This document shows, one piece after another, positions 1 to 60,131 of a DNA stretch of 60,131 nt. Positions within the stretch are counted from its first letter, which is position 1; every line of letters begins with the position of its first letter. Location: IMG/VR virus record IMGVR_UViG_3300030058_000001; one strand, written 5' to 3'. The notes under the pieces are model-generated. The model searched no databases. It was not told the origin of the DNA and was given only the letters and a program-made list of their open reading frames with translations. A program made the translations under genes and the position numbers. The stretch comes from a virus.

Positions 1-127
1 AGAACCGCACCTGGGGGACCCCGTACCGCGGCCTCCTGGCGATTCACGCTGGGGCACAGGTGGATGCCGACATCTGCGGAACGCTTCTGCTGAACCCGCA
101 TAGACTGAGACGCTCTGCCATTATTGG
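1..127. repeat. Terminal direct repeat, copy 1 (identical to 60005..60131). Overlap of a circular assembly.
   Basis: Compared by eye: 1-127 (agaaccgcacctggggg...ctctgccattattgg) recurs exactly at 60005-60131. Confidence 0.95.
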
Positions 128-323
128 GACGGTCGAACTCACGGGCTGCATCCGCACGTCCACTTCGATGTGGGCCGACCCTGGCCACTACCACTGGTTG
201 CTGCGCAACCCCCGCCGTCTTGAACATCCCATCAGTCGAAGAGGCGCGCAAGGTCTCTACGCCGTCTCCCTCTTGCTGCCAGCTACGCCGCCAGAAACTC
301 CTGAGCTTCCGCTCTTTCCATAG
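1..323 (+). CDS. ASCH-domain protein, C-terminal part. The gene is cut by the linearisation point; the N-terminal part is 59920..60131 and bases 1-127 are duplicated.
   Basis: The frame of ORF 60..323 stays open back across the junction. The joined product reads ...HWAEAIFALGKDVENRTWGTPYRGLLAIHAG..., an ASCH/PUA-like signature. Confidence 0.55.
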   Translation, partial: NRTWGTPYRGLLAIHAGAQVDADICGTLLLNPHRLRRSAIIGTVELTGCIRTSTSMWADPGHYHWLLRNPRRLEHPISRRGAQGLYAVSLLLPATPPETPELPLFP

Positions 324-1416
324 GCGCGCCAACATACTCGAAAGTGGCGCAGGGGCGCCCCCCGAAGCCTGGCGCGTGCTCCTTATCTGCGCTCTGCAAC
401 GTCGAGCTTCTCCCCTCGCGTGGGCTGTATGTCCCGGCTCGTTTCTCTAGTGACCAGTGCTGGGGCCACTTGCCGAACGCACGAATCAGCGCCGGGTGCG
501 CCGGGTAGGTCCGGAAGCGAAATCCAGCCGAGCGATAGGCAGCGCCGAGCTTCTCAGCAAGAATCATCGCCAGCCCCAGTCCCTGCCAATCAGGCAGCGT
601 TACGAGACGCGAGAGCCCCTTGATGTTCTTTACTTTTGGGTGTGGTCGATGCAGAACGCCGGCGAACGCGGCAGGCTGCCCGTTGGCGTAAAGGCAATAG
701 CAGACTGCAGCGTGATTCAGATCCGCCGTCAAATAGTGAAACGGCGCGAAGAGGGCCCAGTATTCGTATCGGACGCGACGAATCTCAATGTCAATGGGTG
801 GCCGTCGTTGAAGTGACCTCCGCGCAAAGTGCATGGTCGCTGGCTCCAGCACCCAATCGGGCTGCAACCAATCGAGGATGTCATAGTGACACGACGCCGC
901 CACGAACCGCGGCTTGCCACGCTTACGCACATACTTCTGAACGGCATGCGCGCCGATCTGCGCCACCTGGCGATCGACCACCGAGGTGAACTCATCCATG
1001 GCTATCAGCGCCTCGCTTGTCAGCAGACGCCGCGCCAGTTCCACGCGAAACTTCTCGCCGTTCGATAAGACCGCGTATGGTCGCATCCACGCCGGGATCG
1101 TGTTGAAGCCGACCGACTGACATATCTCCGAAATGTCCTGCATGGAGTGCGCAGGGTCGAAGTCATCCACGACGCTCTTGGCCTTCCAGGTGAGCTGCAC
1201 AGGCGCTGCGAACAGCCGCGAGAGAATGGACGACTTACCGCAGCCCGAGGGACCGACGATGAGTCCGACGTTCCAGTCGAACGTCTCAACGGGACAGTCG
1301 CCTTTGAACGCGATGCGCGCTCGCTCCGCGGCCGGCACGTCAAACATTGCTTCTAGTTGCTTCACGCGAACGGTGCGGTCGATCTGAGATTCGACTACGA
1401 AATCAATAGCTGGCAT
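283..1416 (-). CDS. ABC-type ATPase fused to a GNAT-like C-terminal domain
   Basis: Walker A GPSGCGKSS, signature-like LSNGEKFR, Walker B LIAMDEFTS. The C-terminal ~150 aa carry a GNAT motif-A-like DWQGLGLAMILAEKL. Confidence 0.6.
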   Translation of the reverse strand: MPAIDFVVESQIDRTVRVKQLEAMFDVPAAERARIAFKGDCPVETFDWNVGLIVGPSGCGKSSILSRLFAAPVQLTWKAKSVVDDFDPAHSMQDISEICQSVGFNTIPAWMRPYAVLSNGEKFRVELARRLLTSEALIAMDEFTSVVDRQVAQIGAHAVQKYVRKRGKPRFVAASCHYDILDWLQPDWVLEPATMHFARRSLQRRPPIDIEIRRVRYEYWALFAPFHYLTADLNHAAVCYCLYANGQPAAFAGVLHRPHPKVKNIKGLSRLVTLPDWQGLGLAMILAEKLGAAYRSAGFRFRTYPAHPALIRAFGKWPQHWSLEKRAGTYSPREGRSSTLQSADKEHAPGFGGRPCATFEYVGAPMERAEAQEFLAA

Positions 1417-2021
1417 TTCAACCCCTGGGCCTCAAGCTGTTGCATGATCGTGGCCTGATGCTTCTCCCCATCGCATTCGACAATGACGCGATAGGATAGC
1501 CCTTGCTCCTGCGTCATCCCCTGCAGCGGGCTGGCCTCGCCGAATAGCTTGCTCAGCTCGTCGCTTGTCCAGAACTGGGCAAGGTCTACTTCGCCGGCCA
1601 TGTCCTTGAGAATCTCGGCATCCCATTCCAGTGAGACCTCGCCGGTCCTGTTGTCCGCGATCGCCAGCGCCTTCGCCGCGTCGTCCACATCCAGGTCCAG
1701 ATCCATGCGCTGCACGGCGACCAGTTGCTTGCCGCGCGTCTTCACCACCAGCACGTCGGCGAAACCCGCCTTACCCGCCTGCATCGCCGTCTTGTTCCCG
1801 GCAATAACCCGCCCGTGCTTGTCGAGGAGAATGGAACGACCGGCGCCATAGTCGCGCAGTGATGACGCGACCAGCTCGCCCCCGCGCTTGGTGCCCCGGT
1901 TGGCGTTCCGCTTGTCTGGGATCAGGTCGGTGAGTTGCAGAGTCCCGACAACTGGGACCGCTCTCGCCGACTGCTTTCTCTTTGCGACAGCCTTACTGAT
2001 TGACCTTGAAGCGACCGGCAT
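1395..2021 (-). CDS. ParB N-terminal (ParB/Srx) domain protein
   Basis: DKRNANRGTKRGGELVASSLRDYGAGRSILLDKHGRVIAGNKT is ParB-N-like. Start moved to the internal ATG at 2021 (AAGGA upstream); the longer ORF to 2363 has an implausible N-terminus. Confidence 0.6.
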   Translation of the reverse strand: MPVASRSISKAVAKRKQSARAVPVVGTLQLTDLIPDKRNANRGTKRGGELVASSLRDYGAGRSILLDKHGRVIAGNKTAMQAGKAGFADVLVVKTRGKQLVAVQRMDLDLDVDDAAKALAIADNRTGEVSLEWDAEILKDMAGEVDLAQFWTSDELSKLFGEASPLQGMTQEQGLSYRVIVECDGEKHQATIMQQLEAQGLKCQLLIS

Positions 2022-2230
2022 TTTCCTTGACCAACTCTCGGGGAAGAAACAAAGTTGTAAACCTGCGAAAGTTTGCGGATGGCTTGCAGTGCGGTACAGG
2101 GTCGGGCATTGTAGAGATTTGACCCCCCCTCCCCCCTTGCATGGGCGCAGGGTCTCCGCTGGGCCTACTTGTGGCCCCGTCCGTGTGCCCAGAGGCTCAG
2201 TGGCGAGGTCAACGAGGATTGCTGGTGCGC

Positions 2231-2527
2231 TTAGGCGAGCGAGGACATGAACTCGTCGTTTAGGTGATCGAAGATGGTAGCGTTCGGAACGTGCGCAACG
2301 AACAGGCCGTGCTTCGCAGTGATTGTCACCTTTAGGCTTGCAGTGGCGTCGTAGTAGGCCCACGCGAAGTCAACGCCCTGCACTTCACACGAGCCGGTGT
2401 CACCGCTGCTTACAAGCTTGGTGACCTTCGAGTTTGTGCCCAACGTCGCGACCAGCTTTTTATACTCCTCCGCTGGGATAGGTGAGAACGTTGCGCCGGT
2501 GGGGTCGTACTGCAGAAGCGGCGGCAT
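2231..2527 (-). CDS. hypothetical protein
   Basis: 98-aa ORF abutting the stop of the upstream gene, co-oriented with its neighbours. Confidence 0.5.
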   Translation of the reverse strand: MPPLLQYDPTGATFSPIPAEEYKKLVATLGTNSKVTKLVSSGDTGSCEVQGVDFAWAYYDATASLKVTITAKHGLFVAHVPNATIFDHLNDEFMSSLA

Positions 2528-3055
2528 CTATAGCACCGCCTGACTGTTGAGGATGGCAACCACAGCTTGCACCTTGGCCGCCAGTTCGGCGCTGTCAATT
2601 GTGATGTGCTCAGACGCGAGCAGGGAGACAACAGCAGGCTCGACAAGCTGTATCTCGTCTGCCAGCATCTGTGCTGGTGTCAGTCCAGTAGGCAACGCCG
2701 AGGCCTTTGCCTTAACCTCAAGCACCGCGTTCTGGATCAAGCCTACAGCGGTGACCACCGCAGTGGCGCCAGGCGCGGCCGCAGGGAACAAGATGCCAGC
2801 CAACGATGCCAGCGGCAGCGCGTACTTCTGCGCGAACACCAGACCCTTTTCCGCATCCTTGCCAGCCTGTTCAAGAACGGAGATGAACTTCTTTTCGCCA
2901 CCTTCGATCTTCTGTAACAGTGTTTCGGTAGTCATCGTGACGTTTACTCCCGGAGTTGGGACGACATTCACTGTCGACGCATTATGTTGGTGATGAAAGA
3001 ACTCCATGTTGTGCGCCGTCCTTTTCATCAGAGGCGCATGCCATGACACACACAC
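2528..3055 (-). CDS. hypothetical protein with a hydrophobic central segment. Start uncertain (alternatives 3007, 2935).
   Basis: ORF track. Segment LPLASLAGILFPAAAPGATAVVTAVGLI. Several in-frame ATGs. Confidence 0.45.
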   Translation of the reverse strand: MCVSWHAPLMKRTAHNMEFFHHQHNASTVNVVPTPGVNVTMTTETLLQKIEGGEKKFISVLEQAGKDAEKGLVFAQKYALPLASLAGILFPAAAPGATAVVTAVGLIQNAVLEVKAKASALPTGLTPAQMLADEIQLVEPAVVSLLASEHITIDSAELAAKVQAVVAILNSQAVL

Positions 3056-3079
3056 GCCCCTGGATTGCCTCGAATGCTT

Positions 3080-3409
3080 TTAGGCGCCGACAGGAATAAT
3101 AGGCGCGGCGGGCGGTGGAGGAGGAACGGGTGACGACGCGACAGGAATCGCAGCCGCAAGCTGACTGTTTAGTCCGCTTAGATTAGACGCGATGGTGGTG
3201 AGTGCAGAAATCGGGCCGCTGAGATCAACATCTGGTGAGCCTGCTGCCAGAGCAGCTTCCGCTGTCTGGAAGTCAGAGATGACTTCTTGCACTTCGGTTG
3301 TCAACGTGCTGATGCCGTTCTGGATCACTGTTACTGCTGCGTTTAGATCGTCGATTTGTCCCATGATGCGATTTAGATCCTTTCGGTGTAAGAGAACGAC
3401 AAGTTCCAT
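3080..3409 (-). CDS. hypothetical coiled-coil protein with a proline-rich tail. Start 3409 or 3364.
   Basis: ORF track. C-terminal PVPPPPPAAPIIP. Confidence 0.45.
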   Translation of the reverse strand: MELVVLLHRKDLNRIMGQIDDLNAAVTVIQNGISTLTTEVQEVISDFQTAEAALAAGSPDVDLSGPISALTTIASNLSGLNSQLAAAIPVASSPVPPPPPAAPIIPVGA

Positions 3410-3412
3410 GAT

Positions 3413-3898
3413 TTAGAACTTTCTGTGAAGCGTGGATACTGATTCACGCATTGTTTTTGCGCTGTGGCACTCGTTGCAGCGCGTTCGATAGTTGTCAAGA
3501 TCGAGCCGGGACTCTGGCCGGTCCTGTATAGGAATCTGGTGATCGCCATGCAGATGACGCTCACCGCGGGTCCATCTAATCCGCAGTTCCTCGAGAATGA
3601 CTTCGCGCGCCGGCTCTCCAAGACCGTAAAGCCTGAAGTCGCGTACAGTGTCTGGTTCCCAGCCGCAATCAACGCAGCGCCACCCGTCTCTAAGAAAGGC
3701 AAGAATGCGAAGCCTGTTGTGATCGGCGTCGTAACCGCGCCTTGACGGTGACTGTCTACGTTCGTCCTGCTGCTGCTGGTAAAGCTTTTGACATCCTGGA
3801 CATCGTGATCCGTGCTCCGTCGTTTCAGCGCAACCAGGCGTGGAACAGGGCCGCTTTGGAATGCGCCGCGGAAGAAGCTGCTTTAGAACGTCCCGCAT
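3413..3898 (-). CDS. HNH endonuclease
   Basis: CSTPGC...CPGC, then HLHGDHQIPI...NYRTRCNECHSAKT (HNH/zinc motif). Confidence 0.8.
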   Translation of the reverse strand: MRDVLKQLLPRRIPKRPCSTPGCAETTEHGSRCPGCQKLYQQQQDERRQSPSRRGYDADHNRLRILAFLRDGWRCVDCGWEPDTVRDFRLYGLGEPAREVILEELRIRWTRGERHLHGDHQIPIQDRPESRLDLDNYRTRCNECHSAKTMRESVSTLHRKF

Positions 3899-4434
3899 TT
3901 AACGAACTGCTCTGCTGTCCAAGCGTTGCGTGCCGCAGACACAGCGGCCCGGTGACACTGCATCGCAGCTACCGGCCACCTCAGTGAATTGACCGCGTTG
4001 CAGAAGTCTGGAAAGTCTTTCCGCAGGCGATTGATGCCCATATTGAATTGCATATCCAGCAAACCGACCTTTGCCGAATCGGGAAATCCAGGAAATAACG
4101 GGAATAGCTTTGTGAGCTCTTCTGCGTATTCGGTGACGGTGAACCGAAGAGTCTGAGTGATCGCGATGTCGTCCAATAGCAGTGACGACATGCGACGATA
4201 AGCGCTGGCCACCAGACCAGGCTTCATGAGCTTTACGAGCGCGTACTCAGCGATGATCTCAGGGGTTTCCGCAAGCTCGGCGGTCTGCCGACGAAACGGA
4301 AATTTGATTGCTGCCTCGGGGCTGGCAAGTTCCTCGCCGACGCCAACGGTGACGTTTCCCTCCGTGTCCAGATACATCCAGTGGACACGCCCTTCAAACC
4401 CGGCAATTGCAGTGACGGCAGTATCGATATACAT
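3883..4434 (-). CDS. endolysin, T4-lysozyme-like (GH24)
   Basis: IAGFEGRVHWMYLDTEGNVTVGVGEEL fits the E-x8-D-x5-T GH24 catalytic pattern. Start set to ATG 4434, 20 nt after the upstream stop. Confidence 0.65.
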   Translation of the reverse strand: MYIDTAVTAIAGFEGRVHWMYLDTEGNVTVGVGEELASPEAAIKFPFRRQTAELAETPEIIAEYALVKLMKPGLVASAYRRMSSLLLDDIAITQTLRFTVTEYAEELTKLFPLFPGFPDSAKVGLLDMQFNMGINRLRKDFPDFCNAVNSLRWPVAAMQCHRAAVSAARNAWTAEQFVKCGTF

Positions 4435-4454
4435 TTTTGCAGGATTGCTCTCTT

Positions 4455-5015
4455 CTACTCGCCGACCCGCCTTCTGCGCGACGAAGCAGTTCGGGTGTTT
4501 TGCCTGCGTCTGTCCAGGTGAAAAAACAAAACAATCCCCTGTGACATCGTAAAGAGAGTCCCGAGCACCCAACCTATGCTAGTCACTCTCGCATCGTTAA
4601 CGTTCAGCCTGTCGCTAAGCAGGTTGTAGTGATTCACCTCCACCGTAGCGATTGCCGCAATCTGGTCATGAATCGTGTGGCGATCATCGATCGACGTCGA
4701 GTTCTGCTGGGTAAGCTGATCCAGCTTGACACCGTCGATAGCTAGCGTCGTCTCTGTGCTTGGGCCGCCAACCACCACGGTGCGAGTTTCAGGCGGCGCT
4801 ACGGCCTGCATGAACAGGCTTGTATTCACCTTTAGGTGCTTACGCGGCTCCATCAGAAACGACGCGCCTACTGCGGATCCAGCTGCCCCGCTGCACAGTA
4901 CCAGGGACGTCACCATTAGCCCAAGCTTCACGCGATCCACAACCCTACTCTCACGAAGCATCCGCCAGATGACCAGATGCCGACGCGTCATGTAACTCGC
5001 AAGTGCTTTGTACAT
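4455..5015 (-). CDS. membrane protein next to the endolysin (holin or spanin candidate)
   Basis: N-terminal hydrophobic LGLMVTSLVLCSGAAGSAVGA and C-terminal IGWVLGTLFTMSQGIVLFF. Position upstream of the endolysin. Confidence 0.45.
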   Translation of the reverse strand: MYKALASYMTRRHLVIWRMLRESRVVDRVKLGLMVTSLVLCSGAAGSAVGASFLMEPRKHLKVNTSLFMQAVAPPETRTVVVGGPSTETTLAIDGVKLDQLTQQNSTSIDDRHTIHDQIAAIATVEVNHYNLLSDRLNVNDARVTSIGWVLGTLFTMSQGIVLFFHLDRRRQNTRTASSRRRRVGE

Positions 5016-5420
5016 TCACGCCTGCGCGACCAGGCGCCGTCTGCGAGGAATTAACGGACAGTGATCACCGATCTTCACCGTCCCAATCTTTGGCCACGCA
5101 CGCACCTTTCGGCGCGCCCAGAAACCCTCCTGAATACCAGCTTCACCGGCATTTTCACGACTCAGATTCGCCGGCAAGCTGCAGGGGCTGATGTGTGGAA
5201 TAAGCGTCTCCTTTGACGCCTCAGATGGATGCAGTAATCGAAATCGATGCGTCTTCGACCGCACTGGCGTCAGACGCTCCACGATGCCGCGTTCGATATA
5301 GTCATCCATCTCTGAATAGGAAACGTGAGCGATTTCCACGTCGTCTATATCGCACAGCACGGCCCGCTTTGACATCCAACCTTCCGTTTTCTGGGTGAGC
5401 GAATCCCGCCGCTCCGTCAC
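5016..5420 (-). CDS. hypothetical protein, first gene of the leftward block
   Basis: 134-aa ORF abutting 4455..5015. Confidence 0.45.
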   Translation of the reverse strand: MTERRDSLTQKTEGWMSKRAVLCDIDDVEIAHVSYSEMDDYIERGIVERLTPVRSKTHRFRLLHPSEASKETLIPHISPCSLPANLSRENAGEAGIQEGFWARRKVRAWPKIGTVKIGDHCPLIPRRRRLVAQA

Positions 5421-5757
5421 CCGTTCGCCGATGAATGCAGCCTGTGGAAATCGCCGCGCGGTATGAAGGATCCTGCACGATGCGCTAGGTCCGTTAGTTG
5501 AGACTATACAACGGTTTACCGGATGCGCGTTTATTACTTACACCGCAAACTTGTACATAGCGGATCGTCATGTTAGTGTCTCTTTCACCGATGACGCGCA
5601 ACACCGCGTCTTCATTGGCTACAACGCATGTTATGTGAGCTATAGCTAGATGGCCGCAGTTAGTCGGAGACAGCTCCAGACTGCATAAGTTAGTGAAATG
5701 TGGCGTTGGCAGCAGGGATGACGTCAGAGCGGAAAAAGGTGACAGCAGAGGAACTAT

Positions 5758-5994
5758 ATGGATGAAGCAACCGGAAGCGTTGATTTGAGTGGCATCCCGT
5801 CGTCGGCCCTAGCCTCTGAGTTGAGTCGTAGGGCGTGGAGGCAGGGACGGCCGGCGCGTCGCGTGTTCAAGCCTTGCAAGTTTTGCACCCTGCCGTTCGG
5901 CACGCGCGACATGCGCCGCCACCTGCAGATCTGTATTCAGAATCCACGTCGTAGCAGCCTGCGCAAAGGATCGGAACAAGCCAATGGACAGTGA
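5758..5994 (+). CDS. small C2HC zinc-finger protein, first gene of the rightward early block
   Basis: PCKFCTLPFGTRDMRRHLQIC. The same finger type occurs in 29535..30335. Confidence 0.55.
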   Translation: MDEATGSVDLSGIPSSALASELSRRAWRQGRPARRVFKPCKFCTLPFGTRDMRRHLQICIQNPRRSSLRKGSEQANGQ

Positions 5995-7180
5995 GAACGG
6001 AAACGTAGCCCTCCAGATGCCAGGAGAGGCAAACATCGCCAGCAGTACAGCACGTGTGCAGGCCGAGACCCAGGCCGCCATCATGGTTGCTCAGCGATTC
6101 AAGCGTAGCGAATCACAGGCTCGCCAAGATTTGCTGAACGCAGTCAAGGCCTCGCCGCGGCTGGCCGAGAAGGCAACCTACAGCTTTCCACGTGGCAAGA
6201 AGCAGGATCCGGTCACAAAGGAATGGGTTGAAAACATTGTGACGGGACCGTCGACATACATCGCACGCGAGGGCGCTCGCGTCTGGGGCAACCTGGTTTA
6301 CGGCACTGAGGTGATTCGTGAGACCGACACCGACCGCCAGATACGCAGCTTCGCATGGGACATGCAAACGAACATGCGATGCCTCGCGGAAGCAACTTTC
6401 AAGAAGCTAATTCAGCGGACCAAGTGGACCAACGTCAACGGGAAGCGCGAGAAGAGCACGGAGTGGATTGAGCCCGATGAGCGCGAGATGCGCGAGCTGA
6501 GCAACAAATACGCATCCATCGGCGAGCGCAACTGCATCCTGAAAGTAATTCCGTCGCACCTGGTCGACGAGGTTCTAGAGGTTGCACGTCAGGTCACCAA
6601 GGAGGAAGCAAGCAAGCATCCCGAAGCGGTCCGCGCAAAGCTGGCCGATGCCTTTCTCACTGTCGGCGTTAACGTTGCAATGCTCGAGGACTACCTTGGC
6701 CATCCGCTCAAGGACACAACCCCGGATCAGATTGCCACGCTGCGCGGCATCTTCACCGGCATCCGTGAAGGCAACTCTGTTTGGGACGACTACCGCGTAT
6801 CGACCACGCTTCCGACTGAAGAGGAGGTTCCACAACTTCCTCAACTCCGCGAGTTGGCGAAGAAGCTGAAGTGGAACGACGCCAAACTGTCAAGCGAGAT
6901 CGGCCGCAACATTTCTGACATCGCACGGTTAGTGGTCATCATGTCCGAGCTGGCCGTTAAGGCCGCCGCCGCAACACCGGCAAAGACTGAGACAAAACCC
7001 GCCACGGCTGACACGCAATCCTCCCAGGGTGAGACGAAGGCGCCGGCCGCAGAGACGAAGCCGGCAACAGAAGAGACGGCGGCAAAGCCGAAGACACCGA
7101 CAGGTGAGGTCATTCCGCCCAAAGGCAAGCGCACGACGTCACCAGCCCAAGGCAAGCTCGGCGACGCCCAGGACTTCTAG
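5984..7180 (+). CDS. putative single-strand annealing / recombination protein with a low-complexity Pro/Thr/Lys/Ala-rich tail
   Basis: Sits upstream of a Cas4-like exonuclease. Central region YSFPRGKK...VTGPSTYIAREGARVWGNLVYG...ERNCILKVIP recalls RecT/Red-beta-type annealing proteins, but the family is not certain. Confidence 0.4.
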   Translation: MDSENGNVALQMPGEANIASSTARVQAETQAAIMVAQRFKRSESQARQDLLNAVKASPRLAEKATYSFPRGKKQDPVTKEWVENIVTGPSTYIAREGARVWGNLVYGTEVIRETDTDRQIRSFAWDMQTNMRCLAEATFKKLIQRTKWTNVNGKREKSTEWIEPDEREMRELSNKYASIGERNCILKVIPSHLVDEVLEVARQVTKEEASKHPEAVRAKLADAFLTVGVNVAMLEDYLGHPLKDTTPDQIATLRGIFTGIREGNSVWDDYRVSTTLPTEEEVPQLPQLRELAKKLKWNDAKLSSEIGRNISDIARLVVIMSELAVKAAAATPAKTETKPATADTQSSQGETKAPAAETKPATEETAAKPKTPTGEVIPPKGKRTTSPAQGKLGDAQDF

Positions 7181-7183
7181 CAA

Positions 7184-7627
7184 ATGGCTTACGACAAAAC
7201 AGAAGTTGGAGTTTCGAAGTCGCAGGATGCCATTCGAAAGCTGATCTATGGCCACCGCGGTACAGGTCTGATGCTGGTCTCTGAGCCGCCCCGTGAGGGC
7301 TTCGAGGCCAAGATCATGGTCGAGAATGTTCTGTTCCACATCCGCGTAATGGCAATCTGCAAGAACGTCACGAAAGACCGCAACGGCTACCTGCGCACGC
7401 AGAACGGCCTTGCGACAGCCATCGATCAAGAGAACCGCCGCGTGTGGCGCGTTCTGTACTGGCACCTAAAGGCCCTCTTCGAGGCAGCCGACTCAGGAGT
7501 CATCGACATCCGCACTGTCGTGATGCCTTACGTCGTTCTCAAAGATGGACGCACGTTGGCCGATCACGTCATTCCACGCATGCCGGATCTAATGACGATT
7601 ACAGACACCAGGAGACTGCTCGCATGA
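7184..7627 (+). CDS. hypothetical protein in the recombination module
   Basis: 147-aa ORF; its stop overlaps the next start (ATGA at 7624). Confidence 0.55.
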   Translation: MAYDKTEVGVSKSQDAIRKLIYGHRGTGLMLVSEPPREGFEAKIMVENVLFHIRVMAICKNVTKDRNGYLRTQNGLATAIDQENRRVWRVLYWHLKALFEAADSGVIDIRTVVMPYVVLKDGRTLADHVIPRMPDLMTITDTRRLLA

Positions 7628-8790
7628 ACACCATTGATTCACAGAAGGCCACGCTCATCAGCAGCACAACGCCTTTGACCATAGAGCAGGTCACCGTAGC
7701 GCCGAAGGCGGAGCCGCCACCACTTAGTCAGTCGATGTATGAGTCGATGGCGTGCCCAGCCTCCTACCAGGCGCAATACGTTGCAGGCATCCACTCACCG
7801 CCCAACGAGTACAGCTCCCTCGGACAAGAGGGGCATCACTGCATGTCGCTCTACGTGGCCCACCTCCGTGACACACAGCAGCAGGAAGATTGGAACTTCT
7901 TCAAAAGCTTGCTACCAACCTTCACAGAGGAAGCCCAGGAGATCTTGAACGGTTTCATAGGCTCCATGAAGTTTAATCCGAAGACGATCCTCACAACGGA
8001 GTTGCGCTTTTACGATCCAGACGCAGCCGGCACCCCGGACCTGGTGACGATGGAAACGATGGAAGACGCGACCATCTGGGATTACAAAAATTACTTCGAG
8101 ATGATCAATCCCGAAACCTTCCAAGCTAAGCTCTATCCACTTCTTCTCTTCCGTCACAATCTAAATCTGAAAACCGTTCGGTTCGTGCTTGTGTTCATGC
8201 GCTACGGCAGGACCCGCGATGTCGTGTGGACTCGAGATCAGGTGCCGCTGCTTGAGAAGGTGTTGAGTGATGCGAGAGCACGGCAACGCCAGATCCACCA
8301 GATTCAAGGCCTCGCGCAGGCAATCCCAGGGAAAGCGTGCGAGTATTGCCCACTGCTGCGGACCGCACGATGCCAGGTAAATGACTGGAATCCATATGCA
8401 ACAATGACGGGTCCAGAACGACTCCGATATGTGATCTATCTTCGTGCTGCGATAAAGTCAAGCAACGAGATCCTTCGCACCGCTGTTCGCTTTGCAAGCA
8501 TTCAGACGGAGGACGGCAACGGCAAGTTATACGAGGCCCGCTTCGTGCCGGGAGAGAAGCGCACCCTGCCGCTGATGCCCACGCTCAAAGTGATCGAGCA
8601 ACACGCGGATGAATCGGGCGAGGATCTAACCCCGAAGCTGAATGTCTCCAAGACTTCACTCGCAAGCCTGCGCAGCGCAAAGAAGCGGGTGCTCCTTGAC
8701 CAGGCGCTGACAGACATCGAGACCGTGAAGGAGATCACCAGCTTCAAAATAAGCAGAATTAACCCCGAACATCCCGATGAAGAACCATGA
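7624..8790 (+). CDS. PD-(D/E)XK exonuclease, Cas4/RecB-like with a Cys cluster
   Basis: N-terminal Cys (MACPASYQAQY), GTPDLVTME...TIWDYKN (D...D/E-x-K) and C-terminal CEYCPLLRTARC. Start set to ATG 7624 with GGAG upstream. Confidence 0.7.
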   Translation: MNTIDSQKATLISSTTPLTIEQVTVAPKAEPPPLSQSMYESMACPASYQAQYVAGIHSPPNEYSSLGQEGHHCMSLYVAHLRDTQQQEDWNFFKSLLPTFTEEAQEILNGFIGSMKFNPKTILTTELRFYDPDAAGTPDLVTMETMEDATIWDYKNYFEMINPETFQAKLYPLLLFRHNLNLKTVRFVLVFMRYGRTRDVVWTRDQVPLLEKVLSDARARQRQIHQIQGLAQAIPGKACEYCPLLRTARCQVNDWNPYATMTGPERLRYVIYLRAAIKSSNEILRTAVRFASIQTEDGNGKLYEARFVPGEKRTLPLMPTLKVIEQHADESGEDLTPKLNVSKTSLASLRSAKKRVLLDQALTDIETVKEITSFKISRINPEHPDEEP

Positions 8791-8860
8791 AGGCAGGGAG
8801 CACCAAACCTGCACGAGTGAACCATGATCCTGGAGAGCACCAAAGATTAGGAGTGAAGGA
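8779..8860 (+). repeat. Mini-array of five 18-19-nt units of the GAGCACCA / GAGTGAACCA motif family, in phase with the ATG at 8869
   Basis: Cores at 8779 (GAAGAACCA), 8796 (GGGAGCACCA), 8815 (GAGTGAACCA), 8832 (GGAGAGCACCA) and 8851 (GAGTGAAGGA). Confidence 0.7.
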
Positions 8861-24882: not shown

Positions 24883-25595
24883 CGACGGGGACGGTCGTTA
24901 AGGCGCTGGCATCTAGCGAGCCAACCGGCATCCGCACGGAGATCATCTGTTCTTACGACATCCCCAGGCTGTTCTACCAGCACGTCAAAGGGTCGGCCGT
25001 CTGTCACGCGAGCACACTCGGCAGCGTGGTTCGTTATGCCCTAGAGCTTGGATACACGTCACGAAAGAAGAGGAGCCTAATGAACGTTGACGAGGTTGTC
25101 GAAGACTGGAAACGCACCATCACAGGGCTGGCCACTGCCCACGACAAAGACCAGGCTGACAGGTACGAGGCTGCGATTGAAAAGTGCCTGGGTCCGATCC
25201 TAGCAGCGCCAATAAGACAGGTGCGCGAGTTCTGCCCGAAGCTGCTGGCCGCCCTCAAGGCTGATCCTGCTATCCCGTTCCTTGTGTGGCGCGGTTACGA
25301 ACTATGGGTGGAGCACATCATCTCCAAGGCTCCCGATGAGGACATCAAGCTGCTGCGAACAGACTTGGCGGCAGAGATCACGGCCATGGTCGAGCAGGAC
25401 GTCAAGGACCAACTTCCTGGCGCGCTGATACGGGCCCTGCAGTGGCGATCACCAGAAACGCTCTCCGAGGTCAAAGACGCCGTGGTCGATGCGAAGGCGC
25501 GGGGAGAGAAGCCGCGGCTGCGCGGCCGCGAGAGTTGCCTCTTCCTGGAGCTTGGCGGGACCGAAGAAAACCCCGCGGTGTGCGTGCAGATATGA
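24879..25595 (+). CDS. hypothetical protein
   Basis: 238-aa ORF with ATGA overlaps on both sides. Confidence 0.55.
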   Translation: MTTGTVVKALASSEPTGIRTEIICSYDIPRLFYQHVKGSAVCHASTLGSVVRYALELGYTSRKKRSLMNVDEVVEDWKRTITGLATAHDKDQADRYEAAIEKCLGPILAAPIRQVREFCPKLLAALKADPAIPFLVWRGYELWVEHIISKAPDEDIKLLRTDLAAEITAMVEQDVKDQLPGALIRALQWRSPETLSEVKDAVVDAKARGEKPRLRGRESCLFLELGGTEENPAVCVQI

Positions 25596-25915
25596 CGAAA
25601 CGCAAGCCGAACAAGGAACTCGAGGCCTACTTCCGTCACGCAAAGAACACGCTGTTCCCGAAGGTTAAGAGCGCGGCGGTTTCAATTACAATTCTGAACT
25701 CGACGCCAGATCCAAAGCTTTGCATGGAGCTGGGCGCGAACATCCTTTTCGACAAACCAATTATTCTTTGGGTTCCTGACCGGGAGATGTGGATACCTGA
25801 AAACCTGCGGCGCGTTGCCACCGCTATCGTGTTCGGAAGCACCTCGGACCCAGACACGCAGCAACGGATACAGGCCGCGCTGACAGAGGCCATGAAGGAC
25901 AAGAGAGCACAATGA
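25592..25915 (+). CDS. hypothetical protein
   Basis: Start at the ATGA overlap 25592. Confidence 0.5.
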   Translation: MTKRKPNKELEAYFRHAKNTLFPKVKSAAVSITILNSTPDPKLCMELGANILFDKPIILWVPDREMWIPENLRRVATAIVFGSTSDPDTQQRIQAALTEAMKDKRAQ

Positions 25916-26181
25916 GAATCGTCGTCCGCGTCTTTGTAGACCAGAAGTTGATTCTCCGCGAGAACCTTGACGTTAAGGAGGAGGATCTTGATCAGCTTCT
26001 GTCGCTCTACGCCAAGAGACACGCCGCCGCAATAGTGACAATGCAAGGGTGGTCTCCGCAGTGTCTGCACATGATTGAGTTTGAGTGTCTCGATGAGCCG
26101 ATGGAGTCTCGCTTCCTGCGTTTCGGCACCGACTCCAGAATGATGCGTAATCCGATACCAATGGACCTGAATGACAACTAA
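25912..26181 (+). CDS. hypothetical protein
   Basis: ATGA overlap at 25912. Confidence 0.45.
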   Translation: MRIVVRVFVDQKLILRENLDVKEEDLDQLLSLYAKRHAAAIVTMQGWSPQCLHMIEFECLDEPMESRFLRFGTDSRMMRNPIPMDLNDN

Positions 26182-26851
26182 GACCAAGCCGCAATTGCTC
26201 GACCTCATCGACGCGCTCGCGCCAGTCGTGCGCAGGGCCATGCTCGGAAAGTTCACGTCCAACTGTTGTATCGCCACGTGCCGGGTCCTGCGCCGGGCCT
26301 TTCAGCACTTTGGCTATGAGCCTGAGGTACTGCCGGTTTCCGTGTACATCTACAACTCTGCGATGGCACGGCTGCTGCTTGCCGGCATACCGTTCCCGGA
26401 AGATGCGCGGGACAAGCAGCGCTTCTTTGCGATCTCCGGCGCCTGGGGCGTTGGCATCCTTCCGTCAAGCTCAGGGGTCTCGCGCTACCCAGCGTTCGGC
26501 GGCCACCTAGTGCTCCGCGTTGGACGAACACTGATCGACGCTTCCATCGAGCAGGCGCAACGCCCAGCAAAGAGCATCATGTTACCGCAACTGTTGTCCG
26601 TGGATCCTGAGCCTGCCTTCTTTCGCGGCCCTGCCGCTGGACAAAAGGCAGAATGCACCCTTAGCAATGGCGTCGTGGTTGTTTACGAGCGACTTTACGA
26701 CTACAGTTTTCGGTCGAGCCCAGATTGGAAGCGCGTCGGCACTCCATACGTCGAAATCCTGCACAAAATCATTGTCGAAACGAAACAAATGCTTGAGGTC
26801 AACAAACGATGCAATCCTGCGACGTTAGAAGCGCAACCCACGTCAAGGTGA
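26171..26851 (+). CDS. hypothetical protein, possible Cys-His-Asp (transglutaminase/papain-like) fold
   Basis: Ordered candidate triad: FTSNCCIATC ... FGGHLVLRVG ... LIDASIE. Weak, pattern only. Confidence 0.3.
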   Translation: MTTKTKPQLLDLIDALAPVVRRAMLGKFTSNCCIATCRVLRRAFQHFGYEPEVLPVSVYIYNSAMARLLLAGIPFPEDARDKQRFFAISGAWGVGILPSSSGVSRYPAFGGHLVLRVGRTLIDASIEQAQRPAKSIMLPQLLSVDPEPAFFRGPAAGQKAECTLSNGVVVVYERLYDYSFRSSPDWKRVGTPYVEILHKIIVETKQMLEVNKRCNPATLEAQPTSR

Positions 26852-27210
26852 AAGACGGCACGATCCAACGGATCGTGTCAAAGTGGGGGATCGATGAGGA
26901 AGGCCACCTGGCCAGGAATAGGGACGGCGGATTTGGCGTCGTTACCGAAGACGGACTTAGGGTGTCGATGTGGGAAGCATATGGATATTTTCACGTGGTG
27001 GAGGCGACCACCGAGTTCGTCTGGCCGTTAGTGTTGACGCGATCGCAGCACATGGCACTAACAAGCTTCCTGTCTGATTACATCCGCCAGCCTGAAGCTC
27101 TTGAGATGTCTGTCGATATGACCACAGACATCGAAACTACGCCTGCGGAACTGCTGGCGCTGGTCATTGCTATCAACCCGACGAAACGCATCACCGAGGT
27201 CACGAAATGA
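26809..27210 (+). CDS. hypothetical protein
   Basis: 133-aa ORF. Confidence 0.45.
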   Translation: MQSCDVRSATHVKVKDGTIQRIVSKWGIDEEGHLARNRDGGFGVVTEDGLRVSMWEAYGYFHVVEATTEFVWPLVLTRSQHMALTSFLSDYIRQPEALEMSVDMTTDIETTPAELLALVIAINPTKRITEVTK

Positions 27211-27482
27211 GAACGAAGGAAGAGAACACAGCGCGGCACCATGCAGCGATGCACGCGATGCAGACCGGCGTGGCGGCCACGATGAGACGCGATCCGCACG
27301 AGACTAACCCGAAGCATCTGCGCGTGGGCATCAATGCCGCGATGAGCGATCAGCGCGGCCTGGCGACGCTGCTCATTGCGAAGGGTATCTTTACGGAAGA
27401 GGAGTACTTCGAGGCCATCGCCGACTCGGCGGAGCAGGAAAAACAAATGTACGAGCGCGAGCTCGGCGTGAAGCTCGGATAA
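27207..27482 (+). CDS. hypothetical protein
   Basis: ATGA overlap at 27207. Confidence 0.5.
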   Translation: MRTKEENTARHHAAMHAMQTGVAATMRRDPHETNPKHLRVGINAAMSDQRGLATLLIAKGIFTEEEYFEAIADSAEQEKQMYERELGVKLG

Positions 27483-27486
27483 GCAA

Positions 27487-27711
27487 ATGGCGACTTATGC
27501 ATCGGTTACAACTCTGAGCCGAGATGGCCAGACGTTCGTTCGGGCCCTCGTGGTCTGCGCGAAGTGTCGAACCAGTCATCCGCTCGATATTCCCATCGCA
27601 GAGTGGCAGCGCTGGCAGTCTGGAGACTTGGCACAGAACGCGCTGACGTCACTCGACCCAGCCCAGCGCGAGCTGCTGATCAGCGCGGAATGTGTGGCAC
27701 TTGCTGGATGA
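27487..27711 (+). CDS. hypothetical protein
   Basis: 74-aa ORF directly upstream of int. Confidence 0.45.
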   Translation: MATYASVTTLSRDGQTFVRALVVCAKCRTSHPLDIPIAEWQRWQSGDLAQNALTSLDPAQRELLISAECVALAG

Positions 27712-27817
27712 AGCTCTTTCCGAACGAGTGACGGCGCGGAAGCCTTCTGTTTTCAAGCACGGCGCTGCCGGTGTGATAGTCTCGACAGGTTTCGAGACTA
27801 AGAGGGAGAACGAGGCA

Positions 27818-28975
27818 ATGAAACTGACTAAACGCAGCGAGATTTACCACTATGCTTTTATACGCGACGGTGTGCGATACAGGGGAACGACGGGCACGGG
27901 GAACAGAAAAACCGCCGAGGCAATCATGCTGGAGAAGATTGATTCGCTCGCGAAGGGGAGGGCCGGCATTGTCGAGCGGCGAGACGCGCCAACCTTCAAA
28001 TCCTCGATGGATGCCTTTCTTGCCTACTCCGCAAGTAAGCATGCCGGAACGCCATCAACTCACAAGCGAGCCGTCGTCAGCTCCGTCGCGTTGCTGAAAC
28101 ACTTCGATCCGCAGACGTCGCTCGGCAACATCAACGTCGCCGCCGTCGATCAGTTCAAAGTTGCGCGCCTGAACGACTTCGCGACCGCACGTGGTAAGGG
28201 CCCGAACTCGCGTAAGAAGACAAAACGAAAGATCTGCCCCGCGACCGTGAATCGTGAGTTGGCTCTGTTGCGCATGGTCTTCAACTTCGCGCTTCGTGAC
28301 GACACCATCTTGCTCAGAACTCCGTTTCACAAAAATGGCGTCGAGTTTCTCGATGAGGACGACGACACCTTTCGCGTGATGACGTATCAGGAGTGTGAGC
28401 GGTATCTTGCGAACGCAACGCCCACTCTTTATGACGTCGCCTCGCTGATCTTGGAGACGGGGATGCGGCCGGGCGAGGTCTGCGCGATGGAGCCGCGGCA
28501 TCTTCATCTCGACCAGACGCACCCGGATCAGAGCTTCTACAAGGTGACGAAGGGCAAGACGAAAGCCGCGCGCAGAAAAGTGTCGCTGACGGCGCGAGCC
28601 TTCGCCATTCTGACCGCGCGGCTGGCTCACTGTAACGGCAGATTTCTCTTTCCCCACGAGCTGGACTCAGACAAGCCCATGCCGAAGATCAACAACGCGC
28701 ATGATCGCGCCCGCAAGGCGGCGAACATTGGCTACTTCCGGCTCTACGATTTTCGCCACACCTGGGCGACGCGATGCACCGAGGCCGGCGTCGACGCCGT
28801 GACTCTGGCGGCGAAGCTGGGACACTCCAAGCTGACGATGGTCTTACGCTACGCCCACCCGGGCCAGGAGCATCAGAACGAAGCGACGGCGAAGCTCGAA
28901 AAGTATCAGGCGCCCCGTCAGGCGGCCGCCCAACTCGCGCAGCTCAGCGAGATGAAAAACCAAACGATTCAGTGA
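27818..28975 (+). CDS. int: tyrosine recombinase / phage integrase
   Basis: C-terminal catalytic region ...LYDFRHTWATRCTEAGVDAVTLAAKLGHSKLTMVLRYAHP (R...H-x-x-R...Y). Start set to ATG 27818 (MKLTKRSEIYHYAF...) with GAGG upstream. Confidence 0.9.
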   Translation: MKLTKRSEIYHYAFIRDGVRYRGTTGTGNRKTAEAIMLEKIDSLAKGRAGIVERRDAPTFKSSMDAFLAYSASKHAGTPSTHKRAVVSSVALLKHFDPQTSLGNINVAAVDQFKVARLNDFATARGKGPNSRKKTKRKICPATVNRELALLRMVFNFALRDDTILLRTPFHKNGVEFLDEDDDTFRVMTYQECERYLANATPTLYDVASLILETGMRPGEVCAMEPRHLHLDQTHPDQSFYKVTKGKTKAARRKVSLTARAFAILTARLAHCNGRFLFPHELDSDKPMPKINNAHDRARKAANIGYFRLYDFRHTWATRCTEAGVDAVTLAAKLGHSKLTMVLRYAHPGQEHQNEATAKLEKYQAPRQAAAQLAQLSEMKNQTIQ

Positions 28976-28982
28976 CGAACGG

Positions 28983-29007
28983 GAAAAAGTGACACAAATT
29001 CGACACT
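28983..29007 (+). repeat. Putative integrase arm-type site on the int-proximal arm
   Basis: gaaaaaGTGACACAAattCGACACtt shares the TGACACAA core with 29191-29247. Confidence 0.45.
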
Positions 29008-29053
29008 TAAAAATTCTCGCTGTCGTTCAGAAGTCGCCTAAGTTGTTGAAGGG

Positions 29054-29100
<47 letters not shown>

Positions 29101-29190
29101 AACGCAATCTACGGCTTGGCGTTTTTTGTAGGAGCTTGGAACCTATAGTAAACAAAGGCGGTGCCATACAAGAGCTACAAAGCGCAACAA

Positions 29191-29247
29191 GAAAAAACTG
29201 ACACAAAAATGACACAAATGGAAAAAACTGACACAAAAATGACACAA
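29191..29247 (+). repeat. Two tandem 27-nt direct repeats (30-bp period), each with two TGACACAA boxes; putative integrase/Xis arm sites
   Basis: gaaaaaactgacacaaaaatgacacaa occurs at 29191-29217 and again at 29221-29247. Confidence 0.75.
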
Positions 29248-29259
29248 CAGTTGAAGCGC

Positions 29260-29289
29260 GCGGGGTCTACTCAGACCCCGCTTTTTCTT
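29260..29289 (+). terminator. Rho-independent terminator
   Basis: GCGGGGTCT-actc-AGACCCCGC followed by TTTTTCTT. Confidence 0.6.
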
Positions 29290-29464
29290 GCCTCTTAGAA
29301 GCCCCCCTCTAGCTCCCGCTGCACATTCCCTCGCCCCGAGCGTCTGGGACCGCTTAGGGGTCATCCTGACGCGCTGGCGCAGCGCCCTGAGCCTCGCTTT
29401 GCAAGTCGATTTGCAGACTCCGAGAAGGGTGGGCACTGAGGGTGCCAGAAGCGGCCGTTTCGGA

Positions 29465-29492
29465 TTGACACCTTGCGGCACGGTGCTAGTCT
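29465..29492 (+). promoter_or_regulatory. Sigma-70-like promoter candidate for 29535..30335, followed by a small inverted repeat
   Basis: TTGACA (29465-70), 16-nt spacer, TAGTCT (29487-92), then CTGAC-ctgtaa-GTCAG at 29493-29508. Confidence 0.35.
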
Positions 29493-29534
29493 CTGACCTG
29501 TAAGTCAGAACACACTAAAAGAGGAAAGCAAAAA

Positions 29535-30335
29535 ATGAAGCAGCTCAAACGAAACTCACTGATGCAGCGCGGTACGGGAATCTTCCCCTGCGAAGCCTGC
29601 GGACGCAAGACGCGCGAAACGGGAGCGCAGTCACTTTCGAGCCGTACCTGTCCTGAGTGCTATGAAATCGCCGGGATTGAAAACTCGCTGTCGGATGGGC
29701 ATTACGAAGGCGACGCTGGACGAGACGCGCTAATCGCCGAGATTGCAGCCCTTCAGACTGTCATCATCGCGAAGGGGGGCAAGCCAGAACCAAGCGACTA
29801 CCTGCTCCCAGCATCGCCAGCGGCCAGCGAGCGCAAGGCACTTGAGAGTGCGACGCCCGTGCCGCCAGCGCCCACCGATCCCTGCTCCGTCTGCGGCGGA
29901 TTTGTTTGCTTCAAGGCATGCGAGAGAGCCATCACAGCGATGACTGACGAGCAACTGAAGCCCTATGCTGCCGAATACTTCAAACGTCTGGGAGCGATTC
30001 GCACGCCCCCACCCAAAGTCGAGCGCCCCTGCAAGTATTGCGGGAAGCTCTTCGGTGCTCGCGAGCTGCGTCAGCACAACAAGCCGAAGTGCAAACAAGA
30101 GCAGAAGGCCGGCATCGAGGCCGCGGAGGAGGCGAAGCGCTTTCAGAAGGCGGTGAAGAAATTCTTCATCGGTGGACTCGATCTGATGGGGCAACATCGC
30201 ACGGTCGCCGACCTCGTCTTCGGTATGCGGCACGAGCTCGACTTGCACGCGGAGGGCGAGACGAACGACCTCAAGACCGCTCGCGATTTGAATCGCGCCA
30301 AGGCTTACGTAGCGGAATTCGGCGGTGCCGCTTGA
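29535..30335 (+). CDS. multi-zinc-finger protein (CxxC ribbons plus a C2HC finger)
   Basis: FPCEACGRK...TCPECYE, CSVCGGFVCFKAC, and PCKYCGKLFGARELRQHNKPKC (the same finger as in 5758..5994). AGAGGAAA Shine-Dalgarno sequence upstream. Confidence 0.6.
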   Translation: MKQLKRNSLMQRGTGIFPCEACGRKTRETGAQSLSSRTCPECYEIAGIENSLSDGHYEGDAGRDALIAEIAALQTVIIAKGGKPEPSDYLLPASPAASERKALESATPVPPAPTDPCSVCGGFVCFKACERAITAMTDEQLKPYAAEYFKRLGAIRTPPPKVERPCKYCGKLFGARELRQHNKPKCKQEQKAGIEAAEEAKRFQKAVKKFFIGGLDLMGQHRTVADLVFGMRHELDLHAEGETNDLKTARDLNRAKAYVAEFGGAA

Positions 30336-30488
30336 GGCTGACCTGCTCGAAGTGCGGTGAGTCGTTAGACGCCGACATGTTAGCGCTTCTCCAGCGTGAC
30401 CCGTGCGCATCGGCTCGAAGATGCTGCTCTGCCCCAAAGACGGGATGAGTCACGACTTCACGAAAGACAACCAGACCAAAGGAGCTGT

Positions 30489-30647
30489 ATGACCATCAGT
30501 AACGAGAGGGCCCAGACTATCCTGGCGAGCGAAGCCGATCTTCCATCGCTTTCGAGAGAAGTCACCGCGCACGGCTTCTTTGAGATATCCGCGCAGCGCT
30601 ATATCCGCCTGAGCGACGGCCACCGCGTCACAGTGCAGGTTCGGTGA
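30489..30647 (+). CDS. hypothetical small protein
   Basis: ATG 30489 preceded by AAAGGAG. Confidence 0.4.
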   Translation: MTISNERAQTILASEADLPSLSREVTAHGFFEISAQRYIRLSDGHRVTVQVR

Positions 30648-30842
30648 TGGAGACTCTGATGCTGACCGGCTGACGAGCTGCTGAGTCTTCTCATCAATGC
30701 CCGCTGGTTCGCTGGTTACGCAGTGAACTGGAAGAAGGTGTGCGAGGACGTCTATCGAGTCCGAACGAACTACCCCTACGTGATCTAGCACCAGCCCCCC
30801 ACAAACCACAACGAACTCACACCGACAGGAGAGCACCGTCTT

Positions 30843-31322
30843 ATGAACTTCACACTCAATATCAAGCTGGGCGAGCATGACGCTATGCAGCACGTCCACG
30901 ACGTAGCAGAGGCACTCCACGCAGTCGCCAGCACGCTCCAAGCTCACGGCATCGAGACGTCAGCAGACGAGCTGGACGCCTATGACCGCTCGCAGAACAT
31001 TCGCGACGTAAACGGGAACACTGTGGGCAACTGGATGCTCAGCGGTGACGCCCTAGACGCTCCCAAAGCGGTTGAGGGGATCATTCTCACACCAGTGGGC
31101 TGCTCCACCCCAGAGGGCGCCAGGCGCGTCAATGACACGATGCAACTCTTTAACGACTCGACCGCTCAAGTGGCGAATCTGGCTGATCGCTTCGTGAGCC
31201 TTGAGCCGCTGGTGAGTAACGAGCTGAGCGATGAGCTGAGCGAGCTACGGGCCGCGGTCGAGCTGCGCAACGAACGACAAGAGGCGTTCTTACGGGCGGT
31301 GGCGGGGGTGCCGGCGCGATGA
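30843..31322 (+). CDS. hypothetical protein
   Basis: 159-aa ORF; GGAGAGCACC lies immediately upstream of the ATG. Confidence 0.5.
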   Translation: MNFTLNIKLGEHDAMQHVHDVAEALHAVASTLQAHGIETSADELDAYDRSQNIRDVNGNTVGNWMLSGDALDAPKAVEGIILTPVGCSTPEGARRVNDTMQLFNDSTAQVANLADRFVSLEPLVSNELSDELSELRAAVELRNERQEAFLRAVAGVPAR

Positions 31323-31603
31323 GCAACCCTTTTCATAATCTGCTGATCGATGTCACACCCGAGCAAAAGGAAGCGCTTGAATGGGCCCTGGAGCTAGCGT
31401 TCGATGACCAGCAGCACTACCTGAAGGTCGGCGACCCGGTGAAAGACTACGGCGCAGAGTGGCCGGAGGCATGCGCGATAAAGGCAGCTCACTGCCGCGC
31501 CATCGCCGGGATGAGTCTCTATCGCGGCGAGAGCGAACAGTGGGAACAACTCGCGAAGGACTTTGAATCCACGCTACAGAAACCAGAAGGGACGGAGCTA
31601 TGA
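31319..31603 (+). CDS. hypothetical protein
   Basis: ATGA overlap at 31319. Confidence 0.5.
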   Translation: MSNPFHNLLIDVTPEQKEALEWALELAFDDQQHYLKVGDPVKDYGAEWPEACAIKAAHCRAIAGMSLYRGESEQWEQLAKDFESTLQKPEGTEL

Positions 31604-31821
31604 CAGAAGAGAGGAAGATACTGACGCGGGACGAGTACGCTGCGGGGAGTTCGCTCTACGCGGAGATGGGGGCGGCGCAAGCTGAACTCTGGGACAAAGC
31701 GCTTGAATTGGAAGAGATTCTTGGGGAGGGCGTCTCGACTATCAACGATCTGCTCGAAAGCGATTTCGATTCGCTGCTGGAGAGTCTGGGCATAGGCGTA
31801 GAAGACGCGAGGGGCGCATGA
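31600..31821 (+). CDS. hypothetical acidic protein
   Basis: ATGA overlap at 31600. Confidence 0.45.
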   Translation: MTEERKILTRDEYAAGSSLYAEMGAAQAELWDKALELEEILGEGVSTINDLLESDFDSLLESLGIGVEDARGA

Positions 31822-32148
31822 CCGACACTCAGCGCATCGCAGAGCTCAATGACCTCGCCCGGACGGCTATGGGGGTCGCCAGTCGCGTCCTCCAGACGCC
31901 TGGCATCAGCGCCCTGCCCCTTGCTGATCAGTCCCGCATCCGCGAGCTGGTCGAAACCTTCGACGCGTTTACACCCGGTAACAACCCGCATGGAGAGCGC
32001 GACTTCGGAGCCATCACGCACAACGACACCCAAGGTGTTTTGGAAGATCGATTATTACGACCGATCGCTTGAGTACGGAAGTGAAGACCCGGCGAACCCC
32101 GAAAAGACGCGCCGGGTCCTAACGATCATGCTGGCCAGCGAGTACTGA
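31818..32148 (+). CDS. DUF3768-like protein, split by a +1 frameshift near 32028-32035
   Basis: Frame 0: ...[25 protein letters not shown]. Frame +1: [38 protein letters not shown]. Together they give the contiguous DUF3768 signature (D/NPhGE.DFG ... FWKIDYYD ... RVLTIML..EY). Confidence 0.6.
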
Positions 32149-32350
32149 CAGACGATCCACTGAAGGGTACTCTTTTCACGCCGTTGCGTTTCAAGCGCAG
32201 CGGCGTTTTCTTGGCTCACTCGACCGGCCGGGGGTGCTTCTCGCGTCCTCTGCGACCGACTTTTTTCTTTTCCACAGGGTTCATGAAAGGCTCGGCGATA
32301 TAGCTCCCTTAACTGGCGCCCGATAGCAAAGACATCAAGAGAGGGAAAGG

Positions 32351-32623
32351 GTGACCAAAATGACCAAGAAGAAGGTGAAGTCGGCTTCAGCAAAGACGGA
32401 GGTAGTAGAGCCGCCGAAAGCGGACGTAATGCTGAAGGCGAAGGAAGCGGCGCAGATTCTTAGTTGCAGCGTGGTAACGATCCAGCGGTTGATCGACAGT
32501 GGCCAGGTGCCACACGTGCGCGTTGGCAACATCCAGCGGATCCCTCAGAGCAGCTTTATGAAATTCATTTCAGACAACACCAGAGGCGGACGCGACACAC
32601 AAACGAGAGGGGAGCAATCATGA
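32351..32623 (+). CDS. excisionase-family (MerR-like) HTH DNA-binding protein with a Lys-rich N-terminal tail
   Basis: LKAKEAAQILSCSVVTIQRLIDSGQVPHVRVGNIQRIPQSSF. Confidence 0.6.
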   Translation: MTKMTKKKVKSASAKTEVVEPPKADVMLKAKEAAQILSCSVVTIQRLIDSGQVPHVRVGNIQRIPQSSFMKFISDNTRGGRDTQTRGEQS

Positions 32624-32814
32624 TCACCGTTGGGGAATACGTGACGACAAAAGAAGCGGCCGAACTGCTTCGCGTGTCTCACTGGACGATTTCGGCGTGG
32701 CTCTCGAAAGGCAAACTCCAACGCGTCAAAGCCGGTGGGCGCACACTCATCAGACGGCAGGAACTGGAGAATCTCCTCCGCCACGGGAACGACGAGAATG
32801 AGACCCATGTTTAA
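32620..32814 (+). CDS. excisionase-family HTH DNA-binding protein
   Basis: YVTTKEAAELLRVSHWTISAWLSKGKLQRVKAGGRTLIRRQEL. Start at the ATGA overlap 32620. Confidence 0.6.
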   Translation: MITVGEYVTTKEAAELLRVSHWTISAWLSKGKLQRVKAGGRTLIRRQELENLLRHGNDENETHV

Positions 32815-33010
32815 GCAGCCGCAGAGGAGCCCTGCCCACACACAGACGCCGCCCCCTGCGGACCCTCACAAGTATCTCTCGACGGCGTGCTTTCACAAGC
32901 AACACGTTGACTGTCGGAAGACGTGCAAGTTTTGCGGGGCGGCATGTACCTGTGACTGTCATCGACCGCTTGATGACCGGTTGCCGACGCTCTTACCCGA
33001 TCACGACTAG
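32798..33010 (+). CDS. Cys/His-rich small protein (start 32798 or 32807)
   Basis: CFHKQHVDCRKTCKFCGAACTCDCH. Confidence 0.4.
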   Translation: MRPMFKQPQRSPAHTQTPPPADPHKYLSTACFHKQHVDCRKTCKFCGAACTCDCHRPLDDRLPTLLPDHD

Positions 33011-33960
33011 CGCGGGAAATCCAGTTGCATCGCGAACCAATCGAAGAAAATGTTAGTTGCAGGGCCAGCGTTGTTCCAGGCAAAGAAGCCAGGAGCATAA
33101 TTGGAAGCGCCGATGCCCGTTCCCGTAGCGACGCTGATGCCGTCGATCAGGAAAGTGACGGCCGTGCCAACCACAACAAGTTCAAGATTATGCCAAGCCG
33201 CAATCGCTGAAACGCCTGTATCCGTTTTGGTGACCGTGCCACCCACCACCACGAACGCCCACCAGTTATCATTTCCGTTGACGATATTGTCGTGGTGGAA
33301 AAAGACGCCGTTGGGCGAGGTTCCCCCGGTATTGTCGTACCATCCAAAGGTCGTGGTGCCACCCGCCGTACTGTAAGGACTGTTTACGATGCAGCAAGCG
33401 ACAATGGTCGCCGATACTGCCGTGGTAAGAGCGACGGTGGAAGCTGTGTTAGCTGGCCCGAGCATGACGAACAGCCACTGGCCGTTGCTGTTAGCTTGAA
33501 TGTTCCAATTGCCAGGATGATCCGCCGCATTCGAGGCGCCATTCGCAAAGTACGCTCCGGCTCCTCCACCATTTTGCCCCCATCCCAGCGCGCTCGAAAG
33601 GTTGGAAGAAAGAAAATCATCGAACTGCCAGGCTGCATTCGGCCCCGCGAAAGCGCCACTACCACCGCCACCAGAAGCCGCCGCGTAAGCAGGCGCGCCC
33701 GATACGATGGTCAACACCTGGCCATTGGCGCCCACAGGCAGCCGTCCAGGCGCGCCGCTCGCCCCACCGACGATGATGTCCCCCGCCGTGGTCATTGGAT
33801 TAGTGAGCCCGGCGCCGCCAGGCGTCACATCGACCCATGCCGTGCCACTATCGCGGAAAACGTGGAGCGTGTCCGTCGTGAAGTAAAGTCGGCCCGCAAT
33901 CGAGGCCGCCGGAATCGCCCCCGCCAGGCCCTCAAGAATGACGCTGCTAAGTGTGCTCAA
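33007..33960 (-). CDS. tail fibre protein with a Gly-rich stalk and a C-terminal globular domain
   Basis: N-terminal IAGRLYFTTDTLHVFRDSGTAWVDVT...GDIIVGGASGAPGRLPVGANGQVL is typical of fibre N-termini. Last gene of the structural block. Confidence 0.65.
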   Translation of the reverse strand: MSTLSSVILEGLAGAIPAASIAGRLYFTTDTLHVFRDSGTAWVDVTPGGAGLTNPMTTAGDIIVGGASGAPGRLPVGANGQVLTIVSGAPAYAAASGGGGSGAFAGPNAAWQFDDFLSSNLSSALGWGQNGGGAGAYFANGASNAADHPGNWNIQANSNGQWLFVMLGPANTASTVALTTAVSATIVACCIVNSPYSTAGGTTTFGWYDNTGGTSPNGVFFHHDNIVNGNDNWWAFVVVGGTVTKTDTGVSAIAAWHNLELVVVGTAVTFLIDGISVATGTGIGASNYAPGFFAWNNAGPATNIFFDWFAMQLDFPR

Positions 33961-34148
33961 TTCACAACTCCCAAGACCATGATTACGTCGCCTGCTGCAA
34001 AGATAAGATTGCTGTTTCCGTCTGTCAGAGGCTCGTCATGCGTGGTCGAGCTTCCGGAGCCGCCGCTGCCGCTTCCCGGAGGTCCGGAGAGATTTCCGAC
34101 CAGCACCCAGGCCCCGCCGACCTTGCGAAATACATCACCATTCGCCAT
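33957..34148 (-). CDS. small Gly/Ser-rich fibre-associated protein
   Basis: GDVFRKVGGAWVLVGNLSGPPGSGSGGSGSS. 4-nt overlap with the next gene. Confidence 0.45.
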   Translation of the reverse strand: MANGDVFRKVGGAWVLVGNLSGPPGSGSGGSGSSTTHDEPLTDGNSNLIFAAGDVIMVLGVVN

Positions 34149-34159
34149 GATTAAGCCTC

Positions 34160-35986
34160 TTAGAACGCGATACTCACGAGCGGCACCGTTGATGCCAACA
34201 CGGCACCAGTGGGAAAGTTAGCCATCAGTGAGGCGAACGAACCGGCAGCTTGGCCAGTAAGCTTCCAAGCCATCGCGCTCGTTATACCGCCCGCTGCCTG
34301 CCAAGCGGGAAGGTATGGACTCGGCCCAACGATTGTGAATAGCTGACTGACGGTTGTGCCCAACGAGTCGACTTTGAACACGATCCAATACAGGCCTGGA
34401 TCAAGGGGGCGCACAGGAGGATTCTGCGTCTTTACGCCAGCCGTTGTGCCGAGTGCGAGTGCTGCCGCCGCATGGACTTCAAAGACAAGCCCTTGCGGAT
34501 ACCCGATCCAATTCGGGTCGTTATACACGCCCCAACGAATATTGGACCCCGAGGTTGCCGGTGCATTACTTTGCTGACACGCAAACGTGACGGGAAGAAT
34601 GCGCATCTCCGTAAGGGCGAAAGGAATCGCAAACACATCCCCGGCTGCGCACGAATAGAGTGTCGACGACGATAAGCTCGCGCATTCCGGCAGATGATAT
34701 TGGCCCGTCAAGATCGGCCTACGCCGGGGGCCAGACCTCGAATTAGGGGTGGCGAATTGGGCTGACTCCCCCAGCGGAATACTTGGACGGCATAGTTGAA
34801 CGGCAGCGATGATCGCATCGCAACACTTTGCATTGCCGTACTCATTCGGGTGCAGACCGTCCGAGAAGTAAAGCGACGTGACACCGGTCGGCAAACTGTT
34901 GTTTTGATTCAATGCGCCGTCGAGATTAGCCAACTGCACCATCGAATCGAACTCCGCCACCACGCCCGCCATAATGACGTTCAACGCAGCCACATCGGCG
35001 TTCGGGCTTGTGACACTTACCGCGCCACTCCAATTCGTGTTTTGCGAGTACCCTTGGTAGCCAATCAAGAGCGGCCGTGGACAGTTCAGTACGATCACCG
35101 GGCCAGGATTGTAGGCTTCGAGCCATGCAGCATCGATGGCAGCGCTTCCACTGGCATCGACCTGGGTCAGCTTCAGGGTGATGGTCAATCCAGCCCCACT
35201 CGCGGGAACGGTGAAGCGCCTGCAAACATAACCAAAGGCGAGTGTCTGGCCCCCTACGGCGGCGTTGCCGCCCGTGTAGGTGGTCGATCCATTGCCATTC
35301 GTACCCAACAGGACATCGATATAACTGGTGACCGTTCCGCCCCAGGTCCACGTTCCACCCGCGGTGCCGGAGGTAGAAATAAGGCCAAATCCAATGACAC
35401 CGCCAGTCCAGTCAGTAGGCACCGTGTAGGTTGCCGTTGAGGTACCTGCTGAATCTATGACTGTGACCTTTTTGATGCTGCCACTGGAGTAATCACCGGT
35501 ACTGGTTGCACCCACCGTTGGCGCAACCGTCGAGAAGTTCGTTCCGAACGAGGTCCAGCGAGTTGCGTTCGTAATGTAGTGAATCACCGATGAGCGAAAA
35601 CGTGAAATGGCAGCACGCAGGCAATGCGGATATGTTTGTACATAGCTGGGAAGATTCGCCACCGGGGTATTGCCGATGTCATTTACGCCCCACACTAAGA
35701 AGCAGCCACCCGCATCACCGGCAGCATACGGCCACGCGGTACGGGCCGGTTTGGTTATCTGATTCAGAAATTGCGGATAACCACCATTCGAGGCGATGGT
35801 ATAGGTCAGCTTCGCACCGCCAACACAAAAATTGCGGAAGTCCGACCATTCAATCCCGAGCGCTGCGCGAAGCGCCCCATCCATCCGATCCGTATTATCG
35901 AACCCGCCCGCCGTACCGGCAAAGAACGAGTGTCCGTACGCATCCCAAAAGGGGACTTGCAGATTAGCTGCTGGAATGTAAGTCAT
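34160..35986 (-). CDS. tail-associated SGNH/GDSL-type hydrolase (esterase)
   Basis: FLVWGVNDIGN (Gly/Asn blocks) and SDGLHPNEYG (D-x-x-H block), followed by a long C-terminal beta-rich region. Start set to ATG 35986. Confidence 0.55.
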   Translation of the reverse strand: MTYIPAANLQVPFWDAYGHSFFAGTAGGFDNTDRMDGALRAALGIEWSDFRNFCVGGAKLTYTIASNGGYPQFLNQITKPARTAWPYAAGDAGGCFLVWGVNDIGNTPVANLPSYVQTYPHCLRAAISRFRSSVIHYITNATRWTSFGTNFSTVAPTVGATSTGDYSSGSIKKVTVIDSAGTSTATYTVPTDWTGGVIGFGLISTSGTAGGTWTWGGTVTSYIDVLLGTNGNGSTTYTGGNAAVGGQTLAFGYVCRRFTVPASGAGLTITLKLTQVDASGSAAIDAAWLEAYNPGPVIVLNCPRPLLIGYQGYSQNTNWSGAVSVTSPNADVAALNVIMAGVVAEFDSMVQLANLDGALNQNNSLPTGVTSLYFSDGLHPNEYGNAKCCDAIIAAVQLCRPSIPLGESAQFATPNSRSGPRRRPILTGQYHLPECASLSSSTLYSCAAGDVFAIPFALTEMRILPVTFACQQSNAPATSGSNIRWGVYNDPNWIGYPQGLVFEVHAAAALALGTTAGVKTQNPPVRPLDPGLYWIVFKVDSLGTTVSQLFTIVGPSPYLPAWQAAGGITSAMAWKLTGQAAGSFASLMANFPTGAVLASTVPLVSIAF

Positions 35987-36005
35987 GCGATAAACCTTTC
36001 CCTTC

Positions 36006-37310
36006 TTATGTGATCCAGAAATTCGACCCATCCCAAACCATGTCGACGGACTGGTATTGAATCGAGAGCGTCATGCTGGCCGAGCGATCAATCGTGCCTG
36101 ACACCGGCGTGATGGTGACAACTCCGGTGCCGATGTTTTTTATGGTCAAGTTCTGTCCGACAAGCAAGCCTGAAGTAGTAACCGTGACTGTGGTCGCTGA
36201 GGCAGAATTCATCAGCACATAACTGTCGGTGATCAGCGTAGTGTAATTGGCTGTTTTGCTCTGAAAACCCCCAAAGGTAGCAATGCCGGTCACGACGAGG
36301 TTTCCGGTCTCCGTCAGATTGCCGGAGGCGTCCCAGCGAGCGCCGCCCGAGTAAGCGCCGTCAGCGATAACGAAGCCTGTTGTACCGCTGTAAAGTATCC
36401 CCGAATCTAGCGCCTGGATGATCCCGCCGGCTCCAATCGATCCGCCATAGAGTCCTATTCCGTTAGAACCGTTGACGATGTTTATCGCTTGCCCGGTCGT
36501 GGTTATAATCACTCCCAAGGTATTGATGTATGACGTGGTGGTGAGTGAAGCCGCACTGACCGCGCCGCTTACCGCAAGGGTGCCCGTGATCCCCACGTTG
36601 CCGCTGAAGGCCGTCGCGGACATCGTGGCAGGGAGTCGCGCCGCGGCTAGCGTACCGCTCGCGATATTAGAAGCGATCGTCGTGTCCGTCGTCGCCGAAG
36701 GCGCGAAGGCCGTTCCGTTGGTTTTCGTGACCACGAGAGCGCCGGCGATCGACAGAGTGCCATCCCCGCTGATCGTCTTCGGCGCGTAGGCGCTGGCTGA
36801 CTGCGCGATGGGAATCTGAGCTGACGCCGGCGCCGTGGCCGTGGCGAGGCCTCCCTGGCCCACCACGAGAGGTGTAGAGAGCGCTGTGGCGGTTGCTGCA
36901 TTCCCGGTCGTAGACTGATTGAAGGTCGGGAAGTTCGTGAGATTCGCCGCGCTGAAGGTAGGCGCTGCCGCAAAGCCTGGAGCTGCCGTGCTCCCCGTGA
37001 AATTACCGAAGACTGAGTTCGCCGCCACTGTTGCCGCCCCGGTTCCGCCATTAGCAACCGCGACGGTGCCTGTGACGTTCGCAGCCGTCCCAGTCGTGCT
37101 CTGATTGAGTGTGGGGATGTCGGTGGCTACCAGAGCGCGCAGAGACGAAATGCCGGTCGCCGCTGCTGGCGTCGCAACGACCAAGCCTTGTGCTCCCGAA
37201 GGAAGCGTCGGAACCTGAGCCGATATATTGCCAGACCCATCCATTTGCCAGGTCGCGTTGACGTTTCCCGATGTGGCAGCCGGAGTCGTATTGCTAAAAT
37301 TTCCACTCAT
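36006..37310 (-). CDS. tail fibre protein (shaft and tip) sharing repeat cassettes with 37500..38933
   Basis: IPTLNQSTTGTAANVTG and LTNFPTFNQSTTGNAATATAL cassettes. Ala/Thr/Gly-rich. Confidence 0.65.
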   Translation of the reverse strand: MSGNFSNTTPAATSGNVNATWQMDGSGNISAQVPTLPSGAQGLVVATPAAATGISSLRALVATDIPTLNQSTTGTAANVTGTVAVANGGTGAATVAANSVFGNFTGSTAAPGFAAAPTFSAANLTNFPTFNQSTTGNAATATALSTPLVVGQGGLATATAPASAQIPIAQSASAYAPKTISGDGTLSIAGALVVTKTNGTAFAPSATTDTTIASNIASGTLAAARLPATMSATAFSGNVGITGTLAVSGAVSAASLTTTSYINTLGVIITTTGQAINIVNGSNGIGLYGGSIGAGGIIQALDSGILYSGTTGFVIADGAYSGGARWDASGNLTETGNLVVTGIATFGGFQSKTANYTTLITDSYVLMNSASATTVTVTTSGLLVGQNLTIKNIGTGVVTITPVSGTIDRSASMTLSIQYQSVDMVWDGSNFWIT

Positions 37311-37495
37311 AGCGGAGTCACTCCGTTCACCGTTATGCCGCCGCTCGGAGCATTCACGCCATTCACACTGATAGACGTGCTGCCACCAGCGTCTACATAG
37401 CTCTTCGTGGCCGCGTCCTGCGGATTGACTGGGTTCGAAACGGAGGAAATTGGGTTTCCACCGAGATCGATCGGACTGAGATACTCAATCGTCAT
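37307..37495 (-). CDS. stand-alone tail-fibre N-terminal anchor module (62 aa)
   Basis: MTIEYLSPIDLGGNPISSVSNPVNPQDAATKSYVD parallels the N-terminus of 37500..38933 (MAITYLSPINL...PVNPNDAATKTYVD). ATGA-coupled to 36006..37310. Confidence 0.5.
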   Translation of the reverse strand: MTIEYLSPIDLGGNPISSVSNPVNPQDAATKSYVDAGGSTSISVNGVNAPSGGITVNGVTPL

Positions 37496-37499
37496 TGGA

Positions 37500-38933
37500 T
37501 TAGCCCATGACCACAACGCGATACTGAGCCGTGGTCGGTGCCGTGGCGAAGATCAGCGTCAGCGTGTTGGTGCTGGTGAGCTGTACATCGCACATCACGA
37601 CGTTGAACGGCGTCGTCGCAAGATACACCTTGGCCTGAACATCCTGGGTGCCGAGGTTATGCGTCACGACGATGCTCGTGGTCGATCCGTCTCCCACGTT
37701 CGCTGCAAACCTTGTCATGAAGCCGAGGCCGGTCTTTGCGGCCGCTGCGGTCGCGCCGCCTGTTCCTCCGGATGTGACCGCAAGCGTGCTCGAGAGCCCT
37801 GCAGCAGTTCCAGACGTGTTTTGATTCAGCGTAGGAAACGCTGTCATGTTTGCTGCTGAAAGAGCCGGCGCGTTCGTTAGAGTGGGTGCAACGGCAGCGG
37901 ACCCGGACCCGTGCGATACGACAACCATGTCGCTCGCCGCAGTGTTCCCTGCCAGAAACGCCGTAGTGCTCGCCGCAGACTGATAATGGATGGACCCAAT
38001 CGCACCCCCTGCTACGTTGGTCGTTGTGCCAGCCGTCGTCGCTGTCGCTGCATTCCCGGTTGTGCTCTGATTGAGCGTCGGGAAACTTGTCATATTTGCC
38101 GCGCTCAACGCTGGCGCATTTGAGAGTGTCGGCGCTGCTGCCGTTGATCCCGTTCCGTGCGACACCAGGACCGTATCCGTCGCCGCGGTGTTTCCCGAAA
38201 GCATCAAAGTGGTACTTGCCGCAGACTGGTAAGGTATAGAGCCGAGAACGCCCGCGCTCAGGTTGGTCGCTGTGGGCGAGGTCCCAGAGAATTGCACCCA
38301 GGCGACCGATGTCGTTCCAGGAGTAATCGTTCCCTGCGTGTTGACAACATAGGCAGCACCCTGATTGACCGTGCCATCTTCGACGAACACGAAAGCGCCC
38401 GCGGTGTAGTTAGTCGACGAGTTGCAGTCAGCCGAGCGAACAGGAGCGCCCGAAGAGCTGACGACATAAATTCCGTTGTCTGAACCGCTGGCCTGATTCT
38501 TGATGAGAATGCGCTGGCCGGTTGCGAGCGTGACGCCATCGATGATCTGACCGCTCGCGAAGGACGTCGCTAGCGTTCCCGCAACCGTGGTGGCCACCGC
38601 GACCGATGCTTTGACGCTAAGTCCAAGCGCAGACTGATCAACATAGGTTTTCGTCGCGGCATCGTTCGGATTCACTGGTTGCGCGAGATTGGTAAGCGAT
38701 TGATTATTGAAGCTCAGAGTCGATTGCGGCACAGCAAACTGATCGAGTCTGTTAACCAGCGACGCCAGCGTCTGAACCGCCGTGCCGTCATATACGTGCA
38801 GCGTGTGGGTGCTCGTGTTCTCCCAAATCTGACCTTCGACGGGCGTGCTCGGATCAGTACCAAGATTCTGAATCCTCGCATTTTGGAGTTCCTGCTGGCT
38901 GAGGTTTATCGGGCTTAGATACGTGATGGCCAT
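37500..38933 (-). CDS. tail fibre protein with an internal 82-aa tandem duplication
   Basis: Fibre N-terminus. SAANMT(S/A)FPTLNQ.T.G.AA... unit repeated (DNA about 37820-38015 vs 38066-38260). Confidence 0.7.
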   Translation of the reverse strand: MAITYLSPINLSQQELQNARIQNLGTDPSTPVEGQIWENTSTHTLHVYDGTAVQTLASLVNRLDQFAVPQSTLSFNNQSLTNLAQPVNPNDAATKTYVDQSALGLSVKASVAVATTVAGTLATSFASGQIIDGVTLATGQRILIKNQASGSDNGIYVVSSSGAPVRSADCNSSTNYTAGAFVFVEDGTVNQGAAYVVNTQGTITPGTTSVAWVQFSGTSPTATNLSAGVLGSIPYQSAASTTLMLSGNTAATDTVLVSHGTGSTAAAPTLSNAPALSAANMTSFPTLNQSTTGNAATATTAGTTTNVAGGAIGSIHYQSAASTTAFLAGNTAASDMVVVSHGSGSAAVAPTLTNAPALSAANMTAFPTLNQNTSGTAAGLSSTLAVTSGGTGGATAAAAKTGLGFMTRFAANVGDGSTTSIVVTHNLGTQDVQAKVYLATTPFNVVMCDVQLTSTNTLTLIFATAPTTAQYRVVVMG

Positions 38934-38948
38934 GTGAAGACGTCTCCT

Positions 38949-39659
38949 TTAGACGAGCACCGCTGTACCGCTGAAAGCTGCTGAAAAGGTAAGGGTGACC
39001 TGATTGAGTGAGTCATAGTGAACGGAGCCTATGACCCAATTGCCGCTGCTGTCTATCACCGTGACGGCGGGATAAGTGCCTAAGTCATGCGCGATCACCC
39101 AGACGTAAGCTGGAGAACTCTGAACGAACATGAACGGCTCGGGGCCAGTGCCACCGCCGCCGCCCTCGTCCGTATCGTTGAGTTCAATAAAAAGATCACC
39201 GTTGACACCGAGGCCTACTGTCGGATCTGCGGTTCCGTCATAGATCGTCGTCCCGACAACGCCTCGCGCGCTGAAATAGTTGGTTCCGTTGGTCGCAATG
39301 ATCACGCCGCAGGTCGGCTGCAAGTTCAGCCCGCTGCCGCCGTCGAGCGTCAGACTTCCTGGACTAACCGCAACAATACCAGCGCCATTATTCGCGACGC
39401 TCACTGTCCACTGTGCGAAAGGCGGAAGCGTCGGCAGAGTCAGCGTGACCGCAACGGCTGACTCGAAGACGAGCAGCAGACCACAGTCAGATGCTGTGGC
39501 TGTGTAGCTTGCAACCTTGATCGCGGTGCCGCCCGTGTTCGGCACCCCGAGCGATACCGAGGTGAGCGGGACCCCCCCATCAGTTTGCGGCTTCGCATTC
39601 TGATAGCCAGCGAGTGGTGCCGGATCAGTGCTATTGAGAAAGACCCCTTGCGATGCCAT
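38949..39659 (-). CDS. tail or baseplate-associated protein
   Basis: Start at ATG 39659, overlapping the stop of the host-specificity gene. Position between the gpJ-like gene and the fibres. Confidence 0.5.
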   Translation of the reverse strand: MASQGVFLNSTDPAPLAGYQNAKPQTDGGVPLTSVSLGVPNTGGTAIKVASYTATASDCGLLLVFESAVAVTLTLPTLPPFAQWTVSVANNGAGIVAVSPGSLTLDGGSGLNLQPTCGVIIATNGTNYFSARGVVGTTIYDGTADPTVGLGVNGDLFIELNDTDEGGGGGTGPEPFMFVQSSPAYVWVIAHDLGTYPAVTVIDSSGNWVIGSVHYDSLNQVTLTFSAAFSGTAVLV

Positions 39660-42600
39660 CAGGAGCCCACCAGAAAGGCGTCGGGCGCTGGCTCCCCGCC
39701 AGGTAGAGACAGAGCAGCAACGGCGCTGGCGTTTACCTGAATCGCGCCCATGTAGATGTATCCGCTCGCGTCGCACTTTTCCGTGGTCATCTCAGCGAAG
39801 ACCTGAAGCGGACTAGTGCTGCCTGCATCCCCGTAGAAATCAGGATCAGCAATCGTGATGTAATACCACTGCGGCGCTGTTGGTGCGGGGATCGTGATCG
39901 TTCTCGCGTTATAGAGAAGCGTCACGGCGGCAAAGGACACGGACACCGCGGCTAGTGCGATCGTCGTCGAGTTCGTCTGCGTCAGCGCGACGGCAGGCGT
40001 GTTGCTATAAGTCGCGTAACTCGCGACCGTTGTGCCGCCGCCGCCGCCGCCAGCAGTTGCGCCCGTTCCGCTGCCAAGCGCAAAGCCCGCCGCTGAAAGC
40101 TCGTCCGTCGTGCTCCATTCATAGACAGACGGGTCCGTCTCCTGAACGTCGATTTCGCTGCCCAGCAGAGTGACGTCGTTGCCGTCAATCTGCTGCTTAT
40201 TCATCGTGAAGCGATGCGCGCTGATTTCCAGAAGCTTGCCAGTCCAACCGAGAAGCGGGAGCGTCATCTCGATAATGTCGAGAACGGTTGCCTGGTACAT
40301 TGCCATGTTGAAGATGAACGTTCCGGTCCCTTGCTGACGCCGCCGCAGTAGCTCTATCTTGCATAGGCGCTGCGCGCACGCGACCGAGATCGTAAACGGA
40401 AGCTGGATGTCGAGCCACCGCCTGTCGCCACCATCGGCAGCGAGATTCGCATCTCCGAAGGGAAACATCGGAGAGCCGCTATAGTAGCCGTGGTCGTTGT
40501 CCTGCGCATAAGGCGGAATGTCGCTCGCCTCCCAGTTATTGACGGGGCTAATGTAGGTTCCTTTGACCCCGTTATAGAGATCGCGTATGGCGAGTTTCTG
40601 CCTCCATCTGAATGGCCCCGCGGCATTTACAAGAGGGTTGATTGCAAGATTCGAACCAACGGGTGGCGTCGCCTCCGAAGCGCTGGTGTAGTAGATCGCG
40701 ATGCCCACGAAAGAAATGATGATGGTCTGCGGCAGCGCGCCGCCGACCCCGGCAAGACGTAACCCAATGGTGCAACCTGTGACCGTTGCTGCGGTCAATT
40801 CAGTCTCAAGCTTCCCAAAGAATTGCTGTGCCGGAAACGTGCCGTTGGGAATGTTCCCACCGACCAGACCAGTGTAGTTCTGGGGTTCCCACTGCCACGG
40901 GAAAACGCCTGACCCTGCGGCCCAGATACCACCAGCCCCGTTTTCTGAAGACGGCGAAGCCAGCGTAAGCATCGGATAGATAGCCTGAATTACTGCGTCG
41001 CCAGGGAGCGTCGGCATGACAAAGCCGCTCCATGCCGCGCCCGTAAATCCGCCTGGGTTTACGGTCGTTTGCTGGCCGTCAGGTCCTACGTAGATATTGC
41101 CGGAGTTATAGTTGATCAGCTCAAGATAACCACCCGCCGAATTCCCTTCACTCGCGGCCCAGGCATCAAACCCGGCGACAGTCACGTTGATATTGCCAAC
41201 GTCGCCCACTGAACTATCCGTACCAGTCGAAGCGGTCGTCGGGTAGGCCCAGGCGACATATTCGCCGCTTGTCACAGGGGGCAAGCTTCCCAAGGGCACA
41301 GCACCGGTCCACGCGGCGGGCCAGATGACGAACTGGCCGCTAGAGTAGGTGAGTCGCCCTCCGCAACTCGTAAGCATGTTCTGAAGCACTTCGCCGCGCT
41401 TCATCTCAAGATTGAACTGACCGTTCAAAGCGTACCGTGATTCCGTTCCACCTTCCGCCAGCGGGACGGCCTCGTCGCAGATGTTGGCAGCGGCGATTAA
41501 CTGCGGAAGCGGAATCTCCGTTCCATACGGGGACCCGAAGCCCCACACTGGATGGGCGAGATAGTCAGCAATGCACAGCGCCGCGTTTTCAGTGTAGCCC
41601 GCGGTCGGACTGGCCACCGTATTGCTCGCTTGCATGGACACAGCTGCGACGGTGATGTCATAGACGGTGTGGCTCATATCGTCATGGCTGTCAGTAAACG
41701 CCATGACCTGGACTTGACTCATGTCCTGCGTGAGCGGCAGGAGAACAGAGTCGTAGCCGAGCGGATGCGCCACGAGGTTATAAAGCTCCGTGAAGCTGTT
41801 GCCTCCATCGAGCGAATACCAGATCCCGGCGCTTCGCTGCGTGACCGGGGCATTACTGGCGGTCAGTGGAATCTCCGAGAGCACGTTCAAATACAACTGC
41901 TGGGAGGCAACAGAGGAGAACGACCAGATACAGCCAGCATACTTGTGGTCGTGATAGATGCTTACCGACGCAGCCGTCGTTGTGTCATTATCCACAGCCG
42001 CATCCGGACTGAGATATGGGTAGGTCGTGTCATCGTTTAGACCCCAGTTTGTCGCCTCGTCCTGGCCAAGCTCGTATGGTCCAGCGTGCACATTGTTACC
42101 CCAGCCGTTCAGGAGAGTCGTTGGGCGAGCAACGACAGCGGTACTCGGTGCTCCTGGCGCCCCAGTGCGCGGATCGTAGATTCCGCTTTTTCCGCTAACG
42201 TGAAAGCTGATCGTCGGTAGACCGTTTGCGAAGATAGCGTCTGAGTAATGCAAACGCAGGAAGACGGACGTCTTCCCGAGCAGCATGCAGGTGGGCCCCC
42301 ACGGATTATTCGCATTGAGAACGGGCGTCCGACTGAGGTCCCCATCATAGGGAGTTCCGCTGACCATGCCGGGGAACGTTGCGGTGTGATTGCCGAGCAG
42401 CACTTCCATGTGAACTTTCGCGCCGTAGTTCGGCCACATGGTCTTGACTACCCCTGAGTTTGCAATGCTTGCGACCTGCGCACCGCCACAGAGATAAGTC
42501 AGCGTCGTCGGATTGACGATGGTCATCGGAAACGTGCCGTTGAAGGTGCGATCCGAGACGCTCTCGACGATGAGCGAATCGCCTTCCTCAAGGTCAGTGA

Positions 42601-43063
42601 CAGCGTACGGCAACACCAGTGTTACCACGTCGTTCGTGCGACTGACGCTGACGAGGTGGAGAGTCTGCTGGGTGGGCGGGAAGCAGCATCCATTGGCGTC
42701 CAGTCGAAGCCGCTGGCCGTCGAACAGCAGCGCATCGACGCTCGCGCATGGATGGCCCGCGAGGACGATGACCATGTCGCACCATTGATTGTTCGTGCCC
42801 CACTCGCCCACATAGACCAGCGTGCCGCCGACTTTGGCTCGGCCATAAATGATGTTCCACGGCTCGATCGGATTCCGGCGCGTGGTGTGCGTGCCGCCGA
42901 CCGTTCCGCTCAGCAGCGTACCGATGCCGCTCATCACCATGCCCGCACCGGCAGTGATCAGCAGCATGGTGGCAGGCGTCGCGAAGCCAGCCGACAGCAC
43001 CGTGAAGGTGATCCCAGCCGCGACCATTGCCGCGCCAGCTGCAATATCGACCCACTTGCTCAT
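39659..43063 (-). CDS. host-specificity / central tail protein (lambda gpJ / RcGTA g15-like)
   Basis: 1134 aa. N-terminal NPIEPWNIIYGRAKVGGTLVYVG after a hydrophobic leader. Follows the NlpC/P60 gene as in lambda K-J and GTA g14-g15. Start at the ATGA overlap 43063. Confidence 0.7.
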   Translation of the reverse strand: MSKWVDIAAGAAMVAAGITFTVLSAGFATPATMLLITAGAGMVMSGIGTLLSGTVGGTHTTRRNPIEPWNIIYGRAKVGGTLVYVGEWGTNNQWCDMVIVLAGHPCASVDALLFDGQRLRLDANGCCFPPTQQTLHLVSVSRTNDVVTLVLPYAVTDLEEGDSLIVESVSDRTFNGTFPMTIVNPTTLTYLCGGAQVASIANSGVVKTMWPNYGAKVHMEVLLGNHTATFPGMVSGTPYDGDLSRTPVLNANNPWGPTCMLLGKTSVFLRLHYSDAIFANGLPTISFHVSGKSGIYDPRTGAPGAPSTAVVARPTTLLNGWGNNVHAGPYELGQDEATNWGLNDDTTYPYLSPDAAVDNDTTTAASVSIYHDHKYAGCIWSFSSVASQQLYLNVLSEIPLTASNAPVTQRSAGIWYSLDGGNSFTELYNLVAHPLGYDSVLLPLTQDMSQVQVMAFTDSHDDMSHTVYDITVAAVSMQASNTVASPTAGYTENAALCIADYLAHPVWGFGSPYGTEIPLPQLIAAANICDEAVPLAEGGTESRYALNGQFNLEMKRGEVLQNMLTSCGGRLTYSSGQFVIWPAAWTGAVPLGSLPPVTSGEYVAWAYPTTASTGTDSSVGDVGNINVTVAGFDAWAASEGNSAGGYLELINYNSGNIYVGPDGQQTTVNPGGFTGAAWSGFVMPTLPGDAVIQAIYPMLTLASPSSENGAGGIWAAGSGVFPWQWEPQNYTGLVGGNIPNGTFPAQQFFGKLETELTAATVTGCTIGLRLAGVGGALPQTIIISFVGIAIYYTSASEATPPVGSNLAINPLVNAAGPFRWRQKLAIRDLYNGVKGTYISPVNNWEASDIPPYAQDNDHGYYSGSPMFPFGDANLAADGGDRRWLDIQLPFTISVACAQRLCKIELLRRRQQGTGTFIFNMAMYQATVLDIIEMTLPLLGWTGKLLEISAHRFTMNKQQIDGNDVTLLGSEIDVQETDPSVYEWSTTDELSAAGFALGSGTGATAGGGGGGTTVASYATYSNTPAVALTQTNSTTIALAAVSVSFAAVTLLYNARTITIPAPTAPQWYYITIADPDFYGDAGSTSPLQVFAEMTTEKCDASGYIYMGAIQVNASAVAALSLPGGEPAPDAFLVGS

Positions 43064-43491
43064 ACTCTCCAAACGCGCATGGCGCGGGTCATTGGAATTT
43101 GGATAAGACCGCGACGATAACAAACCATGATTTCGCGCCCGTTGAGTGCGATCATGCCGAGCGAGAAACCGCCCGCTCTGCGCATCAGAGCAACATCGCC
43201 GCGCTGGCACAGCAGAATCGTGGTTTCAGTCATCGTGAACTTTCTGGTAATGAGTTCGGTGATTGCTTGCACGGACTCCGACCCGGTTTGCGCACGCATA
43301 AGACGCCGTGCTTCCATGGCCGTGGAATATCGACCGCGAAAGTCCGCAGCCACATCCGTGTCGGTCATCTCGCGAATTGCGTCGCACACGAATAAACAGC
43401 AATCAAAGGAGCCGTATCTGAAGGGCTGGCCTGCGTGCTGGCGCAGATAGTTCTGAAGACGGGCCTGCCAATCGCTGCGCCGTATCAACAT
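43060..43491 (-). CDS. NlpC/P60-family tail peptidase (lambda gpK / GTA g14-like)
   Basis: PFRYGSFDCCLFVCDAI (catalytic Cys context). Synteny. Confidence 0.6.
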   Translation of the reverse strand: MLIRRSDWQARLQNYLRQHAGQPFRYGSFDCCLFVCDAIREMTDTDVAADFRGRYSTAMEARRLMRAQTGSESVQAITELITRKFTMTETTILLCQRGDVALMRRAGGFSLGMIALNGREIMVCYRRGLIQIPMTRAMRVWRV

Positions 43492-43496
43492 GAGCG

Positions 43497-44075
43497 TTAG
43501 AGATTATTGACGCAGGAAGCCGTGTGGCCCCAGAAGATGGTGACGTCCTGGATGGCGTTGACGAAGGACAGGCCGGTATCGCCGGGATAGTCGAGCTGCT
43601 GATCCTCGTTCGTATAGCGGCGGTCGACTGCGACATTCATTTCGACAAGTCTGTTTTCGCAAGCAATCGAGATGCTTGCAGTGCTTCCGTCCACGTCCAG
43701 CGTTGGTTGGTCCATCCGCCCCGACCAGGCAATGAGCGGCGTGTCGATAAGTGCTCCCGCCGCGAAGAAACCCAGATACACGATGACGGGTAGACCAACC
43801 TGAAACTCGTCGGTGATGCCTGTCAGCAACGTCGGGTCCATCGCGCTCAGTGTCAACGTGATCCCCTTCGCTTCAATCGTTGCGCCTTCCTCGATCGTCG
43901 CGACAGAGCCGAGAGTCCCGATACCTTTCCAAGTGTTGCCGCCCCACACCGTCGTACCGATGCCACTCCACATGTAGACCGGACCCGAAGCAAACGACGC
44001 CACAACAAAGAGGGCTGGCTGAATGTTGGGCGACGTGATCGCAGCGAGTTGCGCTGGGGTCATCGGGCGTGACAC
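43497..44075 (-). CDS. minor tail protein (lambda gpL / GTA g13-like)
   Basis: Synteny between the distal tail gene and the NlpC/P60 gene. W.G.G.LG.v..IEE pattern. Confidence 0.55.
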   Translation of the reverse strand: MSRPMTPAQLAAITSPNIQPALFVVASFASGPVYMWSGIGTTVWGGNTWKGIGTLGSVATIEEGATIEAKGITLTLSAMDPTLLTGITDEFQVGLPVIVYLGFFAAGALIDTPLIAWSGRMDQPTLDVDGSTASISIACENRLVEMNVAVDRRYTNEDQQLDYPGDTGLSFVNAIQDVTIFWGHTASCVNNL

Positions 44076-44696
44076 TTAGAGCGCCTCCTTGATTTCAAAC
44101 TGCATTCCGTAATAGCGCGCCTCAGTCTCGGACCACTTGCGGACATTGCTCTTTAAGCGGAACAGTCCTTTGGCGTTGCTGAGAATGAGCGGTGCGCCGA
44201 CTGTCGGTGACTCGCGCAGAGGTGGCCAGATGCTGATCGTCGTGTTGCCGGCGCCGTCTGAGTTCACCGGTGAAACAACGCGATAGAGGCGAAACCCGAT
44301 CTGGATCCAGTCCCCAGGCAAGAGCACGTTGAGCGCGTCTGTATACCAGCCTGTTGTCGTTAACGTGTAGCCCGTCTGCGAAGCACCAAACACAACCGGC
44401 GTACCCAAGCCGCTGCCTTGCGGAGCCACTGCGAGCGGATCGCCCCACAGAAAGACGTTGAGCTGACCTCGCAGACTCATCAGAAACGCGATCCATTGCT
44501 GAGCCTGCTTTTGCGTCAGCGGCGGCATCGAGATGGATACCTCGAGCCAGCCTTGCTGCCAGTCCTGCGTCTGCACTTGCGCCGTGAACGGAGACAGACT
44601 TACAGCGACAATTTCTGTAGCCGTAAACTCAACCGTCTGAGGCGCTGATGGTACAGACGGCATCTGCAAGATGGGCAACCCGTTGAAGGTCGACAT
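44076..44696 (-). CDS. distal tail protein (lambda gpM / GTA g12-like)
   Basis: Lies immediately downstream of the tape measure gene. 206 aa. Confidence 0.55.
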   Translation of the reverse strand: MSTFNGLPILQMPSVPSAPQTVEFTATEIVAVSLSPFTAQVQTQDWQQGWLEVSISMPPLTQKQAQQWIAFLMSLRGQLNVFLWGDPLAVAPQGSGLGTPVVFGASQTGYTLTTTGWYTDALNVLLPGDWIQIGFRLYRVVSPVNSDGAGNTTISIWPPLRESPTVGAPLILSNAKGLFRLKSNVRKWSETEARYYGMQFEIKEAL

Positions 44697-44702
44697 TTTC
44701 GA

Positions 44703-47700
44703 TTACCGCCTAGCCGGAACGCGCTTGTCGTGCTCGGCGCCTGCCTGAAGCGACCTATTGATCGCGGAGCCGTGCGCCGCAATGATTGCCTGTCGCGTGC
44801 GCTGTTCTGTCAATGCGGGATCAGTGCCGCGCGCGTCGATGGTGTAATAGGCCGCGGCTCCGGTTGACTCGGATAACATACGCTGTGACCCTGCGTTGCT
44901 TGTGATGTTTCCGGACGCGCCCGACATGATTTCCGGTCCCTGCTCGCCAACAAGATATGCGCTGTCGGGTGACATCGCACCGCCTGAAGCGTGCGGGATT
45001 AGGCTGCCGAGAAGACCTGCAAATAATTTGTTTAACCCGCCGCCACCGCTCCCGCTGTCATCGTCGCCATCGCCGCCGCCACTACCTTCGCCAAGATTGC
45101 CAACGTCACCGCCTGGGCCGCTGCCAAAACCGCCGTCTGCCATCTTCACGTAGAACGGGCTGTTCTTCGAGCCGTCAGCCTTGCCAGCAACCGCGTCGCC
45201 CAGGATGCCACTCATCCCCTTGCCGAGCACACCGCTCTTTGCAAGAGCGCCGAGGCCTCTCTGCATGCCCGACTTGAGCGACGAGTCGAGCATCTCCTTG
45301 CCGATATCCTTAAACATCTTTCCGAAGTCTGCCTTACCCCCCGTGATTAGCGATGTCAGGTTGGTGGAGAGCTTTGTAAAGGTTGAGTTCAGCGCGTCGT
45401 AAATAATCTTTGAAGCCGTCTCTGCCTGCTTCTCCATGTTAAGAAAGAATGCATCCACGCCTGCCATTGCGCTGTCTTGGCGCAAGAGATCGTCAACCGT
45501 TCGGTCGACCATCTTGTTGAATAACTCTTGCTGCCGTGCGTTCACCTCCATCTGTTCTCCGTAACTCAGCGCAGTGCCGCGAAGCGTTACGAGAGCAGCT
45601 TCCGCGTGGTTTAGCGCGTCTAGCTCGCGAACGTACTGCTCATAGGGCGACAGTAACGTGAGAGCTTCTTTCGCGTCTGCTTCTGCATACTCCGCATTGG
45701 TAAGCGCAACCACCGCGGCACGTTCATTCATGAGCCCTTTCCTCATCGCTTCAGGCGCATCCGCTATTTGTTTATCCAGCGCGACCAGCTTCGCCGCCTG
45801 CGCCGCGGCTCGCTGCGCGTCGATGCTTCCCAACGTTGCGGCGGTCACGAGCTGCCGCGCCGTCAGCTCCTGCTTCATGCCAATCACGTTGGCGGCAATC
45901 TCCTCGTTCTCCTTCGCCAGTCCAGCACGATAGAGATCCGCCGAACGAGCGAGTATCTGATCCAGAGTCGCGCCCTTCGAGCGCAGCTCGTTCCAGGCTT
46001 CATCGAGCGCACTCTGCCGCGCAACAGCATCGCTGCCTTTGTTCATGGCTGCGATCATCAAACCGGATTGGCTTATGCTCAGCGCGGTCGCGCGCGATCC
46101 CACGCCGATGATGTCGTTTAGCTTCGCCTTAGCGTCGTTGTCAGAGAGCTGCGCATTGTCCTGGCGAATGATGGCCTGCGTCGCAGCGTCGACCAAAGAC
46201 ACATAGTCCTTCGTCTGGTTGTGAGTCGCCTTGGCAATCTCCTGGCCCAGCTTCATGATCTCGTTGCTGGCCTTGTTTTGCGCGGCAACCTTTCGCTGCG
46301 CCTCTTCTTCCAAGCCGGATGCGGCGACCACTTGTGCGGACTCGGCAACCTTCTCCTGAAGATCCGCCAGGAGCCTGCTCGTCGGATCGTCCGTCGTCTG
46401 CTTACCCAGGCCGGAGGTATCTGCTGGTGGCAGCGCCGGCTTAGCTCCAGGCGTCGGCGCAACCCCCGTGGTCGCTCCTTTTGCTTCACGCTCGGCCTTC
46501 GCTTGGTCCAAAGCGTTGATGGCCCACTTCGGCGCGAGCTGTCCGAGAATACCGGCTGCCCACGTAAGAGCTTCGCCGAACCATTTCTTGAACAGCGCGA
46601 CGATGGCCGACCCGGCGAACCACGCCATGAAGCTGGTCCACGCGCCGCGCATGACGTTCACGAGCTTCATGAACTCCCCGCCAACCCAGGACAGTGCTTT
46701 GCCCATGACGATCCAGGCGGCATTCCAGATGTCACGGATTTGGTATGTCGTGCCCGCGAGGCTAAAGACGCTGTTTCGGAACTTGAACAGCACCAGGCCT
46801 AACGCCGCGATAGCGCCGATTGTCAGGGTTACCGGTCCCAGCACAGTGGCGAAGGCGCCGCCGAGTACGTAGCTCGCCGCGGCCGCGATGCCTTCCTCCG
46901 ACGCCAGCATAGCCACGAATCGCGCTGTATAGCTTGCCCAACTAGCGAACGCGGTGAGCTGTGGCAGAACCCGACCAAGACCCAAAAGGCTGACCGCGAG
47001 CCGGGCGACTCCCGCACCAGCTTTCTCGATTCCGCCGCCGGCAAGATCTGCGATAAGCGGTATCGCGATCTTGCCCAGTTGGATCGCGACGAGCGCCTCG
47101 AGCGCAATCTTTAGGGCGTGCGCATGAGCTACCGCAAACCCCAGGGCGTCGCCCATGAAGCGAATCGCCGTTGTGACGCCACCGCCGAACGTCTTGGCCA
47201 AGTCCTGAAGATTGCCCGCGCTCGCAAGCTGAACCAGTTTGCTGAGCAGCTCTTCCAGCGCCGGTAGCGTCGCCGCCATCAGAGAGAAGCCCATCCCTTC
47301 GAAGACGGCTTTTAGCTTCTCCAGATCGTCATGAGCCTTGACCGCGACCTCACCCGTTGAGGTTGACAGCACCAGCCCGAAGCGATGCGCTTCGTCGTTG
47401 ATCTCAGCCTGTTTGCGCCCGTACTCGTCAAGCATCGGGATCATTGCAGCGCCGCCCCTACCGAAGAGCGCCATCGCAAGCGCAGTCTTCCCGGCGCCGT
47501 CCGCCATGTGCGCGAACTTGATTGACACGTCCTGCATCATTAGGCCGGAGTCCCTGAGCTTCCCGTTGCTGTCCAGGTAGGTGACGCCAAGCCTGCTGAA
47601 GATGTGTTCGAGCTGGACGTTTCCGTTCTGCGCCTTGAAGGCGGATTGACTCAGCTTCTCCAGCCCTTTGGTGACGGTCTCCAGCGACGTTCCGTTGAGC

Positions 47701-47984
47701 TTCGCAGCATAGTTTAGCTCCGACATGCGCTCTGTCGTTGTGCCAGCTGCCTGGGCCGCCTTGGTCAGTGCAAAGGCCGAGTCGATAGAACTCTTGATCA
47801 GCGCCGCGGTGCCGGTGGCAATAGCTGCTGCCATCGCGACTCCCGCGACGGCCATCTTCTCAAGGGATCGTTTGATGTCGTTCGCAGTCTTCGCTGAGAG
47901 CTGCGACATTTTGTCCATCGATTTTGAGAAGGAGGCAGTGTTTGCCTGAAGATCGATGGTCAACGTACCAATAACAACGCTCAT
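44703..47984 (-). CDS. tail tape measure protein
   Basis: 1093 aa, helical Ala/Leu/Lys-rich with hydrophobic central segments and a Gly-rich C-terminus. Follows the chaperone pair. Confidence 0.85.
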   Translation of the reverse strand: MSVVIGTLTIDLQANTASFSKSMDKMSQLSAKTANDIKRSLEKMAVAGVAMAAAIATGTAALIKSSIDSAFALTKAAQAAGTTTERMSELNYAAKLNGTSLETVTKGLEKLSQSAFKAQNGNVQLEHIFSRLGVTYLDSNGKLRDSGLMMQDVSIKFAHMADGAGKTALAMALFGRGGAAMIPMLDEYGRKQAEINDEAHRFGLVLSTSTGEVAVKAHDDLEKLKAVFEGMGFSLMAATLPALEELLSKLVQLASAGNLQDLAKTFGGGVTTAIRFMGDALGFAVAHAHALKIALEALVAIQLGKIAIPLIADLAGGGIEKAGAGVARLAVSLLGLGRVLPQLTAFASWASYTARFVAMLASEEGIAAAASYVLGGAFATVLGPVTLTIGAIAALGLVLFKFRNSVFSLAGTTYQIRDIWNAAWIVMGKALSWVGGEFMKLVNVMRGAWTSFMAWFAGSAIVALFKKWFGEALTWAAGILGQLAPKWAINALDQAKAEREAKGATTGVAPTPGAKPALPPADTSGLGKQTTDDPTSRLLADLQEKVAESAQVVAASGLEEEAQRKVAAQNKASNEIMKLGQEIAKATHNQTKDYVSLVDAATQAIIRQDNAQLSDNDAKAKLNDIIGVGSRATALSISQSGLMIAAMNKGSDAVARQSALDEAWNELRSKGATLDQILARSADLYRAGLAKENEEIAANVIGMKQELTARQLVTAATLGSIDAQRAAAQAAKLVALDKQIADAPEAMRKGLMNERAAVVALTNAEYAEADAKEALTLLSPYEQYVRELDALNHAEAALVTLRGTALSYGEQMEVNARQQELFNKMVDRTVDDLLRQDSAMAGVDAFFLNMEKQAETASKIIYDALNSTFTKLSTNLTSLITGGKADFGKMFKDIGKEMLDSSLKSGMQRGLGALAKSGVLGKGMSGILGDAVAGKADGSKNSPFYVKMADGGFGSGPGGDVGNLGEGSGGGDGDDDSGSGGGGLNKLFAGLLGSLIPHASGGAMSPDSAYLVGEQGPEIMSGASGNITSNAGSQRMLSESTGAAAYYTIDARGTDPALTEQRTRQAIIAAHGSAINRSLQAGAEHDKRVPARR

Positions 47985-48370
47985 GCTGCTCCTTTCGTTG
48001 GTTGGCGTTTCTTGATGTGAGCGAAGGCTGCCATGATGTCTTCGCCAGTGACCGGCTTGAGTGGCTGCGGTGGCAGCTTGTGGAGCATGAAGACCTCTGG
48101 GCTGAGGGGCCTGTCAGGGCGACAAAATGAGTAATTCGCGGAGGTCGCCGCGATGATACCGACGAGCAACTCCTCACGCTGTAACTGCTGGAGCTGTCGC
48201 TTGCGTAGCGCGTGAAGCTGGCGCGGTGTCATCTCCAGCCACTCGTCGTCTGTCAGTTGCAGTTCCTGTCGGGCAACTGCCCAGGCGTCTAGCCAAGTGA
48301 TCGGCGGTCCTACTCGACCGCCCGAATAGGGTCCGCTACATCCCCCTCCGCTGGCATTGAGGCAGCCCAC
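47981..48370 (-). CDS. tail assembly chaperone, downstream (T-like) frame
   Basis: Overlaps the 3' end of 48310..48660 in the -1 frame. Sits between the major tail and tape measure genes. Confidence 0.5.
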   Translation of the reverse strand: MGCLNASGGGCSGPYSGGRVGPPITWLDAWAVARQELQLTDDEWLEMTPRQLHALRKRQLQQLQREELLVGIIAATSANYSFCRPDRPLSPEVFMLHKLPPQPLKPVTGEDIMAAFAHIKKRQPTKGAA

Positions 48371-48660
48371 GCCTTGAGTAGTCCTTCTTGAAGCATGGCG
48401 ATGTTGTGAGGGCCGATCATGTCACCGATCTGCTCAAGTGTGTATTTTGCCCCGGCGCGCTTCAGAGCGAGATACAGCAGTGCGCGTATCAGTTTGGCCG
48501 ACGGACGCACAATGTTCGCTTCTCCGGTCAGTACGTTCAGCCCAGTAAGTTCTTCGCAGTCGATCAGCACGTTATGTGTGATCACGATTGGCCAGTCAGC
48601 ACCGTCGAGTCGTACCTCAACCTTTTCGATGAGCCTGTCCGCCAACTGTTTCTTCGTCAC
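48310..48660 (-). CDS. tail assembly chaperone (G-like)
   Basis: 116 aa, directly after the major tail gene. Canonical position. Confidence 0.6.
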   Translation of the reverse strand: MTKKQLADRLIEKVEVRLDGADWPIVITHNVLIDCEELTGLNVLTGEANIVRPSAKLIRALLYLALKRAGAKYTLEQIGDMIGPHNIAMLQEGLLKAWAASMPAEGDVADPIRAVE

Positions 48661-48671
48661 GTGCTACTCCC

Positions 48672-49121
48672 TTAAACGACAGTTTCGGTAACAGTGCCGG
48701 TCATCTCGATGGTCATCGTGAACTCACTCAGCTTGCTCGGTTCATATGGACCGTTGTCATACTTCGAGATAAATCCTTCGCCAGACAGCGTGTAGACTTG
48801 AGTGCCCGAGTTAATAGGCGCGGTGATCTTGAATGGAAATACGGAGCGGCTTTCCGCCATGCTGAGGATGCTGAGCTGCGTCGTGTCCCCGATAAAGTTG
48901 CCGCTCATCTCAACGGTCCCAGGCTTTATCAGTCCAGGCAGTTTTTCCTCAGTAGCGTTGGGACTCTGAAGATGTGTTGCGTCAATCGACGGTATGCTCG
49001 CGATGCTGGGCTTGATGCTCTTAACTTCCGCCATCTGCACATAAGACAGCGGGCTAACGGCAGGGTTGGCAATCGAGAACGTTGCAAGATAGCCAATGGA
49101 TGCTTTGGTCGATGTGGTCAT
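48672..49121 (-). CDS. major tail protein
   Basis: 149 aa from ATG 49121 (MTTSTKASIGYLATF...). Position upstream of the chaperones. Resembles TP901-1/GTA g9-type tube proteins. Confidence 0.65.
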   Translation of the reverse strand: MTTSTKASIGYLATFSIANPAVSPLSYVQMAEVKSIKPSIASIPSIDATHLQSPNATEEKLPGLIKPGTVEMSGNFIGDTTQLSILSMAESRSVFPFKITAPINSGTQVYTLSGEGFISKYDNGPYEPSKLSEFTMTIEMTGTVTETVV

Positions 49122-49162
49122 GGCGGTTTTAGGTCTCCGTGGGTGACGTGTGGTTGGGCAAT

Positions 49163-49189
49163 AAAAAAGGCCGCTCAACCGAGCGACCT
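49163..49189 (-). terminator. Rho-independent terminator candidate within the late block
   Basis: Minus strand: GGTCGCTC-ggtt-GAGCGGCC followed by TTTTTT. Confidence 0.5.
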
Positions 49190-49217
49190 TGTGGACGTGG
49201 CGATGATTCTGGCTACT

Positions 49218-49610
49218 CTAGTCTGACCAGATCAGATACTCGAGCATTCGCCGGAAGCTCCTGCTGCCGGTATCAAAAAAGTCCAGAGTGTTTGTATGAA
49301 AGCAGCCTTGCACCACGGTTGCATCGGGATCCGTGAGCGTGCCCCTGTAGCCGCTTGCAACAAGGTCGATGGCCTTGGCCAATGAGATTGCGTCTGCGGC
49401 CGTGCTTCCGTAGCAGTCAACCTGTATTCGGCGCGGCGCGAGTGTTTCTGGACCGCTCAGAAGATAATCAGTGGGATCTGAAACAACAGCATAGGTCCAT
49501 GTCGGCAATACGAAGTCCGGTGGCAACTGGGCGTTAAACCCGCCTGTCGCAGCTATCGCGCTGACGCCGGCGTCACCCTGGACAAGCTCCACGAATCCTT
49601 GTTCAATCAT
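49218..49610 (-). CDS. tail completion / head-tail joining protein (DUF3168-like)
   Basis: 130 aa. Position after the gp10-like gene. Confidence 0.5.
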   Translation of the reverse strand: MIEQGFVELVQGDAGVSAIAATGGFNAQLPPDFVLPTWTYAVVSDPTDYLLSGPETLAPRRIQVDCYGSTAADAISLAKAIDLVASGYRGTLTDPDATVVQGCFHTNTLDFFDTGSRSFRRMLEYLIWSD

Positions 49611-50044
49611 GATTTTAGTGAATCGACACCTTGGCGCATCACCGCGGTGAAGGCATCCAGCGCTGCCCGATTTGACTCGTCGAAGCCTGGACGCATGAAA
49701 GGTTGCTTGTCGCCGTGCACGGAGCCGAACTCTACAAAAAGGCCGTATAGACCTGGAGACTGGCTACCATCCTCTTTCTTGTATTCAGGACCGATTAGTG
49801 CATAACCTTTTTCTTCCTTGGCCGAGAGTTTGATCTTTGAATGTATTGAGTCGCGAAGCTCGCCAGGCTCGCGCTGTGGCGTGCCCTCCTTGAGCACTGG
49901 GGCTAGCGCCTTTACTGCCGCAACCATAGTATCCGCGCCAGCATTCAGGCCAGCACGCAGAGCACGCTTGGCGAGCTTCGGACCGGCATCCCGGAGTGCA
50001 CCCTCTACACCTTCGAGGTCTAGAACGTTTACAGTGATGTCCAC
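49607..50044 (-). CDS. HK97 gp10-family head-tail joining protein
   Basis: LAKRALRAGLNAGADTMVAAVKALAPV...GELRDSI pattern. Confidence 0.6.
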   Translation of the reverse strand: MDITVNVLDLEGVEGALRDAGPKLAKRALRAGLNAGADTMVAAVKALAPVLKEGTPQREPGELRDSIHSKIKLSAKEEKGYALIGPEYKKEDGSQSPGLYGLFVEFGSVHGDKQPFMRPGFDESNRAALDAFTAVMRQGVDSLKS

Positions 50045-50415
50045 TACTGCGGCCGGGTGCTTCCTGCGCCCACGGGCTGCTCTGCTGCCGGCGCGCTCAC
50101 CTGTTGCAGGTTGATCGGACCGAATGTCTGTTCATACTGGGCCAGGTGCTGTCCGAGAAGATTCCACACGGCCTTCGCCTGTTGCGGACTGAGGTCGATG
50201 GCTTGAAAGACGTTCACGGTCAGATTATCAGCGGTCTGCGCGGTCCTGCCGAACTTGAGACGGAAGTCCCAGACACTCAACTTCACCTCAACGCTGTTGG
50301 CATAGCCCTCGCGATACTCCGGCGCGTTCACCTGTGAAACGGTCAGTTGCGAAGCCTTTGCGGGCCGCTCTACGACTTCAATCTGTCTCTTTGACTTCCC
50401 TTTCATTGTGCCCAT
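50044..50415 (-). CDS. hypothetical protein (DUF3467-like?)
   Basis: YANSVEVKLSVWDFRLKFG resembles the DUF3467 core. Confidence 0.4.
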   Translation of the reverse strand: MGTMKGKSKRQIEVVERPAKASQLTVSQVNAPEYREGYANSVEVKLSVWDFRLKFGRTAQTADNLTVNVFQAIDLSPQQAKAVWNLLGQHLAQYEQTFGPINLQQVSAPAAEQPVGAGSTRPQ

Positions 50416-50439
50416 CTCTCCTCCCTGTTGGATCTTGCG

Positions 50440-50784
50440 TTATTGATTAAGCCCCATGGCGAGGCACGTCAACACTAGAATCACGTTGCGCTCGCCTGGG
50501 TTTTCGATTGCCTGAATGATATAGGTCTCGCCCATGTCGGATTGGATCCGCATGTTTGGCAGAATGCCGGTCTGCCAGCGAATCTTTATTGTCAGGTAAA
50601 CCTGGGTGACGTCCTGCCCAGCCTTGAGCATGTCAATCCCGCGCACAGGATCAATTGATGCCCAGGTGGTTAACCAAGGAGCCCACGTCATCACCGTGCC
50701 GGAGATATTCGTTCCCTTAACCTGCTGCAGGAACGTAATCTGGTGAACCATCTTGCCCGGATCAACCTTCGGCCACGACGACAT
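50440..50784 (-). CDS. head-tail adaptor (SPP1 gp16 / HK97 gp9-like head closure)
   Basis: 114 aa. ...WASIDPVRG...VTQVYLTIKIRW...YIIQAIENPGERN. Confidence 0.65.
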   Translation of the reverse strand: MSSWPKVDPGKMVHQITFLQQVKGTNISGTVMTWAPWLTTWASIDPVRGIDMLKAGQDVTQVYLTIKIRWQTGILPNMRIQSDMGETYIIQAIENPGERNVILVLTCLAMGLNQ

Positions 50785-50789
50785 CAGTT

Positions 50790-51494
50790 TTACCTCGCCC
50801 TAACGTTCGCGCCGTATGTGAGGCAGGACGTCACGGTGTACGGATATTCCTGCCCTGGGCCAGCACCCTTTTCAAACGGGAGCCGGTTGTTATACCACGC
50901 CGAGATCAGTAGCTTCATTCCGGTCTTAATGCGTGCCCCAGGGCCCTGCCAGAATGGATCGGTCAACGCATAGCCGCTGGTGAAGCGCACAAGGATTGCA
51001 GAGCTTGGCCATGGCGTGAACGTCGGCCAGGTTGCGTTATAGGGCGGCGCCAGGATGCCTGGACCCTTTGAGGCATCCACGATGTAGTCAACGTCCTCCA
51101 CCATTGCCGTGACGTCGCCGTTAGAGTCCGTGTACTGCACCAGATCAACGGACTGAAGCGGCTTGCGCATCTCAACCCGATACGACGGCCAATAGTCATG
51201 GCACAGGTCGAATTGCTTTTGCACGAGATCTTGGTTCTGAAGTATTTCCGCCTGCTCGCGAGCCGCAGAAATGAACTCCGTGAGTTGCGCATCCTCCTCT
51301 GGGTCGATTGGTGACCGCTGCGGTACCTTGAGAAACGACTTGATTTCATTAAGCGTGATCACCTCCGTGAAAACTTGCTGAGGAGACGTGACGGTTAGAT
51401 TGAGGCTGCCGTAGACGACGAGTGCCCCGTAGAGCCCGAGGTTCCCATAGGTTCCGTAAGGTCCAACCCCGCCGAATGGATACCAGCTACTCAT
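50790..51494 (-). CDS. gp6-like head-tail connector protein with an N-terminal Gly/Tyr-rich extension
   Basis: LNEIKSFLKV......DAQLTEFISAAREQAE pattern. Confidence 0.6.
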   Translation of the reverse strand: MSSWYPFGGVGPYGTYGNLGLYGALVVYGSLNLTVTSPQQVFTEVITLNEIKSFLKVPQRSPIDPEEDAQLTEFISAAREQAEILQNQDLVQKQFDLCHDYWPSYRVEMRKPLQSVDLVQYTDSNGDVTAMVEDVDYIVDASKGPGILAPPYNATWPTFTPWPSSAILVRFTSGYALTDPFWQGPGARIKTGMKLLISAWYNNRLPFEKGAGPGQEYPYTVTSCLTYGANVRAR

Positions 51495-52198
51495 AGCGTT
51501 ATGACCTCAAGCGGCCCGGCCCACTTGAAGGACGAGCTGGCCGGAAACAGATCGCCGATGACCATGTGGCGGTAACAGTCCTCGAACATATTGTTCGGGT
51601 CAACAGAGTTGTACCAGTGAAATTTCCTTACCCGATCTTCCTTGTGCAGGTAGCCGTAGTGCAGCAGCCTCACAGGGACAGATGTAACGCTGACCAGCAG
51701 CGAGGCCGGAGCCGACGAGCAATGAAAGTTCCCACCGAATCCTGTCCGCTTGAAGGACAGGTCACGGCTGACCAGGCGAAACATAGATGGTCGACGGAAC
51801 TCTTTGTACCAGCGGTCGACGCGCACCTGGGTCTCCATATCCCAGAGGTAGACGATGTGAAATGAAAGGCATGACAGCTTCTGACTCACGGCCCGTGCAA
51901 GCGCCGGCAGATCGTCCTGGTGCAGCGCCTCGTCGCCGTCAACCATGAGGCAGTAGTCACCAAGCGCAGCGCCACCCGCCCACACCTTGTCAAGCAGGTA
52001 ATCCTTATCCCGCGCCTCATGAATGTCTGTGAATGGAGAATCATTCACGACGCAGCCCAGCGCCCTGCAAAGATCCGGAGTTCCGTCGTTTGAGTGGTCA
52101 TCCAGCACGAACACGTCATCGCAGATAGCCTGAATGGATCGCACGACGCGTTCTATCCAGCGCGCCTCATTCTTGACCCGAAGCATCCCGTGAATCAT
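51491..52198 (-). CDS. family-2 glycosyltransferase
   Basis: MLRVKNEARWIERVVRSIQAICDDVFVLDDHSNDGT...MVDGDE (GT-A fold, DxD). Start at the ATGA overlap 52198. Confidence 0.7.
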   Translation of the reverse strand: MIHGMLRVKNEARWIERVVRSIQAICDDVFVLDDHSNDGTPDLCRALGCVVNDSPFTDIHEARDKDYLLDKVWAGGAALGDYCLMVDGDEALHQDDLPALARAVSQKLSCLSFHIVYLWDMETQVRVDRWYKEFRRPSMFRLVSRDLSFKRTGFGGNFHCSSAPASLLVSVTSVPVRLLHYGYLHKEDRVRKFHWYNSVDPNNMFEDCYRHMVIGDLFPASSSFKWAGPLEVITL

Positions 52199-52869
52199 GC
52201 GGGCACGCCCCACTTTTTGCAGTACAACTCCCAGTTCCGCGCATATGACCGCGACGCCAGCGGGTTGCCGCGGTAGCTGCTCGACAGGCTGGCGTGGTCG
52301 ACAAAGCACCCGTCATAGACGCCGCACTTCAGCCCCGCGCGCCTGACCATCTCGCAGTAGTCGCGGTCCTCGACGCCATAGTCCAGGCAGTAACGCTCAT
52401 CGAGCAGCCCAACGGCATTGATGGTGCTGCGTGGGATCAGAACGCAGACAAAGGCGAAGTGCGGCACCTCGCGCGGCCCGCCAGGACAATAGTGTCCTAG
52501 TGGTCTCTGAAGCGGCTGTCCCGTCACGTTGGTTACCGCTCCGATGATGCCGAACTCTGGACACTGTTTTGCCCACGCCTGCAGGGCAGAAAAACCACCG
52601 GCCGTCTCCAGGAGCGCGTCGTCATTGAGCAGAATTACATCGTTGTCGCCGGCTGAAATGATCCCCGTGTTGCAGTTTCTGGCGTAGATGAACTCCTGCT
52701 CTACCTCGCGGACGCGATAGGCGGCCGATGGGGGCGCCCAGTCGTTCCCACGGCTGCGATCCCACACCACGATGACGTCACACTCGTCCAGATGGGTTAC
52801 CGCCTGCACGCAGGGGATCAGGTTGGACATTGTGCGACTCGGGACGATGACTGACAGAGTGCTGTTCAT
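52195..52869 (-). CDS. family-2 glycosyltransferase
   Basis: LSVIVPSRTMSNLIPCVQAV...VILLNDDALL. Confidence 0.7.
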   Translation of the reverse strand: MNSTLSVIVPSRTMSNLIPCVQAVTHLDECDVIVVWDRSRGNDWAPPSAAYRVREVEQEFIYARNCNTGIISAGDNDVILLNDDALLETAGGFSALQAWAKQCPEFGIIGAVTNVTGQPLQRPLGHYCPGGPREVPHFAFVCVLIPRSTINAVGLLDERYCLDYGVEDRDYCEMVRRAGLKCGVYDGCFVDHASLSSSYRGNPLASRSYARNWELYCKKWGVPA

Positions 52870-52879
52870 TGGGCCAGGC

Positions 52880-53038
52880 TCAGATGATCCGAAGAAGCAG
52901 CAGGATCAAGACAATCACGACAATAAGGCTAAGACCGCCGCCGCCGTAGTAGCCAAGACCTGGGCCAAGACGATAGCCGCCAAAACCAAACACCAGCAGC
53001 AGGACGATAAGAACGATGATCACAGGTGAACCTCTCAT
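52880..53038 (-). CDS. 52-aa two-pass membrane protein (DUF3309-like), below the ORF-track cutoff
   Basis: Own translation: MRGSPVIIVLIVLLLVFGFGGYRLGPGLGYYGGGGLSLIVVIVLILLLLRII*. ATGA overlap with the stop of 53035..53622. Confidence 0.55.
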   Translation of the reverse strand: MRGSPVIIVLIVLLLVFGFGGYRLGPGLGYYGGGGLSLIVVIVLILLLLRII

Positions 53039-53622
53039 AGTGGTATCCAGTTGGCAGTGATGTGCCGTGGGCTTGTGTTGTTTGGGTGAATGGTGGCGTG
53101 CATCAGCTCGCCAGCATCGACGCTTAGAATGGCCCGCTCGCTGCGCGCCATGTTCACGAACACGTTATCTTCGCCAACGTTGCACGCCTTGAATGGATGC
53201 GCCTGCCACCAACTGCGCAGGTAGCAGAGCGAGGTTCCCAGGGCATAGTCGCTGGTGCCCTGATACCTCCACCAGCGGCCGCCATCGGTGAAGCGCATCG
53301 CGTTGTAGCCGGTGACTGCAATACCGTTTAGCCGCGGGATCTGATCGGCGAGTCGCCCAGGGGCGCTCCAGTCGTCATCATCCCAGTGACAGATCACGTC
53401 ACCCTGGGCGCGGCCGCAACCGAAGTTGCGCTTTTCCCCTATGGTGCGGACCTCGCTTAGATGGATTAAGCGAACGCGGTCATCGTCCGGCAGTAGGTCT
53501 CGAACGTCCTGGCCGTCCGCCAGAATAAGAAGTTCCGCCTGGGGATAGGTTTGCTTTTGGAAGCAGGCTATCGCTTTCGGTAGCCACGTTCGCCGGTTCC
53601 GCGTTAGACACAGGCACGTCAC
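53035..53622 (-). CDS. family-2 glycosyltransferase (GTG start)
   Basis: CLCLTRNRRTWLPKAIACFQKQTYPQAELLILADG...HWDDDDW. GGAG lies 8 nt upstream. Confidence 0.65.
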   Translation of the reverse strand: MTCLCLTRNRRTWLPKAIACFQKQTYPQAELLILADGQDVRDLLPDDDRVRLIHLSEVRTIGEKRNFGCGRAQGDVICHWDDDDWSAPGRLADQIPRLNGIAVTGYNAMRFTDGGRWWRYQGTSDYALGTSLCYLRSWWQAHPFKACNVGEDNVFVNMARSERAILSVDAGELMHATIHPNNTSPRHITANWIPL

Positions 53623-53845
53623 GAAACGGACTCCGCGGGCTCACCATAGGAGCTTGCGGGTTGATGACTTTTGTCTCGTACTCGATGGTCGGAGGTGCTG
53701 CTTGGCGAGCCATGCCGGTCTTGATTAGCTTGTGAGCCGTATCGTCGGCCACATCGAACTGCTGGTTCGCTTCAACCATGCCGTACTCGCCGCGCAGTTG
53801 ACTATTTGCAATGAGTCTCATCTGTTCCTCTGCCGTGCGCTTCAA
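53480..53845 (-). CDS. hypothetical protein downstream of the capsid gene. Its 3' end overlaps the glycosyltransferase gene by ~140 nt, so the true extent is uncertain.
   Basis: ORF track; alternative ATG at 53821. Confidence 0.3.
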   Translation of the reverse strand: MKRTAEEQMRLIANSQLRGEYGMVEANQQFDVADDTAHKLIKTGMARQAAPPTIEYETKVINPQAPMVSPRSPFRDVPVSNAEPANVATESDSLLPKANLSPGGTSYSGGRPGRSRPTAGR

Positions 53846-53885
53846 CAGCGGGGAAGCTGTTACGCCGCCCCGCCGTCTCAGCCGG

Positions 53886-55112
53886 TTAAGCTACTTGGCT
53901 TGGTGAAGAACTGAAGGTGCCGCTGACAAAGCTGTTGGGACGTTTGGTCAACAGCGCCATCCGTTTCTCAGCCCTGATCGCCACCAGGTTGCGAACAAAG
54001 TAATCAGCGTTCTCAGTCGAGATTTCCACTTGCATTTCCATGCGGTCGCGGATCTCGACTGCCACCTGATTGCCGTTGCCAACGAGAAACGTACCCTGCG
54101 CGATTGACGTGGTGTAAACCACATCAAGCCCGAAGAGGTTAGGTCGCACGTTGATTTGCGGGTCGCCCAGAATGTACCGGCCAAAAGAGTCTTTGGTCAA
54201 ACGGATGGTCCACCAGTCGTTCGTGTTGAGCACAACGAATGTCGGATCGATCTCCTTGGCCGCGTTGATCTGCTGGATAGCAGTTCCGATGACGTCCATG
54301 AAGTTCCAACCCCTGACTGAATTCAGGTACGTTGGAACATACGTGGATGCCTGCGGGATGAGACCGTGCAGATTTTCACCGGTATCATCACCTGCTAAAA
54401 GCTGAAGCTCTTCCTCCAAATTGATGTAGTACGGAAGGCTGGCCTTAATGAATCCCATCAGCTCAACAAAGTCGTCAAGCACCTGTTTTGTCGCCGGGAT
54501 CCAGGTTGCGATCAGCCTTACCTTTTCGCTGATCGAAGTGAAGGTGAGTTGGTTCTCCGGCTTGAGCGATGCCTCAGGAACGGGAGAGCCAGGGGAAAGC
54601 GGCTGACTAACTTTCACGAAATCCACCACCTGCATGGTGGTCGGTCGCGAGGGTAGCAAGTCCCGAATCATTAGGACTTGACGCGCCTCCGCCGTGATCC
54701 CTGAAGTGCGGTCGATTTGCAACACCCCGGTGGTTGCGACTCCAACTGGGTTAAGCGGATCGCCTTCAGAGGTGCCGGATACCGTTGCGCTGATGATTGA
54801 CTTCTTGTCCATCAGCTCCATGACATCCTTTCCCTTCAGGTGCAGAACGGCGCTGCCACGACGGTCCTTGAGCAGGCGTTGAATGCTCTCAGACTCCTTG
54901 ACGGTCTTGGCCAACGTTGGTCCCTGGCCCTGATCGGCAATGATCTTGTTCGCAAGCTTCAGATCGATCCCGTCTAGCTGGGCCTGAATCTTGGTTACGG
55001 TTTCTTTGGTTGACAGGGCCATGGTGCCAAATTCTTTTGTCTCAGCGGCAGCCTTGTCGACGTAGGTTTTCAGCTCTGTCTGCAGGGCAGTGAGCTGGTC
55101 TTTTAGTTCCAT
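53886..55112 (-). CDS. major capsid protein, HK97 family
   Basis: 408 aa with an N-terminal coiled-coil delta-like region (MELKDQLTALQTELKTYVDKAAAE). Follows the prohead protease. Confidence 0.85.
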   Translation of the reverse strand: MELKDQLTALQTELKTYVDKAAAETKEFGTMALSTKETVTKIQAQLDGIDLKLANKIIADQGQGPTLAKTVKESESIQRLLKDRRGSAVLHLKGKDVMELMDKKSIISATVSGTSEGDPLNPVGVATTGVLQIDRTSGITAEARQVLMIRDLLPSRPTTMQVVDFVKVSQPLSPGSPVPEASLKPENQLTFTSISEKVRLIATWIPATKQVLDDFVELMGFIKASLPYYINLEEELQLLAGDDTGENLHGLIPQASTYVPTYLNSVRGWNFMDVIGTAIQQINAAKEIDPTFVVLNTNDWWTIRLTKDSFGRYILGDPQINVRPNLFGLDVVYTTSIAQGTFLVGNGNQVAVEIRDRMEMQVEISTENADYFVRNLVAIRAEKRMALLTKRPNSFVSGTFSSSPSQVA

Positions 55113-55148
55113 TGTCGAAGTCCTTTTCTATTGGATTTCCAGAATTGG

Positions 55149-56243
55149 TTACGCTTTCGGGATGAGCGCCCTCATGTTGGTGAGGATTGCTTCGGCTGCC
55201 GAGTGGTCTTCTGCTACCGGCTCGGGCTTGCTTTTCTTTGCGGCTTGCGATGCTGGAGTGCCGCCGCCCTTGTTACCGTCGTCGTCACCGTCAGTGTCGT
55301 TGGTGTCGTCTTCGGTATCGTCGGTATCGTCGTCGGCTTCATCATCGAAAAGTGCTCCGAAAATATCGGAGAGGCCCTTAACGTGTTCGTGGGCCTCGTC
55401 CAAACTCTTTTTGGTGGCCGCGCTAAACTTGCGGCCCTCCTTGCTCTCTAGCTTCCGGACGGCCGCGAACATCTTCACGCCGCGGCTCAGCATACGTGCA
55501 AAGCTTTTCTCTTCATGATGCAGCTTGTTCATCAGGCTCATATCGCCGTACTCAGCTGCCAAGTAGTCCAGATACTGTGGCAGATACTCCATGTAGGCGG
55601 CCAGGAACTGCTCGATGGTGGTCTGCGAAGCTGCCACCTTGTCCTCCTTCGTCAGGCCGCTTGCCCAGGTCACGGAGCCGAGCGCCTGGAACAATGCGTA
55701 GCGCATCTGGTAGCCGACGTCCTGAAGCTGAATTTGCGCAAGCTCCGTGGTGAAGTCATCTTTGGTTTCCGGTGCCCCGGCGCCGGCGCGCTTCACGGAT
55801 GTGATCATGGCCATTTCATTCATTGGGAACGTGACGATGCTGCCCTCCCAGAGCCGTACCTCTTTCAACATGCGGACGCCGTTCTCGACAGAATCCTTGA
55901 TGGTGTCGTAGCCAATCGACAGACCCTTGATGACCTTGGCCTTGATCAGGATGTATGCCTTCTTCGCGTCCGGCAGCTCCAGTAGTAACTGGCCCTTCAC
56001 CTTAAGGGCTGTCGGGCTGTCGATCAGAGTGAGAGAGCCGATTGGCGTGTCCGCGTTGTGCTGCCACAGCAGTGGCACCGTGCCGCCGCGTTCCTTCATC
56101 GTCTTGGCAAAGGCTCCGGGCTCGATTAGGTCGCCGCCCAGGTCAGTTTGGTTGTAGACTGCGAGGTCGCCTTCAAAGCTGCCGTCCTCGGCCATCGCCT
56201 TGATTTGTACCGGGATGGATCGCTTTTGCTGTTTAGCTGCCAT
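55149..56243 (-). CDS. HK97-family prohead protease with a C-terminal scaffold-like extension and an acidic tract
   Basis: GSFEGDLAVYNQTDLGGDLIEPGAF...VPLLWQHN. C-terminal DDEADDDTDDTEDDTNDTDGDDDG. Confidence 0.8.
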   Translation of the reverse strand: MAAKQQKRSIPVQIKAMAEDGSFEGDLAVYNQTDLGGDLIEPGAFAKTMKERGGTVPLLWQHNADTPIGSLTLIDSPTALKVKGQLLLELPDAKKAYILIKAKVIKGLSIGYDTIKDSVENGVRMLKEVRLWEGSIVTFPMNEMAMITSVKRAGAGAPETKDDFTTELAQIQLQDVGYQMRYALFQALGSVTWASGLTKEDKVAASQTTIEQFLAAYMEYLPQYLDYLAAEYGDMSLMNKLHHEEKSFARMLSRGVKMFAAVRKLESKEGRKFSAATKKSLDEAHEHVKGLSDIFGALFDDEADDDTDDTEDDTNDTDGDDDGNKGGGTPASQAAKKSKPEPVAEDHSAAEAILTNMRALIPKA

Positions 56244-56285
56244 TGTTTACCCCTTTAAACCCCTCTTTTAAACAGGAACGATTTA

Positions 56286-57674
56286 TCACTCGCTGATGCG
56301 AACAAGCGATGGTGCTTGGCTTGCTGGTGCTGTGGCGGCTCCTGCTGCAGGCGGAACCGTCTGCATGTTGAGCTGAATGTAGTGACCGTCGCCGCCCTTG
56401 AACGGATTCCAGTCCTCGAGGTCGCGCACCTCGTTGTCGCTTGCGATACCGTTCTGAAGCATGATTGAGTAGCCCTGCATCCGGGTCAGGAAGTCGCCGC
56501 GTAAAAGCTCGTTAGTGTTGTGCTTGAAGTAGTAGCCCTGGCCCTTCTCTTCTGGCGTTAGGAGGCAGCGCCACAGGTCTTGCTCCCACCTGGTGAACCA
56601 CGATTGCATCGTGACCTTGATGAATTCCAAGGCAAGCTGCTCGATGTTGGAAAAGGTTGCGCGGCTCAGGTCACCAACCAGATGCGGGGACACCAGAAAC
56701 CAACGGCAGATTTCATGGATGTCGAATAGCCGGGTTTCGATCAACTGCGAATCGACTGCGTTCAGGCCGATCTGCTGATACTTGAGTCCGTTCTCGAGGA
56801 TGGGTACCTTATGCGGCTCGGCGTATGTCTTTTCCCAGTCAGCGCGGAACTTGTCAAAGGCGGCGTCATTCTCAAAGTGTTTGTCGTTGGTGAGCAGGTA
56901 CGGTATGCGTCCGCCGTTCGCGTAGAACCTGGCTACGTTGCGTTCTGCTGAGATGGCAGTCCCAATGCTCTGCCGGGCCATAGTGATGACGGAATATCCG
57001 CGCAACCCGTCCCACCCAAGCCCGCGGATGTGGAGGATGTCTTGCGCCTTCCCAGGGGTCAGAGCATACGTTGTTTCATTGTTCGTTGCGTTGCTGGTGA
57101 GCCCGTCCTTGATGATGTAGACCAGCCTGCGCTGGCCCGTCTTCTCGCGGTCCACGCGCACCTGGCCTGGGTCCAAGCCACGTAACTCAATGGCGGTGCC
57201 AGTGGCGCTGCGCCGGATGATCTGAGCGTATCCGTTGCCGTCAAGCAGCGTGTGACTGGTACGTGTCTCCTTGAAGCTCATCGCGGACATCTCGTCGTTG
57301 ACCGCGTTGCGCAGGGCCGAGAACATCGGGTGATCGGTTGCCAGCTCCTTTGCGTTCTTCTTCTGCTGGAGCATCGCGAGCGGCGTTGCGCCCTGGGTTT
57401 CGCTTATGAGCCTGTTGCATGCCCACACGACCGAATGGTTGAGCGCGGTCCCCAGGCTGACAGGCTCTCCCGACCAGGCTGGCATACCGCCAGAGAGCAT
57501 CGTGTAAATGCCCGGATATCCGTTGCGTGCGTACCAGCCAGCATTAACGGCGTCAAAGGAAACGCCGCCGCCGCTCTTGCGACCACTGATGTCCAGCTCC
57601 AGCGTTTCGTCGCCCATGCCGGCGCGCACCGCTTTGACGACACTCTTTACCGCGTCCGTGATGGCTGGGAACAC
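56286..57674 (-). CDS. portal protein, HK97 family
   Basis: 462 aa between the large terminase and the protease. Confidence 0.85.
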   Translation of the reverse strand: MFPAITDAVKSVVKAVRAGMGDETLELDISGRKSGGGVSFDAVNAGWYARNGYPGIYTMLSGGMPAWSGEPVSLGTALNHSVVWACNRLISETQGATPLAMLQQKKNAKELATDHPMFSALRNAVNDEMSAMSFKETRTSHTLLDGNGYAQIIRRSATGTAIELRGLDPGQVRVDREKTGQRRLVYIIKDGLTSNATNNETTYALTPGKAQDILHIRGLGWDGLRGYSVITMARQSIGTAISAERNVARFYANGGRIPYLLTNDKHFENDAAFDKFRADWEKTYAEPHKVPILENGLKYQQIGLNAVDSQLIETRLFDIHEICRWFLVSPHLVGDLSRATFSNIEQLALEFIKVTMQSWFTRWEQDLWRCLLTPEEKGQGYYFKHNTNELLRGDFLTRMQGYSIMLQNGIASDNEVRDLEDWNPFKGGDGHYIQLNMQTVPPAAGAATAPASQAPSLVRISE

Positions 57675-59369
57675 TTAGTTTAGGCTCCGGAGTCCGGTGT
57701 ATGGGATCGTGTCGGATTCGGCGACCAGGCCGCGGTTGAGAAGGGTCACAGTGGCCGCGAGTCCGTCGATGCGCTTGGATGACTTGAGGCGCTCGGGCTT
57801 CGATGGCTGGCAGTTATCCTTTCGGTCGTATTGAAGCTGCAGACAGGCAGCGTGCCAGTTGTAGATCGGGTTATTGCCGTGGCGGATTTTCTGGTCAAGG
57901 TAGGAGCTAAGAATGAACTTGGTAGGGTAACCCAACTGCATGAAGTTCTGTTGCACTTCCACCGCGTTGATGCCCTCGTCGAGGAGCTCCATCGCCTCGG
58001 TGCGAAAGTTGCAGCGGTCGAACGCCAGGTCGCGCAGCTCAAACATCTGCCTACCCCAGCGGATTCGCTCCTTGACCGCGCGGAGGTCGATACCGTTGCC
58101 CGGCGTGGCCTCAAGAAAGCCGCGGGCAATCCAGTCCGAGAACGGCAGACGGCAGATGCGCTCAAGCTCCGCGACCCGCTCTTGTGGCACCCAAAAGAAC
58201 GGTAGGAAGGTCCATGCAGCGAGTCCGCCGAACGGTGGAAAGCCGAACACGACCGCGGTCATATCGGTTGTCCATGACGCGTCAACGCCAACCCAGCACG
58301 GCTTGTCGAGCAGATTCCACTTTTTGATCAGATAGTCCACATCGTAGGTTGGCCACTCGCGCAGATCGACATCCCCTCCGCACGCGAGCCACTTGGACAT
58401 GTCGATGATGGGAGCCTGCTGCGTGGCAATGGGAGTGTTCAAATGGTAGCGAAGATATTTCGTCTTCTGAGCCGGCTGAGTCAACGCCTTGTCCATCTCG
58501 CGGACGATAGCGCTGTCCTTAAGAAACCCACCGTTGTCTTCGTGGCTGGGGTTTGCGGCGACGCGCGCCTCTCGTGATTTCCAATAGTTTGGATCCGCAT
58601 CGAGCTTTTTCTTGTCCGCTTCCCAGATCGCTGCATAGAAGCCAGGCACGGGGACGGCGCCGCTCAGCACCTGCTTAGCAAGCTCATACTCCTGAAACCA
58701 CAGCGGCGATTCGTACTCAGCGCCCGCTGTGGTGATTGCAAGGTCCAGCGGTTCGTCGCGAGATATCTGCCCCTTGGTCGTGACGTCGTACAGCGTCTCG
58801 GCCTTTGAACTCCTCCAGCGGTGCATCTCATCGCGAATCAGCAGGCTCGGCCTGATGCCGTCCTGCACGTCGCCATCCGCTGAGAGCACCTGATACATGC
58901 CGCCGCCATCACGCCGCACGATACGCTTGGTGCTGGGGATAACCTTCAGCCGCGAGCGAAGATCAGGGTTGGCGTTCACCAGCATGGCCGCTGCCTTGAA
59001 GACGATGCCGGCCTGCTCCTTGGCGGCCGCTGCGCCATAGGCTTCTGGGTTCAATTCGTCTTCCATGGTGATGTGATAGAGGGGCAACCCGCCCGTGAGA
59101 AACGATTTTCCATTCTGCTTACCTGTCGAGACGTAACCGCGCTGGTAGCGCCGCGCCCCGTCTTCCAGCCGCACGGTTCCGAAAATGTCTCGGATGACTT
59201 TTCTGTGCCAGCCGAGTAGGCGATACCCGAGCGGCGGATAAAGAATCTCTGAGTAGAAGCGTTCGACCTTGCAACCGCGGCACATCGGCTTGCCGTTGTC
59301 GCGCGTCTCGCACCACGTGTCGGCGCTGCACCAGAAACAAGTGGCTGGCTTGTACTCACGACTACCCAC
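57675..59369 (-). CDS. terL: terminase large subunit
   Basis: 564 aa. Walker-A-like TGKQNGKS. Adjacent to the P27-type small subunit and the portal. Confidence 0.85.
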   Translation of the reverse strand: MGSREYKPATCFWCSADTWCETRDNGKPMCRGCKVERFYSEILYPPLGYRLLGWHRKVIRDIFGTVRLEDGARRYQRGYVSTGKQNGKSFLTGGLPLYHITMEDELNPEAYGAAAAKEQAGIVFKAAAMLVNANPDLRSRLKVIPSTKRIVRRDGGGMYQVLSADGDVQDGIRPSLLIRDEMHRWRSSKAETLYDVTTKGQISRDEPLDLAITTAGAEYESPLWFQEYELAKQVLSGAVPVPGFYAAIWEADKKKLDADPNYWKSREARVAANPSHEDNGGFLKDSAIVREMDKALTQPAQKTKYLRYHLNTPIATQQAPIIDMSKWLACGGDVDLREWPTYDVDYLIKKWNLLDKPCWVGVDASWTTDMTAVVFGFPPFGGLAAWTFLPFFWVPQERVAELERICRLPFSDWIARGFLEATPGNGIDLRAVKERIRWGRQMFELRDLAFDRCNFRTEAMELLDEGINAVEVQQNFMQLGYPTKFILSSYLDQKIRHGNNPIYNWHAACLQLQYDRKDNCQPSKPERLKSSKRIDGLAATVTLLNRGLVAESDTIPYTGLRSLN

Positions 59370-59880
59370 ACAGCTTCAGCTCAAGCGGGTCTACGATCCC
59401 GCGTGCCCCGTCTGGGTTACTCTCGATGCGCGAGCGCGACGAGGGAGTCAGACCAAACTCGCGGCGCTCAATGATGACGCGGTTGGCGAGACTGCGAATG
59501 GCGCTCATGGCAAGCCGGCCGCTGGTCATGTTCAGAATCGCGAAGAGAGCGCCGCCGGGGATCTTCTTTTTCTCCTCGCGGGCTTTCTTCTCGAGTGCAG
59601 CGACCATCTGCCAGATGCCGGAGTAGACCTCGGAGAGAATGGCTTCATCTTCGGCCAGCTGCCACAGAGCTCGCTGGTCGACATGACAGAGCAGCCCCGT
59701 GTACTGCATCTCCCCGACAAGCTCATCCCAGACAGCTCTCGCCTGGCGGCTCATCTTCTTTGGTCTCGTCGGCACACCTAGCGCATACTGCGGCTCATTC
59801 TCCGGCAACGGGCGGCGCGACGGGTTGCCTTCGAGCTTCCGGACGGCTGTCGGCTTCGGTGCTGGACCACGTAAACCCAT
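59362..59880 (-). CDS. terS: terminase small subunit, P27 family
   Basis: MGLRGPAPKPTAVRKLEGNPSRRPL...RAVWDELV...FGLTPSSRSRI. Start set to the internal ATG at 59880. Confidence 0.8.
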   Translation of the reverse strand: MGLRGPAPKPTAVRKLEGNPSRRPLPENEPQYALGVPTRPKKMSRQARAVWDELVGEMQYTGLLCHVDQRALWQLAEDEAILSEVYSGIWQMVAALEKKAREEKKKIPGGALFAILNMTSGRLAMSAIRSLANRVIIERREFGLTPSSRSRIESNPDGARGIVDPLELKLCG

Positions 59881-59919
59881 ACCCCCCCTGATTCCATCCG
59901 CTGAGATAAACTGAACTCT

Positions 59920-60131
59920 GTGACAGGCACCGAAACACTCTGCAAATGCATCACGCTTCACGCGCACTGGGCCGAGGCCATCTTCGCTCTCGGCAAGGAT
60001 GTAGAGAACCGCACCTGGGGGACCCCGTACCGCGGCCTCCTGGCGATTCACGCTGGGGCACAGGTGGATGCCGACATCTGCGGAACGCTTCTGCTGAACC
60101 CGCATAGACTGAGACGCTCTGCCATTATTGG
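59920..60131 (+). CDS. ASCH-domain protein, N-terminal part (continues at 128..323 across the circular junction; ~135 aa in total); GTG start
   Basis: In-frame stop at 59902-59904, then GTG 59920. The translation ...KCITLHAHWAEAIFALGKDVENRTW... continues into ORF 60..323. Confidence 0.5.
   Translation, partial: MTGTETLCKCITLHAHWAEAIFALGKDVENRTWGTPYRGLLAIHAGAQVDADICGTLLLNPHRLRRSAII
60005..60131. repeat. Terminal direct repeat, copy 2 (identical to 1..127)
   Basis: Exact identity by eye. Confidence 0.95.

Follow-up and report, generated by a model that had tools for sequence, protein, structure and literature searches.

A lineage-wide glycosyltransferase cassette in the head module of a probable Acidobacteriota phage, and the capsid tail as its candidate acceptor

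A complete 60-kb phage genome, whose hosts are probably soil Acidobacteriota, carries three glycosyltransferase (GT) genes inside its HK97-type head module. Their products, here called GT-A, GT-B and GT-C, are soluble glycosyltransferases of the GT-A/GT2 type with intact DXD motifs, and the arrangement is kept throughout a phage lineage. We give about an even chance to the reading that this cassette is a phage-encoded module for glycosylating virion proteins, acting late and in the cytoplasm, for which the best candidate acceptor would be the C-terminal tail of the major capsid protein.

In the window, that is, the whole stretch of 60,131 nucleotides analysed, the order terminase, portal, S78 protease, PF05065 capsid, head-tail adaptor (Ad1), head closure protein (Hc1), gp10-like protein, tail completion and tail tube is that of the HK97 annotation, and the only departures are the small gene sm, the GT cassette and a DUF3467 gene (Table 1). 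The capsid protein matches PF05065 (E 2e-32) over residues 133-400, reaching the end of the profile (280/280), and phrog_10 at 2e-54; Ad1 matches phrog_40 at 9e-11 and PF05135 at 20.6 bits, slightly below the Pfam cut-off. An earlier note on this DNA had proposed that GT genes interrupt an otherwise HK97-like head module, and this is borne out, with the PF05065 capsid on one side and the Ad1/Hc1 connectors on the other. It had also placed the cassette right after the capsid gene, which needs correction because the conserved gene sm intervenes. The phage encodes an integrase and we therefore take it to be temperate; the integrase gene lies ~23 kb from the cassette.

Table 1. Features of the head module and related loci in the window
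Feature	Position	Strand	Remarks
Major capsid protein	53886..55112	-	408 aa, HK97 type
Capsid C-terminal tail	53889-53912		last 8 residues, SSSPSQVA
RNA hairpin	53828..53890	-	directly after capsid stop codon, ahead of sm ribosome-binding site
sm	53480..53821	-	113 aa from ATG preceded by GAGGAA; longest ORF starts 53845
GT-A	53035-53622	-	195 aa; DXD = HWDDDD; GED motif
DUF3309 membrane protein	52880..53038	-	52 aa, two hydrophobic helices around Gly-rich turn; start overlaps GT-A stop (ATGA)
GT-B	52195-52869	-	224 aa; LLNDDA as DXD; YGVED motif
GT-C	51491-52198	-	235 aa; LDDHS, DGDE, conserved His180
Head-tail adaptor Ad1	50790..51494	-	downstream boundary of GT cassette
Head closure protein Hc1	50440-50784		follows Ad1; PF05521 at 3e-15
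Integrase	27692-28975		

All four cassette ORFs proposed earlier are present on the minus strand at the positions in Table 1 and carry the motifs ascribed to them (HWDDDDW in GT-A; VIVPSR and LLNDDALL in GT-B; VLDDHSNDGT and DGDE in GT-C; GYYGGGG in the membrane protein). That three of them are different GT2/GT-A proteins is confirmed by profile matches for GT-A and GT-C and by homologs and an AlphaFold fold for GT-B. GT-A matches PF00535 at E 3e-14 (53.7 bits; gathering cut-off 23.3 bits) and has 494 homologs of ~197 aa with a common V/M-TCLCLT start, among which D81, D83, D84, E151 and D152 are invariant in the alignment. Its profile matches in the PDB are heparosan synthase, GalT1, 9jma and SpsA, and judged from sequence it resembles glycan-elongating GT2 enzymes. 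GT-C matches PF00535 at 3e-9 (37.4 bits) and PF13704 at 4e-8; D33/D34, D87-G-D89-E90 and H180 are invariant in the alignment (A4) of its 824 homologs (~235 aa). The best PDB profile match is the GT domain of GmaR at 5e-8, followed by SunS and ThuS at 2e-4. An AlphaFold (AF2) model of GT-C (pLDDT 93.8) gave 203 PDB matches at E<=1e-3 in Foldseek, of which the best 6 are SunS and ThuS (E 1e-9). Profile and model together suggest that the closest solved relatives of GT-C are peptide or protein glycosyltransferases, a likeness that is moderate, with a TM of 0.53 and a profile match confined to the nucleotide-binding half.

GT-B itself has no match in Pfam, NCBIfam or PDB sequences. It has 842 homologs, many of them with PF00535, and those at E<=1e-30 comprise 384 cluster representatives; PS..N, ARNxN, LLNDDA and YGxED, with D83/D84 and D168, are invariant in the alignment (A1). 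The GT-B model (AF2, pLDDT 88.7) has 540 PDB matches in Foldseek, headed by the catalytic domains of GalNAc-T2, -T7 and -T1 (E 4e-10, TM 0.74-0.76) and then WrtF. By predicted fold, the nearest solved structures appear to be polypeptide GalNAc-transferases, whose rank is inflated because they are over-represented among PDB entries. All three proteins are free of transmembrane segments, with Kyte-Doolittle maxima of 0.6-1.75.

The cassette is closely knit into the operon. ATGA stop/start overlaps join GT-A to the DUF3309 gene, GT-B to GT-C and GT-C to Ad1, and a gap of 10 nt separates the DUF3309 gene from GT-B. The GC3 of the cassette matches that of the adjoining genes, and no promoter or terminator of its own is detectable, with promoter-like sites (2 against 2.0 in shuffles) and terminator-like sites (4 against 4.4) showing no excess. 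Upstream, sm matches phrog_2616 at 1e-5 and has tblastn matches among relatives (alignment A5), its conservation lying in the N-terminal ~65 aa. The 3' 143 nt of sm are shared, in a different frame, with the 5' end of GT-A; an overlap of 124-181 nt with constant relative frame occurs in 39/39 loci, and in one locus (L163) the two genes are fused in frame. The hairpin between the capsid gene and sm has a minimum free energy of -34.8 kcal/mol (z = -3.85), a stability equalled in 0/200 shuffles, and is without a U-tract; it may act in attenuation or in stabilising the RNA. At the equivalent position the HK97 annotation shows a putative terminator.

The 52-aa ORF is DUF3309-like, as had been proposed: it matches PF11752 at 27.9 bits (cut-off 22.3) over profile positions 3-50 of 50, and its Kyte-Doolittle 19-residue maximum is 2.93. 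Its inclusion as a cassette member does not stand, since tblastn found it in 0/235 related loci, and we therefore regard it as an accessory gene. In close relatives GT-B directly adjoins GT-A or is separated from it by a methyltransferase gene.

Upwards of 100 contigs of uncultured viruses and prophages of Acidobacteriota have the order capsid, sm, GT-A, GT-B, variable extras, GT-C and adaptor. The earlier note spoke of an insertion; the arrangement is lineage-wide and not peculiar to this genome. Across IMG/VR contigs and Acidobacteriota prophages its placement is kept from 77% down to ~35% capsid identity, and GT-B relatives are encoded in 139 IMG/VR stretches. In some phages (L226, L230, L017, L060, L072 and L077) the cassette comes after the adaptor gene. 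Relatives without the cassette (L094, L097, L195, L213) do run from capsid to adaptor gene, as anticipated, with only small sm-like ORFs between, so sm is not specific to the cassette. The extras in relatives' cassettes include a SAM methyltransferase (44 loci), further GT2s, a TOD1/MUCI70-like GT, an RmlD/epimerase-methyltransferase fusion, an FdtA-like isomerase, a DegT aminotransferase and a PIG-L deacetylase. Because these add methyltransferases and nucleotide-sugar-modifying enzymes, the suggestion that the product is an oligosaccharide is plausible.

Glycosylation of the virion is favoured by the position of the cassette inside the head module and the depth to which this position is conserved, by its ATGA overlap with the adaptor gene, by the likeness of GT-B and GT-C to protein GTs, by the glycan-tailoring genes in relatives' cassettes and by the mycobacteriophage precedent; against it, soluble GT2 enzymes also make lipid-linked glycans at the membrane. 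The GTs could instead modify lipid-linked or envelope glycans (LPS, capsule, EPS) of the acidobacterium during infection or lysogeny, so as to block superinfection, aid release or keep progeny from re-adsorbing to debris. This would suit a temperate phage with a membrane protein gene, DUF3309, inside its cassette; soluble GT2s commonly make envelope glycans, homologs are annotated as 'O-antigen biosynthesis protein' or 'involved in cell wall biosynthesis', the nearest solved relatives of GT-A are polysaccharide or lipid-linked-oligosaccharide GTs, and the soil-virus literature takes such genes as morons or auxiliary metabolic genes (AMGs) (PMC11924767). We nevertheless disfavour envelope remodelling and consider it unlikely. 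The cassette is translationally coupled within the late head operon, far from the integrase and with no detectable promoter or terminator of its own; its GTs are without membrane anchors, and DUF3309 occurs in no relative. Neither a GtrA-like flippase, Wzx/Wzy nor an initiating transferase is found in the cassette, and among the accessory clusters of relatives the 20 most frequent include no flippase, polymerase or initiating phosphoglycosyltransferase. Moreover, the capsid-adjacent placement is kept over very deep divergence, and the cassette co-varies with a motif in the capsid tail.

This motif lies in the last eight residues of the capsid protein, which reach past the Pfam capsid domain; S403 and P404 among them are nearly invariant (capsid alignment A2). 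Among 110 non-redundant capsid proteins, with S-P scored in the last 10 residues, an S-P tail is present in 58/59 of those with a cassette directly downstream, where it takes the form [S/T]-S-P, as against 2/26 of those without a cassette, an association that is confounded by phylogeny and comes down to about a single gain, a single loss and a single divergent lineage. The single cassette-less clade nested among cassette-bearing phages has lost the motif too; cassette and motif occur together in L052, whose capsid is of a divergent type (35% identity). HK97, which has no GTs, ends in the Ser-rich GTFSSGS, so that only the S-P part discriminates, and the tail is missing where the cassette follows the adaptor gene, so that the acceptor cannot be universal. 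If virion proteins are O-glycosylated, the site would probably be the capsid C-terminus. The C-terminus of the tail tube (…TGTVTETVV) looks structured and holds no motif comparable to the S-P tail of the capsid. A separate observation concerns small chromosomal satellite-like elements, whose coding content is limited to a capsid protein and a protease and which keep the same [S/T]-S-P motif.

The capsid motif could also be a mere lineage marker and the target another protein, be it a tail fibre or receptor-binding protein, the portal or a connector, sm, or a host protein. We think this quite unlikely. The resemblance of GT-B and GT-C to protein GTs would fit any such target; the in-frame fusion of sm with GT-A and their invariable overlap would point to sm, set against which sm-like genes persist in cassette-less relatives. 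The phages whose cassette follows the adaptor gene without a capsid motif, and the Ser-rich tail of HK97 without GTs, also favour a different target, but the association of capsid tail and cassette, with its concordant loss in the nested clade, argues for the capsid, and the known precedent has the C-terminus of the capsid protein among its targets (PMC12619734).

Sugars might alternatively be placed on hypermodified bases as a defence against restriction, as happens in T-even and other phages with hypermodified DNA; DNA-glycosylating GTs of phages are well known and diverse (reviewed in PMC12619734, citing Pyle et al. 2024). This we hold to be scarcely credible here: the cassette belongs to the head module rather than to that of replication, its enzymes have protein and glycan GT-A enzymes, not DNA glucosyltransferases, as their nearest solved relatives, and no hydroxymethylase, thymidylate-synthase-like or other base-modification gene was found among the 30 ORFs outside the late operon scanned against Pfam or PHROGs, a scan of the larger ORFs. 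It is also very improbable that the genes serve host carbohydrate metabolism with no role in the virion. Soil virome surveys do class viral GTs as carbon-cycling AMGs (PMC11924767, PMC11222151), and in one survey GT2 made up 19/21 of the carbon-utilisation AMGs (PMC11924767), a classification based on annotation and not on experiments; here, by contrast, three distinct GTs lie in fixed order between capsid and adaptor, translationally coupled and lineage-wide, accompanied by sugar-tailoring enzymes typical of defined-glycan synthesis.

If the cassette does glycosylate the virion, the three GT genes would be co-transcribed and expressed late from the minus-strand late operon, alongside head and connector proteins, and the hairpin after the capsid gene may cut their dosage. 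As soluble cytoplasmic enzymes of the GT-A type, their products would use the nucleotide-sugar pools of the host. One would initiate O-glycosylation at Ser/Thr of a structural protein, the first candidate being the GmaR/SunS-like GT-C and the second the ppGalNAc-T-like GT-B, and the remaining enzymes, GT-A certainly included, would elongate the sugar to a short oligosaccharide. The likeliest acceptor would be the capsid tail (…GTF-SSSP-SQVA), which lies beyond the capsid fold with its conserved [S/T]-S-P, and the outcome would be a glycan-coated capsid, which may benefit the particle. DUF3309 would be an accessory gene of no relation to the rest, which entered the cassette in the present genome only.

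A broader proposal, which we advance tentatively and lean somewhat against, is that an entire Acidobacteriota phage lineage O-glycosylates its capsid at a genetically encoded C-terminal [S/T]-S-P sequon by means of a conserved, expandable GT island with an origin independent of the mycobacteriophage system, and that satellite-like elements are glycosylated in trans by a helper phage. To our knowledge, phage virions with a sugar coating have so far been shown among mycobacteriophages only. If the proposal is true, virion glycosylation would be common among soil phages, and many GT2 genes counted as carbon-cycling AMGs in soil viromics would be particle-decoration genes.

The analogy with mycobacteriophages drawn in the earlier note is apt, as the layouts of Corndog and Che8 attest. 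Corndog has a methyltransferase and three GTs (gp35-38) in its portal-protease interval, and Che8 has three tandem GTs (gp108-110) at its right genome end; there as here, two to three tandem GT-A-type GTs lie in or adjoining the structural operon, often with a methyltransferase (here in relatives). Freeman et al. 2023 (Cell Host Microbe), as relayed by PMC11600133 and PMC12619734, report O-glycans on the C-termini of mycobacteriophage capsid and tail tube subunits; the present tail tube differs in having no candidate site. The present cassette is inserted between sm and the adaptor gene, and the hosts are Gram-negative Acidobacteriota as opposed to Actinobacteria. No sequence relationship between the two sets of GTs is detectable. 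In tblastn searches of 50,697 GenBank phage genomes GT-A had no match, and GT-B and GT-C had only chance-level matches (24-28%), none in a mycobacteriophage; hhalign against Che8 gp108-110 and Corndog gp36-38 gave probabilities of 0.1-4% (below 5%), the exception being GT-A against Che8 gp108 (73.5%), a match generic to GT2.

Gtr modules of Shigella and Salmonella phages (GtrA/GtrB/GtrX) likewise put a GT2-family enzyme on a temperate phage. They lie as morons beside the integrase or attachment site, whereas the present cassette is ~23 kb away in the late operon and has neither a GtrA flippase nor a membrane-anchored GtrB-like or GT-C-fold enzyme, its only membrane ORF being DUF3309; the commonest accessory clusters of relatives hold no such genes either. 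Another parallel is chlorovirus PBCV-1, whose cytoplasmic, virus-encoded GTs assemble an oligosaccharide on Vp54, the major capsid protein of the virus itself, independently of host machinery. PBCV-1 is a eukaryotic giant virus with atypical N-linked glycans and with capsid and GT families unrelated to those of the present phage, and none of its enzymes is among the top Foldseek fold matches.

GmaR, a flagellin GlcNAc-transferase (PMC9638930) that acts on Listeria flagellin by O-linkage, and the glycocin S-glycosyltransferases SunS and ThuS are soluble cytoplasmic GT-A enzymes that act directly on polypeptides. GT-C shares ~15% identity with them at the TM given above; it lacks the C-terminal TPR or substrate-binding domains found in GmaR and SunS and has a conserved C-terminal half of its own (YLWD…RVDRWY…GGNFHCSS…LLHYGY). 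GT-B shares 14% identity with the polypeptide GalNAc-transferases (GT27), the initiators of mucin-type O-glycosylation, and is without their lectin domain; bacterial glycan GTs such as WrtF score nearly as high against its model. Polypeptide GalNAc-transferases prefer Ser/Thr near Pro, a preference that would fit the [S/T]-S-P tail of the capsid.

The first and last 127 bases of the window (1-127 and 60005-60131) are identical, and this exact direct terminal repeat indicates a complete, circularly assembled genome of ~60.0 kb; related contigs measure 59-62 kb. The phage is temperate, with an integrase gene, and also carries DnaB, PD-(D/E)XK nuclease, replication initiator and ParB-like genes. 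Its late operon runs on the minus strand in HK97 order, from ~59.4 kb down to 44.7 kb. In HK97 the adaptor gene directly follows the capsid gene, whereas here 2.4 kb separate the two. Adjoining the terminase region is a 377-aa open reading frame with a weak ABC-ATPase match and a GNAT acetyltransferase domain, the gene for which keeps the same position in the closest relative (L001/L002). In the early region, a 312-aa frame weakly matches IS110-family transposase (PF02371) and may be an insertion-sequence remnant.

Features of the phage genome discussed in the text
Feature	Position	Strand	Remark
377-aa ORF	283-1416	minus	ABC-ATPase/GNAT
312-aa ORF	15612-16550		IS110-like
Integrase	27692-28975		
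Tape measure	44703-47984	minus	
Tail tube	48672-49178	minus	
Tail completion	49218-49610	minus	
gp10-like	49607-50044	minus	
DUF3467-family gene	50044-50415		
Hc1 (head closure)	50440-50784	minus	
Ad1 (head-tail adaptor)	50790-51494	minus	
GT-C	51491-52198	minus	glycosyltransferase
GT-B	52195-52869	minus	glycosyltransferase
DUF3309 ORF	52880-53038		52 aa
GT-A	53035-53622	minus	glycosyltransferase
sm	53480-53821	minus	113 aa from ATG preceded by GAGGAA; phrog_2616, function not assigned
RNA hairpin	53828-53890	minus	
Major capsid protein (PF05065)	53886-55112	minus	
S78 protease	55149-56243	minus	
Portal	56286-57674	minus	
Large terminase	57675-59369	minus	

The intervening stretch contains three glycosyltransferase (GT) genes, GT-A, GT-B and GT-C, which together we call the cassette. 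The four open reading frames and the motifs quoted for them in an earlier note are all present, and Pfam matches, alignments and a GT-B fold model confirm the cassette as an observation. GT-A matches Pfam Glycos_transf_2 at E 3e-14, and GT-C matches the same family at 3e-9 and Glyco_tranf_2_4 at 4e-8. GT-B alone gave no useful match in Pfam, NCBIfam or PDB sequences, and its profile found no PDB sequence; its identity was resolved solely through homolog collection and fold prediction. Many of its 842 database homologs have a precomputed PF00535 match, their alignment contains invariant PS..N, ARNxN, LLNDDA and YGxED motifs, and the AlphaFold model (pLDDT 88.7) superposes on GT-A-fold enzymes with TM up to 0.76. 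Gene starts were settled from homolog lengths: GT-A relatives span ~197 aa and begin V/M-TCLCLT, and the ~235-aa relatives of GT-C confirm its ATG at 52198. None of the three proteins has a membrane segment, and by hhalign they are not close paralogues of each other. ATGA stop/start overlaps couple GT-A to the DUF3309 frame, GT-B to GT-C, and GT-C to the adaptor gene. The GC3 of the GT genes (0.70-0.76) is like that of neighbouring genes, and promoter-like and terminator-like sites are not commoner than in shuffled sequence. The 52-aa membrane protein encoded between GT-A and GT-B does match DUF3309 above the Pfam threshold, but its proposed membership in the cassette falls away: it has no counterpart in 235 related loci and GT-A and GT-B abut in close relatives, so we regard it as a genome-specific accessory. 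A DUF3467-family gene between the head-closure and gp10-like genes was otherwise detected only in the contig of the closest relative, fetched in four copies (L001/L002/L007/L084), and thus represents a second lineage-specific insertion, in the connector module.

The earlier note had placed the cassette right after the capsid gene, overlooking a conserved small head-module gene, sm, that intervenes between the capsid gene and GT-A. The last 143 nt of sm (53480-53622) overlap the first 47 codons of GT-A in a different frame, and an overlap of 124-181 nt with constant relative frame occurs in 39/39 related loci; on contig L163 (4001-4813) the sm domain and GT-A are fused in frame. Its constant position ahead of GT-A and the L163 fusion made sm a candidate member of the cassette, a possibility ruled out by the sm-like ORFs that follow the capsid gene in cassette-less relatives too. 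The cassette is therefore bounded by sm and the adaptor gene, with the 5' end of GT-A overprinting the sm tail. A programmed frameshift joining sm to GT-A would require a +1 shift and was left as unsupported. The sm-like proteins share a recurring ETK(V) motif (YETKVI at 53650-53690 in the window), which is present in two to three copies in cassette-less relatives (L097:11214-11677; L094:1608-1913; L104:11431-11547), and L097 has two tandem sm-like genes. Directly 3' of the capsid stop lies a stable RNA hairpin (-34.8 kcal/mol, z = -3.85) without a U-tract, at a position equivalent to that of an annotated putative terminator in HK97. This hairpin may set the ratio of capsid to downstream expression.

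Among GenBank phages, megablast gave no match to the late region, which no cultured phage there resembles at the DNA level, and relatives of the three GTs are absent. Such relatives abound in uncultured sequences. Relatives in IMG/VR number at least 563; GT-B relatives are encoded in 139 IMG/VR stretches, and the family comprises 384 representatives (50% clusters) at E<=1e-30. Some very large multi-domain proteins (P0473, 2766 aa; P0501, 1950 aa; P0439, 1506 aa; P0458, 1413 aa) also contain GT-B-like domains, matching over as many as six or seven stretches, and the family is thus not confined to small phage proteins. Mapping of the window proteins onto the 235 fetched loci gave the order capsid, sm, GT-A, GT-B, 0-6 kb of extra genes, GT-C, adaptor, and this capsid-to-adaptor order is kept from 77% down to ~35% capsid identity. 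Of 80 GT-B loci, 31 lie between an upstream head gene and a downstream connector or tail gene, 27 show one flank only (short contigs) and 22 are too diverged to map. One sub-lineage has the adaptor gene between GT-A and GT-B, or ahead of GT-A. Hosts, where named, are Acidobacteriota (Acidobacteriaceae bacterium KBS 96, Ca. Sulfopaludibacter, Acidobacteriia MAGs and a Pyrinomonadaceae MAG), and one of them, the cultured strain KBS 96, has the cassette in a prophage (L090; KB906767.1, roughly 140.9-162.1 kb) whose capsid C-terminal peptide reads …GTFTTSP. Larger cassettes contain a SAM methyltransferase (44 loci, mostly between GT-A and GT-B), further GT2s, a TOD1/MUCI70-like GT, an RmlD/epimerase-methyltransferase fusion, an FdtA/WxcM-like isomerase, a DegT aminotransferase, a PIG-L deacetylase and an FkbM methyltransferase; the 20 commonest accessory clusters include no flippase, polymerase or initiating phosphoglycosyltransferase. 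The window is a minimal version of this island. Viral GT2s are counted as 'AMGs' in soil viromics (PMC11924767, PMC11222151), and yet a purely metabolic role is very improbable here, as three enzymes kept in a fixed order within the head module are hard to reconcile with it.

Among solved structures, the GT-C profile matches the GT domain of Listeria GmaR best (E 5e-8); next come SunS and ThuS (2e-4), which glycosylate glycocin peptides. GmaR transfers GlcNAc onto flagellin (PMC9638930). The six best fold matches of the GT-C model (pLDDT 93.8) are SunS and ThuS (E 1e-9, TM ~0.53), and a BFVD fold search with GT-C returned generic viral GT-A matches only. The affinities of all the GTs are moderate, but two independent methods rank GT-C closest to enzymes that act directly on polypeptides. 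The best fold matches of GT-B are polypeptide GalNAc-transferase catalytic domains (E 4e-10, TM 0.74-0.76), with bacterial glycan GTs such as WrtF scoring close behind. Profile matches of GT-A are glycan-elongating enzymes (heparosan synthase, GalT1, 9jma and SpsA).

We judge the chances to be about even that the cassette is a virion glycosylation module. In such a module, three soluble GT-A-fold enzymes would be made alongside the head proteins late in infection and, drawing on host nucleotide sugars in the cytoplasm, would equip a virion protein with a short O-linked oligosaccharide. GT-C, or GT-B, would start the glycan on Ser/Thr, and the remaining GTs, GT-A included, would lengthen it; the best candidate acceptor would be the [S/T]-S-P tail at the capsid C-terminus. 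Remodelling of a host envelope glycan would suit a temperate phage, the generic 'cell wall/O-antigen' annotation of homologs and the nature of GT-A's relatives, but is rather unlikely given that the cassette is embedded in and coupled to the late operon, lies far from the integrase gene, lacks a flippase, polymerase or membrane GT, and co-varies with the capsid tail. DNA glycosylation is scarcely credible, as base-modification genes were not found among the 30 ORFs scanned.

The co-variation concerns the residues beyond the Pfam capsid domain, which stops at residue 400/408 and leaves the tail SSSPSQVA, with S403 and P404 nearly invariant among cassette-bearing relatives. A Ser-rich tail by itself is meaningless because HK97 gp5 ends GTFSSGS, and the acceptor signature was accordingly narrowed to the S-P motif. 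When scored in the last ten residues of 110 non-redundant capsid proteins, S-P is present in 58/59 capsids with the cassette directly downstream of the capsid gene, in 2/26 from cassette-less phages and prophages (HK97 included) and in 0/1 with the cassette after the adaptor gene, counts that amount to only about three evolutionary events. In the single exception among the 59, the motif is present but followed by an extension; other phages whose cassette follows the adaptor gene likewise lack the tail. A cassette-less clade (L094, L097, L101, L195) nested among cassette-bearing phages has lost the motif, and cassette and motif occur together in a divergent capsid type (L052, 35% identity). That the capsid tail is the specific acceptor we hold somewhat less probable than virion glycosylation as such, at a little under an even chance. 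A different protein target, be it tail fibres, connector proteins, sm or a host protein, is decidedly unlikely. The tail tube C-terminus offers no convincing or comparable acceptor segment. In L014 (~1080-1130), the capsid frame has a TAA exactly at the tail start (…GTFS-stop-SVSP-stop), with the S-P tail still in frame beyond; the stop could reflect a recent truncation or a sequencing error, or mark a read-through site.

Chromosomal loci in which a phage-type capsid gene is followed by the S78 protease gene, an unusual order, had seemed to count against the capsid tail as acceptor. This objection was dropped, since the loci belong to ~9-kb integrative elements of Acidobacteriaceae chromosomes and are thus uninformative or mildly supportive. 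An example is L107:6422-15493 in Edaphobacter aggregans DSM 19364; others are L085, L089, L091-L093, L095, L098-L100, L102, L103, L105-L110, L115, L121, L169, L171, L174, L187 and L196. The elements also encode an HTH/DnaD-like replication protein, a ParB-like protein, a 311-aa protein without assigned function and an integrase, whereas portal, terminase, tail and GT genes are absent. These elements, several to a genome, resemble capsid-encoding phage satellites. Their capsids interleave with phage capsids in the tree and keep the S-P tail in 16/17 cases. In KBS 96, the capsid of element L095 clusters with that of the co-resident cassette-bearing prophage L090.

The sole study demonstrating phage virion glycosylation reportedly gives little evidence for it beyond actinobacteriophages. 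A description of this cassette was not found in the searchable literature, and a paper on Acidobacteriota viruses gives GTs only as morons or AMGs. If borne out for a conserved and non-homologous cassette whose phages infect an abundant soil phylum, the trait would have more than one origin and a wide distribution. The finding supplies a concrete, testable sequon and candidate initiating enzymes, for which the cultured lysogen KBS 96 offers an experimental system, and it puts in question the habit, routine in soil viromics, of tallying viral GT2 genes as carbon-cycle AMGs. Glycan coats could influence particle persistence, sticking to soil or EPS matrices and escape from host recognition.

The cassette is proposed to work like the mycobacteriophage system, whose tandem GTs are found within the structural operon or next to it: in Corndog the order is portal, TylF-like methyltransferase, three GTs, protease, and the tandem GTs of Che8 are gp108-110. 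The mycobacteriophage glycans are attached at the C-terminal ends of the capsid and tail tube subunits (PMC11600133, PMC12619734). As the enzymes are unrelated in sequence, the cassette does not belong to the mycobacteriophage family by descent. Enzymes, insertion point, host phylum and candidate sequon all differ between the two systems, whereas the proposed logic is the same.
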